This document shows positions 1 to 64,000 of a DNA stretch of 64,000 nucleotides, piece by piece. The first letter of the stretch is position 1. Each line of letters starts with the position of its first letter. The notes under the pieces were generated by a model that saw only the letters and a program-made list of their open reading frames with translations, had not been told where the DNA came from and did not search any database. Source of the stretch: a virus (Duplodnaviria > Caudoviricetes); the IMG/VR virus record IMGVR_UViG_2528311002_000006, positions 1-64,000 of that record; one strand, given 5' to 3'. The translations under genes and the position numbers were made by a program.

Positions 1-234
1 TCAAGGAAGACTCAAATCCATACCGAGCATCCTGGCGAGGCCAAAGGTAAAGAACAACACACCCAGCAGTGCGAGCAGGAAGATGGCTGCCAACTTGGCA
101 CTCGTGCGTAGTAAGGCACGCCTGTCCACGCCCTTCTTCCCTTGGTCGTAATGCCACTTGATGGCGAAGAACATGCATGTGCCGAAGATGAGCACCTTGA
201 ACGTTACGAAGACTACAGGGACCCAATCGATCAT
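1..234 (-). CDS. small two-TM membrane protein divergent from the MocR regulator
   Basis: ORF 1..282; likely start MIDWVPVVF at 234; two hydrophobic segments. Confidence 0.7.
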   Translation of the reverse strand: MIDWVPVVFVTFKVLIFGTCMFFAIKWHYDQGKKGVDRRALLRTSAKLAAIFLLALLGVLFFTFGLARMLGMDLSLP

Positions 235-374
235 TTTGAGAATTTCCAGCCTATGACTGACACTGTCTGTTGCGAGGTACACACCTCCCGGGCGCGAGAG
301 GCAAAAACGTCAGCGATTGCCACACAAGAGTGATGTCGCTGCCGTGTCGAGGCATATTACTTAAAAGCAATTTC

Positions 375-397
375 CATACATTGAGACAAAATGTATG
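375..397. promoter_or_regulatory. inverted repeat, probable MocR operator
   Basis: CATACATT-N7-AATGTATG in the divergent intergenic region, at the regulator start. Confidence 0.5.
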
Positions 398-1789
398 CAT
401 ATGAAAGCCATACAAGATGACCGTTTGCCCGCGTGGTTGCCGCGATTGTCCGCGCATGGCGGGCCGCGTTTTCTGCAGATTGCAGATGCCTTGCAGGCAG
501 CCATGGCAGACGGATCCTTGAGTCCTGGCGACCGTCTACCTCCACAGCGCCAACTGGCGGCACAACTGGATATCGACCTGACAACGGTCACGCGCGCGTA
601 TGACGAAGCCAGACGCCGCCACCTGCTGGAAGGCCGGGGCGCCCGAGGCACCTACGTCGCAGCGCCGAAAGTCGAACTGTCCACTATCCTCGACCTGGGC
701 ATGAATACCCCTCCGCCGCCGGATGGCGTGGACTTTGACGATATGTTGAAGCAAGGCCTGTCCCAGGTGCTGATGAGGGCAGATACCAACATGCTAATGA
801 CTTACCACCTGGGCGGAGGGAGCGACTCCGAGCGCAAGGCGGGAGCCAGATGGCTTGAGCCCATGCTTGGACAGTTGGATCCAGAGCAGGTTGTTGTCTG
901 CCCAGGCGCACAAGCGGCGATCGCTGCATTGATTCTTGCGCAGAGCAAGCCTGATGATGTGATCCTGGCGGAACCGATGGCTTATCCGGGTCTGCGCACC
1001 GCAGCGACACAGTTCGGCCGACGCATCGTTGCAGTGGACGCGGATCAGCACGGGATGGTGCCCGAAGCGCTTGAGCAGGCGTGCCACGAGCACAAGCCTG
1101 GGCTGATCTATCTCAATCCGACATTGCAGAACCCGACAAGCATCACCATTCCTGAGCACCGCCGAAGAGACCTCGCCAGCATCGCGAAGCGCTGCAATGT
1201 ACGCATTATCGAAGATGACCCCTACTGGCTACTTGCCGATGCCCCGCCGCCTATTGCCTTATTCGCTCCAGGGCAGGTGTGCTACATCTCGACCCTGTCG
1301 AAATGCCTCACTCCGGGCTTGCGCGTGGCCTTCGTTCTCGTCCCTGATAGGCACGAACGCGAGCGTTTTCTCGCCGCGCTCAGATCATTTGCGCTGATGG
1401 TCGCGCCTCTGACGGCCGCACTGGCCACACAGTGGATCTTCGATGGTTCGGCAGCTGAATTGATGGAAGGAGTGCGCAAGGAGGCCCGTCTGCGCCACTG
1501 GATGGCCAGAGACATTCTGGCGGGACGTTACATCGGCGCCGGAGACGGCCTACATGTATGGCTCGAATTGCCAAGCTACTGGAGCTCCTCGCAGCTTGCT
1601 CGTGCCGCTGGCAGCGAAGGCATAGCAGTCACGCCGGCGGAGGCATTCGCCACTGGCAACCGTTCCGTGAACGCCATTCGCATCTCTTTGGGCAGCATCA
1701 AGGACCGTGCACGCTTGCAAGCCGGTCTTCACCGGCTGTCTCATCTGCTGGCTCGACAGCCCGATTCGTTGATTGCCGCCGTGGTCTAG
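395..1789 (+). CDS. MocR/GabR-family regulator (GntR wHTH + PLP aminotransferase domain)
   Basis: GDRLPPQRQLA...TVTRAY wHTH; LQNPT, IIEDDPY and STLSKCLTPGLRV PLP-lysine motifs. Confidence 0.95.
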   Translation: MHMKAIQDDRLPAWLPRLSAHGGPRFLQIADALQAAMADGSLSPGDRLPPQRQLAAQLDIDLTTVTRAYDEARRRHLLEGRGARGTYVAAPKVELSTILDLGMNTPPPPDGVDFDDMLKQGLSQVLMRADTNMLMTYHLGGGSDSERKAGARWLEPMLGQLDPEQVVVCPGAQAAIAALILAQSKPDDVILAEPMAYPGLRTAATQFGRRIVAVDADQHGMVPEALEQACHEHKPGLIYLNPTLQNPTSITIPEHRRRDLASIAKRCNVRIIEDDPYWLLADAPPPIALFAPGQVCYISTLSKCLTPGLRVAFVLVPDRHERERFLAALRSFALMVAPLTAALATQWIFDGSAAELMEGVRKEARLRHWMARDILAGRYIGAGDGLHVWLELPSYWSSSQLARAAGSEGIAVTPAEAFATGNRSVNAIRISLGSIKDRARLQAGLHRLSHLLARQPDSLIAAVV

Positions 1790-1827
1790 CGTCCAGCAAG
1801 CGGCTGTTCGAGCCGTAGACATGCGTC

Positions 1828-2036
1828 CTAACTGGTGATTTCGAGGCCTCCGGCCAGCGGATATCCAAAGTCATCGCGCTTCTGGCTCCGTGATTCCCAA
1901 AGCCATGCCTTCGCCAAAGCCTTGCTCGTGAAAGTCTGCGCCTCTGTGTGCACAATACTGCCCTTATCTTTTGGGCGAGTCTGGGCCGTATATACGCTTG
2001 GGTCATCTGCCCTTTCCTGGCTGAAATGGTCCCCAT
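1828..2036 (-). pseudogene. frameshifted N-terminal remnant of a tyrosine integrase (dusA-associated type)
   Basis: ATG at 2036 reads MGTISARK, then a frame change to RADDPSVYTAQTRPKDKGSIVHTEAQTFTSKALAKAW; divergent from the dusA fragment. Confidence 0.7.
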
Positions 2037-2122
2037 AGCGAAGGCACTGAGGGACAAAATAGTGGGGTTTCTGGGTGTTTTTCAGGGCGCTGTATGGTGC
2101 TGCAAGCCCACAGATTTCATCA

Positions 2123-2224
2123 ATGAACAACGAAAATATCCAAACGAATCAACCAGTTCACAGCATGTGGCGCATGTCGGTGGCCCCTATGATGGACTGG
2201 ACGGACTTTCGTCTACCACATTGA
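2123..2224 (+). pseudogene. dusA: truncated 5' end of tRNA-dihydrouridine synthase A
   Basis: translates MNNENIQTNQPVHSMWRMSVAPMMDWTD|FRLPH*; SVAPMMDWTD is the conserved DusA N-terminus, normally continuing RHCR. Confidence 0.85.
2180..2206 (+). other. putative attL core
   Basis: GTGGCCCCTATGATGGACTGGACGGAC; dusA homology stops here; attR is not in the window. Confidence 0.65.
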
Positions 2225-2369
2225 TTTAAATATGGTTTTCTGGCGAAGCCTTTGTGTTGCTGCACTCCTGTTGCACTGGAAATAGCGCGCTCCAACCTCC
2301 AGCCACGGAAACCACGACCTGCACGGGTGCAGCAGGTTCAAGACGCAAATTCGCGGGTCTTCAAGAATG

Positions 2370-2385
2370 CTGTATAAATACACAG
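2370..2385. promoter_or_regulatory. LexA (SOS) box
   Basis: CTGTATAAATACACAG matches CTGT-N8-ACAG and abuts a GTG start. Confidence 0.85.
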
Positions 2386-2786
2386 TGTTCTGCGAAATCA
2401 TCGAACTCCGTCGAGCCGGCCTGCGCCTGGCTCCCAAAGACTGGCCAGCACCCATTGTTGGAGAGCTGCGCATGTCATACGAAAGCGCGAGCAACAACAA
2501 TCTGCGGCGCTCGCTCCGACGCGCCACCTTGTATGTGCAGCAAGGTACAAGACTTACGCCAGACAACTATATTGTTGACCCGGTTGTGATCGATGTGCTT
2601 GGTGACGCATTTCTCTGGCGTGGCTATGAGACGAAGATGACCGAGCAAGGCCTTGCCGAGTATGAGCAGCTCTGGCTGCTGCGCCAACGCGCCAGCTTGG
2701 ACGGCCCCGCTCTGCCTGCTTTCAATGCACAGGCGTTTGTGCAGCAGCTGCCATATATCCATGTGCCACCGAAGCCAACCCCTTGA
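2385..2786 (+). CDS. SOS-box-associated hypothetical protein
   Basis: ORF 2367..2786; likely GTG start at 2385 (VFCEIIELRRAG). Confidence 0.75.
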   Translation: MFCEIIELRRAGLRLAPKDWPAPIVGELRMSYESASNNNLRRSLRRATLYVQQGTRLTPDNYIVDPVVIDVLGDAFLWRGYETKMTEQGLAEYEQLWLLRQRASLDGPALPAFNAQAFVQQLPYIHVPPKPTP

Positions 2787-2991
2787 CCAAGAGGCGGACT
2801 GGCACCCGACCCTACTGAGAACAGCGGGCCAGTACGGCTTTCCCAAAGAGCGCATCCTGCCAGGCAACGCCAAAGACTACTTCACTGAAGAAGTCCATCC
2901 CGGATGGCTACTTGTGGTCACGACTGAGGGCGGGGTTGTGTATTTCGGGCCAAACCATGCCAGTGTTGTACGCTCCCCTGCCCCTTTTTGA
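2761..2991 (+). CDS. small hypothetical protein
   Basis: 3' part of ORF 2653..2991, overlaps the preceding gene. Confidence 0.55.
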   Translation: MCHRSQPLDQEADWHPTLLRTAGQYGFPKERILPGNAKDYFTEEVHPGWLLVVTTEGGVVYFGPNHASVVRSPAPF

Positions 2992-3150
2992 TCGGGTTAG
3001 CCATTTGTGGGATGTTAGAGTCGATCAGTGCCTTACGTCGATTGACGCCAAGGGAAGCCCCATTACATAAGAAAAACCCTCGCTGAATTCTTTTACGCGC
3101 TCTCTCACCACGAGACACAGCAGCGAGGCTAAATTAAAGAGACAAAGAGC

Positions 3151-4911
3151 ATGCCAATGACTGATTACCTCGCAGCACTCCCTATTCCTTCCCCCTTGGT
3201 ACCAGATCGCCTGCGCGAACTGCTACAACCAGTAGGCAATGATGCTGCGCTTAGAGTCGAGGTCAGTTGCATGACAGAAGACGACCTTTACGGGCCAAGA
3301 CGTGAGGTTGTGCACATGCTCATGGCCATAGTCCCAGATGATGGCAAAACTGCAACCCCTGTCCTCCACAGTGAACAAGGTCTTGTGTCATCTTCGACAC
3401 TGGAATTACGCGAAAAAGGTAGTGAGCGAAACTTTATACCAAGTGTCAATGGATATGACTATATTGTGGCGTCCTGGGGAAGCGGATCTTTCTATACCTA
3501 TCATTTAGCTGAAAAGGTATGGATGGCACTTGGACTCACCCCACGCTGCTTCGGAAACGAGCAGCAAAGATTGGTCTACGACGATCTGAAATTACCGGAG
3601 TTCAATGTTGTTGAAGGTGAAATTTCAGCCCAATACTATATAGAAGCCTCGCGCCAAATACGATGGCGCATGTCCAACGAGTATTTGCGTAGATACTTGT
3701 GGCTACGAGGTGGGCGCGGTGTTCGTCAGTTCTATTACAGCGCTATTCTTCAAGACACCCAGGAATTGCGCAATTGGATAAATGGACGCAAGACCATCGA
3801 ACTTGGAAGCCAAGGAAGCTGGTTCCATGGTGATATCCGCGAATCAGCTGAGGGTTTTCTCTTGCAATTGTGGGCGACTGTGGACGCAGTATCTTGTGAA
3901 TTGTGCCCGGAGCAGACAGCGGAAGGACTGCACTGGCCAGGTGTCGATCCTGCAGTCACCCGTCAATATGCTCGCTATATCGGTAATGATGCAATCATCT
4001 ATTTAGATGACAAATTTCTTGAAAGGTATGAGCAGAACAGCTTCTATAAAACCAGTCCACTTAAGATGCATGGTTTCTGGAATTGCAGTCCTTCATACCT
4101 AGGACAGTGGTCGTTTACTGGTTGCGAACGAGTTGGAAGAAACCTAATTCGGGTATCTTTGCGGGATTTATACAGTGGAGTGCCGGATCGAGAAATGCTG
4201 CACGCCCATAAACATGCACTAGCTGCAGATATAGTCGCTCAATATGATAAAAGCGAAGAGCACTTTGTCTCAAAGGTTGACAGGTTATTAGTTCAGCTGT
4301 TAAACCTAGGCGACAACCTCTCAAAACTCGGTAGCACTCTGGGCATAGATACTAACACCGAAGAATTGACTGGATTTAGCCGCGAAGAAATAAATAACAA
4401 CGGCTGGATGCATTACCCACAACTCAAAAAACTCGCTCAAGTTTCACCTATCACGATGACACAGCAGCAGTTCCTGGCTCGTTGCAAATCGATACATGAG
4501 ATTTGGCAAAAACTGCCTAATGGAATCCTTAAAAGAATTTTACAAGCTGCAGGAATTCCAAAGACTCAAATTGCTAACCGAGCAAGCTTAAAGCTGCTCC
4601 AGTCCCTGCTAAACATCCTTCAACCCCTGGACGCCAACCAAGAAGCCGTGGACGCATTCAGAAGCGATCAAGAGCCTGAACTCTGGGATCAGAGGAACCC
4701 TGGGATAGCGATGCTCTTTGTTGCGAACGACCTTCGAATCGCTGACGCCCATGATATGGCTGATTATCATCAAAAACTGGTCGATCAAGGATTCGATATT
4801 GCTAGCCTGAATCAAGGCTATGGCAGAGCGCTAGATTTAGTCATGGACGGCGTTATCAATTCATTTGAAGCAATCAACAACCCTCTTGCACGAATCCTCT
4901 CACGAACCTGA
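3151..4911 (+). CDS. 586-aa low-GC moron protein with C-terminal RxxxxH (HEPN-like) motif
   Basis: long ORF, visibly lower GC than flanks, NDLRIADAH in a helical C-terminus; convergent on the lysis genes. Confidence 0.75.
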   Translation: MPMTDYLAALPIPSPLVPDRLRELLQPVGNDAALRVEVSCMTEDDLYGPRREVVHMLMAIVPDDGKTATPVLHSEQGLVSSSTLELREKGSERNFIPSVNGYDYIVASWGSGSFYTYHLAEKVWMALGLTPRCFGNEQQRLVYDDLKLPEFNVVEGEISAQYYIEASRQIRWRMSNEYLRRYLWLRGGRGVRQFYYSAILQDTQELRNWINGRKTIELGSQGSWFHGDIRESAEGFLLQLWATVDAVSCELCPEQTAEGLHWPGVDPAVTRQYARYIGNDAIIYLDDKFLERYEQNSFYKTSPLKMHGFWNCSPSYLGQWSFTGCERVGRNLIRVSLRDLYSGVPDREMLHAHKHALAADIVAQYDKSEEHFVSKVDRLLVQLLNLGDNLSKLGSTLGIDTNTEELTGFSREEINNNGWMHYPQLKKLAQVSPITMTQQQFLARCKSIHEIWQKLPNGILKRILQAAGIPKTQIANRASLKLLQSLLNILQPLDANQEAVDAFRSDQEPELWDQRNPGIAMLFVANDLRIADAHDMADYHQKLVDQGFDIASLNQGYGRALDLVMDGVINSFEAINNPLARILSRT

Positions 4912-4922
4912 GGGACTCGTTA

Positions 4923-5438
4923 CTAGCGAGGTGGCCGCATAGGCACGGGCAGTTCCTTGTTTTGCGGGATCACTGGCCAGGCTGCGCGGCAAGTTGCTGC
5001 ATCAGCTGCGTGGCCATCAGCTTTGAACCCCAACTCCGTATATCGCTCGACACACTGTCCAAATAGGGAGTTGAGGGTAGAGGCATACTCAATGAGGGCG
5101 CCGGGGGAAGCTTCGGCAAGTCGCTGCTCGGCATCGGACAGCTTGTGCTGCATGCCGTCACGCTCACGGCGAGCGCGATCAGCAGCAGCCTGCAAACCGG
5201 CCTGCTTCTGGATGGCATCATTCAGGGCTCCTTGGTATTTGTCGTTGACCGTGCGCTCGACGGCCAGCACGCGCCGGCCGGCGGCCGTGCGCTCTTCTGT
5301 GATCTGCTGGCGGTATTGGCTGGCCTGCAAGCGCTCGTCGGCCAACTCAGCCCCCAGGCGTGCTGCCTGGAAGTACCAGACCAGCAAGCCTGCGAGCACC
5401 GCGATGACGATATGGGTGTAGAGGCTCAGGCGGCCCAT
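4923..5438 (-). CDS. Rz-like inner-membrane spanin
   Basis: N-terminal TM then coiled coil; GGAGG before ATG 5438; contains an embedded lipoprotein gene. Confidence 0.85.
   Translation of the reverse strand: MGRLSLYTHIVIAVLAGLLVWYFQAARLGAELADERLQASQYRQQITEERTAAGRRVLAVERTVNDKYQGALNDAIQKQAGLQAAADRARRERDGMQHKLSDAEQRLAEASPGALIEYASTLNSLFGQCVERYTELGFKADGHAADAATCRAAWPVIPQNKELPVPMRPPR
4970..5221 (-). CDS. Rz1-like outer-membrane spanin lipoprotein embedded in Rz
   Basis: signal peptide with lipobox VTAC, Pro-rich mature part, alternate frame inside Rz. Confidence 0.8.
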   Translation of the reverse strand: MMPSRSRPVCRLLLIALAVSVTACSTSCPMPSSDLPKLPPAPSLSMPLPSTPYLDSVSSDIRSWGSKLMATQLMQQLAAQPGQ

Positions 5439-5490
5439 GCCAACCTCCAACATAGCCATGGGTCGCACATCATGTAGAACATGATGGGGC

Positions 5491-6519
5491 TCACGGCAGC
5501 ACCTGCAGCGCCTTGGCTAGGGCGTAGCCCTCATGCTCCCAGAGCTTGTCGCGGGCCTTGCCTTCTGCCTGCTCACGCGCATATTTCATGCCCAGGGCAG
5601 CATTGAAATTCTCCTGGCTCACGCAGGCGCTGTGGCCAGTTGCCAGATAGAAGCGACCCAAGAAGGCATGCGCAAGGGTGCTGGTGGTACCAGCTGGCTG
5701 CTCGTAGAGCCACGTTACTTTCGCCATCAGCCCCTGAATCTGCTCGGCAGTCACGCGCGGTGCAGTCAGGCCAGCAGCAACAATCTCCGCTTCGGCCCGT
5801 TGGTCGCCTCGAACACCAGCAGAGATGTGGTGTACCTCGGTGTCCCCCACAGTGACTCGCCCCGCGGCAGCGCATACGGCCAATCCGGCGCTGTAGCTGT
5901 CCACGGCCGCGCCGAATGCTTGCACCGGGCCCGGGTGGGCGCTCTGGGCGATATGCACCGGGTTTCTCCACTTGCCAGCAACATGCTCAGCAATGCTTTC
6001 CAAACCCCTCTTGGCCGCTTCAAGTCGATCATGGTTATTCGGGTTCGGGCAACTACTGCAGGCCGAATTAGGCCCGCAGGTACAAACCTGCTTTGAGGCA
6101 GACGCAGTCAATCCGAGAATGGCATCCACTGCGTTACGAATATAGATACCCATATCCACGCCGCCAGACATTCGATCCACTAAATCCCGGCCTAGTGCGT
6201 GAATCAAAGCGAGTTCCAATTCAAACCGCAAGCTACGCTCAGGCATCGTTACAGAGCAATTGGCTGAGCCTGAACCAGTGCCAGTTGTAGGCTCCAACCG
6301 TTCAAGGTGTTTATGCAGCTCTTTAAATCCGAATGCGACCGCAAAGGCCAGAATAATGGAGCACGACGCAATGAGGCCGGCCAAAGCCTGATAATCGCGT
6401 TGCCCCGGACTCTGCAAATATCCAACTGTAAAATACAAGAATGCGAAGGTAATCAACAAAGCCGAAAAAATCTTGTCGCTAAGAGAGAACGATTGCAGGA
6501 ATTTCATGGAAATCTCCAT
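5491..6519 (-). CDS. two-TM protein with Cys cluster and C-terminal Gp49/Sf6-gp66-family domain
   Basis: GLTAPRVT...TGHSACVSQENFNAALG..AR...RDKLWEHEGY; CTCGPNSACSSC in the middle. Confidence 0.75.
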   Translation of the reverse strand: MEISMKFLQSFSLSDKIFSALLITFAFLYFTVGYLQSPGQRDYQALAGLIASCSIILAFAVAFGFKELHKHLERLEPTTGTGSGSANCSVTMPERSLRFELELALIHALGRDLVDRMSGGVDMGIYIRNAVDAILGLTASASKQVCTCGPNSACSSCPNPNNHDRLEAAKRGLESIAEHVAGKWRNPVHIAQSAHPGPVQAFGAAVDSYSAGLAVCAAAGRVTVGDTEVHHISAGVRGDQRAEAEIVAAGLTAPRVTAEQIQGLMAKVTWLYEQPAGTTSTLAHAFLGRFYLATGHSACVSQENFNAALGMKYAREQAEGKARDKLWEHEGYALAKALQVLP

Positions 6520-6551
6520 AGTCCGGCTGCCGGCCGGCGCGGGCCGATGGC

Positions 6552-7010
6552 TTAGGGGTTTTGGATACGCTCACCCAAAATGGTGGAAAGCTCTTGCATC
6601 ACATCCAGTTGACGGCGTTGGAGTGCTTGCTGTGCAGGGGAATCGTTGAGAAACAAAGAGGTACCGATAATCTCGTGCATCCGCGTAATGCGAATATCCA
6701 ACTCCTGTTTGTCATCCAGCAAAATCTGCTGGCATGGCGATACCGTGCAACCGACCACGAGCCAGTCATCAGCGAGGCAATCATTCACACTGGGAACCCA
6801 GGTGCTGACCGTCTCGTTCGCGTTCTTAATCGCAAAGTAGGCGTTGTAGGGCACCATGGCACCTTCACCAAAGTGCTCCTTGGCAGCGCCGGTCTGCACC
6901 GGGTAGCTGGCCGCAGGCACCAGATAGACGAACAAACCTTTGCCATTCCAGCCAGTGCGCTGCAAGCGCTTGCCGAGATCCAGCTCCTTGAGGGCATCAC
7001 CGAATTTCAT
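6552..7010 (-). CDS. DUF2829 (Tad2-like) domain fused to a helical hairpin domain (crAss001_48-like)
   Basis: MKFGDAL..L..GKRLQRTGWNGKGLF...WVPSVNDCLADDW, then ELDIRI...RRQLDVMQELSTILGERI. Confidence 0.8.
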   Translation of the reverse strand: MKFGDALKELDLGKRLQRTGWNGKGLFVYLVPAASYPVQTGAAKEHFGEGAMVPYNAYFAIKNANETVSTWVPSVNDCLADDWLVVGCTVSPCQQILLDDKQELDIRITRMHEIIGTSLFLNDSPAQQALQRRQLDVMQELSTILGERIQNP

Positions 7011-7324
7011 TGTCCAGCCCCCTCACCTACCGTCTCATAGGTCGCGTCAAAGATCTCGCGCTTGCAGGGGTAGATCTCGCCGGCCACGCCAGTAATAAGC
7101 ATGTCCCCCGGGCCCATCTTCATGGCGCCTTCAAGGGTTGGAATAAGGTAGCAGGTGTCGCTTTCGTGTGTGATCGGATGGCCGCCATAGCTGAACGACC
7201 AGGGCATCCCGTTCACGATATTCGACTCACGGCCTTCTTTCTTGCACTGGGCAAGACCATGCTGAACCAGCTCGGTGAATGTGATGGCCGTAATAACGAC
7301 TGGCTTTTTTCTATATTTCGTCAT
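7007..7324 (-). CDS. conserved phage protein (YRKKPVVI...TLEG...GD...GEIYPCK..IF..TYE family)
   Basis: recognisable motif set; 4-nt overlaps with both neighbours. Confidence 0.85.
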   Translation of the reverse strand: MTKYRKKPVVITAITFTELVQHGLAQCKKEGRESNIVNGMPWSFSYGGHPITHESDTCYLIPTLEGAMKMGPGDMLITGVAGEIYPCKREIFDATYETVGEGAGQ

Positions 7325-7548
7325 TGCTGGGCCTTCATCGCTGCTTCGGTGAAATCAGGCAGATCCGCTGCTGCGCGCAAGAAGCAGTCTCTGGCTTCCA
7401 GCAGCTTGCGCATGCCTGCGCTCTTTTCGGGACCGTCTGGCAGCAAAGACTCCATGGACTGGGCCACGCTGGCCGTCTGCCGGCCGACAGGCTGAAACTT
7501 CATCGGCAGGTTGGAGTAGCCGAAATATTTGAGCGTGGTCGATGGCAC
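7321..7548 (-). CDS. small helical-hairpin phage protein (LPDGPEKSAGMRKLLEARDCFLRA)
   Basis: GTG start at 7548 with GGAGG; predicted two-helix fold reminiscent of Acb2/Tad1 hairpins. Confidence 0.75.
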   Translation of the reverse strand: MPSTTLKYFGYSNLPMKFQPVGRQTASVAQSMESLLPDGPEKSAGMRKLLEARDCFLRAAADLPDFTEAAMKAQQ

Positions 7549-7549
7549 G

Positions 7550-7858
7550 TTAAGCCTCCGACTCAGTAGCCTTCGGCACCTCGTCGGCAGTGCCACTGAC
7601 CGCCGACTGCAGTGCGGCCAGCACTTCGGGAGCCGAATCCGCCGTCAAACCAGCCAGTTGCCCCTGGGCTTCGGCCGCGACCGGCGAGAGCGCTTGGGGC
7701 TCTGCGACCGGCAAGACCATGGCCTGCATCAAGTCGCGGCCATTCACCAGCGGAGCGCCCAGAGGCTGCAGTCCTGCGATCAGGGCTTCGCGCACCTTGG
7801 CTTGCAGGTCGTTGGCGTCACCGCCGCGCACGATGCGATAGTCAGCAATCTTTTTCAT
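7550..7858 (-). CDS. DUF1737-like protein
   Basis: YRIV...LQAKVREAL..GLQPLGAP...MQAMV plus a low-complexity tail. Confidence 0.7.
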   Translation of the reverse strand: MKKIADYRIVRGGDANDLQAKVREALIAGLQPLGAPLVNGRDLMQAMVLPVAEPQALSPVAAEAQGQLAGLTADSAPEVLAALQSAVSGTADEVPKATESEA

Positions 7859-7859
7859 G

Positions 7860-8513
7860 TCATTTCCCTAGGTTGGTAGGTTGGAGGGGCATGCGCCAAA
7901 GGCGGCAAATCTCATCGTTGGCATCGCCGCGCAGCTTCAAGCCGGGCAACACCGTCTGCACACCATTGACCGTGCCCTTGCTCCAGCGCGGGTTCTCTCG
8001 GCAAGAGCCTTCGAGATCCCCGGCATTCGCCTTGCGCAGTAGCGTGCTGGTGCTCAGGTTGGTTTCACCCTTGTTGTGGATGAAGTCGATGAATGTGGCC
8101 CGGGCAAATTCGTCATAAATGGCCCAGTGGACGAAGAGCCGCTTGCCAGCACGCTCGGCAGCCAGGTACCGGCCCTTCTCCAGCCGGTAGCACTCGGCCG
8201 GGCTGTACCACTTGCCGGCAACCACACCAGCCCCGGTAATTCCGTTACAAACGGTCAAGGGCTGCCCCTTGCCCAGCTTGTCGATGTAGGGAGTGCCGAT
8301 GTGGCGATTGCTGGATTCGTAGTACGACCCCATCACCATGGCAATGCGCACGGCGTCAGACACATCAGGATCAGCAGCTACTGCCTGGATGTACTGGTTC
8401 TTCTGAGATTCAGCCGTGGCGGCTTGATCCACGTAATAGGTGCCGCCACCCATGCCGATGAGAATCATCAGGGCGCCAAGGCTGTTTCGCAGCATCGTGG
8501 GAACCTTGCTCAT
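7860..8513 (-). CDS. SAR-type endolysin (GH24 lysozyme)
   Basis: Gly-rich N-terminal TM; YES...PYID...TVCNGITG; STLLRKANAGD; LPGLKLR. Confidence 0.9.
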   Translation of the reverse strand: MSKVPTMLRNSLGALMILIGMGGGTYYVDQAATAESQKNQYIQAVAADPDVSDAVRIAMVMGSYYESSNRHIGTPYIDKLGKGQPLTVCNGITGAGVVAGKWYSPAECYRLEKGRYLAAERAGKRLFVHWAIYDEFARATFIDFIHNKGETNLSTSTLLRKANAGDLEGSCRENPRWSKGTVNGVQTVLPGLKLRGDANDEICRLWRMPLQPTNLGK

Positions 8514-8806
8514 ACCGCACCGCCCACAGCAGCCTTGGCTTTTTCGCGCAGCTCCTGCCGAGCTTGCTCATGCTTGAAATCGCGGCGCCACTTCCAGACC
8601 AGATACGCTGCCTGCAGCGCCACAAAGGCAATGGTTGCCACCACCGCCCAATCACTCAGAGGCAGCCCGCCCAGGCGCGCGGCGCCTGCAGACGCCGCGC
8701 CAGGCGTAGCTTGTATGGCTGCGACGGCAATGTCCTGCTTTTGCTCGGCACTCAAGTGCTGATGGATGCCCAGCAGCGCCAGGACTGATGCGAGTGCTCT
8801 TTTCAT
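8510..8806 (-). CDS. putative holin
   Basis: small TM protein with basic C-terminus overlapping the endolysin start. Confidence 0.75.
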   Translation of the reverse strand: MKRALASVLALLGIHQHLSAEQKQDIAVAAIQATPGAASAGAARLGGLPLSDWAVVATIAFVALQAAYLVWKWRRDFKHEQARQELREKAKAAVGGAV

Positions 8807-8812
8807 GCATGC

Positions 8813-8854
8813 ATCGTCGTGGCGCGCGCCTGAAGTCCTAAACCCTATGCAGGG
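8813..8854 (-). promoter_or_regulatory. late promoter copy 1 (holin, leaderless)
   Basis: minus strand CCCTGCATAGGG-TTTAGG-N18-GACGAT-N6-ATG. Confidence 0.8.
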
Positions 8855-8998
8855 TCAGTGGGGTGAGATTTGATGCGAAAGCAACTGTGTTTCCTGCACA
8901 TTCATGGACGTTGGTGCAGGAGCCTACGGCACGATGGAAGTTAAAGCCCCAACGTCGCGGCAGCGATGAATAGCTCATCCACCAGAGTACCGGTGGAC

Positions 8999-9739
8999 TC
9001 ATGGCCAGAGGCTCGAAACGTCATAGTTGCACAACGCCTCAAGGTCTATCAAACCATTGATCATGTCTTCATGCGCCTGGCGCGCCCCCGTGAGCTGACC
9101 TGACAAGAGACGGTAGGCCACATCCTTTGCCAGGATTCGCTGCATCAGCTCGATGCGACCCATGCCTCGCTGCGCAGCGCAAGCATCAATCCAAGGTGTG
9201 ATCGCGCCGGCACCTAAGGCAAGCGCCTGGGCCTCCCCTAGTTGAATGGGCCAGGATTCACGCTCGTATTGAGGATACGGCAGGGCTATCACGTTCATGC
9301 GGTTGACGTACTCTGCGTCCACGAGCCGCTTCAGTCTCGCCCTTTCTGAAACGACCTGCTCCTCAAGAGTTGGAACCCATTCATCCAGGCCGCCTTGCCC
9401 GTCTGATTCATCATTCGGCGAATGACTCTCAACGTGCCCCCTCGGAGGCAGCTCCACAGGGCCGTCCTTCGCAACGATGATGGGCACGGGGAAGCGTGCC
9501 GCATCGCTCGCGGCAACGCCATGCGGAAACAGAACCCTTATTGTCAACTGTCCATTGACTCGGGACACATTGCCAGAAAGCCAGGGGCAATCGATGTCAG
9601 CTTGCAGCAGCACCTCGCCGTCAGCCAAGCCACTGAAGTCGAACACCTTGCCGTTCAACGCGACCGAGTCGCCCTTAACTGCAATACTCAGTTCGTCGTC
9701 GCTGCGTATGGGGTCTAGTTCGATAATCATTTCCACCAC
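8999..9739 (-). CDS. tail fibre assembly/chaperone-like protein
   Basis: follows the fibre gene; NGKVFDFSGLADG and YPQYERESWPIQ..EA domains. Confidence 0.7.
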   Translation of the reverse strand: MVEMIIELDPIRSDDELSIAVKGDSVALNGKVFDFSGLADGEVLLQADIDCPWLSGNVSRVNGQLTIRVLFPHGVAASDAARFPVPIIVAKDGPVELPPRGHVESHSPNDESDGQGGLDEWVPTLEEQVVSERARLKRLVDAEYVNRMNVIALPYPQYERESWPIQLGEAQALALGAGAITPWIDACAAQRGMGRIELMQRILAKDVAYRLLSGQLTGARQAHEDMINGLIDLEALCNYDVSSLWP

Positions 9740-10509
9740 CCTGTCACCGCGATGTTCGCAGTGATGCTCCGTATAGTTGCATCGCCCGAGAAATGCATGA
9801 TTCCGACTGTGCAGCCGGTTGTGCCCACATCACCCAGATACTGCACGTAGCCGAAGCCCTCCGCGCATGCAAAGCTGCACTGGGCCGGCTTGCTGGTAAT
9901 GAATGTCGTGGGCAGCGTGAATGGGTACTGCGCCGCTGACGCCACGGTTGTGATCGTCTTGCGAATGTTGGCAATGACTTGCCCGTTCGAGAACTTGGTG
10001 TACGTTCCATTCGCATTGCTGCCTGTCTCCACAATGCCATTCAGGCGCTGCCAAGGGCCCCAAGCGTTGTTGCCGTATACGTTGCGATGAAATACATCCG
10101 TGGTGACGCCAGCTACCCCGGAGGCCGAATACAGCAACTGGCCCACGGCATCGCCCGTAATGCCGAACGTCAGCACAGAGCCGAACTGCACTCCCTCGGG
10201 GTAGGTTCCAGAGCCTGTTGTTGCATTGGCATTGGCCCAGCCGCGCAAAGCCCTGTTATCCAGGTTGATCACCGTGACGGGGATGTCACCCAGAATGCCG
10301 CCGTCGCCAATACGCATGACACGGCCCGCAGTGAGATCATTCACCCCAGTAGTCGCTGTGAGCAGCGCCGCGCTGCCAAGACCCAGCGCGGTTCTTGCCG
10401 TCGCAGCAGTTGTGCCCCCCGTCCCCCCGTCTGCAATCCCGATCACATCAGCAGCAGGCATCTCCTGAAGTGCCCCACTGACCAGAACCAGCGGTTTTCG
10501 CGCAGCCAT
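9727..10509 (-). CDS. tail fibre protein
   Basis: GGTGGTTAATARTALGLG, WGPWQ and ETGSNANGTYTKFSNG fibre motifs. Confidence 0.85.
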   Translation of the reverse strand: MAARKPLVLVSGALQEMPAADVIGIADGGTGGTTAATARTALGLGSAALLTATTGVNDLTAGRVMRIGDGGILGDIPVTVINLDNRALRGWANANATTGSGTYPEGVQFGSVLTFGITGDAVGQLLYSASGVAGVTTDVFHRNVYGNNAWGPWQRLNGIVETGSNANGTYTKFSNGQVIANIRKTITTVASAAQYPFTLPTTFITSKPAQCSFACAEGFGYVQYLGDVGTTGCTVGIMHFSGDATIRSITANIAVTGWWK

Positions 10510-10512
10510 CGC

Positions 10513-11190
10513 CTAAGCCAAAACGATGGGCGAGCCGGCGTTGAAATTCAGCGTAGTGGCGCTGGTGGCAAAGCCCACCCTTTGAACCACCTTGCCTGTC
10601 CCAGTGGGCGCGACATTGGTGCTCTTTCCGGCGGTGGCACCGAGAAACTGCGGGCCAGGGGTCAGCCCTGTTACCGAAGTATTCGTGCCCTCGAAATAAA
10701 CAGTGGCAGTCGCGCCGGACGCGAAGCCAGTCAGCACGAAGCCATGTGCCTCCTTGCCGGCAGTCGCAGGATCGGCCTTGCGCACCTTGGCACCGGAGCT
10801 GTTCCATATATTGACCAGATCGCCAGCCACTAGCGCCTCAGAAGCGGCAATCAGTGCCGTATCAGCACCCACGCCCACCGGCAGCATCGTCGTATCCAGC
10901 CGACCCGAGCTATCCAGCTGGGCCAGCTTTCCAGCATCAGCTGCACCAGCCGATGCCGCAGCACCATTTAAAACAGCTGGATCAATAATCCCGGACGCAG
11001 TCATTTTTACGACCTTGTTGGGGCTACTGGCGGCACTGGCATTGAGAATGCTGTCGTCCAGGATGCCGTTGGCATTGAGAGCAGGAATGGCATTGGCATC
11101 AGCAGCACCCGCGCTCGTCGTCAGCGCGGCCTCTTCCGTCAGAGTGCCACTGTTGTTCTTGATGAATTTCTTGGTCGATGCGTTCCCCAT
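10513..11190 (-). CDS. virion structural protein with three internal repeats
   Basis: repeats SAGAADA..IP/LA.L..nG.LD; C-terminal ASEALVAGDLV...QRVGFATS domain. Confidence 0.75.
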   Translation of the reverse strand: MGNASTKKFIKNNSGTLTEEAALTTSAGAADANAIPALNANGILDDSILNASAASSPNKVVKMTASGIIDPAVLNGAAASAGAADAGKLAQLDSSGRLDTTMLPVGVGADTALIAASEALVAGDLVNIWNSSGAKVRKADPATAGKEAHGFVLTGFASGATATVYFEGTNTSVTGLTPGPQFLGATAGKSTNVAPTGTGKVVQRVGFATSATTLNFNAGSPIVLA

Positions 11191-11202
11191 GAGGAATACT
11201 CC

Positions 11203-11784
11203 TTATATAACAATGGGTTGCTTGATGGACAGAAGCGCTGACGTGCTCGACGTTGCGATCGCTACCACCAGCTGATACCCGGTGTCGGGTGGCTGCTGCG
11301 TCAACACGCCATCCAGTCCCACAAAAATCGGCAAGTCCTGCGTCCAGCTCCACGACGGCTCGATCACTTCGCCCGAATTCGCCACGTTGATAGGGGCTCC
11401 ATCCTCGGCAGCGTGCAGGCTCAGGCCCAGAACCGACATGGCGCCGGTCACATCGCGCGAATCGGCGTACTTCACAAGGCCCGAAAACGCAGCGCAGACG
11501 GCGCGATGCCCACCGATGGGCCCACTGGCTTTGAACGTCACATATGAGACGCCGGCTTGGCCTGGTGCACCCGGCGGCCCCGGTGGCCCCTGCTGTGCCT
11601 CAGTCAATATCACCAGCTCTGGTACAGTCTCATGGAGCGTGTTGTCCTGAACGACCTCAAGCACTTCGAGCTGCTCGATCGGAACCTCCAAGAGGTCGTT
11701 ACCGCCCTTGGGCTCAAGCAAAACTACGCTCTGCACCTGCTCGAGTAGCAGGTGCTCTTGAGGAACCTCAAGCAAATCAGCCAC
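11203..11784 (-). CDS. virion protein with short collagen-like motif
   Basis: QGPPGPPGAPGQAG; C-terminal domain similar to the neighbouring gene. Confidence 0.75.
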   Translation of the reverse strand: MADLLEVPQEHLLLEQVQSVVLLEPKGGNDLLEVPIEQLEVLEVVQDNTLHETVPELVILTEAQQGPPGPPGAPGQAGVSYVTFKASGPIGGHRAVCAAFSGLVKYADSRDVTGAMSVLGLSLHAAEDGAPINVANSGEVIEPSWSWTQDLPIFVGLDGVLTQQPPDTGYQLVVAIATSSTSALLSIKQPIVI

Positions 11785-12139
11785 GAGTCACCTCCGGCGA
11801 TACAGCAACACTGCCTGCAAAGCGGCGTACTACGGTGCCATTCGGGAATTCGATTTCCAGGTCGTAAACGGCAGCAGACCACTGAAGGGCTGCAGTGTCG
11901 GTGGCTGTGATCAGAATGCGGATTTCGCCCGTAGGGCCGCCCAATACAATGCGTCCGTTCTCCGTAGTCAGCTCGAGCAGCACCGTCTCGCTTTCCACAG
12001 TCTCACGAAACTGAGAGCGAGCCTTGCAGCCGGTCAGATCCACTGGAACGGATTGAACCTTTGTGCCCGTCTTCCAAGTGATGGTCTTGTCGAACGTGGC
12101 TCCCTGGTCGATTTCGAGTTTGACTTTATGGGCAGACAT
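11777..12139 (-). CDS. tail/baseplate adaptor-like protein
   Basis: IDQGATF...VDLTG..ARSQFR...AVYDLEI...SPEVTR. Confidence 0.75.
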   Translation of the reverse strand: MSAHKVKLEIDQGATFDKTITWKTGTKVQSVPVDLTGCKARSQFRETVESETVLLELTTENGRIVLGGPTGEIRILITATDTAALQWSAAVYDLEIEFPNGTVVRRFAGSVAVSPEVTRG

Positions 12140-12146
12140 GGGCGGC

Positions 12147-12188
12147 AGTGTGTTACTTGGCCACCCACCTGTCGAACCCTACACAGGG
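12147..12188 (-). promoter_or_regulatory. late promoter copy 2 (leaderless)
   Basis: minus strand CCCTGTGTAGGG-TTCGAC-N18-CACACT-N7-ATG. Confidence 0.75.
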
Positions 12189-12197
12189 GCGCCGACT

Positions 12198-14018
12198 TTA
12201 TTGGTTCAGCGAGCCGCTGTAACTCCAGCTGGAGCCCCCAGTGATACCAGCCGAAGCCGATACCATGCTCCAGGCGCTGGCCACACGCTGCGCCGAAGTC
12301 GTGAGGCCAATCTTGGCCGCCTCCAAACGGACTGCATTGCTCTGGAGCGCGACGTCCGCATTGAGCTTGGCTGTCTGCAGGCTGATATTGCTGCCAGCCT
12401 CGTACTGCTTGATGTCTGCCTCCCAGCGGCGCATATAGCTGGCGGCCTTGGCCTCGATGGCACTGGCGCTTACACGGTAGCCGTCCACCAGAATGGCGGA
12501 CTGCTTGGCTGCGGCATCCATCTTGGCCACTTCGGCCGACAGGCGAGCCTTCCAGCCATCCCACTCCAGGCCCTTGGCGGCAATCTTGGCCTGGGCCTGG
12601 GCAATAGCCACCCGGGCACGCTCGGCCTGTGCGCCGGCAAAGGCGCTATACGCCTGCACCTGGGATTTATAGGCATCCTGCTTTATGGCCTCGCCCTGGG
12701 CCCGGGCCTTGTAGAGTTCTACCTTGGAAGTCTCGGCATTGAGGGTCGCCACAAAGGCGCGGATCGCTTCGCCGCCGGCTTGAATGCGCGTCTGCTCCAG
12801 GCTCACCAGCGTCTGGGCTGCCTGCACGCGGGTCTTGTAGATCTCCACGGCCGCCATGCGCCCATCAATCTCGGCCTTGTAGCGCGCCACCAGCGACTGA
12901 TTGATCTCCGCCTTGGTCTGCTCGGCCTGCAGCATGGCCTTGTAGACCTCGACCTTGTTCATTTCCGCCTTGATGACGGTTTCATAGGCCATGGCATAGG
13001 TGCGGTAGCCGTCCAGTAGTGCCTTGAACCGCTCAAGCGCCGCGTTATGGGTCGCAATGCCATGGTCGGCCGTCGCCTTGGCTGCTTCAAACGACAAGCG
13101 ATCCAGCTGCATGGCCTGATCCATCAACTGGCCTTCAAGAGCCAACCCCTGGGAGATAGCATCCTTGACGTTGGCCTGTTCCAGCTCGGCCTGCTTGATG
13201 GCGATATCGCGCGACAGGCCGGAGAGCTTGTCATGAAACTCGCGCCGGGCATCGGCCAGCTGGCCGACCAGCACCCCGGACGGCAGCGGAAAGCCCAATG
13301 CCTCGGCCGCACGCATCACCTCATGCTCACGCGCCAGCGCCACCTGGGTTTCACGGTCACGCGAACGATCCCAGATGGCTTGCTCCACTGCAGGACTCAG
13401 GCCAGTACCCCCTTGAATCCGGGCAGCAAGCAAGGCCTTGAGGTTGTTCAAAAGGTCAGAGGCATAGCCTGGCGCGCGCTTGAACTCAAAGGGCGCCGGC
13501 TCCAGCAGCTGCAGCTCTGGCATGTCGTCCAGCTTGTCCAGCCAGTCCTCGTGCAGATTCACGCCGCCAAACTGGTGCGTGGTCAGCGCCAGAAAGTCCG
13601 GCGCATCGGGCAGGCTCACATCGGGCGCATCGGGAATGGCCACCTCCCGCATCTGGGGCAAGGCCGGGGCCTGGCCAATCACCAGCTCAGGCGCGGCGCC
13701 AAAGTCCATGGCCGGCGGCAGCAGATCAAAGCCGGGCACCTCCACATCGGGCAGGCTGGCCAGATCCAGATCGCCTGGCATATTGCCCGGCGCGGCAAAG
13801 CCTACCTTGGGCAGCTCGGGCAAGTCCAGCACTTCTGGCAAGGCTGGCGCCGCAATCGTTCCCCAGCGCACGCTGATGGTGGGGGTCGGTAGCACCAGGT
13901 TGTTGAAAGCGTCCTGCATGGACTTGGACTCGCGCAAGGCCTGATCGGCCATATTGATCGAGCGTTGGTACTTGTCCTGAACAATCTCGGCCGGGCCGTT
14001 GAAATCAAACTCTGCCAT
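12198..14018 (-). CDS. 606-aa virion protein with long coiled coil
   Basis: Pro-rich N-terminus, A/Q/E/K helical C-terminus; in the tail operon. Confidence 0.8.
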   Translation of the reverse strand: MAEFDFNGPAEIVQDKYQRSINMADQALRESKSMQDAFNNLVLPTPTISVRWGTIAAPALPEVLDLPELPKVGFAAPGNMPGDLDLASLPDVEVPGFDLLPPAMDFGAAPELVIGQAPALPQMREVAIPDAPDVSLPDAPDFLALTTHQFGGVNLHEDWLDKLDDMPELQLLEPAPFEFKRAPGYASDLLNNLKALLAARIQGGTGLSPAVEQAIWDRSRDRETQVALAREHEVMRAAEALGFPLPSGVLVGQLADARREFHDKLSGLSRDIAIKQAELEQANVKDAISQGLALEGQLMDQAMQLDRLSFEAAKATADHGIATHNAALERFKALLDGYRTYAMAYETVIKAEMNKVEVYKAMLQAEQTKAEINQSLVARYKAEIDGRMAAVEIYKTRVQAAQTLVSLEQTRIQAGGEAIRAFVATLNAETSKVELYKARAQGEAIKQDAYKSQVQAYSAFAGAQAERARVAIAQAQAKIAAKGLEWDGWKARLSAEVAKMDAAAKQSAILVDGYRVSASAIEAKAASYMRRWEADIKQYEAGSNISLQTAKLNADVALQSNAVRLEAAKIGLTTSAQRVASAWSMVSASAGITGGSSWSYSGSLNQ

Positions 14019-14019
14019 C

Positions 14020-14451
14020 TCAAACTCTCCTTGTCTTGGACTTGACGCTCATCACCTCGACACGATCCAGCGTGAAGGCCTGTCCATCGGGGGTGCTCAG
14101 GCCGAAGCCCAGATAGTTCTCGCGGATGCCCTTGCCCACCGGGCAGCGCGTCTGGTCGCTCTCGCGTAGCGGAAAGGGGTAGCTCCAGCTCTGGCCGGGC
14201 CCAAACACCGTGAACCGGGCTTCGCCCTGGCCGCGCATGGACAGATAGACCATGGCAATCTGCTGCTTAAGGGTGTTCTCGCGCAGCGTGGCTGGCAGTC
14301 GCAGCTCGGTCGTGATCGGCAGACCTGCATCGTTGTCGCCGCCAAAGGCAAACAGGCCATCCACACCCGCACAGTGCGTGGTGGTCACGCTATCAAAATC
14401 ATGGCGCGTGTACTCGCTGACGGCGCCGCTCAGGGTGTTGCAGATCATCAT
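14020..14451 (-). CDS. phage tail-region protein
   Basis: tightly packed ORF in the operon. Confidence 0.75.
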   Translation of the reverse strand: MMICNTLSGAVSEYTRHDFDSVTTTHCAGVDGLFAFGGDNDAGLPITTELRLPATLRENTLKQQIAMVYLSMRGQGEARFTVFGPGQSWSYPFPLRESDQTRCPVGKGIRENYLGFGLSTPDGQAFTLDRVEVMSVKSKTRRV

Positions 14452-14459
14452 GGTGGTGC

Positions 14460-16742
14460 TCAGAAGGGATAGAAATCAAGCGCCTCCAGGCCGGGCGGCC
14501 AGGGCAGAACGCCGCGGGCGTCACGCACCCCTGCGGCTTTGTCGATCAGGAACGCGCGCCCAGCGACGCGCAGCAGCATGGCACCGGTTTCGGGGCACTT
14601 GGCATGCTTGGCAGAGATCCCTTGGCTCCGGAGTTGGGCATAAACCTGCACCAGAGATACGTCTGTGTCCGCCACAAAATCGACGTTCGATTCAAAGCTG
14701 TCTTTGGGCATCGGCCAGATCGGCTCACCTGTCCCAAAGTAAAAGCTGCCATCGCCAAAAACCAGCTTGCCGCTTTTGCTGATCGCCCTGCCGATATTGG
14801 CGTAGCCCGTGGTGTCATACAGCGGCTCGGTGCCCGAGCCTACATCCCAGGAGATGCGCTGATCACGATAGACAATCCAGACCTTCTGGGTATGAAAGGG
14901 CAGCTCAGTCGATGGGATGTAAACATCTGCCGCACCTTCTCTGAGGCTGTCGTGGCTTTCGCTGGACTGATGCTCGAGGGTGACGATGGTTTCTAAATAG
15001 ACCGTCAAGCCCATCAATGGATCTCGCAGAAGCACCTCTCGCTGCTCCACCCGAGATCGGTAGGTCGTCGTGGAGCTGTATTGTTCTGTGGTGTTGAGCC
15101 GGCTAGGATTTAGAAGATCTCTGAAGAAATCCCCGTCGTTCACCGCCTCGACACTGACCAATAAGATATCCAGCACAAGACCATCCATATACCTTCGAGT
15201 AGTGCGCTCCAGCCCCTTGACGTCCGTGTGGAACGTCCCGTAGGTCTGGTTCTTGCGCTCGCTGTCCGCCAGGATGACGTCACCGACCATGGGGTAGGCG
15301 CCCTTGGGCAGCCAAACAGATGTCGCAATTTCGGAAGTAGCGGGCCTGCTTAGCTTTTGCAGATAGCTTTGCGTGTACTCCTCGGTAAAGGTTCTCAGAT
15401 TGCCCGAGCTATCGACCCCTTCCAGATAGACGGTCTTGCTTTTGTCGTCCTTTTTGAGAGTGACCCGGAAGGTATTCGAATTGTTCGCCTCCAAGCGCCA
15501 GAGATTGTCCCTCGAGTCATCTTCGCTGACCAGTTCCACCGAAGTAATGAGATTCAACGGGCTCCAGACTTGATCCTGCACGCTCAAGCCAAACCTGCGC
15601 GACACATAGATGTCGTCGCCCCTGAGCTCCACCACTTTTGAAGTACCGCTGGAATCCACGGTACCAATGGGAACGGCCTGCTGCAGCGTATAGCCGCCCT
15701 CGCCCGCTTTGTATTTCTGCGCCAGTATTTCCTCGACGTGATAGGTGGCCGGCATGGTGAATGGCTCACCCACATAGGTTTGAAGCTTGGTGGAGTCGCT
15801 GCCGCCATTGATCGGTTGAACGAACGGCCAGGAACTAAGACCCGCCCAATAGCGCTTGTCGTCAACATGCTTGTCCGGGCCGTCGTAGGGGCCCTCGATC
15901 CAGGATTTGGTCGCGCCGGTTCTTCTGCGAATGGCGGCGGCCAGATACTCGCCTCCCTCCGAACAGGTGAAGTAAGGGTTGCCGGGCAAGGGCAATCTCT
16001 CCGGGCCCACCACCCCCTCGGCCAGCAACTGGGTGAAAGTGACGACCGTGATGGGCGTCTTTATGGGCGGCTTTCCGCCAAACACGGGTGGAACCACCTC
16101 CGTGATCTTCTTCACAGACATGAACTGCTGTATGTACGGGCTACCGAACTCGATGGCCACGAACAGCGCTTTGCCTGCCTGGGTGATAAACGACAAGCTT
16201 CCCCAGGGCGCTTCATAGACGCCGGGGTGGCCATAGCGGCCCAAGCCCCGGTCGCGGTAGGCATACTTCCAGTCGCCCGGAATCCGCATCGCATCCAGGC
16301 GCAAATTTCTCAGCTCGATCAGACCGCTTGCGTTGTCTTTCTGGGAGTCGGTAATGTCCCGGAACCCCCACTTGGCAGTGGACTCTCCGGCGGCGCTGGG
16401 GGTGTTGGTCAGCAGCCAGATACGCCCTGCACTGTTCTTGTCAAACACCACCCCGCTGTTTCCCGTGCCCATGGGAGTCGTGGCTTGGGGCCAGATCTGC
16501 ATCACCGCCTGCGGGCCCAGCACATCGATACGATAAGGGGTTCCATCGACAAGCCTTCCGAGCTCGCTGGGATTGGGCACCTTGGACAGTCGCACCTTGG
16601 CGCAGAACTTCGCATAGGTCGCCTGCGCCAAGGCGCGCTGCAGCTCCGATGCATCACCCCCCTGGGGTCTCAAGGCGGGTGGCGCGGAAAGCGGCAGCGC
16701 ATCGCCCAGCACGCCAAAGGCAAAGGGGTTGAACAGGTTCAT
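14460..16742 (-). CDS. 760-aa tail-region protein
   Basis: long ORF with 4-nt overlap to the upstream gene. Confidence 0.8.
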   Translation of the reverse strand: MNLFNPFAFGVLGDALPLSAPPALRPQGGDASELQRALAQATYAKFCAKVRLSKVPNPSELGRLVDGTPYRIDVLGPQAVMQIWPQATTPMGTGNSGVVFDKNSAGRIWLLTNTPSAAGESTAKWGFRDITDSQKDNASGLIELRNLRLDAMRIPGDWKYAYRDRGLGRYGHPGVYEAPWGSLSFITQAGKALFVAIEFGSPYIQQFMSVKKITEVVPPVFGGKPPIKTPITVVTFTQLLAEGVVGPERLPLPGNPYFTCSEGGEYLAAAIRRRTGATKSWIEGPYDGPDKHVDDKRYWAGLSSWPFVQPINGGSDSTKLQTYVGEPFTMPATYHVEEILAQKYKAGEGGYTLQQAVPIGTVDSSGTSKVVELRGDDIYVSRRFGLSVQDQVWSPLNLITSVELVSEDDSRDNLWRLEANNSNTFRVTLKKDDKSKTVYLEGVDSSGNLRTFTEEYTQSYLQKLSRPATSEIATSVWLPKGAYPMVGDVILADSERKNQTYGTFHTDVKGLERTTRRYMDGLVLDILLVSVEAVNDGDFFRDLLNPSRLNTTEQYSSTTTYRSRVEQREVLLRDPLMGLTVYLETIVTLEHQSSESHDSLREGAADVYIPSTELPFHTQKVWIVYRDQRISWDVGSGTEPLYDTTGYANIGRAISKSGKLVFGDGSFYFGTGEPIWPMPKDSFESNVDFVADTDVSLVQVYAQLRSQGISAKHAKCPETGAMLLRVAGRAFLIDKAAGVRDARGVLPWPPGLEALDFYPF

Positions 16743-17905
16743 CGCTCCACCGCCATGTACTGGGGAATGCCGTTCACCTCACGGAATGCCGCGCTCACCT
16801 CCTTGGCTGGGGTCTTGAAGCGGTTGGCCGTCAGGCTGGTCGTCTGCCCGCCATCAAAGCCGGCCACCACCTCGCCGCCGGCAATGCACAGCATGGCCGC
16901 GCCCGCTCCGGTACCGTCGCCCAGCGCCAGCCGATGGCCCGGCGCTGCGATACCCGAGCCCAGCACCACCGGGCCGCGTTGGGTCGCGGTGTAGATCAGA
17001 CCGTCGAAAGTCTCCCCGCCCAGGAAAATCAGATCCTGGGTCGTGCCCACATAGATCCCCGTGTCCACCGGCACCAAGGCGGTGATGTCAGCGGTCATGG
17101 GCTTGAAGTCGCGCCAGTCACTCAGATGCGGCACGGCCGGGCGGCTGGCCCACAGCACCTTGCCCTGGGCCACCAGCACACGGCCGCGCCAGAAAGCCAT
17201 CAGCGTTCCATCAGGCAGCACCCTGGCACCCAGCGTGCGGGCCGGCAGCACCAGCGCGCTATTGCGCCCGCCAACTTCAAAGCTGCGCTCTGTGGCGGTA
17301 CCGGCGAAGAACATGCCTTCGCCGTCGCGCCCGCTCAGGTAGACATTGAGGGCATGGCCCGGCAGCTGCGGCAGCCCATCCAGGCGCAGGCCGCCCTGCA
17401 GCACCGCCACCGGCTCGGACACCAACACCGGCCCCTCGGCTCGGTCGCTCAGGCGCACATGGCTCAGGCCATAGCGGTACTGCCCGGGCTCCAGCTCGCC
17501 AAACGCAAAATCCAGGGCCCCCAGAGAGGCAGGCTCCGGCACCGTGAGCATCTGGGCCGTCACCCCATCCGTAATGCCGCGCTGCAACCCCGTCGAAAAC
17601 AGCGTGCGCCCATCGGGTAGATTGCAGTACCAGACGCGCTCGGGGCCGATATTCGGCCAAAGCTCCGTGGTACCCCCAGCCGCTGCAATCGAAACCAGCG
17701 CGCCCTCGGTAGTTGCCAGCTGAAAGCCTGCGGCCTGCCATAGGTTCTTGTGGCAAACCTCGGACAGGCGTGTGAAGCCGCCGCGGCGCGATACCTCGCC
17801 ATCCAGGCCAATGTCCACATCCTTGGCGGCCAGCAGGTCGGAAGCCTTCAGGCGATGCTCGGGCTGCACATTGTTGATACCGGTAAAGCTCTTGAAAGTC
17901 AGCAT
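16739..17905 (-). CDS. tail tubular/stabilisation-like protein
   Basis: FTGINNV...DVDI..DG.VSRRGG N-terminus; beta-rich. Confidence 0.7.
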   Translation of the reverse strand: MLTFKSFTGINNVQPEHRLKASDLLAAKDVDIGLDGEVSRRGGFTRLSEVCHKNLWQAAGFQLATTEGALVSIAAAGGTTELWPNIGPERVWYCNLPDGRTLFSTGLQRGITDGVTAQMLTVPEPASLGALDFAFGELEPGQYRYGLSHVRLSDRAEGPVLVSEPVAVLQGGLRLDGLPQLPGHALNVYLSGRDGEGMFFAGTATERSFEVGGRNSALVLPARTLGARVLPDGTLMAFWRGRVLVAQGKVLWASRPAVPHLSDWRDFKPMTADITALVPVDTGIYVGTTQDLIFLGGETFDGLIYTATQRGPVVLGSGIAAPGHRLALGDGTGAGAAMLCIAGGEVVAGFDGGQTTSLTANRFKTPAKEVSAAFREVNGIPQYMAVER

Positions 17906-18594
17906 TGATGAGTCCTTTCAACCCTCGGGCGCCCCAGCTCCAGCGCCAGGCTCTGCCGGGCCCGGGCCGTATATCCCAATGAGCGCGTTGCGCCGAGCGC
18001 GAGTGCCTGTACGCCATCGGCTGCTTCGCAAACCACCACACCTTGAATGGCTGCGGCGCGCCCAGCCACGGCCATGGGGATACCGTTCAACACCGTCAGC
18101 CCTAGCCCAGATTGAGCAGTCCCAAATACCATGGCACCGCGCCCGGCCGCATTCGCAAGCGTGGACAGCGAGGGGCTGCCCAGTGTGAGCGCGCCGGCGC
18201 CTGCCGCCCTGGCTCCATCCGTGCGGCCCGGCTGGCCAATACGCAAGGCGCCAGTTCCTGCAGCTCTCACAGACGTCGAGCCGGCCACCGAAGGTGTACC
18301 CAATCGCATGGCACGCTGGCCCTGCACCGACAACACAACCGAAGCCGGCGGTTGAGCCACAAAGACCTGATGCGTGCCAGCGACTGCCATGCCAATGCCC
18401 CATGGCGCCAGATCCGTGTCACTGCCGCTGACCGCCTTGGGCGTGCCAATGGCAAACGCATCACGCCCTTGCACCCATTGGGTCATCACCGCGCTGGCGC
18501 CAAGAGACAGCACCATGGAAATGCCCTTGGTGCTCCCATCGTCCCCCTGCGCTTGTGCGTTGATGGCTGCGCCGTTGATCAGCGGGTATGCCAT
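17899..18594 (-). CDS. Gly/Ala-rich virion protein with GxP repeats
   Basis: repeated (I/L)GTP, IGQP, LGSP units. Confidence 0.7.
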   Translation of the reverse strand: MAYPLINGAAINAQAQGDDGSTKGISMVLSLGASAVMTQWVQGRDAFAIGTPKAVSGSDTDLAPWGIGMAVAGTHQVFVAQPPASVVLSVQGQRAMRLGTPSVAGSTSVRAAGTGALRIGQPGRTDGARAAGAGALTLGSPSLSTLANAAGRGAMVFGTAQSGLGLTVLNGIPMAVAGRAAAIQGVVVCEAADGVQALALGATRSLGYTARARQSLALELGRPRVERTHQC

Positions 18595-18596
18595 GC

Positions 18597-19781
18597 CTAT
18601 TCCTCGGAATAGAAAATGCCGCGCCAGTAAAAGCGCCCTTTGACGCTCGCGCCAAGGCCGGCCTGGTTCACGGTGAAGAGCATTTCGCTGAGCAACTGGC
18701 CTCCGCCCGGGAGCAGGATGCGGTGGGCGCTCAGCTCACCTTCCTGCGCCAGTTGATCCAGCGCCACGGCATTGGCCAGCAGCGTGGGGTTGGACTCGGT
18801 ACCGATGGACACGGTGGGAGTCTGGGTCAATGCGCCATTCACGCGGCCGATAAAGCCTACCTCCGTCACCAGCAAGGGGAAGCGGAAATAGCTCAGAGCA
18901 CGCACCGGCATCGGGGTCGGCACCCAGTTGCCCACAAAGCTTTCCCAGGACGGCTCTCCGTCATACAAGGCAGTGGCATAGCCATCGGCGGTAAATGCCG
19001 GTTCAGACTCTGTGTTGAAGCTGCTGACCCCATTGTCCAGGCTCAGATCCAGCCAGTATTGGTAGCCATTGGGCGTGGTCGGAACCACCACACGCCCTTG
19101 TCCATAAGAGGTTGCTGACGACCATTGCGGTGGCACGCCGATATCGACATGTACCGAAGCACCAGTAGCCTCGTGGCCAAGACCCAGATCCTGATCGTTG
19201 GAATACCGGCCACGATCCTCCACTCTGGCGGCCATATGGGCATGCAAAGCCGGATAGGCCGCAAATTGCACCAGGCGCTCGGCACGCGCACGGGAGCCAA
19301 ACAAGAAGCTCTCGCGTCCAATCGGTGCACTCTGCTCATTGGCAGACACACCTGCGCCGATCAGCACCGCACCGTCGTAGTTGACTGTCGCCACGCGGCC
19401 GTCATCCTGTAACAAGCCTCGCAGCATCCCGGCCGTGACATTCGCGCTCACCTTGGTACCGATGGGCCATTGCAGCTCCTGTGTGCCCTCCTTGCCGCGC
19501 TGCACAGTAAAGCTGCGTCCTGCCCGGTTCGACAGATACACAATCTCGTACACCCCAGGCATGGAGTCGTGCGTGAGCGTCAGCGGCTGCACCCCACCAT
19601 CCGGCATCTCCGGTGAAAAGTAGTGAAACAGCTCGGGATCGTCCGCGTCACCGATTTCAAAGCCCAGGTAGTACTGGTTGGCCTGCTCTTCATCGAAGGG
19701 GAAGCCCTCCCAGTCCGGGCTGTCGCGCAGCAAGGTCGCCGTGGTGGCTTCCGCGTTATTGGAAAAGCGCATGAGTGCCAT
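18597..19781 (-). CDS. tail-region structural protein
   Basis: FSNNA...EIV...TVQRGKEGT...W..G..V...VTAG N-terminal phage tail motif. Confidence 0.75.
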   Translation of the reverse strand: MALMRFSNNAEATTATLLRDSPDWEGFPFDEEQANQYYLGFEIGDADDPELFHYFSPEMPDGGVQPLTLTHDSMPGVYEIVYLSNRAGRSFTVQRGKEGTQELQWPIGTKVSANVTAGMLRGLLQDDGRVATVNYDGAVLIGAGVSANEQSAPIGRESFLFGSRARAERLVQFAAYPALHAHMAARVEDRGRYSNDQDLGLGHEATGASVHVDIGVPPQWSSATSYGQGRVVVPTTPNGYQYWLDLSLDNGVSSFNTESEPAFTADGYATALYDGEPSWESFVGNWVPTPMPVRALSYFRFPLLVTEVGFIGRVNGALTQTPTVSIGTESNPTLLANAVALDQLAQEGELSAHRILLPGGGQLLSEMLFTVNQAGLGASVKGRFYWRGIFYSEE

Positions 19782-19791
19782 GAGTCACCCC

Positions 19792-20592
19792 TTACGCTGT
19801 GCCCAGCAGGCTGACAATCTTGTGCGCACCGTCCGACCAGCGCAGCTGCAGGCCGCCGCCGCTGGCCGGCAGAGGAAAGCCCGAGACATCCTTGATGTGC
19901 ATCACCAGAGGCGAGGCCGAGGCCAGGCCCGTGTCCTTGTAGATCACGGCCGAGCCAATGGTGCCGGCCGCCACCGAGTTCCCGAAATCCAGGTCATCGG
20001 CATCGAAGACGCCCCCAGCCACCGTTCGCCCGTTCAGCGCCTGCGCCGTGCCCAGTGTCGCGCCCACGTCGCTCAGATACTCGTGAGCAGCCGCATAGAC
20101 ATAGCTGCTGGGCAGTAGCGCCACCATCAGGTTGTCGGTCGCCAGATTCAAAGACGCGCCGAGTAGGCGCTGCGCCCCCTTGGGATAGAACGGCAGCCCA
20201 ACTGCGGCGATCTTGTTGGGGCCCGTATCCCAGGGCACACGCACCTCGCCGCCATTGGTATCCATGGGCAGGCCTTGCACCGAGTCCATATAGAAGAGCA
20301 GCGGCGAGGTTGCAGGATTGCCACTGTCCGAGTACAGCACCACGGCCTTGACCCTGCTGCCCGGGGCCAGCACGCCGAACTCGACAGCCGCCGCATCGAA
20401 CACGCCACCCGTCACGCTCTTGCCCGTCAGAGCCTGGTCGGTACCCACCCTCGTGACCGAAGACAGGAATTCATGGGCCGCGCTGTAGGTATAGGCGTCG
20501 GATACCAGCGCGGCCTTGATGCTGGCTGTAGCAAAGTTGATGGCACCCGAAAGGATCTTTTCGGCACCCTTGGGATATGCGGTGTTGGACAT
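19792..20592 (-). CDS. structural protein made of two tandem homologous domains
   Basis: YPKGA..AAHE.LS..GGVFDA..SPL..GLP/GFP...W occurs twice. Confidence 0.8.
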   Translation of the reverse strand: MSNTAYPKGAEKILSGAINFATASIKAALVSDAYTYSAAHEFLSSVTRVGTDQALTGKSVTGGVFDAAAVEFGVLAPGSRVKAVVLYSDSGNPATSPLLFYMDSVQGLPMDTNGGEVRVPWDTGPNKIAAVGLPFYPKGAQRLLGASLNLATDNLMVALLPSSYVYAAAHEYLSDVGATLGTAQALNGRTVAGGVFDADDLDFGNSVAAGTIGSAVIYKDTGLASASPLVMHIKDVSGFPLPASGGGLQLRWSDGAHKIVSLLGTA

Positions 20593-20616
20593 GACTGCTC
20601 TCCAGAGATAGCAGTC

Positions 20617-20658
20617 ACTGTCCTTCAGCCATTCAGATTCTCTAAACCCTATGCGGGG
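20617..20658 (-). promoter_or_regulatory. late promoter copy 3
   Basis: minus strand CCCCGCATAGGG-TTTAGA-N18-GACAGT. Confidence 0.75.
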
Positions 20659-20678
20659 GCATGCACCCCTGCAAAAGG

Positions 20679-23600
20679 TCAGAAGGCAAAACCACCTGCA
20701 TCCATGGCATCACGCCTATTGCGTGGCAGGTACACACCGTCTTGCGCTTGATCGATGCGGCGCTGGCGTGCGCGCACGCTCTGCCACATTTGCGGGCTTG
20801 TGATGCGGCGACCAGGGTTCTTCTCGTTGAAGGCCTTGATTTCCTCGCGGGCCTCAGCCTGGGCTTCGCTATCCTTCTTCATGACAGCGTGCGAGAACTG
20901 ACCCAGCAACTCAGCACGGCGCACGTTCAAACGACGATCAGCGTTCATGACAGCGCCGCGCCCCTCAAAGGCGAGTCGAACCTCCGAGGGCGAGAAACCC
21001 ACCAGTTGGCCAGCGATTCCCAAAGCGCTTACATCGTCCTTGATCGTGATCCCGGTCGAGTCCTTGGCACCTTCTTGCAGGAAGCGCGCGGACTTGATGG
21101 CATTGCGGGGCACAACCGGCATCATGCTTTCAAGACCGCGCATGAAATCGCCTTCTGCCAGCAGTTGGGCTCCGCGCGCACCGTTGATACCAATGCCGAC
21201 CACCGGGCCCAGCAATCCTGTGGCCATTTCCTGCGCCCACATCTTGCCCTCCAGCCCTTCACGAATGTCAGGGAAGATCAGGTTATCCAGGCCAACACGC
21301 CCCGAGATGTCCCAAGGCGTAAGGCGCGAGAAGCCCTTGGCAATTACTTCTGAGGCCTGCTGGCCAAAGGCGTCAGCGAGCATGTTACGCAGAGCAATCT
21401 CTGCGTCCCATGGGTCATCGTCATCACCGCCGAGGGCGGATGCCAGCGCCAGCAGTGGCCCGACCAGAGGCAGGCCCAGAACGCCGGCCGCTGCCGCATG
21501 CATGGTAGTCACGCCTGCAAAGGTCTTGAGCGCCTGCTTATCGCCCTTTGCAGCCAGGTAGGCATTGCGGCCCAGCGTGTAGATCATGTTCTGGGCGAAC
21601 TGCTTGAACAGGAGCACCACACGGGCCACGTTGCCTTGCATCAAGCGTGGGCGGTTTGCAGATCCATAGTCAAAGTGACCGTCATAGGTCGCCTTCACGG
21701 CGTCCTCATAGGCCTTGTAATGGTCGCTACCAGCCTCGCGTGCCAAGCGATACGACGCTATGAAGGTCGCTTGGCGGTTAAAACGCTCGGCGTGGTGGAA
21801 CAGGAAAGACGCGGCACGCATGACCGGGCGCAGCTTCCACATCACGCCCGCGTCCTCGCCCTGGGCAATGCCGGCCAGATCATGCGCCATGGTCACATCG
21901 ATCACACCGGAACGTACAGCCTCGTCATACGCGGCCAGCTCGTCCTTGTCCTTGAGCTGGGTGCGAATGTCGTTTTTGCCTTTGACCGACTCATTCGATG
22001 CACGCAGCAGCGCTGCGGCCGACTTCTTGAATCCCCACTTGGCACCCATCACCGGATACGCCACAAGTGCCGTCTGAGACAGGTTGACCATGGCGGCGGC
22101 TGGAGATAGCCCCAGGTGGAAGATAAAGCCAAAGCTGGTCAGCGCCGAAGACAGCGAATTGGTCTTTGGGTTCATCAGCTGGTCATGGCGCTTCTGCATT
22201 TCATCGACCACCCGCTGGGCCTTGGGCTGATCAAAGTCGTCCTTGAACGCCCCCATGGTGTCAACATGCTTTTGCATGTTGTCCAACTCATCAGCCATCA
22301 GATCGCTGTAACGGAGCTTCGCCAGGTAGCGAGCACCGTGGAAGGAGTTTTGCGCAAAAGCGCGGCGGGCATCTTGGCTAAAGCCCGGCGTTCCCTTACG
22401 GTGGATGCCATGCTTGGCCCAGGACAGATCGGGCAGCGACGAGAGATAGAGCTGTCCCAGAGTATCTTCCAGCTCAGCGCGCTTATCGGCGGGAATCTCA
22501 TGCTTATCCAGTGCAGCGAAGACTTCGGACATGAAGCCGCGCCCCACCATGTCATGGTTGGCGACAAAATCCTTGCTCAGCGTCACGCGCCCCACATTGA
22601 AGCCCTTGTCTGAGGGAAAGGCCTTGCGCATTTCATCACGCATACGCTCGGCCTCGGTCATGGTTTCGGCACGAGACACGCTGATCACCTTGCCGTCCTG
22701 ATCCTTGGTGGCCACCACATACTGGCCAAAACGGGCCAACGGGAAATAGACCCCCTTCACATAGCCGAAGAAATCGGCATCCATCTTCTCAAGCAGCTCC
22801 TGGCGCTTCTGGCTGCTGAGCTCGGCGCGCATGATGCGCTCACGGATGGCGTTGCGAACCTGCTTGTGATGTTCGCGGTAGTGGTCGCGCGCCTCACGGT
22901 ACACCGCCTTGGCCTCGGGCGACAGCGCATCGAAACGCCGCTTGAGAGCAGTGCTCTGCGCCTTATTGTCGCCTTCAACATACTCCTTGGCGCTGTCTGC
23001 ATCGATCTCTGCCAGGGTAGCATCGTGCATCAGCTCTGACAGAGGCAATTCATCCTTGAGCTTGGCCCAACGCGTGGCAAGGTTGTCGGCCTCAGCGCCC
23101 ACATCGTTCTTGTCTGCCTCCATCTGCGCCACAAGACGGTCATATTCGGCCATGGGGATGGTGTCGCCATAAATATCCACCAGCTGGCGGCGGCCCAGGA
23201 ACTGCAGTCCCAGCTTGAGCCAGTCGGTCAGCTTGTGGCTGCCGGCCTTCTTCACATCCGTGGCAGTGATTGCCTTGAGGCCCTGACCGATGTTCTTGGC
23301 CGCCTCGGCCGCATCGCTCACGCCGAAGTGGGCTACATCGGATTCGGCGGCAGACTCCTTCAACGCCGACTGCCGCAATGCCTTGTCCTCGCGCATGACC
23401 TGCACACCCAGCTCCAATACCCGAGACAGAGCATCATCAGACTTTGCTGGCAGGCCCAGTGTGGATTTGAGAACCCTCACGAAGGCTGCCCACGCATTTT
23501 TAAGCGTGCTCCCGGCAGGAGCAGCCATTCCACGAAGCACTCGCTGGAATTCTGGGTTAGTGAACGCCTCCGCAACGAACTCGCCCACATTCTTCATGCC

Positions 23601-26600
23601 GTAGGCGCCGGCCGCGCCACCCTGCTTTTTCACATGCTCATAGAGCTTGCGCATCTGCAAAGAGGCCACGCCCTTGCGGTCGAGGCTCTTGAGCGTGGCG
23701 GCATGAGTCATCTCGTGCAGGAAAATCTGCTCGGCCTGGCGGGCTGCGCCTTCGCTCATGCTCAACTCATCGAGCTTGCGGCTGTACTTGGCCAGGAACG
23801 TGAAGCCGCCATCGGCCCCCATCTCGCCACCCATGCTGATGCGCGGCGCGGCGCCCGTCTTCACCAGAATTCTGGCCAGTTTGCGATTGAAGGGATTCTT
23901 GGAGCTGGAAGCGATAAGCCCCAGAATGTCCGCCGCGGACTTGCCATCGCGCACCATGTCCATTACGGCTCGATCGGTACGGGAGCCAACTAGCTGCTGG
24001 GTGCGGTCAGCACCCTTGTAGAAAATACCCTTGGCTTGCTCGCCTACCAGTTGACCCGGCTGTCGTAGAGCTTGTTCCAGTAGTCCGGGTCTTTGGCTGC
24101 TCTCTCCGTGTGCCAGGGTATTGAGGAGAATGCCTCTCTTAATCGAACGGCGCCCAACGCCTGCCGCTCGCATTCTTGGATGCTCAGACCAGAGGCGAAG
24201 CATTCCATCAGGTAGGGGCTTGCCTGCACCTGTGCGGAAGGTACCTGTTGCAAAGTCGTAGCGGGCACGGCGAAATTCTGGAACATGGGCTGCAATAGAA
24301 GCCAGCGACACATCGATCATGCGCTGAATGTTGCCGATGGTATCACCAGGGCGCCACTTCAGCGCGGGAATGCCCAGCTTCTCGTCGCCCTGCACCTGGC
24401 GCGCATGCGGCTCCATATGACCAGTGCTGCCGTGCTTGATAGCGGACGAGATCATGGCCTCCAAGCGGCGGCGCATCGCAATGTCGGACAGCCCAGCGGG
24501 ATCGCCGATAAACACCATGTCGTTGCCGGCCGCGTAATCCATCAGTGCGGCGTAGATGGTGCTGCCACCATCGCCCTCGCCCAGCCGGCTCACATCAAGC
24601 CAGAGCTCGTTGCCCTTCTCGAAAACGTAAAAATCGCGGCCATTGCCAGTACGAAACAACAGTTTGGTATCGGCGCCGCTCTCGCTGCGCTCATCCTCTG
24701 CCGTCACATCGCCTACGAATTGGATAGACGCATCAACCTGACGCAAGGCAGCTGCTGCCGACCCTGCATTGACTCGCGGGTTCACGAACAGGTCATCGAC
24801 AGCAGCCAGTTCAGCCATGAACTCAGCGGGGAAGGTATCCAGCGGGCTTGCTGCCTTGTGGCCGAAATGCGTCTCGGAAGTATCTTGCTCATTTTGCAGA
24901 TCTACCACGGGACGGTTCTTCGTCAGTCGCTCGAGCACTGGCACGCCGGCTGCACCGGTCGGCACAAACAGGCGCTCGGCCCAACTGATACGTTCGCTCA
25001 CCAGGCCAATACCGACGAGATCAGCGCGCACCGCAGGGCTGATGTAGCCGCCGCTGGGGTTCTTCAGCTCAATGCGCAGGTCGTCAGAAACGCGCGCTCG
25101 CTCCAGCGACCAACCGTTCGCCAGCTCAGCCTTGTCCCCCTTGAGGATCTGGGCCATCACCTGGGCCGGGCTCATCTTGGATGCAGCCGAGGACACATTC
25201 AGGCGCTTACGCACATCGGGCAGGCTCTTCTTGTCGATCACGCGGCCCAGCAGGCGGCTGCCGTCCACAGTCATAGTCCGCGCCACCTGAATGGAGCCAT
25301 CCGTCTTCAAGCGATCCCAGATCGGCAGCATGGCGCCAACGATCATGTGCTTGCGCTCGGTGTAGGTCTTGGGGCGGGCCTCGTTTTCTGCAGCCCAGAG
25401 CTTCATGGCCTCGGCCTTGGTCGAACCACGGAATGCCTTGGCAATCTCTGGGGCGGTCTTCGACTGGACACTGCCCGTGCCGTAGAAGCGGAAGCGATCG
25501 ACAACGGCACCTTCCTTGGTGGTTGACTTGCCTACCAGAGTCTTTGCATAGACCTTGCCCGACTTCACGTTCACCACGTACTCAGCCTTTTGCAGAGAAT
25601 CCGGGAATGGGTAGATGGTGGTCGGCTGGGTCAGTTCCAGCTCAACCAGGCGGGTTTCGGCGCCCGAACGCGGGTCGGTGTATGCCAGGTCATCCGCCAC
25701 CACTCGTGACTCCAGCGCGCGAATCGTCTGCAGGCCAGCATCAAACTCGCCACGCTCCACCGCCATCTCCACTTTCTCTTCCATGCGCAGCATGAAGGCA
25801 TCGAACACTTTTTCCTGCATATCCAGCTTGAGGGACAGCATGCGGTTCAGGAAAGTGCGTGTATCGGGCATCCGGTCTTCCGCGATGCGATTGGTTTCCT
25901 CGTCAATGATGCTTTCCAGCCCAGTCTGGCGCAGAAACTCCGCGAAGCTGATGCCGTCCAGCTGCTGGTGCTGACCATCCTTGAAAAATTGCTGCACAGC
26001 CTGAGTCGCATAGATGGACTCCAGATTGTCCTTTTCGCTGAACATGCCCTGATTGGCAGTATCACGCTGGCCCTTGGTCAAAGCGCCAAGCTGATCCAGC
26101 CGGCGAGCGATGGCTGAAAGGAAGCGCTTCTGCGAAGGCACGTTGGTGGATGCCAGAAAGTAGTGAGGCGCGCTGGCCTGGTTGGTACGGTGAGTGCGGC
26201 CGAACCCCTGCACCGCTTTATCCGCACGCCAGCCGGGCTGGATCAGATAGTGGCTGCGCTTGCGCTTGTTCTTCTGCGTGTTGTCCGCGTGGAAGGAATA
26301 GCCGGTACCGCCCGCATCCGAGAACACCAGAATCGGCTTTTGGTCAGCCATGAAAGCATTGGCATCGGCGCGGGCCGATGCGGGGCCGCGAGACTCGAGT
26401 TGGGCTCGGAGCTCGCCATCCTTGTCCAGCTTGCGCACCACGCGCTGTGTGCGGCCGGTGACCTCTGCCACCTTATCCACGCCGAAATGGTTCAGCACAA
26501 TCTCCAGTGGGCCATCGGGGACGCGGATGTCCTTGAGATCCTTCAGGAGAGCTTCGCGCATGGCCACGGCCTCCCGGTTGATGACCGGGTTGCCTTGCGA

Positions 26601-29600
26601 ATCCTTGGCAGGCACGCGGATTTTCTTGCCCGAATCGTCTTCCTGCTCCTCGAACTGGGTAACAGGGAACGACTTTTCAACCATCTGCATCAGCACATCG
26701 CGTGGCGTGAGATCCAGCTCTTCCAAGTCGGCGGACTCGTCTTCCTCCCGACGCTTGGCGATTGAGCGGTTCTGCTGGGCCTCGTTGGTGTTGACCAGCT
26801 GCAGCACCAGGGCCTTGCCATCGGCAACGTCGCGCTCCATCTGCTCGAGCACCGAAGGCATTTGCATGCTGGTGATGACCTGGCTGAAGAAGCGCTGCTG
26901 TGCTCCCCAGTATGCGGACATGGCTGCGCTCTTGGCCGAGGAAGAGCCCTTGCCGTTTTCGCCCACGGCACCCGTGGTCTTCAAAGCAGCGTCAATGTTC
27001 TGCAGCGTGACCTGCCACGCCTCAGCCAAACGGTTGTAAATGTCCTGCTGCAGCGGTGACAGCTGATGCTCAACGCGCGAATACGTCACGCCCTCAAAGG
27101 AGAGGCTACGTGCCATGTACGCCCCCATCTGTTTCAGATCGCGCGCCACCAGCTCCATAGCTGCCAGACCGCCAGCGGTCATTTCAGCAATGAAGTTCTG
27201 CACACTGGCAAAAGGTGTTGCCGGGCCCCACAGGCCCAGACGAGTGGCGAAAGACAGGTTGGAAACCTGGGTCGCACCAGTTGCGGACACGTAGACCACT
27301 CGGGCATTGGGCAGACGCTTTTGCAGCTCGACCACAGCCAAGGCCTGGGCGGAGGGCTGGGACTGGCCTCGCGTGCCCTTCTGGGCTACAGCATTGCCGG
27401 CGTTATGCGCCTCATCGAAAGCAATCACGCCGTCGAAGTCCTTACCCAGCCAATTTACCAGCTGATCCAGGCGGGACTGCCCTTCCTTCTTGCTGCCCTT
27501 GGCCGGCTGCGCGGTGCGGCCCGACAGCCAATCACTCTGGCCACCGATGGACTCCACGCTGGTATAGCGGATGAATTTCAGCTCACCGCCCACCTTCACC
27601 CAGACCTTGCCGCCGTCATCCTTGGGGTCGATGTGATCCAGAGGGAATGTGCCGCGGCCATTCGTAGTGACCACATCCAAGCCCTTGGGGAACTGCTTGG
27701 CGAACTGTGCCTTGGTGATGGGAGCGGCAACATTCTCCTGAGACTTCGCGCCGCTGCGCAAAGTGGCATAGCTCAGGAATGCGATACCCTGATCAGCGTT
27801 GATCTGCTCTTCTGCCTTGGTCTTGCTGACACTGAAGATCTGCTTGGGGTCGCCACCGATGCCCGAGAAATCGCGCTGTGCATCTGGCATCAGTCCGGGC
27901 TTTTCCGAAATCCAGACCGCCTTTTCACGGCCCTGGCGCATATTGTCCAGAATGATGCCCGAGATCTCGCGCCCCTTGCCCACTCCGGTGCCGTCACCGA
28001 TGAAGAAGCCGCGACGATAGGCGACATCCTTCCCGTCAACGGTCACGGGCTCCAGCAGCTCCTGATGAGCCTGGCCGGCATAAACGACTGCCTCAATCTG
28101 GGCAATCGACAGCAGGCCTTTTTCAATGGTTTCCTTGGGCAGGTTCGGCGTGTATGTCGGTACGGGCGGCAACACGGCGGCCATGGCCGAGGATTGCACC
28201 AGCGGGCCGGGGTGCGGCTTGGCACCGGGTACTTGCAGACGCTGGGGCTGGTAGGACTCAAAGATCGAGTCGCTCAGGCCAGCTGCGGGATCGCCGGTCT
28301 GCTCAGTCGCCTGAATGCTTACAGCTGATTGGGCGGCATCAGATCCGCTACCTCCTGCAGCAGCAGCATCGCGGCCTCCTCCAGCGTCGTCGTTTCCAGC
28401 AGTTCGACCTGTGCCAGATTCTGAGCCATTGTCTCTGGTTCCTCCAGATCCGCCAGCGCCGCTGCGCCCTCCACTTCCTGCGCCCAGCCCCTGTCCCCGG
28501 CCAGATTTTGCGCGGCCCACATCAGAACGCTGGTCACGGCCAGATTGTTCGGGCTGTGCGGAACCCCGGCCTGCTTGAGAAGACTCAGCAAGTGCATACT
28601 CTGCGGCGTCGAGTTCAAGTCCGTCACGATCGTTTGACGGGAAAACAGATTCTGGTCGGTCATTGCGGATCTCGGCAAGGCTGCCAATGAGGTCACTGTA
28701 AGTCTTGGCAGGAGTTGTGACAATAGGTCGATGGGACGGCTTCACCTTGTCGATCACCAAAATGGCGTTGTCGAAGGTCGTGCCGTACTTGGCGTAGCCG
28801 GAACCATCCATGGGGATCACGGCGCGCACGTCATACTTGGCGCGAATGCCCTTCCACCAGTCGGCGAAGGCCGGGCGGTCGAGATTCATGCCCTCACCCA
28901 CGATGGCCACCAAACGGCCACCATCTGCCAGGCGCTTCAAGCCCTGCTCAACATGCTGGGCGCCGACATGCGTGTCACGCTTGCCTTGAATGCGACCAGC
29001 GGTCGCGCTGAAGGGTGGGTTCATCACCACCACGGAAGGGATCTCCGTCACGGGCAGGATGTTATCGATCTGCTCAGCGTTCTCCGTGAAAACCTTGGCT
29101 GCCGGGAACACCTCACGCAACACGGCTGCACGGCGGCTGCTGAGCTCATTCAGGATCAGCTTGGCACCCGCATTCTTGGCAAAGGCCGCCAGACCTCCGA
29201 TGCCAGCGCTGGGCTCCAGCATCGTGTCGCTGCTGTCCATGTTTGCCGCCCAGTTGGCTGCATAGGCCAGGGCTGGAACGGTACTGAACTGCTGGAACTC
29301 ATCTTGTTCCGCAGTGCGCTTCGTCTGAGTCGGCAGCATCTGCGTGATGCGGTGCAGACGTTCCACGATGATGTGAGCTGCATCCTGGGTGGCGTTCGGG
29401 TTGAACTCTCCGGGCCGGGACAGAATGAATTGGTTGACCCCCGCCTCCATGGCGTCGTAGGCATCCTTGGGCGTGTACTTGCCCTCAGCCTGCGTGCCTC
29501 CGAAGGCGGAATCAGCTTGTTCAAACAATGCGCGCCAGTCGAAACTGCCGTCAGCCGCGCCGCGCTCCAGCTGGGACTTCACCCAGTCGGCCAGTACGCC

Positions 29601-32600
29601 AGAGGGGCTGCGAGCAGCGCCAGCAGCTGGCGCCTTGCCCAATTGCGCGGTCAGGCCCTCATCCTTGGCGAACTGGATGGCGTAATCCTTGACCCCATCG
29701 CCAAAGTTCTGGATCAGCAGCTTGAACAGATCCTTGAGCGACTTGCCAGCTGCTTGGAAGGATGCGAGCGCAGCCTTGAAATGCGGCTTGGCCGCCTTGT
29801 AGGTTTCCTCATCGAAGCCGGCCGGGAAGGAGTTCAGACGCCCGCCCTTGCCGCCGCCGAACAGCTTGGCCAGGCCCGACAGCGCTTCATTGGCACCGGT
29901 CACGCCCAACTTAGCAGCCTCGGCGATCAACTTGGCCGCGGTCTTGTCTGCCTGTCCGGGCACAGCTTGAGCAGCAACAGCAACAGTTTCGTCGAAAGCG
30001 GCTGCTTCGTGGGTGGCCGGCACATTCGGCTGTTCCTGGGTTTGCTCGCGCAACTCGGCTGCCGCCTGATCAAAGATTGCACTCAGATCGTCATCGGACA
30101 GGGGGCCACGGGATTCCGAAGGCGCAGGAGCATCCACTACCGCGGGCTTGCTCAGTGCCTCGAGCTCGGCCAGAGCCTGCTCGGCCATGGCATCTACCTT
30201 GGCTTTGTCCTCAGCCTGCTTCTCGAGCTCGAGACGGGCCTTTTCCTCCGCAGCCATGGCGCGCTCTTCCTGCACCTGCTCGAAGTAGGCCTGCATACCC
30301 TCCTTGGATAGGAGCTCCCTGCGGCGTACTTCTCCGGCGCCAATGTCGGCGGACAGGTTCTTTTCAAAGTCCGCTACGGTCACAGTGGGCTTGCCATCGG
30401 TGAACTTCACGGACTTGGCCAGAGCCGTCAGGTACTGCCCAAACACGACCCGCTCTGCACCGGTGGGATAAGGCGTGCCGCGATAGCCGCTGGCCTGTGT
30501 CACCTTGCCATCGCCCACCCAGTCACGGTTGACCAGATAAGAGTTGGTGCCGCCCAGGCTGTCCGCAGACCAGGCCTCAACGGCGCGTGCCAGCAGTTCG
30601 GCGTCGTTGCCCCAATAGTCCTTGCCCAGTTTGTCCGCATTTTCTTTGTAGGCCGTCAGTCCACGGCGGGCGCCGGAATTGGCGTAGTAGCGCAGGCCTT
30701 GGATGGCCGCATCCACCTTGTCTTGGTTCTTGTTGCCCTGCCAGTAGGAGCCGCCCACCAGGAAATTGCGGGCCACGCGCTCCCAGTCGGAAGCCTCATA
30801 GGCCTTGAATTTGAAGGCGTTAAGGATCATGGCCTTGACTCGATCCCATTCGCCGCCCAGGTTGTGGTCGAGTGCATGAGCCCACTCGTGATACACCGTG
30901 CCGTCGCCCTTGGTGTTGGTCAGGTTCATGACCTGCACGCGGCCATTGGGCCCGGGGTGGTTGGGACTGAAATGCGCAGCGAACTTGCCATGACCCAGCG
31001 CGCCCACAGTGAAGTGCAACACGCCGCCCAGACCGATGTTCTTTGGTGCAATGCCGAAGTGTTCAGCTAGATCCATGAAGGCGTCGAAGGCGTAGTTCAG
31101 GTGATCTTGGTCGTTCTTGGCTCCGACCCAGTTGCCAAAGCCCACATCCGCGAAGCCGAACAGTGCCTTGAACTGCGCGGGCGTCACATCCTTGCCGCCG
31201 CGATGATCCTTGGGCATGGCGCGATCGACACGATCCAGCTTTGGCGGTGTCAGCGGCGTGGCGCGCGTGGGCAACTCATGCGTTGCCTCGTTCGCAATCA
31301 GGCCCGAGGCCCAGGGGCCGGCCGCACGGAACTTGGTGAAATCGTAGGAGTCGCCATTCCACACTCCACGGTCAAACACTCCACCGCCGTGAACGCCGTA
31401 CAGCACACCGTCCAGGCGATCCGCGTTGATACGCTCATAGCGGCTGTAGTAGCTGTCCCGGCTGCGGGCTTTCTCTTGGTGCTGCTCTGCGACCATGGTG
31501 TCCACAAAGCGCTCAGCAACCTCCTTCAACGAACTGGCGCCATCAAGGAAGGCCGTGAGCTGCTGCACCTTCTCTATATAGAGCTCGGCAGCATCGCGCA
31601 GCTGAGCCATGCGGAACACCGGGTCGGTCTGCCACTGCTGGCGCTGCTCGATCGACATGGCGCCGGGGTAGCGCTTGCCCTCCAGAACGAACTCCAGATT
31701 TTCTGCATCCCTGCCCTTGCGGCCCACGGACACAGAGCCATACCAGCTGGATCGGCCGTCGAACAGGAACTGCTTGAAAGTCTTGGTGACGCCGCGCAAC
31801 TGGGTCACGTATGCCACCCAGCCAGGGGTAGAGCCTTCGGGTAGATAAGGCGAAAACAGCTCGGCGCGGTTAGTGGCCGCTTCGATTTGCTTCCATGCCT
31901 TTTGCATGTCGGACTCGCCGGCCTTCATCTGGGCCTTCATGGCCTCCCAGTGGCGACGCAGATCCACACCCGTGTTTTCCAGCTTCTTGCGGCGCTTGCC
32001 TTCAAACCAGGCTGCGCCCTCCTCCGTACCGATCCATTCGCCCGCTGCCTCATAGCCCTTCACCATGTCCACCAGGCCGGCCCCGGAGAGAGTGCTCTTG
32101 GTTTTGCCGGCCAAAGCATGGTCAAAGCCCAGCAGGAAATCGCCCTTGCTCTGGGGCGATACGTCCTCGCCAAAGGCATTGCCCAAGGCCTCGGACTGGG
32201 CATCAGCCTTGACCTGGGGATCGCGCGCCGCTTCCTTGGCCAGCTGTGCCGCATTGGCCTGCAGCTGCTTATGGATGGCGCGAGCCAGACGGGAAATCTG
32301 AACCGGGTTGAGCGCAGTGCTGGCGTCGCGGGAGCCGAGTTGCAGCTTGAGCGCTGCGGTCACCTGATCCAGGCTCTTCCCGACCAGGCCCCCGTTGGCC
32401 CCTGTCAACTGGCGGAAAAGGTCGCGCTCCACTTCGCGGGAAGCCTTGCGGGCTTCTTGTTCAGCGGCCTTCTTAACCGCAGCTTCACGCTCGCTGCGCT
32501 CGGCCTCTGTCCTTGTATTTGATACCTTGTCGATGGCAGACCGGGAATCCAGCTTGAAACCCGCACCACTGGGACTATGAAGGACTTTCAGAGTTGTTGG

Positions 32601-35600
32601 ACTCTTGTAGTCAGATTCATAGCCAGCGCGTGTCATCACACGAACTTGCACCTGATCTTTGTCCAAGGCATCGTGAAACTCTGCGATCTGGGCATCGGAT
32701 GGCTCCGAATACGAGAGTGTCGCAGCTCCGCGATCAAGCAACTTCAAGCGCCCGTTGGCATCCAACATGTACCAATCGCCGCCAACCACCTCCATGACTG
32801 GATAGCGAACACCGCGCTCTGTGACAACGCCCTTTCCTGCCGCTTTGATAGCCTTCCACAAGGCATCAGAGCTTTCAGCAAGACGCGGCTTGGCATTCGC
32901 ACTAGAGCCGTGATCCTCCGTTTTCTGGGTTCCGCCCTGAGTGTGTTCCGGTGCCTTGCCAGCGGCAGCAGCCCTGTTCTTGTGCGCCCGCTCTTTGGCC
33001 AAACGCAGTGCCTCGGCCACGCCGGCGCGATCGCGCGACAGACCGTTGACTGCAAATTTCCCGCCTTCCTTGAGCGAAATCGTGTCCCCCATGGGAACGA
33101 TCTCGAAGCCGTCGGGCAGTTCCTTGCGGTGCTGCGCCAGCGCCTTGAGGAAATCCGCGTTCGACTGCGTAGCCGATTCGGGTGCCTCAACGCCGCGATC
33201 AGCAGTGACGCTCTGTCCAGTCTCAGCACCGTCAGCAACGGTCGAGCTCGGAAAGTCGTGCGCCAGCTTGACGAGCTCATCGATGGGAGCACTCAAGCGG
33301 ATCGTCCGCACATCCTCACCGTTCTCCAATGCAGCGACCCACTGGTGATGGCCATCCAACACATGACCGTCACTGGAAGCCAGAATGGCGCGATTGCCAC
33401 CGGCATAGGCCTTGGCCTTCTCTACCTTTTCGCGGCTGAACTCGCGCTGAGTGGGCTTGAGGCTGGAAGCAGGCACTGTCGCCTCTTCATGCGCCACGCC
33501 GCGCGCGTTCATGAAATTGACCATGGCGCCGCGGTGCTCGGCCTTGATCTGGGGCATTTCCGCGCGAGGCACGGCCTTGGTACCCGACTCAGGGGCGAAC
33601 TCGGCCCAGCCATCGCCCAGATCGCGCCCAGCAATCCCGGTACCGGGATTCTGGTTGGCGACCGACTGGCCCGCGCCAGCCGTTGCCGCCTCTGCCTCAG
33701 CTGCAGCCACCGCCGCCTGCTTGGCTTTGATAAGAAACGCTTTTTCCTGCTGCACGACCTCATAGCCGTCCTGCAGATCGTTGTCCGCCAGGAAAGCTTC
33801 TGCCTTGGGCTTGGAGAAGAAGTAAGCCCCCTTCTCGCTGTTGATGCGCTCGATGGCTTTCTGCTGGCGCTGGCTCGCAAGGTTCGACGCAGGAGTGGCG
33901 GCGGCCGGTGCCGGCGCCGCTGCAGGAGCTTGAGCAGTTGGGGCTGTGAAGCCGGCCATGCTTTCATGCTCGCGGTCTTTGAGGCCGAAGACCTTTTGAC
34001 GATCGGTCAGCACGCCGCCGTCGCGCAGTGCCTGGGCCACCTGGCCACGAGTTGCGCCGGCAGGAACAGTGATGGGCTCGCCGCTGTCGTAATCCAGAGC
34101 CTCATAGTTGCCCAAATACACAACGCCGTCGCGCACAGACACGGCATCACCCGTCTTGGGGGTGCTGCCGATGGTCATCGCGTCGGAGCCCTGCTGACCT
34201 GCCCGCTTCGCTTCCGAATCTATAGCATTATTCGATTCACCAGATTCATTCTGGGCGCTATATGTTGGCGAATCGTTTCTTTGTCCGCCGTAATCCGCTC
34301 CTGCTTTTGCAGCAACTTGAGCTGCTGGCGCTTGGCCTTGCGCTGCATTCTGCGCTGGTTCTTGCGGGCGATTGTTGATAGCTGGGGCGGAGCCATGGCC
34401 TACGCCTTCCCCCAAATGCCCAGGTGCAGTGCCAATGCCTGAAACGCTCTGGTCTTGTCCGCCAGCTTCGCCTTGTCGGCCAACTTCGCTTCCTTGCGCT
34501 GGTCTTGCTTGCGCCTGTTGCGCTGTGATTTGCTGGGCTTGATCGGCTTCACGGCCATCGAGATCTCCGTTGATGTTGAATGGCGATGCCGCTGGAGCGG
34601 CGTTCTCCCTGCTGGACGAAAGTGCCAACAGTGGGTTCTGGAGCGACAGGGGTTGAGCCGCATCAATGGAAGCAGCCGCTGGTTCGGACTGCGCTGCATC
34701 GACCGCCATTGCGGCGGCTTTCGAGTTGGGCCCGGCGCTGGGATCGATGCCCAGACGCTCTGATGGCTTGCGCCGAACCAGGGACTCCAATGCCGCGTTG
34801 TCGGCAAACTCATCGACCAGAGGGTTTTGAGCGGCGAGATCACCCGGCAGTGGCGCGGGCGTGGATTTCCCGGTGAATGCCGCATGCGCATCGAGCAGAC
34901 GACGAGCGCGTGCAGCCTCGTCCTGCGCGAGCGGTTGCTCACCAATGCGAGTCAGGGCCTCGTTCAGATAGTTGATTGACTGGGCCGTGCCCATGGCGCC
35001 GCTGTCCATGGCGTTCTGCAGACCGGAAAGAATTCGGCTGGTGCGCACCTGGGCGTCAACGGCGGCTGTGGAAACCGCTTCACCAGGCACTGCTGCCGCC
35101 AGCTCTTGTCCCATTTGCTGGCCAGCAATACCTGCAGCCTCAACGGCCGATGCGGGCTGCTGCTTCACGTTGGCCTCAAGCCAAGCGTCTTCCATGGTGG
35201 TGCGCACAGCATCGACAGTCTGCTGATCGCTGAACTGCGTGCCGCCGCGAATGGCTGCTTGAACAGCGCCCAGATGATCTTGCAGCGGCTGGTACGGCAG
35301 CCCGAAGGAGTGATTGCGATAGTCCTCTTGCCAGGGCACGAGATCGGGAATCTCAAACTCGTAGGGCTCGGGAGAGGAATAGCCCAGCAAACGGGCGCGC
35401 TCCTTCATCATCCGGCGCTCGCCGGCAGGGGTACCATCATTGAGACTGCTCAGGTACGACTCCATTTCGGAGAGGCGTCCTGTGGAACCGTCAGGATGGG
35501 TGAACAGGGTATCGGGGGGCTGATTGGTCAGCAGCAGAGGCGCCGGGGTGCCTGCCTCGGGCGCACCATCCGCCGAGCCCGTCCCGTTCGCGCGCTTGTC

Positions 35601-36680
35601 GCGCAGCGGGCTGGTCGCAGCCTGGTAGGCCTTCTGGCCGCCGTACATGAGGGCCGATTGCCCCACGGACGAGATCGCTTCCAAAGCCGCGTTCTTGGTG
35701 TCCCAGTCTCCGGTGGCAACGCCCTGGCCCACGAACTCGCCAGCAAACTCGCCTGCAGGATCAAGGGCGGCAACGCCCACGTTACGTGCGACATTACCTG
35801 CTCCTGAGGTTGCTGCCTGGAAAGTCGCGTCCTTGGCGATCAGATCCTTGAAAGCGTCGGACTTCTGAGCAGCCTTGACAGCCGCGCCATCCGTCAAGTC
35901 AACGCCCATCTTCGTAAGGGCACGGTCTGCTGCAGCTCGTGCAGGCGCGTTCAGGATCTTGCCACCAGCGCCAGCAGTGGCCGCGTCAACGGCACCGATG
36001 ATGGCGCCCTTGATGGCAGCATCACCCAGCGCTGCATCGCCTTGCTCGCGGGTGAACTTCTCCACGGCCGCGGTGTCTTGAGGATTGATGCCGGCCTTGT
36101 TCAGGCGATCCATGAGCATGCCACCGCCCTCGACCAGCGTATTGCCAGCAGAGGCGCCCGCCCACGCGCCAGCAGCCAGACCAACGGGCCCCGCAGCCGC
36201 GCCGCCCGCCACACCACCGCCCACCATACCGACCATCGGTGCCAGCATATTGGGCACCTGGGCAACCAGGCCATCGCCCATGGCTTTGGCATTGCCGGCC
36301 ACCGAGCGCACGCCACCTACCCAGTTGGGAGCTTCCTTCCAATCCTTGGCGATTTCACCGGCAACACCCTTGATGCCACCTGTAATGCCGTCGCCTTGCT
36401 CCCATGCCTTGGAGAGCTCCTGACCCTGCTGGCTCCCTGGGTTGACGCGGTTGTAGTCGTCAAACTCCTTGACGCGGCGTGCAACAGCTGCAGCATCACC
36501 CGTAGCCAGATCCTTGGTGATGCCAACCGAGTTGGTCATCGACTTCCAACCGCGAACCAAAGCGTTATCTTGCTCGGGCGCACCCAAGAAGTTATCAATG
36601 TTGGAAGTGGCTTTATTAGGTGCTGCGGGCGTGGCACCGGTCGATGGCTTGCCGCTCAGGAAGTCGTCAATTTGGCTCAT
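20679..36680 (-). CDS. 5333-aa polyvalent DarB-like protein (Gly zipper, ParB-like, LPD1-like HExxH, N6-adenine MTase, Strawberry-notch SF2 helicase, GNAT-like, zincin, PLxRFG)
   Basis: VLDGHHQW ~33350; FGNWV and HEWAHALD ~30880; LEPSAGIG ~29210 and MNPPF ~29015; GDGTGVGKGR ~27985; DEAH ~27410; QGFGRTHRTNQ ~26195; HEMTH ~23710; YFPLARFGQY ~22735. Confidence 0.92.
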   Translation of the reverse strand: MSQIDDFLSGKPSTGATPAAPNKATSNIDNFLGAPEQDNALVRGWKSMTNSVGITKDLATGDAAAVARRVKEFDDYNRVNPGSQQGQELSKAWEQGDGITGGIKGVAGEIAKDWKEAPNWVGGVRSVAGNAKAMGDGLVAQVPNMLAPMVGMVGGGVAGGAAAGPVGLAAGAWAGASAGNTLVEGGGMLMDRLNKAGINPQDTAAVEKFTREQGDAALGDAAIKGAIIGAVDAATAGAGGKILNAPARAAADRALTKMGVDLTDGAAVKAAQKSDAFKDLIAKDATFQAATSGAGNVARNVGVAALDPAGEFAGEFVGQGVATGDWDTKNAALEAISSVGQSALMYGGQKAYQAATSPLRDKRANGTGSADGAPEAGTPAPLLLTNQPPDTLFTHPDGSTGRLSEMESYLSSLNDGTPAGERRMMKERARLLGYSSPEPYEFEIPDLVPWQEDYRNHSFGLPYQPLQDHLGAVQAAIRGGTQFSDQQTVDAVRTTMEDAWLEANVKQQPASAVEAAGIAGQQMGQELAAAVPGEAVSTAAVDAQVRTSRILSGLQNAMDSGAMGTAQSINYLNEALTRIGEQPLAQDEAARARRLLDAHAAFTGKSTPAPLPGDLAAQNPLVDEFADNAALESLVRRKPSERLGIDPSAGPNSKAAAMAVDAAQSEPAAASIDAAQPLSLQNPLLALSSSRENAAPAASPFNINGDLDGREADQAQQITAQQAQARPAQGSEVGRQGEAGGQDQSVSGIGTAPGHLGEGVGHGSAPAINNRPQEPAQNAAQGQAPAAQVAAKAGADYGGQRNDSPTYSAQNESGESNNAIDSEAKRAGQQGSDAMTIGSTPKTGDAVSVRDGVVYLGNYEALDYDSGEPITVPAGATRGQVAQALRDGGVLTDRQKVFGLKDREHESMAGFTAPTAQAPAAAPAPAAATPASNLASQRQQKAIERINSEKGAYFFSKPKAEAFLADNDLQDGYEVVQQEKAFLIKAKQAAVAAAEAEAATAGAGQSVANQNPGTGIAGRDLGDGWAEFAPESGTKAVPRAEMPQIKAEHRGAMVNFMNARGVAHEEATVPASSLKPTQREFSREKVEKAKAYAGGNRAILASSDGHVLDGHHQWVAALENGEDVRTIRLSAPIDELVKLAHDFPSSTVADGAETGQSVTADRGVEAPESATQSNADFLKALAQHRKELPDGFEIVPMGDTISLKEGGKFAVNGLSRDRAGVAEALRLAKERAHKNRAAAAGKAPEHTQGGTQKTEDHGSSANAKPRLAESSDALWKAIKAAGKGVVTERGVRYPVMEVVGGDWYMLDANGRLKLLDRGAATLSYSEPSDAQIAEFHDALDKDQVQVRVMTRAGYESDYKSPTTLKVLHSPSGAGFKLDSRSAIDKVSNTRTEAERSEREAAVKKAAEQEARKASREVERDLFRQLTGANGGLVGKSLDQVTAALKLQLGSRDASTALNPVQISRLARAIHKQLQANAAQLAKEAARDPQVKADAQSEALGNAFGEDVSPQSKGDFLLGFDHALAGKTKSTLSGAGLVDMVKGYEAAGEWIGTEEGAAWFEGKRRKKLENTGVDLRRHWEAMKAQMKAGESDMQKAWKQIEAATNRAELFSPYLPEGSTPGWVAYVTQLRGVTKTFKQFLFDGRSSWYGSVSVGRKGRDAENLEFVLEGKRYPGAMSIEQRQQWQTDPVFRMAQLRDAAELYIEKVQQLTAFLDGASSLKEVAERFVDTMVAEQHQEKARSRDSYYSRYERINADRLDGVLYGVHGGGVFDRGVWNGDSYDFTKFRAAGPWASGLIANEATHELPTRATPLTPPKLDRVDRAMPKDHRGGKDVTPAQFKALFGFADVGFGNWVGAKNDQDHLNYAFDAFMDLAEHFGIAPKNIGLGGVLHFTVGALGHGKFAAHFSPNHPGPNGRVQVMNLTNTKGDGTVYHEWAHALDHNLGGEWDRVKAMILNAFKFKAYEASDWERVARNFLVGGSYWQGNKNQDKVDAAIQGLRYYANSGARRGLTAYKENADKLGKDYWGNDAELLARAVEAWSADSLGGTNSYLVNRDWVGDGKVTQASGYRGTPYPTGAERVVFGQYLTALAKSVKFTDGKPTVTVADFEKNLSADIGAGEVRRRELLSKEGMQAYFEQVQEERAMAAEEKARLELEKQAEDKAKVDAMAEQALAELEALSKPAVVDAPAPSESRGPLSDDDLSAIFDQAAAELREQTQEQPNVPATHEAAAFDETVAVAAQAVPGQADKTAAKLIAEAAKLGVTGANEALSGLAKLFGGGKGGRLNSFPAGFDEETYKAAKPHFKAALASFQAAGKSLKDLFKLLIQNFGDGVKDYAIQFAKDEGLTAQLGKAPAAGAARSPSGVLADWVKSQLERGAADGSFDWRALFEQADSAFGGTQAEGKYTPKDAYDAMEAGVNQFILSRPGEFNPNATQDAAHIIVERLHRITQMLPTQTKRTAEQDEFQQFSTVPALAYAANWAANMDSSDTMLEPSAGIGGLAAFAKNAGAKLILNELSSRRAAVLREVFPAAKVFTENAEQIDNILPVTEIPSVVVMNPPFSATAGRIQGKRDTHVGAQHVEQGLKRLADGGRLVAIVGEGMNLDRPAFADWWKGIRAKYDVRAVIPMDGSGYAKYGTTFDNAILVIDKVKPSHRPIVTTPAKTYSDLIGSLAEIRNDRPESVFPSNDRDGLELDAAEYALAESSQAGRGSAQPEQSGRDQRSDVGRAKSGRGQGLGAGSGGRSGAGGSGGTRDNGSESGTGRTAGNDDAGGGRDAAAAGGSGSDAAQSAVSIQATEQTGDPAAGLSDSIFESYQPQRLQVPGAKPHPGPLVQSSAMAAVLPPVPTYTPNLPKETIEKGLLSIAQIEAVVYAGQAHQELLEPVTVDGKDVAYRRGFFIGDGTGVGKGREISGIILDNMRQGREKAVWISEKPGLMPDAQRDFSGIGGDPKQIFSVSKTKAEEQINADQGIAFLSYATLRSGAKSQENVAAPITKAQFAKQFPKGLDVVTTNGRGTFPLDHIDPKDDGGKVWVKVGGELKFIRYTSVESIGGQSDWLSGRTAQPAKGSKKEGQSRLDQLVNWLGKDFDGVIAFDEAHNAGNAVAQKGTRGQSQPSAQALAVVELQKRLPNARVVYVSATGATQVSNLSFATRLGLWGPATPFASVQNFIAEMTAGGLAAMELVARDLKQMGAYMARSLSFEGVTYSRVEHQLSPLQQDIYNRLAEAWQVTLQNIDAALKTTGAVGENGKGSSSAKSAAMSAYWGAQQRFFSQVITSMQMPSVLEQMERDVADGKALVLQLVNTNEAQQNRSIAKRREEDESADLEELDLTPRDVLMQMVEKSFPVTQFEEQEDDSGKKIRVPAKDSQGNPVINREAVAMREALLKDLKDIRVPDGPLEIVLNHFGVDKVAEVTGRTQRVVRKLDKDGELRAQLESRGPASARADANAFMADQKPILVFSDAGGTGYSFHADNTQKNKRKRSHYLIQPGWRADKAVQGFGRTHRTNQASAPHYFLASTNVPSQKRFLSAIARRLDQLGALTKGQRDTANQGMFSEKDNLESIYATQAVQQFFKDGQHQQLDGISFAEFLRQTGLESIIDEETNRIAEDRMPDTRTFLNRMLSLKLDMQEKVFDAFMLRMEEKVEMAVERGEFDAGLQTIRALESRVVADDLAYTDPRSGAETRLVELELTQPTTIYPFPDSLQKAEYVVNVKSGKVYAKTLVGKSTTKEGAVVDRFRFYGTGSVQSKTAPEIAKAFRGSTKAEAMKLWAAENEARPKTYTERKHMIVGAMLPIWDRLKTDGSIQVARTMTVDGSRLLGRVIDKKSLPDVRKRLNVSSAASKMSPAQVMAQILKGDKAELANGWSLERARVSDDLRIELKNPSGGYISPAVRADLVGIGLVSERISWAERLFVPTGAAGVPVLERLTKNRPVVDLQNEQDTSETHFGHKAASPLDTFPAEFMAELAAVDDLFVNPRVNAGSAAAALRQVDASIQFVGDVTAEDERSESGADTKLLFRTGNGRDFYVFEKGNELWLDVSRLGEGDGGSTIYAALMDYAAGNDMVFIGDPAGLSDIAMRRRLEAMISSAIKHGSTGHMEPHARQVQGDEKLGIPALKWRPGDTIGNIQRMIDVSLASIAAHVPEFRRARYDFATGTFRTGAGKPLPDGMLRLWSEHPRMRAAGVGRRSIKRGILLNTLAHGESSQRPGLLEQALRQPGQLVGEQAKGIFYKGADRTQQLVGSRTDRAVMDMVRDGKSAADILGLIASSSKNPFNRKLARILVKTGAAPRISMGGEMGADGGFTFLAKYSRKLDELSMSEGAARQAEQIFLHEMTHAATLKSLDRKGVASLQMRKLYEHVKKQGGAAGAYGMKNVGEFVAEAFTNPEFQRVLRGMAAPAGSTLKNAWAAFVRVLKSTLGLPAKSDDALSRVLELGVQVMREDKALRQSALKESAAESDVAHFGVSDAAEAAKNIGQGLKAITATDVKKAGSHKLTDWLKLGLQFLGRRQLVDIYGDTIPMAEYDRLVAQMEADKNDVGAEADNLATRWAKLKDELPLSELMHDATLAEIDADSAKEYVEGDNKAQSTALKRRFDALSPEAKAVYREARDHYREHHKQVRNAIRERIMRAELSSQKRQELLEKMDADFFGYVKGVYFPLARFGQYVVATKDQDGKVISVSRAETMTEAERMRDEMRKAFPSDKGFNVGRVTLSKDFVANHDMVGRGFMSEVFAALDKHEIPADKRAELEDTLGQLYLSSLPDLSWAKHGIHRKGTPGFSQDARRAFAQNSFHGARYLAKLRYSDLMADELDNMQKHVDTMGAFKDDFDQPKAQRVVDEMQKRHDQLMNPKTNSLSSALTSFGFIFHLGLSPAAAMVNLSQTALVAYPVMGAKWGFKKSAAALLRASNESVKGKNDIRTQLKDKDELAAYDEAVRSGVIDVTMAHDLAGIAQGEDAGVMWKLRPVMRAASFLFHHAERFNRQATFIASYRLAREAGSDHYKAYEDAVKATYDGHFDYGSANRPRLMQGNVARVVLLFKQFAQNMIYTLGRNAYLAAKGDKQALKTFAGVTTMHAAAAGVLGLPLVGPLLALASALGGDDDDPWDAEIALRNMLADAFGQQASEVIAKGFSRLTPWDISGRVGLDNLIFPDIREGLEGKMWAQEMATGLLGPVVGIGINGARGAQLLAEGDFMRGLESMMPVVPRNAIKSARFLQEGAKDSTGITIKDDVSALGIAGQLVGFSPSEVRLAFEGRGAVMNADRRLNVRRAELLGQFSHAVMKKDSEAQAEAREEIKAFNEKNPGRRITSPQMWQSVRARQRRIDQAQDGVYLPRNRRDAMDAGGFAF
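24044..24286 (-). CDS. candidate nested +1-frame gene
   Basis: ends REAFSSIPWHTERAAKDPDYWNKLYDSRVNW; host-frame third positions locally A/T-rich. Confidence 0.45.
   Translation of the reverse strand: MFQNFAVPATTLQQVPSAQVQASPYLMECFASGLSIQECERQALGAVRLREAFSSIPWHTERAAKDPDYWNKLYDSRVNW
28319..28663 (-). CDS. candidate nested +1-frame gene (114 aa, acidic helical)
   Basis: L/E/A/Q-rich reading beneath a G/R/S/D-rich linker of the giant protein. Confidence 0.55.
   Translation of the reverse strand: MTDQNLFSRQTIVTDLNSTPQSMHLLSLLKQAGVPHSPNNLAVTSVLMWAAQNLAGDRGWAQEVEGAAALADLEEPETMAQNLAQVELLETTTLEEAAMLLLQEVADLMPPNQL
34220..34396 (-). CDS. candidate nested +1-frame basic peptide (58 aa)
   Basis: MAPPQLSTIARKNQRRMQRKAKRQQLKLLQKQERI...; starts 3 nt after the stop of the ORF at 34400..34558. 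Confidence 0.4.
   Translation of the reverse strand: MAPPQLSTIARKNQRRMQRKAKRQQLKLLQKQERITADKETIRQHIAPRMNLVNRIML
34400..34558 (-). CDS. candidate nested +1-frame basic peptide (52 aa)
   Basis: GGAG-N6-ATG; MAVKPIKPSKSQRNRRKQDQRKEAKLADKAKLADK... Confidence 0.45.
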   Translation of the reverse strand: MAVKPIKPSKSQRNRRKQDQRKEAKLADKAKLADKTRAFQALALHLGIWGKA

Positions 36681-36686
36681 ACCCGC

Positions 36687-36728
36687 ATGCTGGCGGGACG
36701 GGCCAAATTATCTAAACCCTATACAGGG
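36687..36728 (-). promoter_or_regulatory. late promoter copy 4 (giant gene, leaderless)
   Basis: minus strand CCCTGTATAGGG-TTTAGA-N18-CAGCAT-N6-ATG. Confidence 0.8.
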
Positions 36729-36771
36729 TGGCCTTGCCTAAACACTTGGAGCCAGGGCGGATGACAACTAC

Positions 36772-37272
36772 TCAAAGGGGGTCGGTAGGCTTTGACTTGT
36801 GCGTATTGAAGTCACGGTCAGCCAAGGAAAGAAGACGAGTGTTTTCATATTGGAGTGTTTTCATAATCTCGTCACTCTCTTTTCGCGCCTTGCTGACCTC
36901 ATAACGTAGCTCATCAATCTCGGTATTCATTTCAGCGATGAGTTGGGGGCTACGCTCACGGTCCACAGCCTTCTGCAATTCGTAGAGTCTGGAGAGCAAA
37001 GCATCAAGCCGCATCCGCGATGCTTCATATTGCATGCGCAAACCAGACACGATCCCTCCTTGCTCAATCCGAGCCGCCATTCTCTTTAGGTCTTCCACGG
37101 CATGGCTAGATCCATTCCGCGTTCCGGCTACCGCGCCATCCTCTGCGAATGATCCCTCCAGCCGTGCCACGACCTCTGCATTCATGGATCTATTGCTGGC
37201 ATCTGCAGACTCTCGCAACTTGTCGGCTAGCTCCACTGGCAATCTGAATTGGCTTCTAAAAATATCTTGCAT
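36772..37272 (-). CDS. Arc/Mnt-family RHH repressor with coiled-coil C-terminus
   Basis: RSQFRLPVELADKLRESA..SNRSMNAEVVARLE. Confidence 0.88.
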   Translation of the reverse strand: MQDIFRSQFRLPVELADKLRESADASNRSMNAEVVARLEGSFAEDGAVAGTRNGSSHAVEDLKRMAARIEQGGIVSGLRMQYEASRMRLDALLSRLYELQKAVDRERSPQLIAEMNTEIDELRYEVSKARKESDEIMKTLQYENTRLLSLADRDFNTHKSKPTDPL

Positions 37273-37281
37273 GGCACTATG

Positions 37282-37325
37282 TTGACACTACGACATGCAG
37301 TTTGTATAGTGACGTTGTGTCACTA
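37282..37325 (+). promoter_or_regulatory. sigma70 promoter with overlapping palindromic operator
   Basis: TTGACA(37282)-N17-TATAGT(37305); TAGTGAC-N5-GTCACTA at 37307-37325. Confidence 0.85.
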
Positions 37326-37336
37326 AAGGAGGTTCC

Positions 37337-37501
37337 ATGGACACGAAGATTGGAAGCATCAAACCATTTGGCCTTCGTCTGCCGCCTGAGCTTAAGAAGT
37401 GGGTAGAAGAGCAGGCTAAGAAGGACCGCCGCAGCGTCAACAGTTGGATAACGCTTCTTATTGAGCAGAGGCAAGAGTCTCAACATGAAAAACAGCGCTG
37501 A
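37337..37501 (+). CDS. Arc-family repressor (54 aa, absent from the ORF track)
   Basis: AAGGAGG RBS; MDTKIGSIKPFGLRLPPELKKWVEEQAKKDRRSVNSWITLLIE. Confidence 0.88.
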   Translation: MDTKIGSIKPFGLRLPPELKKWVEEQAKKDRRSVNSWITLLIEQRQESQHEKQR

Positions 37502-37577
37502 AATAGATAAGGCCTCTACCGCGCCAACGGTAAAGGCCTTGAGTGAAGAGTCCCAAACAACTACGAAAGGAACAATC

Positions 37578-38486
37578 GTGAACAATTCTACAGCACTGAC
37601 CATCGCAGGCTCCAGCGTTCGCCAAGTCAACGGTCTGTATTCCCTGAATGATCTGCATAAAGCTAGTGGCGGCGAGGAAAATTTCAAACCTGCTTTTTTC
37701 CTGCGTAACGATCAAGCGCAGGCGTTGGTAGCGGAAATCGCAAAAGGTGCAGATCTGCACCTTTTCCTGAAATCAACCAAGGGGCGCAACGGGGGCACCT
37801 TCGCTTGCAAAGAGCTCGTCATTGCCTATGCCGCCTGGATCAGCGCGGCGTTTCACCTCAAGGTGATTCGCGTGTTTCTGTCCGCTGCCACACAGCAGCA
37901 TGAACCTGTTCAAGCCACCCTTGATTACGACCGCATCAGCCCTGCCCAAGCGCAAGATCTCAAGGAAATTGTTGAGGCCATCGTCAAGGCCGGCATTCAG
38001 AACTATGCGGAAACTTGGAGGCGCTTGCAAAACAAGTTCAAGGTCAACAGCTACTTGGCCCTGAACCCTGGTCAATATGAAGCCGCGCGCTCTTACCTGA
38101 TTGCAAAACTGCCGGACGGCTACTGCAGCGATGTTGTCGATCCAATATCTAAACCCAAGTCCAACGCGCCAGACATAGGCCTTGCGTTCACTATTGCCGC
38201 CGAGGCTGCGGCCAAGGTGCAGCGCGCGGTGTTCGATAGCGCCATGTCGGGTGCCCCAGACTGGAAGCATGGCCGCTACCTGTTGAGTGTAGGCGCGCAC
38301 GCTCAGCAGATCGAACCCGACGCCTTCGTCTTACCGATTGATCGTCTGCCCGGAGCGATCGAGGCGAGCACGAACTTGGATGCTCAGACACTGATGCAAC
38401 TCGCATCCGCATGTATGACGAAGCTGGGCCACATGGCTCAAAGCACTGCAGCCTCATCTAGCAACTTGATCGAAGCCACAGCGTAG
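37578..38486 (+). CDS. antirepressor (KilA-N + ORF6C-like domains)
   Basis: YSLNDLHKASGG...GGTFACKELVIAYAAWISAAFHLKVIR; W..LQNKFKVNSY; GTG start with AAAGGA. Confidence 0.88.
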   Translation: MNNSTALTIAGSSVRQVNGLYSLNDLHKASGGEENFKPAFFLRNDQAQALVAEIAKGADLHLFLKSTKGRNGGTFACKELVIAYAAWISAAFHLKVIRVFLSAATQQHEPVQATLDYDRISPAQAQDLKEIVEAIVKAGIQNYAETWRRLQNKFKVNSYLALNPGQYEAARSYLIAKLPDGYCSDVVDPISKPKSNAPDIGLAFTIAAEAAAKVQRAVFDSAMSGAPDWKHGRYLLSVGAHAQQIEPDAFVLPIDRLPGAIEASTNLDAQTLMQLASACMTKLGHMAQSTAASSSNLIEATA

Positions 38487-38528
38487 TTCCAGTTCAATCA
38501 AACTTTTCAATTCCCAGGAAAATTCGAA

Positions 38529-38873
38529 GTGGATACCAACGCAATCACTCTTAATAATCAAGGCGCGCAGCACTCGACCTTGATGCTCTTGCGCAAGCCA
38601 GTGCGCATGATCGACCGCTACGGAGATACTTGGCTTGTGGTTTCTGACCTGTATGCCGCAATCGGTGTTACAGCAAAGTTCGAGCAGCACTGGAAAGAGG
38701 TTCCAGAAATGGAGCGCGACGTTTACTTCTTCAAGGTAAACACTGGCAAAGCTATTACCGAGAAGATCATCAGCGTTGAAGGCCTGCAAGTCTTACTCAA
38801 GAATGTCCCAATTCCTGTGGCAAGCAAGGTTCTGCAGTGGGCACAGATGTCACTGACAGCTGAGGCTGCATAA
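38529..38873 (+). CDS. Bro-N-like protein
   Basis: PVRMIDRYGDTWLVVSDLYAAIG...ISVEGL. Confidence 0.65.
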   Translation: MDTNAITLNNQGAQHSTLMLLRKPVRMIDRYGDTWLVVSDLYAAIGVTAKFEQHWKEVPEMERDVYFFKVNTGKAITEKIISVEGLQVLLKNVPIPVASKVLQWAQMSLTAEAA

Positions 38874-38893
38874 CAAAATCCCGCCTTCACCAC

Positions 38894-38916
38894 AGCCCGC
38901 GCCTGCGGGCTTTTTT
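38894..38916 (+). terminator. intrinsic terminator
   Basis: AGCCCGC-GCCT-GCGGGCT followed by a T-run. Confidence 0.8.
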
Positions 38917-38943
38917 GCGACTGCATGTTACATTCCTCCGAAA

Positions 38944-39438
38944 ATGGAGGGGGATATGCTTTATTTCATCGCCTGCGCTTCAATTGCGGCATACATGGCC
39001 TACTGGCTCACGCCACGCCTGCTGAAGCTGCCATTGCTTGCAGTGCCAGGAGGGATAGTTAGCGGCTTGGTGATTGGGAGCGTGCTGGTATTTGGCGTGC
39101 TGTCTATATCAGGTGCTGCAATGGTACAAAGCGAAATCCCCCGCGCGTTTGGGCAAGCCTTCTGGTGGTGCCTCATTGCTGCTGGCACTGGCTACTTCGC
39201 AGCCAAGGCCACGTCAGTATCAGACAAATTGATGAGTGCTGGTGCTGTCGCTTTGGTCGCAGTGCTGATGCTGGTATTGGCGGCAAGTGTCTCAAACACA
39301 AGCCAGACTGCTGCCGAAGTGCAATCCACCCCTGCCCCGATGATCAAATCCACACCAGTGCAACAGCTTCCCAAAGTTGACCGCTACGGGAGGCCGTGCA
39401 CTGAGATCAGCGAGTTCCTCAAGGAATGCACCCGCTAA
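38944..39438 (+). CDS. four-TM membrane moron protein
   Basis: four hydrophobic segments; opposite strand to the virion genes. Confidence 0.75.
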   Translation: MEGDMLYFIACASIAAYMAYWLTPRLLKLPLLAVPGGIVSGLVIGSVLVFGVLSISGAAMVQSEIPRAFGQAFWWCLIAAGTGYFAAKATSVSDKLMSAGAVALVAVLMLVLAASVSNTSQTAAEVQSTPAPMIKSTPVQQLPKVDRYGRPCTEISEFLKECTR

Positions 39439-39441
39439 GGC

Positions 39442-41466
39442 CTATCGGTTGTAGCCCAGCTTCTCCAACTCGGCCACCTTCTGGTCATAGGTGAGCCTGG
39501 GGTTGTCGCGGATGGCCAAGGCCTGCTTGTTCGCATCTATCGCCTGCAGCGATCTTTCAGCACCACCTACAAACTGCTGGTTGACTGTATCGAAGACCAT
39601 AGTGGGCTCGCGCACAGTCTGGCCATCGACTACCGATGTGCCGCCGCCCACGGTCATGTAGCGATCCTTGCCCTGCGGGTCGGCTGTCTTGAGTCCAAAC
39701 ACATCTGGATGCTGGCGAATGATCGACATGCGCTCAGCCTCGGTCGCAGCATTGTCGTAGCGACTCATGATGTCGTTGGCGCGGCGCGCTTTGGTCACCT
39801 CCTGAGCCGTCAGCGCCGCACGCGAGTTCGCTTCCGGACCACGCTGAGCCAACTCCGCAGCAACGAGGGCATTGCGACCAGCTACGCGGTAATACTCGCC
39901 CTGTTCGCGCAACGCCTCCCTCTGCAATCCACCGCTTTGCCGCATCGCTTCCTGCTGAAGGTCACCCTGAATCTTGGCATTGCCAGCATCCATGGCGTCG
40001 AGCGACCTGAGCGCTTGCGCGCCACGAGCAGCAGTAGGCTTGTGGATGGAGCTCGCCTGTGTCTCGGCATCCTTTCGCTGTTGCTCGGGGGTGCGGCCCC
40101 AAGCATTGCCGCTTCCAGAGCCCTGGCCGATTGAGCCGGAAAACCCCGCCTGGGTCTGCTGCTCAGCGTTCTGACCACCGAAATCCTGGCCGCGCCCAGC
40201 GTAATGGGAGCGCACAGCATCGAAGTCGCCCCTCGCTGCCGCAGCCGCGAGCGCGGAATCCACCCCGGCTGCACCACCTCCCACACCTGGGGCTGCTGCC
40301 GTGCCCCTCTCGCCCGGCTGCCGCTGGTCATAAGCGGGGTTGTAGCCCACTCGCTGACCAATCAAGCCTTCGCGTTGGGCCTGTTCAACGAACATCCCCA
40401 CAGGAGAGCGGCCAGCAGACGCGCCAGAGGTCAGCGGGTTGCCACTCGGAAAAGCATAGTTGCCTGCACCGTCCATCCCAACAGAAGCGCCCGCTGGGGT
40501 CGAATCTACCCGGCTGAAACCATTGCCGCGAATGCCTGCACCAGGCAGCGGCTTGCCCGCACCATCGGCGTAAGACACCGGCCCCGACACATCAGTGCCG
40601 CTGAAGGACATGGTTCCATTGGGCTGGCGCTGCATGGTCACTCGGCCACCCGGGTTGGCTTGTGCCACCTCGGCATTGCTCATGCCGGTACGATCCCATT
40701 GGGCCATGGGGTTGCCAGATACTGTCGCACCACTGGCCATGGTCGGGGTCGGTGCGCTGGGGTCAGCCATCGGCGGATTGATGGAGCCGCGCCCGCCACC
40801 GACTTCAGCGGCTCCCGCTCCGGCACCAGCGGTCTGAGCTGGCTGCACAGCTGCAGCGCCAGGCGCTTTGCTGCTGGCGGTCTGTTGCATGCGCTTTTGG
40901 TCGGTGAACGGCGTCATGCTGCTCGGATCGACGCCATCAGGTACCAGGTGGGGGCTCAGGTAGCTGGCATTGACGCCGGCTGCGCGCATGGGCCGAACCA
41001 CGGCACTGTCATATGCACCCACCACGCCGCGAGGCACGAGCATCGCCATATCTGCAATGGCGCGACCTGCGTCGTCGTTCACATCCTTGACGGTATCCCA
41101 GGCCGCACCGACTCGCGCTCTATCGGACTGAGCCTGCGGGGACAGTGGCACGGCAGCGGCGGAACCTGCAGCAGAATTCGCAGCTGGCGCAGGTGTGAAG
41201 CCCGGCGATTGCGCGCTAGGTTTAGGGGCGGTCGCTGGCGCGGCAGGTGTGTTCATCGCCGCGTCCGCAATAGGGTTCGACTTCTGTTGCGCTTGAGCCG
41301 GCTGCTGCACAAGCGGATTACCACCGATGCCCGCAGGCACTTTGGCAAAGCGACTGGCATTGCTCGGGTCAGTCGAAGCAGCCAAGCTCTGAACTTGCCC
41401 GGCCTTTGCATCAGCTGCTGCTACGGCTTGCTGCTGTCGCTGGATTTCATCTTTGGGGTTGGCCAT
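39442..41466 (-). CDS. 674-aa low-complexity protein, probable internal virion/ejection protein
   Basis: A/G/Q/P-rich; lies between the head genes and the giant protein. Confidence 0.7.
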   Translation of the reverse strand: MANPKDEIQRQQQAVAAADAKAGQVQSLAASTDPSNASRFAKVPAGIGGNPLVQQPAQAQQKSNPIADAAMNTPAAPATAPKPSAQSPGFTPAPAANSAAGSAAAVPLSPQAQSDRARVGAAWDTVKDVNDDAGRAIADMAMLVPRGVVGAYDSAVVRPMRAAGVNASYLSPHLVPDGVDPSSMTPFTDQKRMQQTASSKAPGAAAVQPAQTAGAGAGAAEVGGGRGSINPPMADPSAPTPTMASGATVSGNPMAQWDRTGMSNAEVAQANPGGRVTMQRQPNGTMSFSGTDVSGPVSYADGAGKPLPGAGIRGNGFSRVDSTPAGASVGMDGAGNYAFPSGNPLTSGASAGRSPVGMFVEQAQREGLIGQRVGYNPAYDQRQPGERGTAAAPGVGGGAAGVDSALAAAAARGDFDAVRSHYAGRGQDFGGQNAEQQTQAGFSGSIGQGSGSGNAWGRTPEQQRKDAETQASSIHKPTAARGAQALRSLDAMDAGNAKIQGDLQQEAMRQSGGLQREALREQGEYYRVAGRNALVAAELAQRGPEANSRAALTAQEVTKARRANDIMSRYDNAATEAERMSIIRQHPDVFGLKTADPQGKDRYMTVGGGTSVVDGQTVREPTMVFDTVNQQFVGGAERSLQAIDANKQALAIRDNPRLTYDQKVAELEKLGYNR

Positions 41467-41483
41467 GGCCTATCCTTTCGGGA

Positions 41484-42140
41484 TCAGGCCAGCGGAGCGG
41501 GCAATGCCCCTGCACCGTCCCTCACCCAGTTTTCATTGCGCAGGCTGCTCTTCTTGCCAAACTCAGCCTCGAATTTCCGCAGCGCGGTCTCGGATTTGTT
41601 CGGGTCGTACAGATCAACGTCCTGAGTTCCGTACACGCGATGTATGACCCACTCCACCAATGCAGGGTGCGCCTCTTCCCTGATCTCCGGCCTGTCGGAG
41701 TCAACGACCATAGGCTTCATTGGCAGGCGCTGGACGCTCAGCCGGACTTCCCCACTCTGGTTCGGGATGGGCCAAAGGTGCAAAGCGTCAGTGGTGAGCC
41801 CGGAAATCAAGACCCTGGGCTTATCGCGCTGGGAGTCAAACTGCCAGTTGGGATGATTGAGATCCATCACATCGACCGGCACCACCCTGACCTGGCAGCC
41901 ATCCACGTAGGAACGCAACACTTTCAGCACCCTGCGATCGAACTGGATCAGCTCGGCGCCGGCCTGGAACTGCACCTGACACATGGCACCGGTGGACTGC
42001 AAGAGCAATTGCCCTCTGCGGCAGGCCTCGTCCTGCGCTTCCTTCAGATACAGGCGCACGGTGTCGTCGTCACACAGGTGGGGCTCTTCCTTGTCCTGCG
42101 CCCTGAAGCGATACAAAGCAATGAGCTCTTCGAGTGTCAT
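41484..42140 (-). CDS. head-tail adaptor-like protein
   Basis: MTLEELI..YR...D...YL.EAQ.EACRR...PEI....H.ALV.W. Confidence 0.7.
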   Translation of the reverse strand: MTLEELIALYRFRAQDKEEPHLCDDDTVRLYLKEAQDEACRRGQLLLQSTGAMCQVQFQAGAELIQFDRRVLKVLRSYVDGCQVRVVPVDVMDLNHPNWQFDSQRDKPRVLISGLTTDALHLWPIPNQSGEVRLSVQRLPMKPMVVDSDRPEIREEAHPALVEWVIHRVYGTQDVDLYDPNKSETALRKFEAEFGKKSSLRNENWVRDGAGALPAPLA

Positions 42141-42157
42141 GTCGCGCCCGGCTTGAG

Positions 42158-42634
42158 TTAGCGGCGCTGGGCCAGGATCTCACGCAGCCACTGGTGGCCA
42201 CGCGCATCGGGATCGTGGATCACGGTAAACGGGTACTTGAGTACATGGCGCTGTGTCAGCTTGTTCATGCGCTCGCCGAGAGCTATGTCCAAGGTCTGGT
42301 CATAGTCAGTCTTTTTGGCGCGGGCCAGCACTTCCACATACTTGCGCTTCACATCAATGGGAATGTCGCGCGGCAGATAGATGAACGAGCCATTGACGCC
42401 CACAGGCACGCTGGGGGTTTCATCGTCGGCTCCATTGGAGGCAACGATGATGGTCAGCAGATCGTTCATGAAGGCTTCGTGCGCGACATCATCCATGCCC
42501 ACTTCGGTAACGATCGACTCCACATCGCCCGCAGCCTCGCCCAGCACCAGCTCGGGGGCCGCGCCCAGATACTCAGCACCGGCATCCACCTCGCGCTGCT
42601 TACCGCCACGACGACCGACAGTAGATCCATTCAT
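42158..42634 (-). CDS. conserved phage protein after the capsid gene
   Basis: VGVNG....PR.....VKRKYVEVLARA...YPFTV..DP. Confidence 0.8.
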   Translation of the reverse strand: MNGSTVGRRGGKQREVDAGAEYLGAAPELVLGEAAGDVESIVTEVGMDDVAHEAFMNDLLTIIVASNGADDETPSVPVGVNGSFIYLPRDIPIDVKRKYVEVLARAKKTDYDQTLDIALGERMNKLTQRHVLKYPFTVIHDPDARGHQWLREILAQRR

Positions 42635-42698
42635 TTGTATTTCCTTGAAGAAGTACCAAAGGCGGGCCGCCCTTACCTAGCAGCCCGCCTTGTGGGGT

Positions 42699-43739
42699 TT
42701 AGACCAGATCGGAGACGCCGGCCTCAACCACCGCCATCCAGCCTTCGTTGAGCAGCACGCAGTTCATGTAGAACTTGGCGCCCACATAGCCACGCTGGCC
42801 CAGAGGGTCGGACTTGTCCTTGGTGCCAGGCGGGATGTAGGTCGGATCGAGCGCGTTGGCACCGCGCAGTGCCAACTGGCCCCATGCGTCTTCACCGGTC
42901 ACGACGAACGGATACACGTCCACATTGGTATCACCCAGCAAGCCGGTACCGCCCACGGCCGCGCCAGCACCCAGGTAAGGTGCCAGCTCGGGGCTGGTCA
43001 CGAAGCGGTAGTTCTCGCAGGAGCCCAGCTCGTAGGGAGAGACAACCTTGCGCGAGCCATACTCGGCCACCGGCGTGAACTTGGGCAAGTCGCGGATGTC
43101 GGACTCGGCGTCGGACGACACGAACACCAGATACGAGGCTTCCACGGGGGAGGTCTTGATATTGGTGCTGGGCGCCAGAATGCCGGTGACGCGCTTGGCA
43201 TGGTTCGCCTGCAGGCCACGGCTGACCTTGCGCAGAATGGGCAGTGTGATCTTGCCGGCCACGGTGGCGCGGCTGGACGCATTGCCGGCGTAGAACACAT
43301 TGGTGCACGCCTTGACCACGCCGTAGCGGATCATTTCGCGCAGCAGGCCGATACGCTCACCGCACTGCTTCTTCATTTCCGAAGACACATCATCCTCGTA
43401 GAAGTCTGCAGTCTGGTTGGTCAGCTGGTACAGGCAACCATATTCCTTGATGGTCACGGTAATGTCCTGGGGTACCAGCGAATCGGCCGTGGGCGTGACA
43501 CCTTCGGTCAGCTCGTGCTGAGCGGGGTCGGCCTTGGGGCGGTTGCGGGTGTTCCAGTCGGTATTGGCCGCGCCATGGGGCAGATAGCGGCGGTACACCA
43601 CGGTCTTGCCCTGGTTCTTGACCATGCCGCGCTGCTGACCTGTCAGGCCCAGCACTTCGCAGCTGACGGCGTGCGCCAGGATTTCGCCCTTGATTTTGCC
43701 AATCCGGGGCGTCGGATTGTTGCTCTCAAACTGAGCCAT
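42699..43739 (-). CDS. major capsid protein, N4-gp56 family
   Basis: LTEGVTP, EYG, FTPVAEYG...ELGSCENYRFV, DPLGQRGYVGAK. Confidence 0.92.
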   Translation of the reverse strand: MAQFESNNPTPRIGKIKGEILAHAVSCEVLGLTGQQRGMVKNQGKTVVYRRYLPHGAANTDWNTRNRPKADPAQHELTEGVTPTADSLVPQDITVTIKEYGCLYQLTNQTADFYEDDVSSEMKKQCGERIGLLREMIRYGVVKACTNVFYAGNASSRATVAGKITLPILRKVSRGLQANHAKRVTGILAPSTNIKTSPVEASYLVFVSSDAESDIRDLPKFTPVAEYGSRKVVSPYELGSCENYRFVTSPELAPYLGAGAAVGGTGLLGDTNVDVYPFVVTGEDAWGQLALRGANALDPTYIPPGTKDKSDPLGQRGYVGAKFYMNCVLLNEGWMAVVEAGVSDLV

Positions 43740-43768
43740 GACTCATCCTTTCGTACAGGCACAAAGGC

Positions 43769-44914
43769 CTACAGGCGCTGCTTGGCGACGGCATTGAACG
43801 CGGCTTCAAATTCCTCGTCCTCCGTCATCGCGGCAGCAGGCTTGGGAACATGCCCGGTCGGAGTCAGCGAGCGCTCCAGACGCTCCTGTGCCTTGGCGCT
43901 TTTGGTGACGGCGGCTTCACGCGCGGTCTTCCACTGCCCGAACGTGTCGAGCACACCGGCGAACTTTTCGGCGGTGTTGGCCTGCAGGTACTGCTGCTGA
44001 TACGACTGGTCTTGTGCACCAAGCCAGAGATTGAATTCCTGCCCAGCTACCGTCTCGCGCCAGCCGGGGCGAACGCGGTCGAGCACCAACTGCTCAACTT
44101 GGATGCTGGGGTCGCTTTGCTGCTGGGCAGCTACGGCCGAAGCCGTGTCTACGTGCTGGGATTCAGCCGAGGCGTGAACCTCGGCTGCAGCGGAATGCGG
44201 CATGTCCACGGGCAAAGCCGCGCCCTGCCCGCCAGGCTCGACCGGCGTTTTCTGCGCTTGCGGCAGCTGCTGGAGCTGCTGCATGCGGAGCATGGTGGTC
44301 ACGATGCCGCGCACCAAGCCCTCTTCGGAGTAATCACCGAAAGCGGCAGCATCAATCTTTGCTTGAGCCATCACATCGGTGACTGCCTTGTCAAAGGCCT
44401 CACCTTCCAGACCGGAGAGTGCAATGCCGCCGAAGTTACCGGGGGCATGTTCAGCCGGGGCCTTGCGGAGCCGGTCGTTCAACTCGCCAATCTTTCCGTG
44501 AACCTTGCGCAGGCCCGCGCTGAGCCCTTCCACTTCGGATGCACGCGATAGCAGGTTGCGCAGTTCGCGGCGGGTCAGGCCATCGAGCACAACCTCTTCG
44601 TTCGGGTCTGGATCTGCATCAGCCTGGCCGCTGCCATCTTCCGCACCGCCTTGCTGTCCGGTAGCTGGGGCCGCGCCCTGCTCACCAGATGCAGCCGCGC
44701 CCGCCTCGCCGGGGGGCACTTCGGTAGCGGGCGCTTGAGAAGCACCAGCGGCATCGGAGCCATTGGCATTGTCTTGGGCCGCGCCCTGCGCACCCTCGGT
44801 ACCGGCATCCACTGCATCGGCAGCTGCTGCTGCGGGTGCTTGCTGCTCGGGTTCGAGGTTCATCACAGAGGCAAAGCCTTGTTCAAAACCCTGGTCTTCC
44901 TGTTCCATGCTCAT
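43769..44914 (-). CDS. putative scaffolding protein
   Basis: acidic low-complexity protein upstream of MCP, ending EDEEFEAAF. Confidence 0.75.
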   Translation of the reverse strand: MSMEQEDQGFEQGFASVMNLEPEQQAPAAAAADAVDAGTEGAQGAAQDNANGSDAAGASQAPATEVPPGEAGAAASGEQGAAPATGQQGGAEDGSGQADADPDPNEEVVLDGLTRRELRNLLSRASEVEGLSAGLRKVHGKIGELNDRLRKAPAEHAPGNFGGIALSGLEGEAFDKAVTDVMAQAKIDAAAFGDYSEEGLVRGIVTTMLRMQQLQQLPQAQKTPVEPGGQGAALPVDMPHSAAAEVHASAESQHVDTASAVAAQQQSDPSIQVEQLVLDRVRPGWRETVAGQEFNLWLGAQDQSYQQQYLQANTAEKFAGVLDTFGQWKTAREAAVTKSAKAQERLERSLTPTGHVPKPAAAMTEDEEFEAAFNAVAKQRL

Positions 44915-44940
44915 GCGTATTGCTCCAAACGTCTATGGGT

Positions 44941-45183
44941 TCAGTAGCCGCCTGGGCTTATCTGACGACTGGCCCGGTCTTCCGCCTCTCGGCGTTTCGT
45001 GGGCATATCCAGCAACTCCTTCCACACCGCAATGCGTCCCCGGATTACCGAAGTGGCTTGCAGGTCGTGGCCGACGCCATCGTTTTTCAGTCGCAAATCG
45101 TCCAGCTGCTTGCGTGCATGGGCCTCGATGACCTTCCAGGCGTCGGAGTCGAAATCAATCTCAAGCTCGGGCGCCTTCTTCAT
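44941..45183 (-). CDS. small head-region protein
   Basis: start MKKAPEL at 45183; W....LR.KND....T..IRGRI...KELL. Confidence 0.75.
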   Translation of the reverse strand: MKKAPELEIDFDSDAWKVIEAHARKQLDDLRLKNDGVGHDLQATSVIRGRIAVWKELLDMPTKRREAEDRASRQISPGGY

Positions 45184-45217
45184 ATATCCAGCCAATACGC
45201 GCGTTACTGATGGATGA

Positions 45218-45259
45218 ATGCTCGTAGAGAGGGTGGGAATGTCTAAACCACATGCAGGG
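45218..45259 (-). promoter_or_regulatory. late promoter copy 5 (scaffold/capsid operon)
   Basis: minus strand CCCTGCATGTGG-TTTAGA-N18-GAGCAT. Confidence 0.75.
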
Positions 45260-45278
45260 GCGGCGCGCACTGGTCATG

Positions 45279-45302
45279 AAAAAACCGCCACTGCGGGCGG
45301 TT
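45279..45302 (-). terminator. intrinsic terminator after the portal operon
   Basis: minus strand AACCGCC-CGCAGT-GGCGGTT then T-run. Confidence 0.75.
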
Positions 45303-45333
45303 GGGCTATCGGCTCAGGAGCTCAGTGCTCGGA

Positions 45334-45978
45334 TCAATGTGCCTGCGAGAAGTCATGCTGTACGCTCTGCGCCCCTGACTCCAATTGCTGGGTTCGCTCG
45401 CCAGTGCCAGCATCCACGGCACCTGCCACATGCTCGGTGATCTTGGAGCTGCTGGGCAAAGGGACACCTTCCACCAATTTCTTGATGGTGGGCAGCACCT
45501 CGGAGGCCAGGCTTTCTCCCAACACCACAAAGAACGGCGGCTGTGCACATGCATTCAACACATCGATCTGGATAAATCCGCCGTCGCAGGACACATGCGC
45601 CAGGGCCTTGCCACAGGCGGTATCCACATCCAGGGAGATTGGCCCAATGGCTGGCTTGGGCGCGCCGCCTTCATTCGGGGAAGGCACAACACAAGCGCCC
45701 CACAGCATGAGCTGCAGCGCCAGATCCTTGGCCTGGGCTTCGGCTGACGCCGCGCCGCTGCTCTCCAAATGGATACCCACCATGTCTTCGACGCCCAGCA
45801 CCAAACCTTCGTAGCCGTTCGGCAGTTTTTGACTCGTCAAACTCAGGCAATCGTTGTCCCATACCCAGGTGATATGGCCGAAGTCATTGCCGTGCTCGTC
45901 TTTGAGCTTGATAGCTCGGGCTACGCCTTGGGGCGTGGCAAGGATTTCGTCGGTGAGGGTTTTGTGGTCAATGGTCAT
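45334..45978 (-). CDS. hypothetical protein
   Basis: 214-aa ORF co-oriented after the portal. Confidence 0.7.
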   Translation of the reverse strand: MTIDHKTLTDEILATPQGVARAIKLKDEHGNDFGHITWVWDNDCLSLTSQKLPNGYEGLVLGVEDMVGIHLESSGAASAEAQAKDLALQLMLWGACVVPSPNEGGAPKPAIGPISLDVDTACGKALAHVSCDGGFIQIDVLNACAQPPFFVVLGESLASEVLPTIKKLVEGVPLPSSSKITEHVAGAVDAGTGERTQQLESGAQSVQHDFSQAH

Positions 45979-46072
45979 GGTTGCTAAATAGGAATGAATG
46001 GATGGGAATGGACGGAAATGGATGGGGACTGCTGCCGTTTCAAGTCCAGCAGCTTCTACTCCCGCAGGCAGT

Positions 46073-48412
46073 TCAGTCGCCGCCCCCTTCGATGCCGGCC
46101 ATCATTCCTGTAGCAGGCGATGCTGGATTGGCGGGGGTCAAGGGGTTGGTATTGGTCTGAGGTGGAGGAACCAGCCCACTTGCCACCAACTCATTGCCTT
46201 GCACCTGGGGGAGCGCTGGGGGCAGATCCTTGTCAGTCCCGCCTGCCGATTTCCAAATTGCGTCAGAGGCACCCGCCACAGGGGATGCCATCAGCAGGTT
46301 CTTGGCCGCCTCGGTAGCGCTATACATGCCCTCAACATTCGTTGTCGCTGCCTGTGCCAGAAGCTGCTCGGCGCGTGCTTGCTCCACGGAGACTTTGACA
46401 TGCTCCACGGCGGTGCGGGCCTGGGTGTGCTCGGCCTGAGCTGCCAGCAGCTGCGCGCGCGCCTGCAATGTAGGATCTTGCTGCGGGGCCTGCTGAGCCT
46501 GCTTCTGTTCCTCAGTCAACGCCACGCGCTCGGGGTCAAGGCGCTGCCCCTTCAGCAATTCCCTCATCAGGCGCGCCGGGTCGAGGCCATATGTCGGGTC
46601 TTTGGAGATCGCCAGCATCTGCATGAGGAAGGACTGCTGGGTGTTGCGCTCCAGTAGTGCCGAAGAAGCGCGCACATCGATCTGGAAGTCGCCCTTGATG
46701 CTGTCGTCGTCGTTGTACTGCATCATCCAGTCAAAATAGCGCTGGATATGCGGCTGCGTCACATAGTCGTCAAAGCGGCGGGCAAGGCGGCGCAGAACAC
46801 TGGAGGCATTGTTATCCTGCAGCTGCATCCCGCCCAGCGTGTTGGGAGAATCGCCCCGGATTCCCTGCAGCATGGCAGGCAAACCGGTCGTGTCCTCAGC
46901 CATAGACATGGCCCAGTTGATGATGTTCATCAACTCGTTCTGCACACTGGGGACAATAAATGCATTGAACGCTTGCCGTACATCGGTGATGTCCGCATCC
47001 GCTTCTACACGCCAGCGTTTGCCTGGGTACAGAGTCCAAGTGCCGTCCTCGGGGGTGACTTTGTTGCCCAGGATGATCTGGGGCGCCGCGCTCAGACTGG
47101 CGTTATCCATCATGGCGCGCACGGAGCCGTTCAAGATGCGCTGCACTGTGCGGATCTGGCGGGATACGCCCACGCCCCAAGGCAATCCTGGGCGGCGCTG
47201 CCATGCCAACACATCGTAGGGGAACTCCCCTTCATCCATGACTGACAACGTGATCTTGACCAGTCGATCATTGATCACCACGGCCATGGCAGGCATCTTC
47301 TCTTCCACATCCTCTTCCAGCTCCACGCCATACATGCGCAGGTGCTCGGCCGCGCAGTGGCCATGGAAGATCCACATTTCAAACTCGGCGTCGTTCTGAC
47401 GATGGCTGGATTCGGAGCCTTCACGGGCAGACTTGGGGCCCTCGCGCAGGACGGCCAGCAGCTCTTCCTTGTCATAGCCCGACATTTCGAGCATTTCCTT
47501 GACCTTGCGGCTCGACAGATACTCACGCTCCCATGTGTAGCTGCCGTTATGGATGTTCTCGCCGCAGGCGGGGTCTGGGAAGAAATTCCAGGGGTCGATG
47601 CGCTTGGAGCCCGGCTTGATCTCGGACAAGCGAATGAACTTGACCTCGCCAGTCACTGGATCTCGCTTCGCCATCCGGGCCACGCGCCGAACGGGGAACG
47701 GGCCTTTGAACACGCCCGATCCGATGCGCCCGGAGTCTTCAATCATCTGGCGCATCTCGCCATGCCAGTTGGACTCCACCAGGCAGTCTTCGATAGCCTG
47801 CTCCATCTTCTTGGCCGCAGTCTTGGCGTTCTGGATCTGCAGATCGACAAACTGCTCCATCACCTTCGGGCTGTAAATCGGGCCCATCATTTCCCGCAGT
47901 TGCTGCATCAGGTACGGGGTGAGCTTCGGGATCGGGGTCGGGCTGATCGCCCATGCCCGGTCATCTGTCGGGAGCAGCATGTCGGAAACCCGCGCACTGG
48001 CGGCATCCACATAGGAGCGTGTGATGTTGAGGAACACCACAGATCGCGCCGGCCCGGCTGGCCCGGTGGTGTCCTTGCCCGTGATGTGCGCCTTGGAAGT
48101 GCGATACAGCTGGTTGGCCGCATGGAAGGCACGATTGGCATCGTCGATGCCTTGATAGTGCTCCTCGTCTTCGCTCCACTCCAGCTCAATACCCGACGAG
48201 GCGCGTCCTGCGACAGCTTCGCGGCGCTTGCCGATCAGATTGAGCAGGAATGTATCGCGCTCGTGCTTGATCTTGGCCTCGATGGTGTCTTGATCCTCCA
48301 GCTCGGTACCGGGCATAACCGTCGCCATGGTGTCTTTGAAGCCGCGTTCAAACGCTTGCTGGGCGTTTTCGCCCATGGGTTTGTGTGTCATAGGCTGCAT
48401 GTCAGTACCCAA
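46073..48412 (-). CDS. portal protein
   Basis: 779 aa after the terminase; IDPWNFFPDP, WGVGV, TGLP...G...TLGGM. Confidence 0.88.
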   Translation of the reverse strand: MGTDMQPMTHKPMGENAQQAFERGFKDTMATVMPGTELEDQDTIEAKIKHERDTFLLNLIGKRREAVAGRASSGIELEWSEDEEHYQGIDDANRAFHAANQLYRTSKAHITGKDTTGPAGPARSVVFLNITRSYVDAASARVSDMLLPTDDRAWAISPTPIPKLTPYLMQQLREMMGPIYSPKVMEQFVDLQIQNAKTAAKKMEQAIEDCLVESNWHGEMRQMIEDSGRIGSGVFKGPFPVRRVARMAKRDPVTGEVKFIRLSEIKPGSKRIDPWNFFPDPACGENIHNGSYTWEREYLSSRKVKEMLEMSGYDKEELLAVLREGPKSAREGSESSHRQNDAEFEMWIFHGHCAAEHLRMYGVELEEDVEEKMPAMAVVINDRLVKITLSVMDEGEFPYDVLAWQRRPGLPWGVGVSRQIRTVQRILNGSVRAMMDNASLSAAPQIILGNKVTPEDGTWTLYPGKRWRVEADADITDVRQAFNAFIVPSVQNELMNIINWAMSMAEDTTGLPAMLQGIRGDSPNTLGGMQLQDNNASSVLRRLARRFDDYVTQPHIQRYFDWMMQYNDDDSIKGDFQIDVRASSALLERNTQQSFLMQMLAISKDPTYGLDPARLMRELLKGQRLDPERVALTEEQKQAQQAPQQDPTLQARAQLLAAQAEHTQARTAVEHVKVSVEQARAEQLLAQAATTNVEGMYSATEAAKNLLMASPVAGASDAIWKSAGGTDKDLPPALPQVQGNELVASGLVPPPQTNTNPLTPANPASPATGMMAGIEGGGD

Positions 48413-49166
48413 TCTCTCTATCTAGTGGGGCCCAGTTGTTCTGGGATTGCGCCTGCGGCATGGGCCTGACCTTGGCCTTGCGCAGCATCATCAGTGCGTA
48501 TCGGGTGGCGCTCATCAAGTCGTCGCGCAGCTTGACCACCTTCCCGTCCTTGCGGTGGTACAGGCGGAACTCGTCAAACCACGGGCTCAGGTGGCTGAAC
48601 ACCTTGAGGCGACCCGTCTGCATGCGCTCCAGCATGTCCATCAACCCGGCCTCGACCCCATTGGAGCCATCGGGGAAGGTGGCGCGATCCTTGAGCATCA
48701 GCAGACCAGCTGCCGCGTACTGCTTTGCCAGCTGCTCGCCGCTGCCCTTGTCGTGCTGCAGCCCGTCATGTGGCCAGGATGTAGGCACCCATGGCCCCCA
48801 GGCCTTGATGGTGGCCGCATGGATGACCGGGGTTTGCAGGCTCTCTCGGTGGACATGCACCACGTAGATGCAGTCCGCTTCGCGGTCGTAGGCCAGTTGC
48901 ACCGCTGCTGTGGGGTGATCCCAGCCGAAGTCGATGCCATTGATGCGCGGCCAGTGGGCCGGTATCGCAAAAGGCGTGACCTTGATGCTGTCCTCTTCCA
49001 CGGGGAAGATACGGCCGCTGCCCAGGGTGGGCGTGCCGCGCGCACGGGCTTCGCGCTCATGCGGTGGCGAGCTGTCCCACAGCTCCTTCTTGGTCTTGGC
49101 GTCCAAGTGCGGCACATCGTCCCAGCCAGCAGTGACGAGATAGCGGCTTTCGGTGACGGCTGGCAT
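48402..49166 (-). CDS. large terminase, C-terminal half (lid + RNase H nuclease)
   Basis: HEREARARGTPTLGSGRIF, GIDFGWDHP, WPHDG, DDLMSATRYA (P22 gp2-like). Confidence 0.9.
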   Translation of the reverse strand: MPAVTESRYLVTAGWDDVPHLDAKTKKELWDSSPPHEREARARGTPTLGSGRIFPVEEDSIKVTPFAIPAHWPRINGIDFGWDHPTAAVQLAYDREADCIYVVHVHRESLQTPVIHAATIKAWGPWVPTSWPHDGLQHDKGSGEQLAKQYAAAGLLMLKDRATFPDGSNGVEAGLMDMLERMQTGRLKVFSHLSPWFDEFRLYHRKDGKVVKLRDDLMSATRYALMMLRKAKVRPMPQAQSQNNWAPLDREIGY

Positions 49167-49903
49167 CAGTCAGCCTCCACTTTCCCCACTGCCTCGGGGT
49201 TGATGAACATCAACACCGTTCCGGTCGTGCCCTCCAGCGGGGTAAAGGTGATGTAGACAATGCCGTTGGTGGTGGCGGTACGAATCAAGCACTCGCTGTA
49301 GATGTCCAGCGGCGGCTCTTCATCAAGCCAGATCCCGTGGCGCTCCGTGCCCTCAAAGCTGCCGCGCCCCTGCTGGTAGGACTTGAGGCCTAGCTGCGAC
49401 CAGCCGCCCGACACATGCTTGACCATCACCGTGTCGGCAAGGTCGGCCACGCCCTGTTTCCAGGCAATCTTTCCAATGCAGTCCCCATAAATCAGCCCGG
49501 TACCGGAAAAGGCTTTGGCCTGGGCCACGCCCGTGACCGCGCCGAACAGCTTGTTCTGCACGATGTCGCGGGTCGTCTCATTGGTCTTGCCAGCAGCCCA
49601 GAAGTTGACGGGGTGATCAAAGCGCCGCCCGTCCCACCAGTCGGGATAGCGGCCAGTCAGGTGCAAGGCAGTCTCATAACCGCCCATGCCCTCCGTCTTG
49701 CCCACCCGGTTGGCAGCCATGGCGCAGCGCTCTCGATAGGTCGCGCCCGCCTTGAAGAACTCCAGATGCTTCTTATAGAGCTCACGGCGAAGCGGCCCCT
49801 TGTCGGGGTACATGGTGTCGATTTTGCGGGTGGCCAGCAGTGCCTTGAGCTGGGCCAGCATTTCGGCGCGCACCTCTGGAGATAGGCGGGATACATCCAT
49901 CAC
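49166..49903 (-). CDS. large terminase, N-terminal ATPase half
   Basis: Walker A AANRVGKT, Walker B WLDEE, coupling motif TFTP. Confidence 0.9.
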   Translation of the reverse strand: MMDVSRLSPEVRAEMLAQLKALLATRKIDTMYPDKGPLRRELYKKHLEFFKAGATYRERCAMAANRVGKTEGMGGYETALHLTGRYPDWWDGRRFDHPVNFWAAGKTNETTRDIVQNKLFGAVTGVAQAKAFSGTGLIYGDCIGKIAWKQGVADLADTVMVKHVSGGWSQLGLKSYQQGRGSFEGTERHGIWLDEEPPLDIYSECLIRTATTNGIVYITFTPLEGTTGTVLMFINPEAVGKVEAD

Positions 49904-50787
49904 CCGCCCTCCCCACTGCCCAGCAGCCTCGCCTGCAATGCCAGCAGCTCAGAAGTAGCCAGGCCAGCCAGCGCCTCCTGCGCAGCATTGCGTTGCTTGT
50001 TGTGAGCCTCATACAAGCCAAGGTGCTTGAACAGCTTTTCAGCGATGCCCACCTTGTCATGCATCTGGATCTCGATACCGTTCTTGCCGTGTTTGGCACC
50101 GGCGTAGAGGCTTGCGGCTTCGGGCGAGAGCTTGCGGGTGTCGTGCAACACCACACGCGAGTAGCCATCACCACCACACTCTGGGCAAGTGGGATGGGGT
50201 GGCAACAGAGGGTTGAAGCCAATACCGCCCTCTTCGTCAAAGTCGAGCGGAACCTTGCCTGAGTCGATCCACTTTTCACGGGCGGCATTCATTTCCGCCA
50301 CAGTGCGCTGGCGCTTGTGTCCCTCGCCATAGCAATGGCGGCAGCACCCCACACGGACTTCAACCAGCTCGCGGGCATCGGCCCGGAACATTTGCCACAC
50401 CTCACGCAGAACAACGTCCGCAGTAATCTCCGTGCGTTGCTGACGCTCTTGTTTTCGTAGCTGAATTTCAGCAGCTATATTAGGTTTTATTAGGTTTTCA
50501 CTACCAATTACAGCTGCTGTCTTCTCGCTGTATCCCGCCCGGATCGCAGCCTTGGTTGCGTTGAGATCAATCAGATACTCGTCAACAAACCGACTCTGTA
50601 AATCTGTCAGATCGCTTGCAGGCCTTGCGCTAGCAGCTATCGTTTTTGACAAGGGCTTAGCCCGTCCCTTGGTTGCGTTCTTGGCCTTAGACGCAGCAAT
50701 GCCCACGGCCTTTTTAGGTGCAGTGGGCTTTTTGGGGGTCGCTGTCTTCTTCGGTGCAGGCCGTTTGCCTGCCGGTGATGTGGCCAT
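49900..50787 (-). CDS. small terminase with Cys-rich insertion
   Basis: RFVDEYLIDLNATKAAIRAGYS; CRHC...CPEC; K/A/P-rich N-terminal tail. Confidence 0.9.
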   Translation of the reverse strand: MATSPAGKRPAPKKTATPKKPTAPKKAVGIAASKAKNATKGRAKPLSKTIAASARPASDLTDLQSRFVDEYLIDLNATKAAIRAGYSEKTAAVIGSENLIKPNIAAEIQLRKQERQQRTEITADVVLREVWQMFRADARELVEVRVGCCRHCYGEGHKRQRTVAEMNAAREKWIDSGKVPLDFDEEGGIGFNPLLPPHPTCPECGGDGYSRVVLHDTRKLSPEAASLYAGAKHGKNGIEIQMHDKVGIAEKLFKHLGLYEAHNKQRNAAQEALAGLATSELLALQARLLGSGEGG

Positions 50788-50794
50788 GCGCCCC

Positions 50795-50836
50795 AGTGTC
50801 TGGAGCCTGGCCGCAATCTCTAAACCCTATGCAGGG
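50795..50836 (-). promoter_or_regulatory. late promoter copy 6 (terS, leaderless)
   Basis: minus strand CCCTGCATAGGG-TTTAGA-N18-GACACT-N7-ATG. Confidence 0.8.
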
Positions 50837-51069
50837 TTCTCGACCTCGCGCTCAATTGTCACATCGTCAAAGGCATAGCTCCAGGCTGTACGGCCAGTCA
50901 CGGCCAGCTCCGCCATGTGACCGTCGAAACCATCAGTGTCGATATGGACTTGCTTGCGCGCCATGTCCATAGCTCCCTCCAAGTCGCGCACGCCTTCGTA
51001 GGTGACTTTTCGGAAAGGCGCGACTCTCAGACAGTTGTCTATCACTACCTTGTAGGTTGTGGTGCTCAT
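50827..51069 (-). CDS. hypothetical protein (moron)
   Basis: GGAGG RBS, 80 aa. Confidence 0.7.
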   Translation of the reverse strand: MSTTTYKVVIDNCLRVAPFRKVTYEGVRDLEGAMDMARKQVHIDTDGFDGHMAELAVTGRTAWSYAFDDVTIEREVENPA

Positions 51070-51081
51070 GGTTCAGCCCTC

Positions 51082-51480
51082 CTAATTCGCGGCGGCCCAC
51101 TTGCGCACTTCGCTGTAAAGCTCAGTGTGGCCGCACGGATTCGTCCAAGCGTGCACGGCCAAGCGGCAGCTTCCGTCCCAGCTTGTCCCCTCTGTGGGCT
51201 CTCCGCGCGTGCCACCACAGTGGATGCAGCGCCATGGCAGGGTAAGTGTCACAGACTCAGTGCCGCCGTGTTCCTCGCGCGCAGGAATGGTCACGGTGCG
51301 CAGTTCTTGGGCCGCGATGGCTTCCAAGGCCGCAGCCTGCGCCTCAATCTTCTGACGCTCGGCCTCCGCGTTTTGCAGGTCTTCTTCGCTATAGAAGTTG
51401 TACTTGTCGCCCTTGATAGTTTCAATGCGCTCGGCTATGTGCTCGCGGGCGGCATTGATAAGTTCGTCAAACTTGGTCAA
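51082..51480 (-). CDS. hypothetical protein with zinc-ribbon-like C-terminus
   Basis: CIHCGG...WTNPCGH; AAGGAG RBS. Confidence 0.7.
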   Translation of the reverse strand: MTKFDELINAAREHIAERIETIKGDKYNFYSEEDLQNAEAERQKIEAQAAALEAIAAQELRTVTIPAREEHGGTESVTLTLPWRCIHCGGTRGEPTEGTSWDGSCRLAVHAWTNPCGHTELYSEVRKWAAAN

Positions 51481-51504
51481 AGCTATCTCCTTATCGTGCC
51501 GCGC

Positions 51505-51756
51505 TCAGGCGGCGTACTTGCGTTCGTAAAAGCGGCTCAACAGTCCCAGATCAACGGTATGCAAGGCAGTGTGGTGGGTTCCGACGCTCTGGCAGTACGC
51601 CACCACATCTGCGCGTTCGGCCAGCGTGTCCTTCGCGTTGCGCTCGTCTATCAAGCGCTCCATAACCGCACGGCCACTGTCGTCCAACCATTTGAGGGCG
51701 ACGCGGCCGTTGTCGCGGATCAGGCGGCGGGCCCTACGGTATTGGGTGCGGTTCAT
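51505..51756 (-). CDS. hypothetical protein (moron)
   Basis: start MNRTQYRRARRLIRDNG at 51756. Confidence 0.65.
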   Translation of the reverse strand: MNRTQYRRARRLIRDNGRVALKWLDDSGRAVMERLIDERNAKDTLAERADVVAYCQSVGTHHTALHTVDLGLLSRFYERKYAA

Positions 51757-51767
51757 GGTCGCGCCCC

Positions 51768-52253
51768 TTACAGCAGGTTGCCCAGCTCTTCGGCCAGCTT
51801 GTGCGCGCCCTGCAGCAGGTCGTGCATGGCCGGGCTGTCGGTGTGGTCGCAGATCACGTCCCAGCCGTGATTGCCGTAGACCAAATAAATGCTGCCCAAC
51901 TTGCCTCCGAGTTCTCCGTCCTTGATAGCGTGGCGCACGATGATGGTTTCCTCGTCGCACTGGCCGATGTTGGCCATGATCTTGTCCAAGTCGCGGCTGC
52001 GCGACAGCTCTACGGTTTCGCTGTTGGTGATGCTGATGCAGTAACCGTTATCAGCTGCGGCCAGAATGTCACGGACGGCTTGGCGGATCACGGCTCGCTC
52101 GATCAGGATGCGCTGGCGGGACGATTCATCCTTAACCGATTGGAATTGCTCGAAATGGGCGCTGTCGTCGCGCTCGTCGTACTCAGCGCGGTGAGCTTGG
52201 TTTTTGATGCTCGCCAGCAGGCGGGCGGGGGGAATCACGGTGGCGTCTGTCAT
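51768..52253 (-). CDS. hypothetical protein (moron)
   Basis: IYLVYGN.GWDVICDH motif; strong codon bias. Confidence 0.75.
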   Translation of the reverse strand: MTDATVIPPARLLASIKNQAHRAEYDERDDSAHFEQFQSVKDESSRQRILIERAVIRQAVRDILAAADNGYCISITNSETVELSRSRDLDKIMANIGQCDEETIIVRHAIKDGELGGKLGSIYLVYGNHGWDVICDHTDSPAMHDLLQGAHKLAEELGNLL

Positions 52254-52273
52254 GGCGGCTTGTCCTCTACGGA

Positions 52274-53254
52274 TTACTTGGCGGCGGTGATGGCGTCCAG
52301 CACGGCCTGGGCGGCTTGGTCATTGACCGCGCTCTCGTCCTTTGCAGACGCGGCCAGCATTTCGACGGCGTCGCACATGGCGTCGTTCTGCTTGTCCGTA
52401 AGCTCTGTGGCATAGCTGCGTTCCAGCGCGCAAAGCGCATCCCAATGGGCAATCTTTGCAAGCACTGCGGCGCGCACCAGTTCGGTTTGGGTCTTGACGG
52501 GAGAGGCGGTGACACAGTTCAGTCCGTAGGCAGCCGCGAAGTCTGCATAGCTGACGTACCGCTCGAAACCGTCCGGCCCGCGCCCCACGCATACAAGGCC
52601 ATTCAGGGAAGCGGTCACGAAGATGGACGCGCCCTTCGCGCCCGTCATTGAGGTATTCAGCTCAGAGCCAACGCTGTTCAGCGCGCACATGGCGGTGTGC
52701 GCGGCTTTCGCTTGTGCTTGGGAAAGGATGTGGCCGGCGTGAGGCATGCCCTTCTCTACAAACGCCAGGGTGACGAATTCGGGCGCGGTAATCGTGAGGG
52801 TGTTTTCGTCGGCACTCTCCACGCCATCCCAGCAGCCGCGCTCGTCATCCCAGGCGGAGTCGTCCGCCTCGCAGCCATCGACGGGCCTACCGGCTTCCAG
52901 CTCGTAGGTGGTGCGGCCATCGCCGAACCCGGCAAGGCTGCACAGTTCGCTGCCGACAATGGCCAGGAACTGGCCTTGATCCTTGAGCGCTGTGCCGAAT
53001 GGCTTGTCCGCCAGCAACGCGCGGGCAGCTGCCATCCAGCCCTTGAATGTCTTGAGGTCGTGGCCCGCGATTGCGGCTTGCACCTGCTCAGACGTCATGG
53101 TGATGGGCTGGGGTCGAAACTCAGCGCAGCGGACGATGTATCCATCCTGATCGGGCGAGCCCGGAAAGTCATGCTCGCACGAAGAGCTTGCGCCCGGCTT
53201 GTAGGTGCATTTGGTGCAACCGCTGCACAGATCATCATCAGAAATAGAAGGCAT
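52274..53254 (-). CDS. multi-domain hypothetical protein with N-terminal Cys cluster
   Basis: CSGCTKC...C...C; 326 aa. Confidence 0.75.
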   Translation of the reverse strand: MPSISDDDLCSGCTKCTYKPGASSSCEHDFPGSPDQDGYIVRCAEFRPQPITMTSEQVQAAIAGHDLKTFKGWMAAARALLADKPFGTALKDQGQFLAIVGSELCSLAGFGDGRTTYELEAGRPVDGCEADDSAWDDERGCWDGVESADENTLTITAPEFVTLAFVEKGMPHAGHILSQAQAKAAHTAMCALNSVGSELNTSMTGAKGASIFVTASLNGLVCVGRGPDGFERYVSYADFAAAYGLNCVTASPVKTQTELVRAAVLAKIAHWDALCALERSYATELTDKQNDAMCDAVEMLAASAKDESAVNDQAAQAVLDAITAAK

Positions 53255-53263
53255 TTGGGTCTT

Positions 53264-53485
53264 TCAGGCTTGGTTGATACGGCAGAACTGGCGCACCTTG
53301 GAGAGCTTGTTGAGATCGCCACGGCAGCAGCTGGGTGTGCCGGACATGAAGAAGGTTTGACGCTTGCCATTCGGTGCCAGCACATCGAAGCTCAGGTGCT
53401 GGCCTTGGGTCTTGCCGTTGAATTCGATTTGCTGCGCCCCGGATTTCTCCAGCAGCGCCAGCATTTCCTTGACGCGCTTGCTCAC
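53264..53485 (-). CDS. small HicA-like protein
   Basis: GQHLSF...GKRQTFFMSGTPS..R...N pattern. Confidence 0.5.
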   Translation of the reverse strand: MSKRVKEMLALLEKSGAQQIEFNGKTQGQHLSFDVLAPNGKRQTFFMSGTPSCCRGDLNKLSKVRQFCRINQA

Positions 53486-53536
53486 ATCCACCCCCTCTCG
53501 GCCATGTTCATGGTGCTCTCTCTTTGCGTGGTTCGA

Positions 53537-53628
53537 TGTGATTTATTGTGATTCATTAAATACCGGTAAGCAAGTATTTTTGAATCACATTTAATATATT
53601 TTTCGCATCACATCAAAACCGCTAGAAT
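53537..53628. promoter_or_regulatory. divergent promoters with four TGTGAT operator half-sites
   Basis: TGTGAT at 53537 and 53547, ATCACA at 53584 and 53607; leftward TTGCTT-N17-CACAAT; rightward TAGAAT 7 nt before ATG 53636. Confidence 0.65.
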
Positions 53629-53635
53629 CGTGCGC

Positions 53636-53830
53636 ATGGAAAACATACCGAAGCGGTCGCGGGGTCGGCCTCCAGTCCCGGACGCAGACAGGCTTGAACA
53701 GCGCTCCATCCGGCTGTCTCAAAAAGCCTGGGCAAAGATTGATGAAGGGGGCATGCCATGGCTGCGGGGAGTCATCGACAAGGCGAAACTGCCCCCCAAG
53801 CCGACCTCTGATGAATTGGATCTGAGCTGA
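53636..53830 (+). CDS. small RHH-like regulator with RGRP motif
   Basis: KRSRGRPP...RSIRLS...W.KI..GG..WLR. Confidence 0.7.
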   Translation: MENIPKRSRGRPPVPDADRLEQRSIRLSQKAWAKIDEGGMPWLRGVIDKAKLPPKPTSDELDLS

Positions 53831-54397
53831 TCAGTCCAGCGCCAGCTCCACTTGGCGCTCGTCTACCTTGAGTCCCGAGGCCCGTGCTGCCGCAGTCACC
53901 CGCTCGATGGTCGCTGCTGCCTGAGCCAGTTTGGCCGCCACCTCCAGCGTGGGGCTCTCCAATTGCCGACGCTCGATTTGCTCGACCTTCATCAGCATGG
54001 TCGCCGCCATTTCGGTCATCGCCTGCCCCGCTTGAATCTGGGCCACCTGGGTGGCAGCGCCAGCCTGGAGCAACGCCAGGGCGCGGTCTTCAGCAGGCGT
54101 CAACGTCAACACATCGTCGCCAATTTCGATCTTGACGCACCCGTTCGGGAGCAACGTCTTGCTGATCGCTCGGGCCGGTGGGTGCGATTCGACGGGCACG
54201 TACTGCCCCTTGAGCACCCGTTTGATGCGCTCGCGCTCAACCAGGGCCTTGATCCTGTCGTCCACCCGGCCAAGTGGAAGGTCGGTCAGCGCCTGTACCG
54301 AATAGCGTGTAGCAGGCTGCTGCGCGTTGTGCAGCTCGACGATTGCCTCATACACGCGATCCGTGCTGGTCGCTGCCGCTTTCTCAGATGAATTCAT
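53831..54397 (-). CDS. winged-helix protein, last gene of the nin operon (candidate late activator)
   Basis: GGAG RBS; VYEAIVEL...TR..VQALT.L....VDDRIKALVE..RIKRV.KG.Y. Confidence 0.65.
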   Translation of the reverse strand: MNSSEKAAATSTDRVYEAIVELHNAQQPATRYSVQALTDLPLGRVDDRIKALVERERIKRVLKGQYVPVESHPPARAISKTLLPNGCVKIEIGDDVLTLTPAEDRALALLQAGAATQVAQIQAGQAMTEMAATMLMKVEQIERRQLESPTLEVAAKLAQAAATIERVTAAARASGLKVDERQVELALD

Positions 54398-54450
54398 GCT
54401 CTCTCCGGTTGGTACGATTGACTTGTCTCCGGTCAATCGACCTTCCAGAG

Positions 54451-54477
54451 GGGCCCGCTTCGTGCGGGCCTTTTTTT
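54451..54477 (+). terminator. intrinsic terminator oriented against the nin operon
   Basis: GGCCCGC-TTCGT-GCGGGCC followed by T7. Confidence 0.7.
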
Positions 54478-54536
54478 ATTCTTCCGGTGGCATCGCCCAT
54501 ATAAAACAATGCCTTGCAAGGGTGACGGACGGCAAG

Positions 54537-55100
54537 TCATCCATCCAGCACCAGCTCTTCCTCCCCCGGCAGATAGGGCAACTTCGAGGGCCAGCGCCCT
54601 TCCCTACGGAGTTGCTGGCGCGTCTGTGCGCTCCACAACTTGCCTTGTTCGACATGCGCGGCACGGCCACCAGGCAACAGCCGGTATTGGTCGAATGGCA
54701 CATGACAGCCCTCGACGCCCGGTCGCGTGCAGCACAGCGCCATGGCGCGTCGATCATCGAGCTTCAAGCCCTTGCCCTTTTTTTCGTTCTCGTGGGCGTG
54801 CTGGCTGTAGCCCTCAATCCCGCAATACGCGCAAGGCAGCGTCGCCACAAGGCGGCGGTATGGCTCGTATTCAATAGCATCGTCCTTGGGAACCGCCACC
54901 ACCTCAGTGCTGATCTCAAGAGGCGCCGTCTTACGCACCTTCACCAGCATCAGGGAAGCCAGGCGCTGCTGGCGAGCTTCATGCCGGGCCTCAATGTCTT
55001 CGTCACTGACCAGCGCCAGCCCAGTCCGCTCGAATCCTTTGGTGCGCTTCAAAGGTTTGCGGGTGCTCAACATTTCCAGCCCTGCCTGCTCATGCGCCAC
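54537..55100 (-). CDS. HNH-like zinc protein (DUF968-like)
   Basis: VATLPCAYCG...HAH...KGKGLKLDD...ALC...CH..FD. Confidence 0.75.
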   Translation of the reverse strand: MAHEQAGLEMLSTRKPLKRTKGFERTGLALVSDEDIEARHEARQQRLASLMLVKVRKTAPLEISTEVVAVPKDDAIEYEPYRRLVATLPCAYCGIEGYSQHAHENEKKGKGLKLDDRRAMALCCTRPGVEGCHVPFDQYRLLPGGRAAHVEQGKLWSAQTRQQLRREGRWPSKLPYLPGEEELVLDG

Positions 55101-55788
55101 CCCACGGCTTCAGGGTTGCCAGATCCAGCAGCGTGAAGTGCCCCCGGTGCCAGCCCATGGTGTCGATGTAGATGGTGTTGCCCAGCACCTCGACCGCTTC
55201 CACTGGCGTGTGCCCGACCACCACGGCACGCACACCGCTCACGGGAGTCTCTTCGTGGTGCTCGATGCGCTCGCGCGACCAGATCGCGTGATCGATGGCC
55301 TCCGGGGACTGAAATTGCAGCTTTTGCGTGAAGCCGGCCCAGTCACCGCCGAGGGTATCGGCGTGCACAATGCCGACCAAGCCGCCGACAGTCTCCACCT
55401 CCATGGCCAGCGGCAAGAAGGCGAGAGCTGAGGCAATCTCCTGTTGCAGGCTGACCGGGTTGCCCAGGTTCCAGGCCCCGCCATTGCCGAGATAGTCGCC
55501 CCTGGTCATGGGCCATTGGCCTTTCTCGCTCTCAGGCTTGACCCAGCTGATGGCCATGTCCTCATGGTTGCCGCGCACCGGGAAAAACCATGGCCGCGAG
55601 ATCCAGTCAAGCACCTGATCGCTATCGGGGCCTCGGTCAACCATGTCCCCCACGGAGAACAGGCGGTCTTTCGCTGGGTCGAAGCCCATTTCATCCAGCA
55701 GGCTCTGCAGGCGGTTGAAGCATCCATGGATGTCGCCCACGGCCAGATCCCGGCCCTGCTCGTTCTTGGGAAAGCGTGTCACCGTCAT
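55090..55788 (-). CDS. NinI-like Ser/Thr protein phosphatase (metallophosphoesterase)
   Basis: GDIHG, GDMVDRG, RGNHE, GHTP. Confidence 0.92.
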   Translation of the reverse strand: MTVTRFPKNEQGRDLAVGDIHGCFNRLQSLLDEMGFDPAKDRLFSVGDMVDRGPDSDQVLDWISRPWFFPVRGNHEDMAISWVKPESEKGQWPMTRGDYLGNGGAWNLGNPVSLQQEIASALAFLPLAMEVETVGGLVGIVHADTLGGDWAGFTQKLQFQSPEAIDHAIWSRERIEHHEETPVSGVRAVVVGHTPVEAVEVLGNTIYIDTMGWHRGHFTLLDLATLKPWGGA

Positions 55789-56027
55789 GCGCGGCTCCTT
55801 TTCACAATGGCGCGGCGTTCGCGCTCGTCACTGGCCCTGGCGAAATAGCGCGGCTGGGAGCGGCACCAGTCGGGCCCGTTGACCTGCAGCCAAGCCAAGA
55901 AAGTCATGAACTCGTCGGCCGAGTCCCGGAAGATGTAGAAGCGCCCTGTCATGTCCAGCACCAGCGTGCGCAGCAACTCGGGCAACCAGAACAACAGGAG
56001 CACCCAGGCTTTGATGAAGTCCGTCAC
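55785..56027 (-). CDS. small hypothetical protein
   Basis: 4-nt overlaps on both sides. Confidence 0.6.
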   Translation of the reverse strand: MTDFIKAWVLLLFWLPELLRTLVLDMTGRFYIFRDSADEFMTFLAWLQVNGPDWCRSQPRYFARASDERERRAIVKRSRA

Positions 56028-56542
56028 TCGTCAAACCCTCCCAAGATCCCTTCAACCATGTCGATTCGCTGGGTCAGGCCCAGGTGCGGCCAAAGGGTGG
56101 TGCCGGCGTAGTCGGTGCGCATGAAATCCACGAAGTGCCCGTGAAAGCGCTCCATCTCGCCCTGCTCCATGCTGGTATAGCTGGTGGACTTTGGCAGCGG
56201 CACCAGCCCATTGATGGTGGGAACCCAGTCCACATGGCCCGCGCCCAGCTTGAGCCAGTCGCGAAAGCGGTCAAACTGAGGGAACTTGTCCTGGGTGTTG
56301 AAGAATGCGTGCTCCAAAGCCATGTGCTTGCGGTGGTACCAGCTCAGCCGGGCCTGCTTGGTGTTGATCTCCACGATGCCGCCGGGCTCCAGCGCCAGCA
56401 GACGCCGCAAGAACCGCCGCCAGCTTCTGCGGTTGTCCTCGCCCAAGCCGTCGATGTGCCCCAGCAGCACGCGCATGGCGGCATCACGGTCAGCCGGGGT
56501 GGCTTGAACGCTGGGGTTGCGGACGATCTGGATTGCAGCCAT
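56024..56542 (-). CDS. DUF1367-like nin-region protein
   Basis: HRK.MAL...FDRFRDWL..GAGH...PKS.SY.SM.Q.E. Confidence 0.7.
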   Translation of the reverse strand: MAAIQIVRNPSVQATPADRDAAMRVLLGHIDGLGEDNRRSWRRFLRRLLALEPGGIVEINTKQARLSWYHRKHMALEHAFFNTQDKFPQFDRFRDWLKLGAGHVDWVPTINGLVPLPKSTSYTSMEQGEMERFHGHFVDFMRTDYAGTTLWPHLGLTQRIDMVEGILGGFDE

Positions 56543-56547
56543 GGTGC

Positions 56548-57069
56548 TCAGATGCCCTTCAACAGCTCTCGCAGCTGTTTGAACTTGGCCAGATCTTCCT
56601 CGTGCTTCTGCTCGCGCTCACCTATTGCCAGCGCCAGCTCGTCCAGCGCGTCCGCCTCCTGGCGCAGGCGGGCGGCCTTCTTGGCAAGTACAGCCATAAA
56701 GTCCACCTTGGCAGGTGATTCGGCGCAATCTGCTGGCGCTGGCGCGGGTGCTGCTGTCAATGTCATGATTTCTCTTTCGGGTTTCGCCTGCATAGTTGTT
56801 GTGCTTGGAAATGGCGCTTTGGCTGTACGGGGGCGCTCCACGGCAACCCGGATGTATTCCCCGGTGGCGTTGAGCTTGATCAGCCCTCCATCGCGCAGAC
56901 TGCGCAGACACCCCGCCAGTTGCTTGATCTCCATCGGCTTGCCGAGACGGTGCAGCTCCCCCTGGATCGCCTTTGCGTTCCATGGCTCCTGCATGGGGAC
57001 AGCCTCAAGAACCTTGCGCTCCATCCCGTTCAGGCCGCGCTCTACGGCAGCTAGTCGCTGGGCACTCAT
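56548..57069 (-). CDS. putative winged-helix protein
   Basis: KVLEAVP...W....I...L...GCL.SL.D.GLIK. Confidence 0.65.
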   Translation of the reverse strand: MSAQRLAAVERGLNGMERKVLEAVPMQEPWNAKAIQGELHRLGKPMEIKQLAGCLRSLRDGGLIKLNATGEYIRVAVERPRTAKAPFPSTTTMQAKPEREIMTLTAAPAPAPADCAESPAKVDFMAVLAKKAARLRQEADALDELALAIGEREQKHEEDLAKFKQLRELLKGI

Positions 57070-57500
57070 GCCTTGCTCGCCTTGTTTCGGTAGGGCCAAG
57101 CCACCATGGCCGCATCACGGGCGTGCTGGCTGCTGCGTGTCTTCCAGCCGGTAATCTGGGCAAAGTCCGCCGCATTGACCTTTGAGCCCTTGGCAAGGGG
57201 GGCAACGCCATAGGCCTCAAAGCCCATGCGCTTGCACATGGCCTCGATGTCCTTGCACAGTCGGTCGATCTCTCCCACATTGCGGGCGATCTTCAAAGCC
57301 GCCGCTGCGCTGACGCCCTTGGCTGCGGTAAAGGTCTTGCTGGTCTTGCGCGAGTCCTCGAAGATGACCAGATGGGGCGGGTTCTGCGCCAGCCACGGCT
57401 CCAGCTCATCCGCGCTCACCGTATGCATGCAGATCAGCTTGCCCTTGTCATAGACCGCAAGCCCGGTGGCCTGGCCTGGGTCGATGCCCACTACGCTCAT
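57066..57500 (-). CDS. RuvC-like Holliday junction resolvase
   Basis: VVGIDPG..TGLA, FED, HARDAA. Confidence 0.8.
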   Translation of the reverse strand: MSVVGIDPGQATGLAVYDKGKLICMHTVSADELEPWLAQNPPHLVIFEDSRKTSKTFTAAKGVSAAAALKIARNVGEIDRLCKDIEAMCKRMGFEAYGVAPLAKGSKVNAADFAQITGWKTRSSQHARDAAMVAWPYRNKASKA

Positions 57501-57509
57501 ATGTCTCTC

Positions 57510-58226
57510 CTACGCCGTCAGGCTCTGATAGGGGTTGGAAAAGTCGCGCCAGGCCTGCCCGTTCACCATCCGCTCCATGGTTTCCACGGACACGCCCAAG
57601 CTCTTGGCCGCCGCCACGCGGGTCAGCTCGCCCCGAATGCAACGCGCACGCAGCGCTTGCACTTCGCTCATGGAGTACGGCGCCTTGGCTTGCTGGGCCC
57701 TGGCCAGCTTGGCTCGGGTGGATGGCAGCCTTGCCCTGCCGATCAGCTGCTTATTGCGAGGCTCTTTGACCAAGTGCTGCGGGTGGATGCAGTCGGCCTC
57801 GCCGCAAGACGGGCGCACAGACTCGGCCTGGGCGAGCTTCTTGCCCGTGTGCGCCTCGTAGATCACCCGGCGCAGCACAAACTCCTTGCCGTCAAGGTGG
57901 ACGACTGGCCCTTGGCGCGCCTTGAAGAACTTGCCTGACCAGGGCATGCAAGCACCCTCGCTGCAGCCGCAAGTCGTTGATTCCAGTGCAAACCGGGCCA
58001 CAAAGGCAGCATCGCGTGCACGGCTCACAGGGGCGAAGTGCAAACGGCCGTCGAATCTGAACCGGCGAAGCACTCCACGCACAGCCAAGTCCTGCAACTC
58101 CCGTGCAAATTGCCTACTGTTATTTCCAGTCATGCCCACCGTCAGCGCTGCCAACGAAGTGATTTCGGTTAACCGGCTCGCACAGTCGATTGCTGCCTGC
58201 GCAACGATTTCTACAGAATCAGTCAT
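57510..58226 (-). CDS. degenerate HNH/His-Cys-box protein with C-terminal HTH
   Basis: CMPW.G...RRVIYE...SCGEADCIHPQHL; AAKSLGVS..TM..MVNG..W. Confidence 0.7.
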   Translation of the reverse strand: MTDSVEIVAQAAIDCASRLTEITSLAALTVGMTGNNSRQFARELQDLAVRGVLRRFRFDGRLHFAPVSRARDAAFVARFALESTTCGCSEGACMPWSGKFFKARQGPVVHLDGKEFVLRRVIYEAHTGKKLAQAESVRPSCGEADCIHPQHLVKEPRNKQLIGRARLPSTRAKLARAQQAKAPYSMSEVQALRARCIRGELTRVAAAKSLGVSVETMERMVNGQAWRDFSNPYQSLTA

Positions 58227-58899
58227 CACAAGCCTCCGGCGCACTTGGCTTGGCAAGCTGCTTAACTGGACTTCCCCCGTTCGAGAGCGCCTGCATCACG
58301 GTGTAGCCAATGCCTGCCGCACTGCTTGCACCTCCCAGCCTGTAAACCTCCTGCGCGCGGCGGGCATCACCGACCAGCACCGGCAATGGCGCTGACAAGC
58401 CCTTGCGTTCAAACTCTACGTCTGCGCAGCGCTCACCCCCAAGACGAGCCGGGAACTGGTAATGCTCCTGAGCTGAATAGCTGCGGTAGGCTTCGCTGAA
58501 TCGGTGCTGCAAGTAGCTCAGCTCATCGAGCGGCCAACGGCAGACCTTGGGCCAGCCACCCATGTCTTCCACGACCGCATGAATCGCCGGATCGTCAAAA
58601 ACCACATCCGTGTAGGCGCCAACATCGCTCATGGCCGTGTGCACCTTCGACCATGCCATGGCCGCCCGGTCGGTATGCGTCCCCTCCAGCAGGCGCACTA
58701 TGTCGGCCACCTTTGGCGCGAACTGGCCGCGCTGGGCATCCATGGCATGCTTTTGGAGCGCCTTCTCGACCTGCTCGTAGTCGAAGCGACTGCAACCAGC
58801 CCACCAGACGTTGAGCACGAATGGCGTGCAGTCCTTGCCGTAGTACGCCAAGGCATCAGTCACCAGCGAACGGAAATTTGTCAGGTCTTCAAGACGCAT
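58219..58899 (-). CDS. replication partner protein (DUF6475-like)
   Basis: FAPKVADIV...AW..V...VGAY..VVFDDPAIH.VV.DMGGW. Confidence 0.75.
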   Translation of the reverse strand: MRLEDLTNFRSLVTDALAYYGKDCTPFVLNVWWAGCSRFDYEQVEKALQKHAMDAQRGQFAPKVADIVRLLEGTHTDRAAMAWSKVHTAMSDVGAYTDVVFDDPAIHAVVEDMGGWPKVCRWPLDELSYLQHRFSEAYRSYSAQEHYQFPARLGGERCADVEFERKGLSAPLPVLVGDARRAQEVYRLGGASSAAGIGYTVMQALSNGGSPVKQLAKPSAPEACDD

Positions 58900-59908
58900 T
58901 GCCGCCTCTCGCCATCTTTGCGCGCATTTCCGCTTCCCATTGCTCGCCCGCCATTCGGTTGCTTTCCTCCAGCAGCGCCTGCTGATTTGGACGCTTTCGC
59001 TCACCAAATGCGTGCTGGCATGTGGCCTTCAGGTACTCCCGTGCATCCGCAGGCTGGGCGGCCACGGCAGCAGTCACAGCATCACGAACAATGTCCTGCC
59101 CGTAGTCCTTGACCAGCTTGCCCATGAACGTCCGTGCCTGCGATTCAGGGCAACCGCCTTGCTCCAGCACAGAGACTGCAGCGCGCCACAACTCAGCCTT
59201 GGCCATTTCTTCCGGGGTCTTCTCCTTCGGAGGGTTGGAGTGAGGGGGAGGCACTGGAGCCACGGGAGGCGCCGGTGGCGGCGTGCCGCCGTCCGTACCT
59301 TCAGGTACGGAATAAGGATCTCCCTGTCCCTGTCCCTCTCCCTGTCTCTTGGAGTTGTTTTCCCGAGGGACATTGGCGTCATGTCCCTCTCTTGTCGGAT
59401 CGTTGTCCCTAGGGACAAACAGCGGCTGTCCCTGGGGACAACCCAGAGACACCCAGTCATCAAACGTAGGACGAGGTACGCTGGTGCCGTGTCTGTCGTT
59501 GTGCTTTTTGATGCGAGCGCACTCCGTCCCCCAGCGCTGCCGCTGCTTGGCCTGCCAGGCATCGCGGGCCTTTTCAGCAACGACCGGGTGATACATGCGC
59601 CCGTCGCTGCACTTGATCCAGCCACGCAATGCTCCGGCACGAACCTTTGACCAAGCCTTGTCGATCTTTCCGCGAAGCTGGTATCCAGCCTGTTTGGCGA
59701 TCCACATTTCATCGTCCGGTATGGATGCTGCTGGCACCTGATGCCACGACGCAGACCAAAGCAGAACCGCCGCCCAGCATGCCTCGGGGGGTTCGTTGGA
59801 CGCCAGTTCAGAATCACGCAAGCGCGCAACATCAAGAGGCATAAACGGGAAGTCTTGGAGATCGCAATTTGCAGGCGTCAGCGGCGACTGCAGTTCAGGC
59901 TGCTGCAT
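58889..59908 (-). CDS. replication initiator (DUF1376/YdaU-like)
   Basis: DFPFMPLDVARLRDS, SWHQVPAASIPDD, CSDGR.YHPVVAE; likely start MQQPEL at 59908. Confidence 0.8.
   Translation of the reverse strand: MQQPELQSPLTPANCDLQDFPFMPLDVARLRDSELASNEPPEACWAAVLLWSASWHQVPAASIPDDEMWIAKQAGYQLRGKIDKAWSKVRAGALRGWIKCSDGRMYHPVVAEKARDAWQAKQRQRWGTECARIKKHNDRHGTSVPRPTFDDWVSLGCPQGQPLFVPRDNDPTREGHDANVPRENNSKRQGEGQGQGDPYSVPEGTDGGTPPPAPPVAPVPPPHSNPPKEKTPEEMAKAELWRAAVSVLEQGGCPESQARTFMGKLVKDYGQDIVRDAVTAAVAAQPADAREYLKATCQHAFGERKRPNQQALLEESNRMAGEQWEAEMRAKMARGGNAS
59325..59440. repeat. iteron-like palindromes, probable phage origin
   Basis: TGTCCCTAGGGACA at 59404, TGTCCCTGGGGACA at 59427, TTTCCCGAGGGACA at 59359, plus TGTCCCT half-sites. 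Confidence 0.7.
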
Positions 59909-60260
59909 AGACCTTGCCCCCTGCGCTGCCATGCCCGCGCACACGGTTGGTGCTGTCCACCACACGAATGGCACCGTCGCGCAGAGCTTTTGCATACACG
60001 GGCCCAAAGGCTCGATCGTCCTTGGCGGGTTTGATGCCAGCGCAGCGCGCAGCGAGAGTGACCGCTTCGCCGGGCACTGGGCCATGCTCGCGGACATAGG
60101 TAACGACGAATTCGTAAGCGCGCGTGGTGAACGTGGGATCGTCCTGCTCGGTGCGATCCAACGCGGCCTGAGCGGCTTGCTCTCCAAGCCTGCGAGCGGT
60201 GGCCAGCAGCTGGCGGCGTGTGTCTGGTTGAGCTGCGGGGTGCAGTGTGCTTCGATTCAC
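59895..60260 (-). CDS. hypothetical early protein
   Basis: P..DRAFG.V...A...G.I motif; GTG start at 60260. Confidence 0.7.
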   Translation of the reverse strand: MNRSTLHPAAQPDTRRQLLATARRLGEQAAQAALDRTEQDDPTFTTRAYEFVVTYVREHGPVPGEAVTLAARCAGIKPAKDDRAFGPVYAKALRDGAIRVVDSTNRVRGHGSAGGKVYAAA

Positions 60261-60490
60261 TCGACCACCCTCCTGCCACGCTGCAAGGCAGAGAGCTGTG
60301 AGCACTTGAGAATGCTGCTGGCCTTCTGGGCGGCCAGCTCGTGCGATGGCAGATCAGCCCGGGAAGGGCTTTGCATGCTCATGCGCCCGTAGTGCGGCGG
60401 CTGGTTGAGCTTGATACGCACGGCTGCCGGTGGCTTGGCCGTGTTGGCTTCCTTGCGGGAGATCTCCCAGACTGACTGCCCGGCGCTCAT
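60257..60490 (-). CDS. small hypothetical protein
   Basis: 4-nt overlaps with both neighbours. Confidence 0.55.
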   Translation of the reverse strand: MSAGQSVWEISRKEANTAKPPAAVRIKLNQPPHYGRMSMQSPSRADLPSHELAAQKASSILKCSQLSALQRGRRVVE

Positions 60491-60723
60491 GCTGCCACCT
60501 GCTGGCTCTTGCGCGGGCGGCGCTTGGGAGCACTTTCAGCGGCAGCAATGTGCTTCTGCAGCTCGTCGATGTTCTCCAGCCGCGGCTTCTTGTAGTCATA
60601 GCGGACGCGGTGAATCGTGGTCGCGGAAACGCCCGACAGCTCGGCCAGCTTATCGACCTGGGCACCAGTAAGTTTCGAGATGCGCTTCTGCAATTTGGCA
60701 AAAACGGACATGAGATCGTTCAT
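60487..60723 (-). CDS. Cro-like HTH protein
   Basis: KLAELSGVSATTIHRV....KPRLENI; divergent from the repressor. Confidence 0.8.
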   Translation of the reverse strand: MNDLMSVFAKLQKRISKLTGAQVDKLAELSGVSATTIHRVRYDYKKPRLENIDELQKHIAAAESAPKRRPRKSQQVAA

Positions 60724-60733
60724 GCCCAATATC

Positions 60734-60808
60734 TTGCCATATCTGGAAAGCAATTTTCAACTTGCGGCAAGTTCCTACAGTCCGCAATGCCCTTACCACT
60801 TACGAAAA
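60734..60808. promoter_or_regulatory. OR-like operators
   Basis: TTGCCA-N4-TGGAAA at 60734 and TTACCA-N4-CGAAAA at 60793; same motif at 61663 and 61740. Confidence 0.65.
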
Positions 60809-60835
60809 TTACATGGAAGTCTTATCATTTGTGGC

Positions 60836-61216
60836 ATGAATTCCAACCCAACACCCGACGCAAAAAGCCAGCTGTGGACAGCGGTTGAAAAGCTGATGTT
60901 GCAGCACTACGGAAAGATCAACATCAGCCGACTGTCTCGTGACGCCGAAATTGGCTTGGGCACTGTGGCCCGACTGCAAAATGCCGATCTGGGAATCGGC
61001 CTGGACAAAGTTGAGAAGATCGCCAAGGCCTTCGGCCTGGAGATCCATGAGCTGCTGAACCCGAACTTCGCCCCTTCCGACAAGGGCGAGCCCCTTTCCG
61101 ACAAGGCAATCTTCCTTGCCCGTCAGCTGGACAAGATCAAAGACCCTGGGGCCTCGACACAGGCCTATGCAACGTGTTTGCAAGTTCTCGAACTCGCCAG
61201 ACGGACTCACCAATAA
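60836..61216 (+). CDS. CI-like XRE repressor without S24 peptidase domain
   Basis: NISRLSRDAEIGLGTVARL...LDKVEKIAKAFGL...LL; TATCAT 7 nt upstream of ATG (leaderless). Confidence 0.8.
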   Translation: MNSNPTPDAKSQLWTAVEKLMLQHYGKINISRLSRDAEIGLGTVARLQNADLGIGLDKVEKIAKAFGLEIHELLNPNFAPSDKGEPLSDKAIFLARQLDKIKDPGASTQAYATCLQVLELARRTHQ

Positions 61217-61589
61217 ACACCAGCGCCTGCTGACGAGCCCACTCCTGGGCCTCGTCCCTCTCCACAAAGACCCCCAGCACCCCGCCCGTCTCTCGCGCAA
61301 GAGACCAGGCCTGCTGGCGTAGCCATTCCTCATCCCCGGGAAGCACCACCACCGCCCCGGGCAGCGTTCTCGCGGTCAGCGCCTCTCTCAAAACCGCCGC
61401 CAGCTCCACCCTCTGCCACTCCGACAGGCACACGCTGGGCAGCTCCAAAAGCCAAGAAAACGCTCTTCCCGTGATCCCGCCATGCAGCCACTGCTGCTGC
61501 GCGGCCAGCGCCAGCGCATGCGCTGAAAAGCCCTCTGCACACCTGCAACTCAATACGCCACCCTCTCCCACATCCCAGACACCCGCCAC
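61137..61589 (-). CDS. hypothetical protein downstream of an SOS-like box
   Basis: protein-like composition with GVF....EA.EW; overlaps the repressor 3' end. Confidence 0.5.
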   Translation of the reverse strand: MAGVWDVGEGGVLSCRCAEGFSAHALALAAQQQWLHGGITGRAFSWLLELPSVCLSEWQRVELAAVLREALTARTLPGAVVVLPGDEEWLRQQAWSLARETGGVLGVFVERDEAQEWARQQALVFIGESVWRVRELANTLHRPVSRPQGL

Positions 61590-61640
61590 TTACGTCTCCA
61601 AAAGTTATCGACACAATTATTTACCAATTGTGGTTTCTAC

Positions 61641-61660
61641 TACTGATGATACGTACAGTA
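61641..61660. promoter_or_regulatory. LexA-like box
   Basis: TACTG-ATGATACGTA-CAGTA. Confidence 0.6.
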
Positions 61661-61662
61661 AT

Positions 61663-61758
61663 TTTCCATATGTTGAAGATATTTCTAATTAAGAGAGATT
61701 TCTTATTCAAAAAATCTATCAACTTCTTTTGCTTTTTTCTTTCCACTTATGGCAAGAT
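61663..61758 (+). promoter_or_regulatory. PL-like early promoter with OL-like operators
   Basis: TTGCTT-N18-CAAGAT, sharing TATGGCAAGAT with the cro promoter; TTTCCA-N4-TGGCAA at 61740. Confidence 0.65.
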
Positions 61759-61814
61759 TCACCACATCAGGAAAGCAGAGGCTTTCTTGTTCGGCGGGCA
61801 AACGCTCTCCGCTT

Positions 61815-61827
61815 CGCTCTTTAAAAA
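61815..61827 (+). promoter_or_regulatory. boxA antitermination element
   Basis: CGCTCTTTAAAAA about 55 nt after the -10 of the early promoter. Confidence 0.75.
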
Positions 61828-62536
61828 ATCGTCACCCGATGTTGCTTGCCCTACCTGTGGGGCATTCGTCCGGGTCAATTGCGCACTGGGGCATGGCCCA
61901 GGCTGGTGAGAGCCAGCAGCGCGCCGCGAATTTCCGCGCGGTGGCCAGTCCGTTAAATCGGTGAAGGGCCTTGGGAAAAGATACGGACAGCACAGCTTGC
62001 ATGTGTAGCGTAGGCGGGAGGCCGTGACGGGGTAGCGCCAGCTATCCAAGAGCCGACAAATGAAACACCGCCCTCGCAGGCTGATGCTGCTACGCCCATG
62101 AGGCGCAGCTAACGGACGGGATGACACCAAAGGGAAACAAAAGAAACGGAGCGGCATATTGATGCCGTCATTGGGGCGGCCAGCGGCCCCTGCGACCCGG
62201 CGCGTAATCCGGGCTTCAACCTCAAGCCTTGTGACAGATGGCTTGAGGTTGAAAGGAGATTGAAATGTTTGCCTCGGGCCTATGCGAGCCCTGATCGTTG
62301 CCCACTCCCGCAGGGCTAAGCGGGGCCATCACGCAGGTGGATTGGACACGGTTCGACTCCGTTGACTACACCGACGCGCCATGCGCGCTAGGTCTAGGTG
62401 GCCCAATCCACCGCCGCGATGGTGCAGGACAGCACCCCCTCTCCTTGGAGAGGCGCCACAACATGGCTGCCCACGGGCAGCTACTGAATGCCTTGCAACG
62501 GCAACGGCTCCAATCACTCAACGCCACCACAGAAAA

Positions 62537-62944
62537 ATGCAGTCATCGAATACCGCAGGGGATGGTTCACCCTCACTGTCGCGCTTATCACTGATCATGG
62601 AGTGCGCATCGCTGCTGGCAGAGAGCCAGATGGTTCCCGAGCCCGTGCGCAACCAAGCAGACTGCTTCGCAATTCTGCTCACCGCAACCGGTCAGAACAA
62701 GTGCCCTATGGAAGCACTGCACGAGGCCACTCGGCGCATTTCGCCCGCGAGCCAGAATAAGTTTGCAGAAATGGCCTTGATCCTGACCAAGGTCGAAACC
62801 CCTGCACAGCTGGAAGAAGCCGTGCGCCTCATGGACGACCTGACGGCAGGCAAAACCGTGACCGAAGACGAGGCGCTGGCGCTGCTGACCATCTGCCGCG
62901 ACCGCCACCGCGCCCTGGGCCTTTTAGGCAAAGCCGTCACATAG
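62537..62944 (+). CDS. hypothetical early protein
   Basis: 3' part of ORF 62381..62944; start uncertain (62537 or 62597). Confidence 0.65.
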   Translation: MQSSNTAGDGSPSLSRLSLIMECASLLAESQMVPEPVRNQADCFAILLTATGQNKCPMEALHEATRRISPASQNKFAEMALILTKVETPAQLEEAVRLMDDLTAGKTVTEDEALALLTICRDRHRALGLLGKAVT

Positions 62945-63079
62945 GCCTCTCTTTTTTTGGCCGTCGATTTCAAATTTCATAGCTAACAATGCTTGCCACA
63001 CAAGTGATTGAAGGCAATTTCATTGATTTTCATGGCGAAGCTGGAGCGCCCTTTTCTCCAGCATCTTTGGAACTTCGAT

Positions 63080-63694
63080 ATGACCCTCACCCCTGAACAA
63101 CTGGCCAAGCTGACCGAATACGACTTCATCGCCGTGGTGGATGCCTCTGGCTCCATGACCACCGAAGACGTCAAAGGTCGCTCGCGCTGGGATTCTGTGC
63201 AGGAAACACTCGGCATGTTCTGCCGCGACACGAACAAGCTGGACTCGGACGGCATCGGTCTGGTGATCTTCAACGGCGTGGACATCAAGGTACATGACGG
63301 CGTGACCCCCGACAAGCTGGATGCTGCATTTGCAAGCATGCGCCCCGTCAGCTCGACCCCTCTGTATGAAGCCCTGCAGGAAGCTCTGAAGCTGGCTGGC
63401 AAGTCTGACAAGAAGGACTTCATCACGGTCTTTACCGATGGCGTGCCCGACAACAAGGACGCGGTGAAGAAGCTCATCATCGACACCGCCAACCAGCAGG
63501 AAAACGACGATGACCTGACCATCCTGTTCGTGCAGGTGGGCTCCGACTCTGCAGCAACGGCCTGGCTGAAGTCCCTGGACGACGACCTCAAGGCCCAGGG
63601 CGCGCAGCACGACATTGTGGATGTGAAGACCGTGGCGGAAGCCGAAGCCTTCGGCTCCACTGCTGAGCTGATTGTCGCCGCGATCAACGACTAA
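63080..63694 (+). CDS. stand-alone vWA domain protein
   Basis: MIDAS DASGS, STPL, FTDG; strong codon bias. Confidence 0.88.
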   Translation: MTLTPEQLAKLTEYDFIAVVDASGSMTTEDVKGRSRWDSVQETLGMFCRDTNKLDSDGIGLVIFNGVDIKVHDGVTPDKLDAAFASMRPVSSTPLYEALQEALKLAGKSDKKDFITVFTDGVPDNKDAVKKLIIDTANQQENDDDLTILFVQVGSDSAATAWLKSLDDDLKAQGAQHDIVDVKTVAEAEAFGSTAELIVAAIND

Positions 63695-63697
63695 GCC

Positions 63698-63814
63698 ATG
63701 CTGGTCGATGCCATCGCGCTCGGCTGCACCTTCGCCGCAGGCTTCTGGGCTGGCTCCAAGTTCCGCACCTGGGGTGCGTTCAAGGAAAAGCTCAGGAGCT
63801 TCTGGAAGAAGTAG
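63698..63814 (+). CDS. 38-aa membrane peptide
   Basis: MLVDAIALGCTFAAGFWAGSKFRTWGAFKEKLRSFWKK, starting 3 nt after the vWA stop. Confidence 0.55.
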   Translation: MLVDAIALGCTFAAGFWAGSKFRTWGAFKEKLRSFWKK

Positions 63815-64000
63815 CTGTGTGGCGCCCGCCCTGGCGGCGAAAAAGGCCAGGGCCGGTATCAAGACCGGCTTTTGATGCTGTCGCGGCTCGGCCCCGCGAC
63901 CCCAATGACCCGGCCCGTGGGGGCTGGGTCGGAATACTGCAAGAGGACACGCGCCGGTCTTAGGCGCGCATCAATGACCACCTCGGGAAAGTAGCGAGGG

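What the first reader, a model, noticed from the sequence alone, without database searches (positions are those of the whole stretch)
5491..7858. Five-gene putative immune-signal sponge cassette inside the lysis operon
Seen: endolysin and Rz/Rz1 are separated by five tightly packed genes under the holin late promoter. They are a DUF1737-like protein, a helical hairpin, a KKPVVI-family protein, a DUF2829 fusion and a Gp49-domain fusion. Established: DUF2829 is the Tad2 sponge that binds Thoeris gcADPR signals. From memory and needing verification: Gp49/gp66 relates to the cGAMP sponge Acb4, and the crAss001_48-like hairpin to Sequestin. Inference: a late-expressed multi-sponge array against nucleotide-signal immunity, whose uncharacterised members are candidate new anti-defence families.
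Basis: partly seen in the sequence, partly recalled or inferred. Interest (0 to 1): 0.85.

Follow-up and report, generated by a model that had tools for sequence, protein, structure and literature searches.

The report
Immune-signal sponge island inside prophage lysis cassette
A prophage, probably of a Comamonas-like bacterium, carries between its cell-bursting genes a small cluster of genes that most likely soak up the host's antiviral alarm molecules; most parts belong to known sponge families, but one widespread domain and one membrane-anchored form are untested.

Summary
On the minus strand the order is holin, endolysin, five tightly packed genes (7858-5491), then Rz/Rz1. Only the "late promoter" is unshown.

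Two genes carry three known sponge domains, all above Pfam cut-offs:
- g4 is a Tad2+Sequestin fusion, an architecture already published.
- g5 ends in an Acb4 domain. A profile of it finds only the solved Acb4 structure. It sits behind a rare N-terminal region with two membrane segments and a cysteine cluster (3 relatives found).

The stand-alone hairpin (g2) is not Sequestin. It is a remote Acb2/Tad1-hairpin relative.

The KKPVVI protein (g3) is a PGDYG-like phage domain with no solved relative. Its function is unknown, but 21 of its 120 best homologues are fused to Sequestin, 1 to Tad2, and one IMG/VR locus to Acb4.

g1 is a marginal DUF1737. A 2026 preprint shows that domain to be a capsid-decoration domain, so g1 is probably not a sponge.

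Related Comamonadaceae prophages keep a sponge module at the lysis cassette, after Rz or before the spanins, with shuffled fusions.

Verdict: a multi-sponge anti-signalling island, a new variant of a known kind. g3 and the g5 N-terminus are the testable novelties. No function was assayed.

The parts
8510..8806 (-). Holin, 98 aa.
   Evidence: phrog_920 holin, E 1.5e-13. One clear hydrophobic segment at residues 52-72. Its stop overlaps the endolysin start.
7860..8513 (-). Endolysin, 217 aa. Phage lysozyme with a hydrophobic N-terminus.
   Evidence: PF00959 53.2 bits. phrog_7 endolysin, E 8e-18.
7550..7858 (-). g1, 102 aa. N-terminal DUF1737-like domain (residues 7-38) and an Ala/Pro/Glu-rich tail. 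Probably a capsid-decoration protein.
   Evidence: PF08410 23.7 bits, cut-off 24. Of seven relatives scanned (P0245-P0251), four score above the PF08410 cut-off: P0245, P0246, P0247 and P0248. A fifth, P0249, pairs a sub-threshold DUF1737 match (22.9 bits) with a head-fibre domain. Only 8 representative clusters at E<=1e-3. DUF1737 was shown to be a hexon-centre capsid-binding domain in phi24B.
7321..7548 (-). g2, 75 aa helical hairpin. Remote Acb2/Tad1-hairpin relative and candidate sponge.
   Evidence: - GTG start behind a GGAGG.
- 928 homologues, none with a Pfam family except one fused to PF21825.
- Model pLDDT 89.
- Aligns to 9ptq_A (Acb2 homolog 43): Z 5.3, rmsd 2.6, 54 residues, 26% identity.
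- 26 of 30 ESM Atlas feature hits share the PF24729 set.
- 16 of 61 homologues hit PF24729 at E<=1, best 9.2e-4.
7007..7324 (-). g3, 105 aa KKPVVI / PGDYG-like domain. Function unknown; candidate signal-binding or signal-cleaving module.
   Evidence: - 1567 homologues. Of the best 120, 21 carry PF21825 and 1 carries PF11195.
- Model pLDDT 92.
- No PDB relative: Foldseek finds none at E<=0.001 and the best VIA Z is 2.6.
- BFVD matches go to uncharacterised or 'PGDYG' phage proteins.
6552..7010 (-). g4, 152 aa Tad2-Sequestin fusion. Tad2 domain about 7010-6753; Sequestin domain about 6734-6561.
   Evidence: PF11195 81.5 bits at residues 1-86. PF21825 35.9 bits at residues 93-150. PDB Tad2 8v3e_E and 9eib_A, E 5e-22. 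The fusion architecture is published.
5491..6507 (-). g5, 338 aa. Two membrane-like segments (residues 13-31 and 39-64; nt about 6471-6316). A conserved middle region with a CxC..CxxC cluster. A C-terminal Acb4 domain (residues 255-333; nt about 5745-5509).
   Evidence: - PF13876 45 bits.
- A profile of Acb4 domains hits only PDB 9e4w_A 'anti-CBASS 4', E 3e-6.
- Hydropathy segments and a GC drop to 0.47-0.53 in the N-terminal part.
- The N-terminal 235 residues have only 3 homologues, all with the same architecture.
4923..5438 (-). Rz-like i-spanin, 171 aa from the ATG behind a GGAGG.
   Evidence: phrog_5777 E 1.5e-41 and phrog_312 Rz-like spanin E 3.6e-5. N-terminal hydrophobic segment.
4970..5221 (-). 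Rz1-like o-spanin, 83 aa, embedded in another frame of Rz.
   Evidence: Read from the sequence: hydrophobic signal ending in a lipobox-like ...TAC, then a Pro-rich mature part. No family hit.

Best explanation
The five genes are an accessory counter-defence island carried inside the lysis cassette at the end of a temperate phage's late gene block. They lie next to the prophage-host junction.

Core genes:
- g4 is a Tad2-Sequestin fusion.
- g5 is an Acb4 domain held at the inner membrane by two N-terminal membrane segments.
- g2 is a divergent Acb2-like hairpin.

Proposed mechanism: these proteins form homo-oligomers. They bind and hold back the nucleotide alarm signals made by Thoeris (gcADPR, His-ADPR) and CBASS (cyclic di- and trinucleotides). 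The host effectors are then never switched on.

Other genes:
- g3 (KKPVVI/PGDYG-like) is a partner module of unknown activity. It is often fused to these sponges, so it most likely binds or destroys a nucleotide-like ligand.
- g1 is most likely a capsid-decoration protein that happens to sit here.

Expression with the late genes would put the sponges in the cell while capsid and tail proteins accumulate. Such proteins are known triggers of these systems.

Shown: gene order, domain membership, fusions, and conservation of the module at lysis cassettes. Inferred: ligand binding, oligomer state, timing, membrane topology, and any role of g3.
For: 1. Domain membership above curated cut-offs: PF11195 81.5 bits, PF21825 35.9 bits, PF13876 45 bits. 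Solved relatives: Tad2 8v3e/9eib at E 5e-22. Acb4 9e4w is the only profile hit, E 3e-6.
2. The papers equate these Pfam families with experimentally shown sponges and report Tad2-PF21825 fusions (60 instances, one drawn from a Comamonas element) and PF21825-Acb4 fusions (91 instances).
3. g2: three weak, partly independent lines lead to the Acb2/Tad1 hairpin. g2 family members occur fused to Sequestin in P0018 (37.7 bits) and L002 (54.3 bits). In Novosphingobium profundi (L122) one sits between Tad2 and Sequestin genes with 4-nt overlaps.
4. g3: 21 of the 120 best homologues are fused to Sequestin and 1 to Tad2. There is a KKPVVI-Acb4 fusion in L002 and KKPVVI-Tad2 fusions in L018, L098 and L120.
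5. The module is kept at lysis cassettes in relatives:
- L083: holin, endolysin, g1, g4, a 131-aa unknown, g5, then a different spanin pair.
- L086 and Comamonas suwonensis (L117): holin, endolysin, Rz/Rz1, g4, g5.
- C. aquatilis (L116) and Lampropedia aestuarii (L118): Rz then g4.
- L002: holin, endolysin, Rz/Rz1, [hairpin+Sequestin], [KKPVVI+Acb4].
6. Another assembly carries the holin-to-g5 block at about 91% identity. Likeness stops at 5434 and 8858.
7. g3, g4 and the g5 N-terminus have lower GC (0.47-0.56) than holin and Rz (0.63), as expected for acquired genes.
Against: - Nothing was assayed. Every functional statement rests on homology.
- The g4 Sequestin domain, mapped by spacing only, has I/D/Q/R where SequestinA has R8/E12/Q47/R61, so binding may differ.
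- DUF2829 relatives in the PDB also include AcrIIA7 anti-CRISPRs, E 3e-11 to 6e-11. This is weaker than the Tad2 matches but gives an alternative role for the fold.
- g2 itself gets no Pfam hit at E<=10. Its structural Z of 5.3 is within the noise for helical hairpins (top Z 7.1, 84 chains at Z>=5). hhalign against T4 Vs.4 gives probability 0.1.
- For g3 the wider family argues against a fixed sponge context. Of 77 IMG/VR KKPVVI ORFs, only 1 carries Acb4, 1 Tad2 and 1 DUF551. Of 150 flanking ORFs, only 1 carries PF21825. Neighbours include nucleotide-metabolism, capsid and terminase genes.
- Known sponges are short soluble proteins. A 338-aa membrane-anchored Acb4 has no tested precedent that I found.
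- Characterised sponge genes were tested in print from an early-type promoter (tad1). Late expression here might be too late to help.
Confidence: 0.7

Rival explanations
1. All five genes are immune-signal sponges, including g1 and g3.
For: The genes are tightly packed in one operon-like block. g3 is fused to Sequestin, Tad2 or Acb4 in relatives. g1 stays next to the endolysin and g4 in L083.
Against: g1 belongs to DUF1737, which a cryo-EM preprint shows binding capsid hexons. One relative joins it to a head-fibre domain. g1 is absent from L086, L117 and L002, where the sponge genes persist. g3 has no known-sponge fold match and mostly non-sponge neighbours in the wider family.
Confidence: 0.12
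2. The cassette, or at least g5, is a lysis-timing device. A two-segment membrane protein between endolysin and spanins would act as an antiholin or holin modulator. Its Acb4-like domain would sense a nucleotide (host or immune) to advance or delay lysis.
For: Position inside the lysis cassette. Two membrane-like segments in g5. g5 is kept next to lysis genes in L083, L084, L086 and L117.
Against: In most relatives g4-g5 lie after Rz/Rz1, outside the holin-endolysin-spanin run. So they are not an integral lysis part. The only recognisable g5 domain is a sponge family. There is no similarity to holin or antiholin families.
Confidence: 0.1
3. The genes are ordinary prophage-end cargo with decayed or repurposed domains and have no role in counter-defence. 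For example, the DUF2829 domain could act as an AcrIIA7-like anti-CRISPR, or the domains could bind housekeeping nucleotides.
For: DUF2829 PDB relatives include AcrIIA7. The module sits at the prophage end, where morons collect. The arginine equivalent to Sequestin R8 is replaced (my mapping).
Against: All ORFs are intact and conserved at 65-97% identity in several relatives. The Tad2 matches are ten orders of magnitude better than the AcrIIA7 matches. Three different sponge families repeatedly co-occur and fuse. In print, R8A did not abolish Sequestin activity.
Confidence: 0.08

Closest known systems
Anti-signalling hotspot of N4-like (Migulavirinae) phages: Ab09 gp59 Acb4-Sequestin, Bes1, Bes2. 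Preprint 10.64898/2026.06.04.730250; passages and section 8 read.
   Same: A compact cluster of several adjacent genes against CBASS and Thoeris. It contains Acb4, Sequestin and Tad2 family members and fusions. Its content varies between related phages.
   Different: That hotspot lies between the DNA primase and the virion RNA polymerase of lytic N4-like phages. This island lies in or after the lysis cassette of temperate Comamonadaceae prophages. No Bes1 (RuvC-like) homologue was seen here. The membrane-anchored Acb4 and the KKPVVI domain are not described in the passages I read.
Tad2-PF21825 (Sequestin) fusion from a mobile element of Comamonas sp. 26. Tal et al., bioRxiv 10.1101/2025.07.12.664507, Fig. 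1B legend.
   Same: Same two-domain order and, apparently, the same host genus as the closest named relatives of g4. The published fusion was modelled as a homotetramer.
   Different: I could not compare the sequences, because the paper's proteins are in supplements that were closed. By my spacing-based mapping, g4 has I and D where SequestinA has R8 and E12.
Acb4 of Bacillus phage SPO1, PDB 9e4w (PF13876). Chang et al., bioRxiv 10.1101/2024.12.30.630793; passages read.
   Same: The g5 C-terminal domain matches PF13876 (45 bits). Its profile finds 9e4w as the only PDB hit.
   Different: SPO1 Acb4 is a soluble tetramer of about 97 residues per chain. g5 adds about 235 N-terminal residues with two membrane-like segments and a Cys cluster. 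Only 3 other proteins were found with this region.
Acb2 homolog 43 (PDB 9PTQ), a 3'cADPR-binding hexameric sponge. bioRxiv 10.1101/2025.08.24.671296; passages read.
   Same: About 70 residues, with a short N-terminal element and two long antiparallel helices. 54 residues align at 2.6 A with 26% identity. Atlas look-alikes carry PF24729.
   Different: g2 gets no Pfam hit itself. The family hits are sub-threshold. Oligomer state and ligand are unknown.
DUF1737 capsid-decoration domain of Stx phage phi24B gp84. bioRxiv 10.64898/2026.04.10.717836; passages read.
   Same: g1 has a marginal PF08410 match over the same N-terminal stretch. Most DUF1737 proteins are single-domain, like g1.
   Different: g1 scores 0.3 bits below the cut-off. 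Its tail is a low-complexity acidic stretch, not an esterase. No virion data exist.

Membership tests
Tad2 (PF11195, DUF2829) | Sequence match to the family model above the curated cut-off. | tested here: met
   81.5 bits against 25, residues 1-86 of g4. 82.6 bits in the genome scan.
Tad2 (PF11195, DUF2829) | Close relatives with solved Tad2 structures. | tested here: met
   8v3e_E and 9eib_A at E 5e-22. SPO1 Gp34.65 (8sme) at 5e-12.
Tad2 (PF11195, DUF2829) | Homotetramer that binds gcADPR and/or cyclic dinucleotides. | not testable with these tools
Sequestin (PF21825, crAss001_48) | Sequence match above the curated cut-off. | tested here: met
   35.9 bits against 24.8, residues 93-150 of g4.
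Sequestin (PF21825, crAss001_48) | Conserved ligand-contact residues (SequestinA R8, E12, Q47, R61; E12, Q47 and R61 are needed for activity). | tested here: inconclusive
   By spacing in the g4 domain I read I, D, Q, R at the matching places. There was no alignment to SequestinA, whose sequence I did not have.
Acb4 (PF13876, Phage_gp49_66) | Sequence match above the curated cut-off and to the solved Acb4. | tested here: met
   45 bits against 27. Profile A6 finds 9e4w_A at E 3e-6 as the only hit at E<=10.
Acb4 (PF13876, Phage_gp49_66) | Short stand-alone soluble protomer forming a tetramer. | tested here: not met
   g5 is 338 aa with two membrane-like segments before the domain. It is an Acb4-domain protein, not a canonical Acb4. 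Oligomer state was not testable.
Acb2/Tad1 hairpin (PF24729), for g2 | Sequence match above the curated cut-off (27 bits). | tested here: not met
   No hit for g2 at E<=10. 16 of 61 close homologues hit at E<=1, best 9.2e-4, all sub-threshold.
Acb2/Tad1 hairpin (PF24729), for g2 | Fold: two long antiparallel helices with a short N-terminal element. | tested here: inconclusive
   The model has this shape. 9ptq_A aligns at Z 5.3, rmsd 2.6, 54 residues, 26% identity, but many unrelated hairpins score alike. Atlas structure row 5 has TM 0.68, from a cluster that is 92% PF24729.
DUF1737 (PF08410), for g1 | Sequence match above the curated cut-off (24 bits). | tested here: inconclusive
   23.7 bits for g1 and 22.2 for the L083 copy. 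Four of seven relatives scanned score above the cut-off: P0245 (35.8), P0246 (24.8), P0247 (31.9) and P0248 (30.2).
PGDYG (PF14083), for g3 | Sequence match above the curated cut-off (27 bits). | tested here: not met
   21.3 bits. 10 of 77 IMG/VR relatives match at E<=0.001. BFVD structural matches include entries named 'PGDYG protein'. I therefore call it PGDYG-like, not a member.
Known sponge folds (Tad1, Tad2, Acb2, Acb4, Lockin, TadIV-1), for g3 | Structural likeness to a solved sponge. | tested here: inconclusive
   Foldseek against the PDB gives no hit at E<=0.001. VIA-align over 48,161 chains gives a best Z of 2.6. No sponge is listed, but absence from the list does not exclude one.
Anti-defence island / hotspot | Several adjacent counter-defence genes at one variable locus shared by related phages. 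| tested here: met
   Three to four sponge-family domains lie in 2.4 kb. Content and fusions differ between relatives at the same lysis-cassette position.
Two-component spanin (Rz/Rz1, embedded type) | An i-spanin with an N-terminal membrane segment, and an embedded lipoprotein ORF in another frame. | tested here: met
   PHROG spanin hits for Rz. Hydrophobic N-terminus. The embedded 83-aa ORF has a lipobox-like cysteine, read from the sequence.

The most novel reading that the evidence does not exclude
The parts without an assigned function are new modules that bind or destroy immune signals.

The main candidate is the KKPVVI/PGDYG-like domain (g3). It is widespread in phages, with at least 1567 homologues, and has no solved relative. 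It would be a further family of nucleotide-signal sponges or signal-cleaving enzymes. It was invisible to the published Pfam-based fusion screen because it has no Pfam model of its own.

g5 would be the first membrane-tethered sponge. It would place Acb4 at the inner membrane, where many CBASS and Thoeris effectors act. Lysis cassettes of temperate phages would then be a second general hotspot for anti-signalling genes.
Probability: 0.33. Interest if true: 0.75.

Novelty: new variant of a known kind. Interest (0 to 1): 0.55.

Why it matters
Sponge proteins are the main known way for phages to silence nucleotide-based immunity. By a review of October 2026, seven sponge families had been characterised.

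This locus packs three of them, plus a probable fourth, into 2.4 kb. They sit at a place not named in the papers I searched: one search listed 8 of the 11 papers holding at least three of the query terms, and none of those 8 uses the words "lysis cassette".

It yields three concrete test objects:
- A very conserved, widespread domain (KKPVVI/PGDYG-like) that is fused to Sequestin, Tad2 or Acb4. This is the same kind of clue that led to Sequestin.
- An Acb4 domain with a membrane anchor.
- A hairpin family (928 homologues, present in 338 sequenced phage records) at the edge of the Acb2/Tad1 family.

If late-operon sponges work, that would also bear on when in the infection cycle signalling immunity has to be blocked.

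Tried and rejected
**g3 (KKPVVI)**
- Foldseek against the PDB gave no hit at E<=0.001. VIA-align over 48,161 chains gave a best Z of 2.6. No known fold could be named.
- phmmer against PDB sequences gave only E 0.92 noise.
- I asked whether g3 equals the inactive N-terminal domain of RyR Tad (Pectobacterium phage CB1 gp68). BLASTP gave E 20 and hhalign gave probability 0.14. Rejected for lack of support.
- The idea that KKPVVI genes generally sit beside sponges was rejected for the wider family. Among 150 flanking ORFs, 1 carries PF21825 and 1 a lysozyme. The rest are heterogeneous.

**g2 (hairpin)**
- BLASTP against g4 gave no alignment, so g2 is not a Sequestin copy.
- Three sequence searches of the PDB found no sponge:
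  - Profile A5: only a weak Gp22 hit, E 0.008.
  - g2 alone: nothing at E<=10.
  - The Acinetobacter phage 133 homologue: nothing at E<=10.
- Foldseek against the PDB gave nothing at E<=0.001.
- hhalign of A5 against T4 Vs.4 gave probability 0.1.

**g5**
- phmmer against the PDB gave nothing at E<=1.
- The ESM Atlas gave no usable feature hit for the N-terminal 235 residues. All structure rows were below TM 0.4.
- The genome-contig scan found no relative.

**General searches**
- NCBIfam and PADLOC gave nothing for any of the five genes.
- blastn of the cassette against 50,697 phage records found only short pieces. No record covered 80%.

**Expression**
- Two runs filed as RNA hold a 13.5-kb and a 12.1-kb contig of a relative. 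They cover 5434-8858, with 267 differences and 12 gaps over 3094 nt.
- Contigs in an RNA library do not show transcription. I draw no conclusion on expression, timing or habitat.
- The promoter/terminator scan did not exceed its shuffled controls.

**Tools and files closed**
- The look-up of encoding contigs was not called because it is stated to be closed.
- Supplements were closed. Tables S1-S4 of Tal et al. and Table S3 of the Acb4 paper may already list g4, g5 or KKPVVI fusions. I could not check.

**What I saw of each paper**
- Tal et al.: outline, found passages, section 5 part 2, and sections 6 and 7.
- Acb4 preprint: passages.
- Review PMC13712596: passages.
- PMC13243611: outline and abstract.
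- Migulavirinae preprint: passages and section 8.
- Sponge-diversity preprint: passages.
- phi24B preprint: passages.
- D29 preprint: passages.
- All others: search listing only.

**Not-in-print claims**
- 'PGDYG' and 'PF14083': 0 papers.
- 'KKPVVI': 0 papers. 'PF24729': 1 paper.

Full report
**1. What is there**

The window belongs to an 89-kb provirus record. A host MocR-like regulator gene lies at 395-1789. The prophage genes then run on the minus strand. At the prophage end the order is tail-fibre-like ORFs, a gap of about 190 nt, then the lysis genes and the five genes in question.

| Gene | Coordinates | Size |
|---|---|---|
| holin | 8806-8510 | 98 aa |
| endolysin | 8513-7860 | 217 aa |
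| g1 | 7858-7550 | 102 aa |
| g2 | 7548-7321 | 75 aa |
| g3 | 7324-7007 | 105 aa |
| g4 | 7010-6552 | 152 aa |
| g5 | 6507-5491 | 338 aa |
| Rz | 5438-4923 | 171 aa |
| Rz1 (embedded in Rz) | 5221-4970 | 83 aa |

- Three junctions are ATGA overlaps. One is a 1-nt gap. The largest gap, between g4 and g5, is 32-44 nt.
- I moved two starts. g2 begins at a GTG behind a GGAGG, which fits the PHROG alignment. g5 begins at the second ATG, which fits its homologues of 338, 339 and 338 aa.
- The lysis genes are supported by PF00959, phrog_920 and spanin PHROGs. Rz1 has a lipobox-like cysteine.
- The consensus scan found no promoter or terminator signal above its shuffled controls. 'Under the holin late promoter' therefore remains an inference from spacing.

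**2. The two genes with known sponge domains**

g4:
- It has PF11195 (Tad2-like, 81.5 bits) at residues 1-86 and PF21825 (crAss001_48, 35.9 bits) at residues 93-150.
- Its Tad2 part matches solved Tad2 proteins at E 5e-22.
- The same search also lists AcrIIA7 relatives at E 3e-11 to 6e-11, which I keep as a minor rival.

g5:
- Its last 80-odd residues match PF13876 at 45 bits.
- A profile of seven such domains finds PDB 9e4w 'anti-CBASS 4 (Acb4)' as the only hit, E 3e-6.

Literature:
- PF21825 was named Sequestin and shown to sequester 3'cADPR.
- PF13876 is the Acb4 family.
- Tad2-PF21825 fusions occur in 60 instances, and one was drawn from a Comamonas element. PF21825-Acb4 fusions occur in 91 instances.

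Sequestin contact residues: reading the g4 Sequestin domain by spacing against the published residues R8, E12, Q47 and R61, I find I, D, Q and R. In print, R8A kept activity while the other three did not. This mapping is my inference, not an alignment.

**3. The unusual part of g5**

- Residues 13-31 and 39-64 are membrane-like.
- A strictly conserved stretch (about residues 89-135) and a CxC..CxxC cluster follow.
- This N-terminal region has only three homologues among 5.8 billion clusters in the searched length range. All have the same architecture.
- It gave no usable Atlas feature hit, and no Atlas structure match above TM 0.38.
- GC falls from about 0.63 in the Acb4 part to 0.47-0.53 in the N-terminal part, which suggests a recruited piece.
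- With two segments, both ends would be on the same side of the membrane. I infer a cytoplasmic Acb4 domain tethered to the membrane. This is not tested.

**4. g2, the stand-alone hairpin**

It is not a Sequestin copy: BLASTP against g4 gives no alignment.

Its family:
- 928 homologues of about 65 aa with a nearly invariant loop and second helix.
- It is found by tblastn in 338 phage records, including Vibrio, Mycobacterium, Erwinia and Acinetobacter phages. All 40 records that the call listed are annotated hypothetical or uninformative.

Three lines point to the Acb2/Tad1 hairpin family (PF24729):
- The AlphaFold2 model (pLDDT 89) aligns to Acb2 homolog 43 bound to 3'cADPR (9ptq_A). The alignment has Z 5.3, rmsd 2.6 A and 54 residues. 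Its 26% identity is the highest in the list.
- 26 of 30 Atlas feature hits share the PF24729 set, at scores 0.91-0.92.
- 16 of 61 family members hit PF24729 at E<=1, best 9.2e-4, and it is the top family by count.

Against this:
- g2 itself has no Pfam hit.
- A Z of 5.3 is ordinary for hairpins.
- hhalign against T4 Vs.4 finds nothing.

Context helps the sponge reading:
- g2-type domains are fused to Sequestin in P0018 and in L002.
- In Novosphingobium profundi one lies between Tad2 and Sequestin genes.

I rate g2 a probable remote Acb2-like sponge, at about 0.55.

**5. g3, the KKPVVI protein**

- At least 1567 homologues, very conserved at 67-97% identity among the best 120. Invariant residues include W42, Y46, H53, E54, Y59, E83 and Y85.
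- The model is confident (pLDDT 92), but no solved structure resembles it.
- In the viral model library it matches uncharacterised and 'PGDYG' phage proteins.
- No paper holds that name.

Fusions are the functional clue:
- 21 of the 120 best homologues end in a Sequestin domain and 1 in Tad2.
- L002 has KKPVVI-Acb4.
- L018, L098 and Stenotrophomonas africana (L120) have KKPVVI-Tad2.
- This is the same reasoning that led to Sequestin. The published screen used Pfam families, so it could not have seen a domain without a Pfam model.

The counter-evidence is as clear:
- In 77 distinct IMG/VR KKPVVI ORFs, only three carry another Pfam domain: Acb4, Tad2 and DUF551, once each.
- Of 150 flanking ORFs, only one is a Sequestin.
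- The rest include nucleotide metabolism, capsid and terminase genes.

So g3 is a general phage module that sponges often recruit. I give it about 0.35 to be a signal binder or cleaver itself.

**6. g1**

- It misses the DUF1737 cut-off by 0.3 bits.
- It has only 8 representative relatives. Seven were scanned, and four score above the cut-off. Another pairs a sub-threshold DUF1737 match with a head-fibre domain.
- A 2026 cryo-EM preprint shows that DUF1737 is a hexon-centre capsid-binding domain.
- g1 is absent from relatives that keep the sponge genes.
- I therefore take g1 out of the sponge set.

**7. Relatives**

A sponge module at the lysis cassette recurs:

| Locus | Order |
|---|---|
| L083 | holin, endolysin, g1, g4, a 131-aa unknown, g5, then a different, non-embedded spanin pair (read by eye) |
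| L086 and Comamonas suwonensis | holin, endolysin, Rz/Rz1, g4, g5 |
| C. aquatilis, Lampropedia aestuarii | Rz, then g4 |
| L002 | holin, endolysin, Rz/Rz1, [hairpin+Sequestin], [KKPVVI+Acb4] |

- Contigs from another assembly carry the holin-to-g5 block at about 91% identity. Likeness ends at 5434 and 8858.
- Among 30 IMG/VR loci found with g4, 12 hold a second family of this set: Acb4 in 8, Sequestin in 6 and KKPVVI in 3. Six have lysis genes beside it.
- The domains therefore form a shuffling set at a variable locus, which is what an anti-defence hotspot looks like.

**8. Comparison and verdict**

- The concept of a compact anti-signalling hotspot is in print for N4-like phages. The fusions are in print too.
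- What differs here is the site: the lysis cassette at the end of a temperate phage's late genes. One search listed 8 of 11 matching papers, and none of the 8 mentions a lysis cassette.
- The membrane-anchored Acb4 form and the KKPVVI fusion network also differ.
- Late co-expression with structural genes would fit the published finding that capsid and tail proteins trigger these systems. That link is my inference.
- I classify the finding as a new variant of a known kind, interest 0.55.
- I place 0.7 on the core statement that at least g4 and g5 act as immune-signal sponges.

Noticed in passing
window 20679-36680 (-): One uninterrupted ORF of 5333 aa. Its middle and C-terminal thirds carry LPD1, LPD37 and LPD39 'large polyvalent protein' domains and a Strawberry-notch-type helicase (AAA_34 377 bits, Helicase_C_4 231 bits). 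The first 1800 residues have no Pfam hit. I recall that polyvalent proteins are thought to be delivered with the DNA to counter host defence. If so, this prophage invests heavily in counter-defence.
   Followed up: partly
window 3151-4911 (+): A 586-aa ORF between the host MocR-like gene and the prophage end, convergent with Rz, in a lower-GC stretch (0.52-0.54). It has no hit above cut-off in Pfam, PHROGs, NCBIfam or PADLOC. It may be prophage-end cargo or a small island.
   Followed up: partly
L083 6485-6880 (+): In the related prophage a 131-aa ORF with no Pfam hit sits between the Tad2-Sequestin gene and the membrane-Acb4 gene. It is another untested candidate in the same island.
   Followed up: partly
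L083 7863-8533 (+): The related prophage has the same holin, endolysin and sponge genes. It is followed by a different, non-embedded spanin pair: 132 aa with an N-terminal membrane segment, then 91 aa with a lipobox-like ...AGC. The window's Rz model did not match it. The spanins were swapped while the block was kept.
   Followed up: no
L122 4605-5706 (+), Novosphingobium profundi: Three consecutive overlapping genes: a 219-aa protein ending in Tad2, a g2-type hairpin (79 aa) and a stand-alone Sequestin (69 aa). The N-terminal 130 residues of the Tad2 protein were not identified.
   Followed up: no
L113 1501-1695 (+), Acinetobacter phage 133: A g2-family hairpin (64 aa) lies among small early ORFs between rIIA and the gp60plus39 topoisomerase gene of a T4-like phage. 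The family is therefore not tied to lysis cassettes.
   Followed up: no
window 7860-8513 (-): The endolysin has a Gly-rich hydrophobic N-terminus, and the holin is small (98 aa). This looks like a signal-anchor-release endolysin with a pinholin. I read this from the sequence only; the hydropathy threshold was not reached.
   Followed up: no
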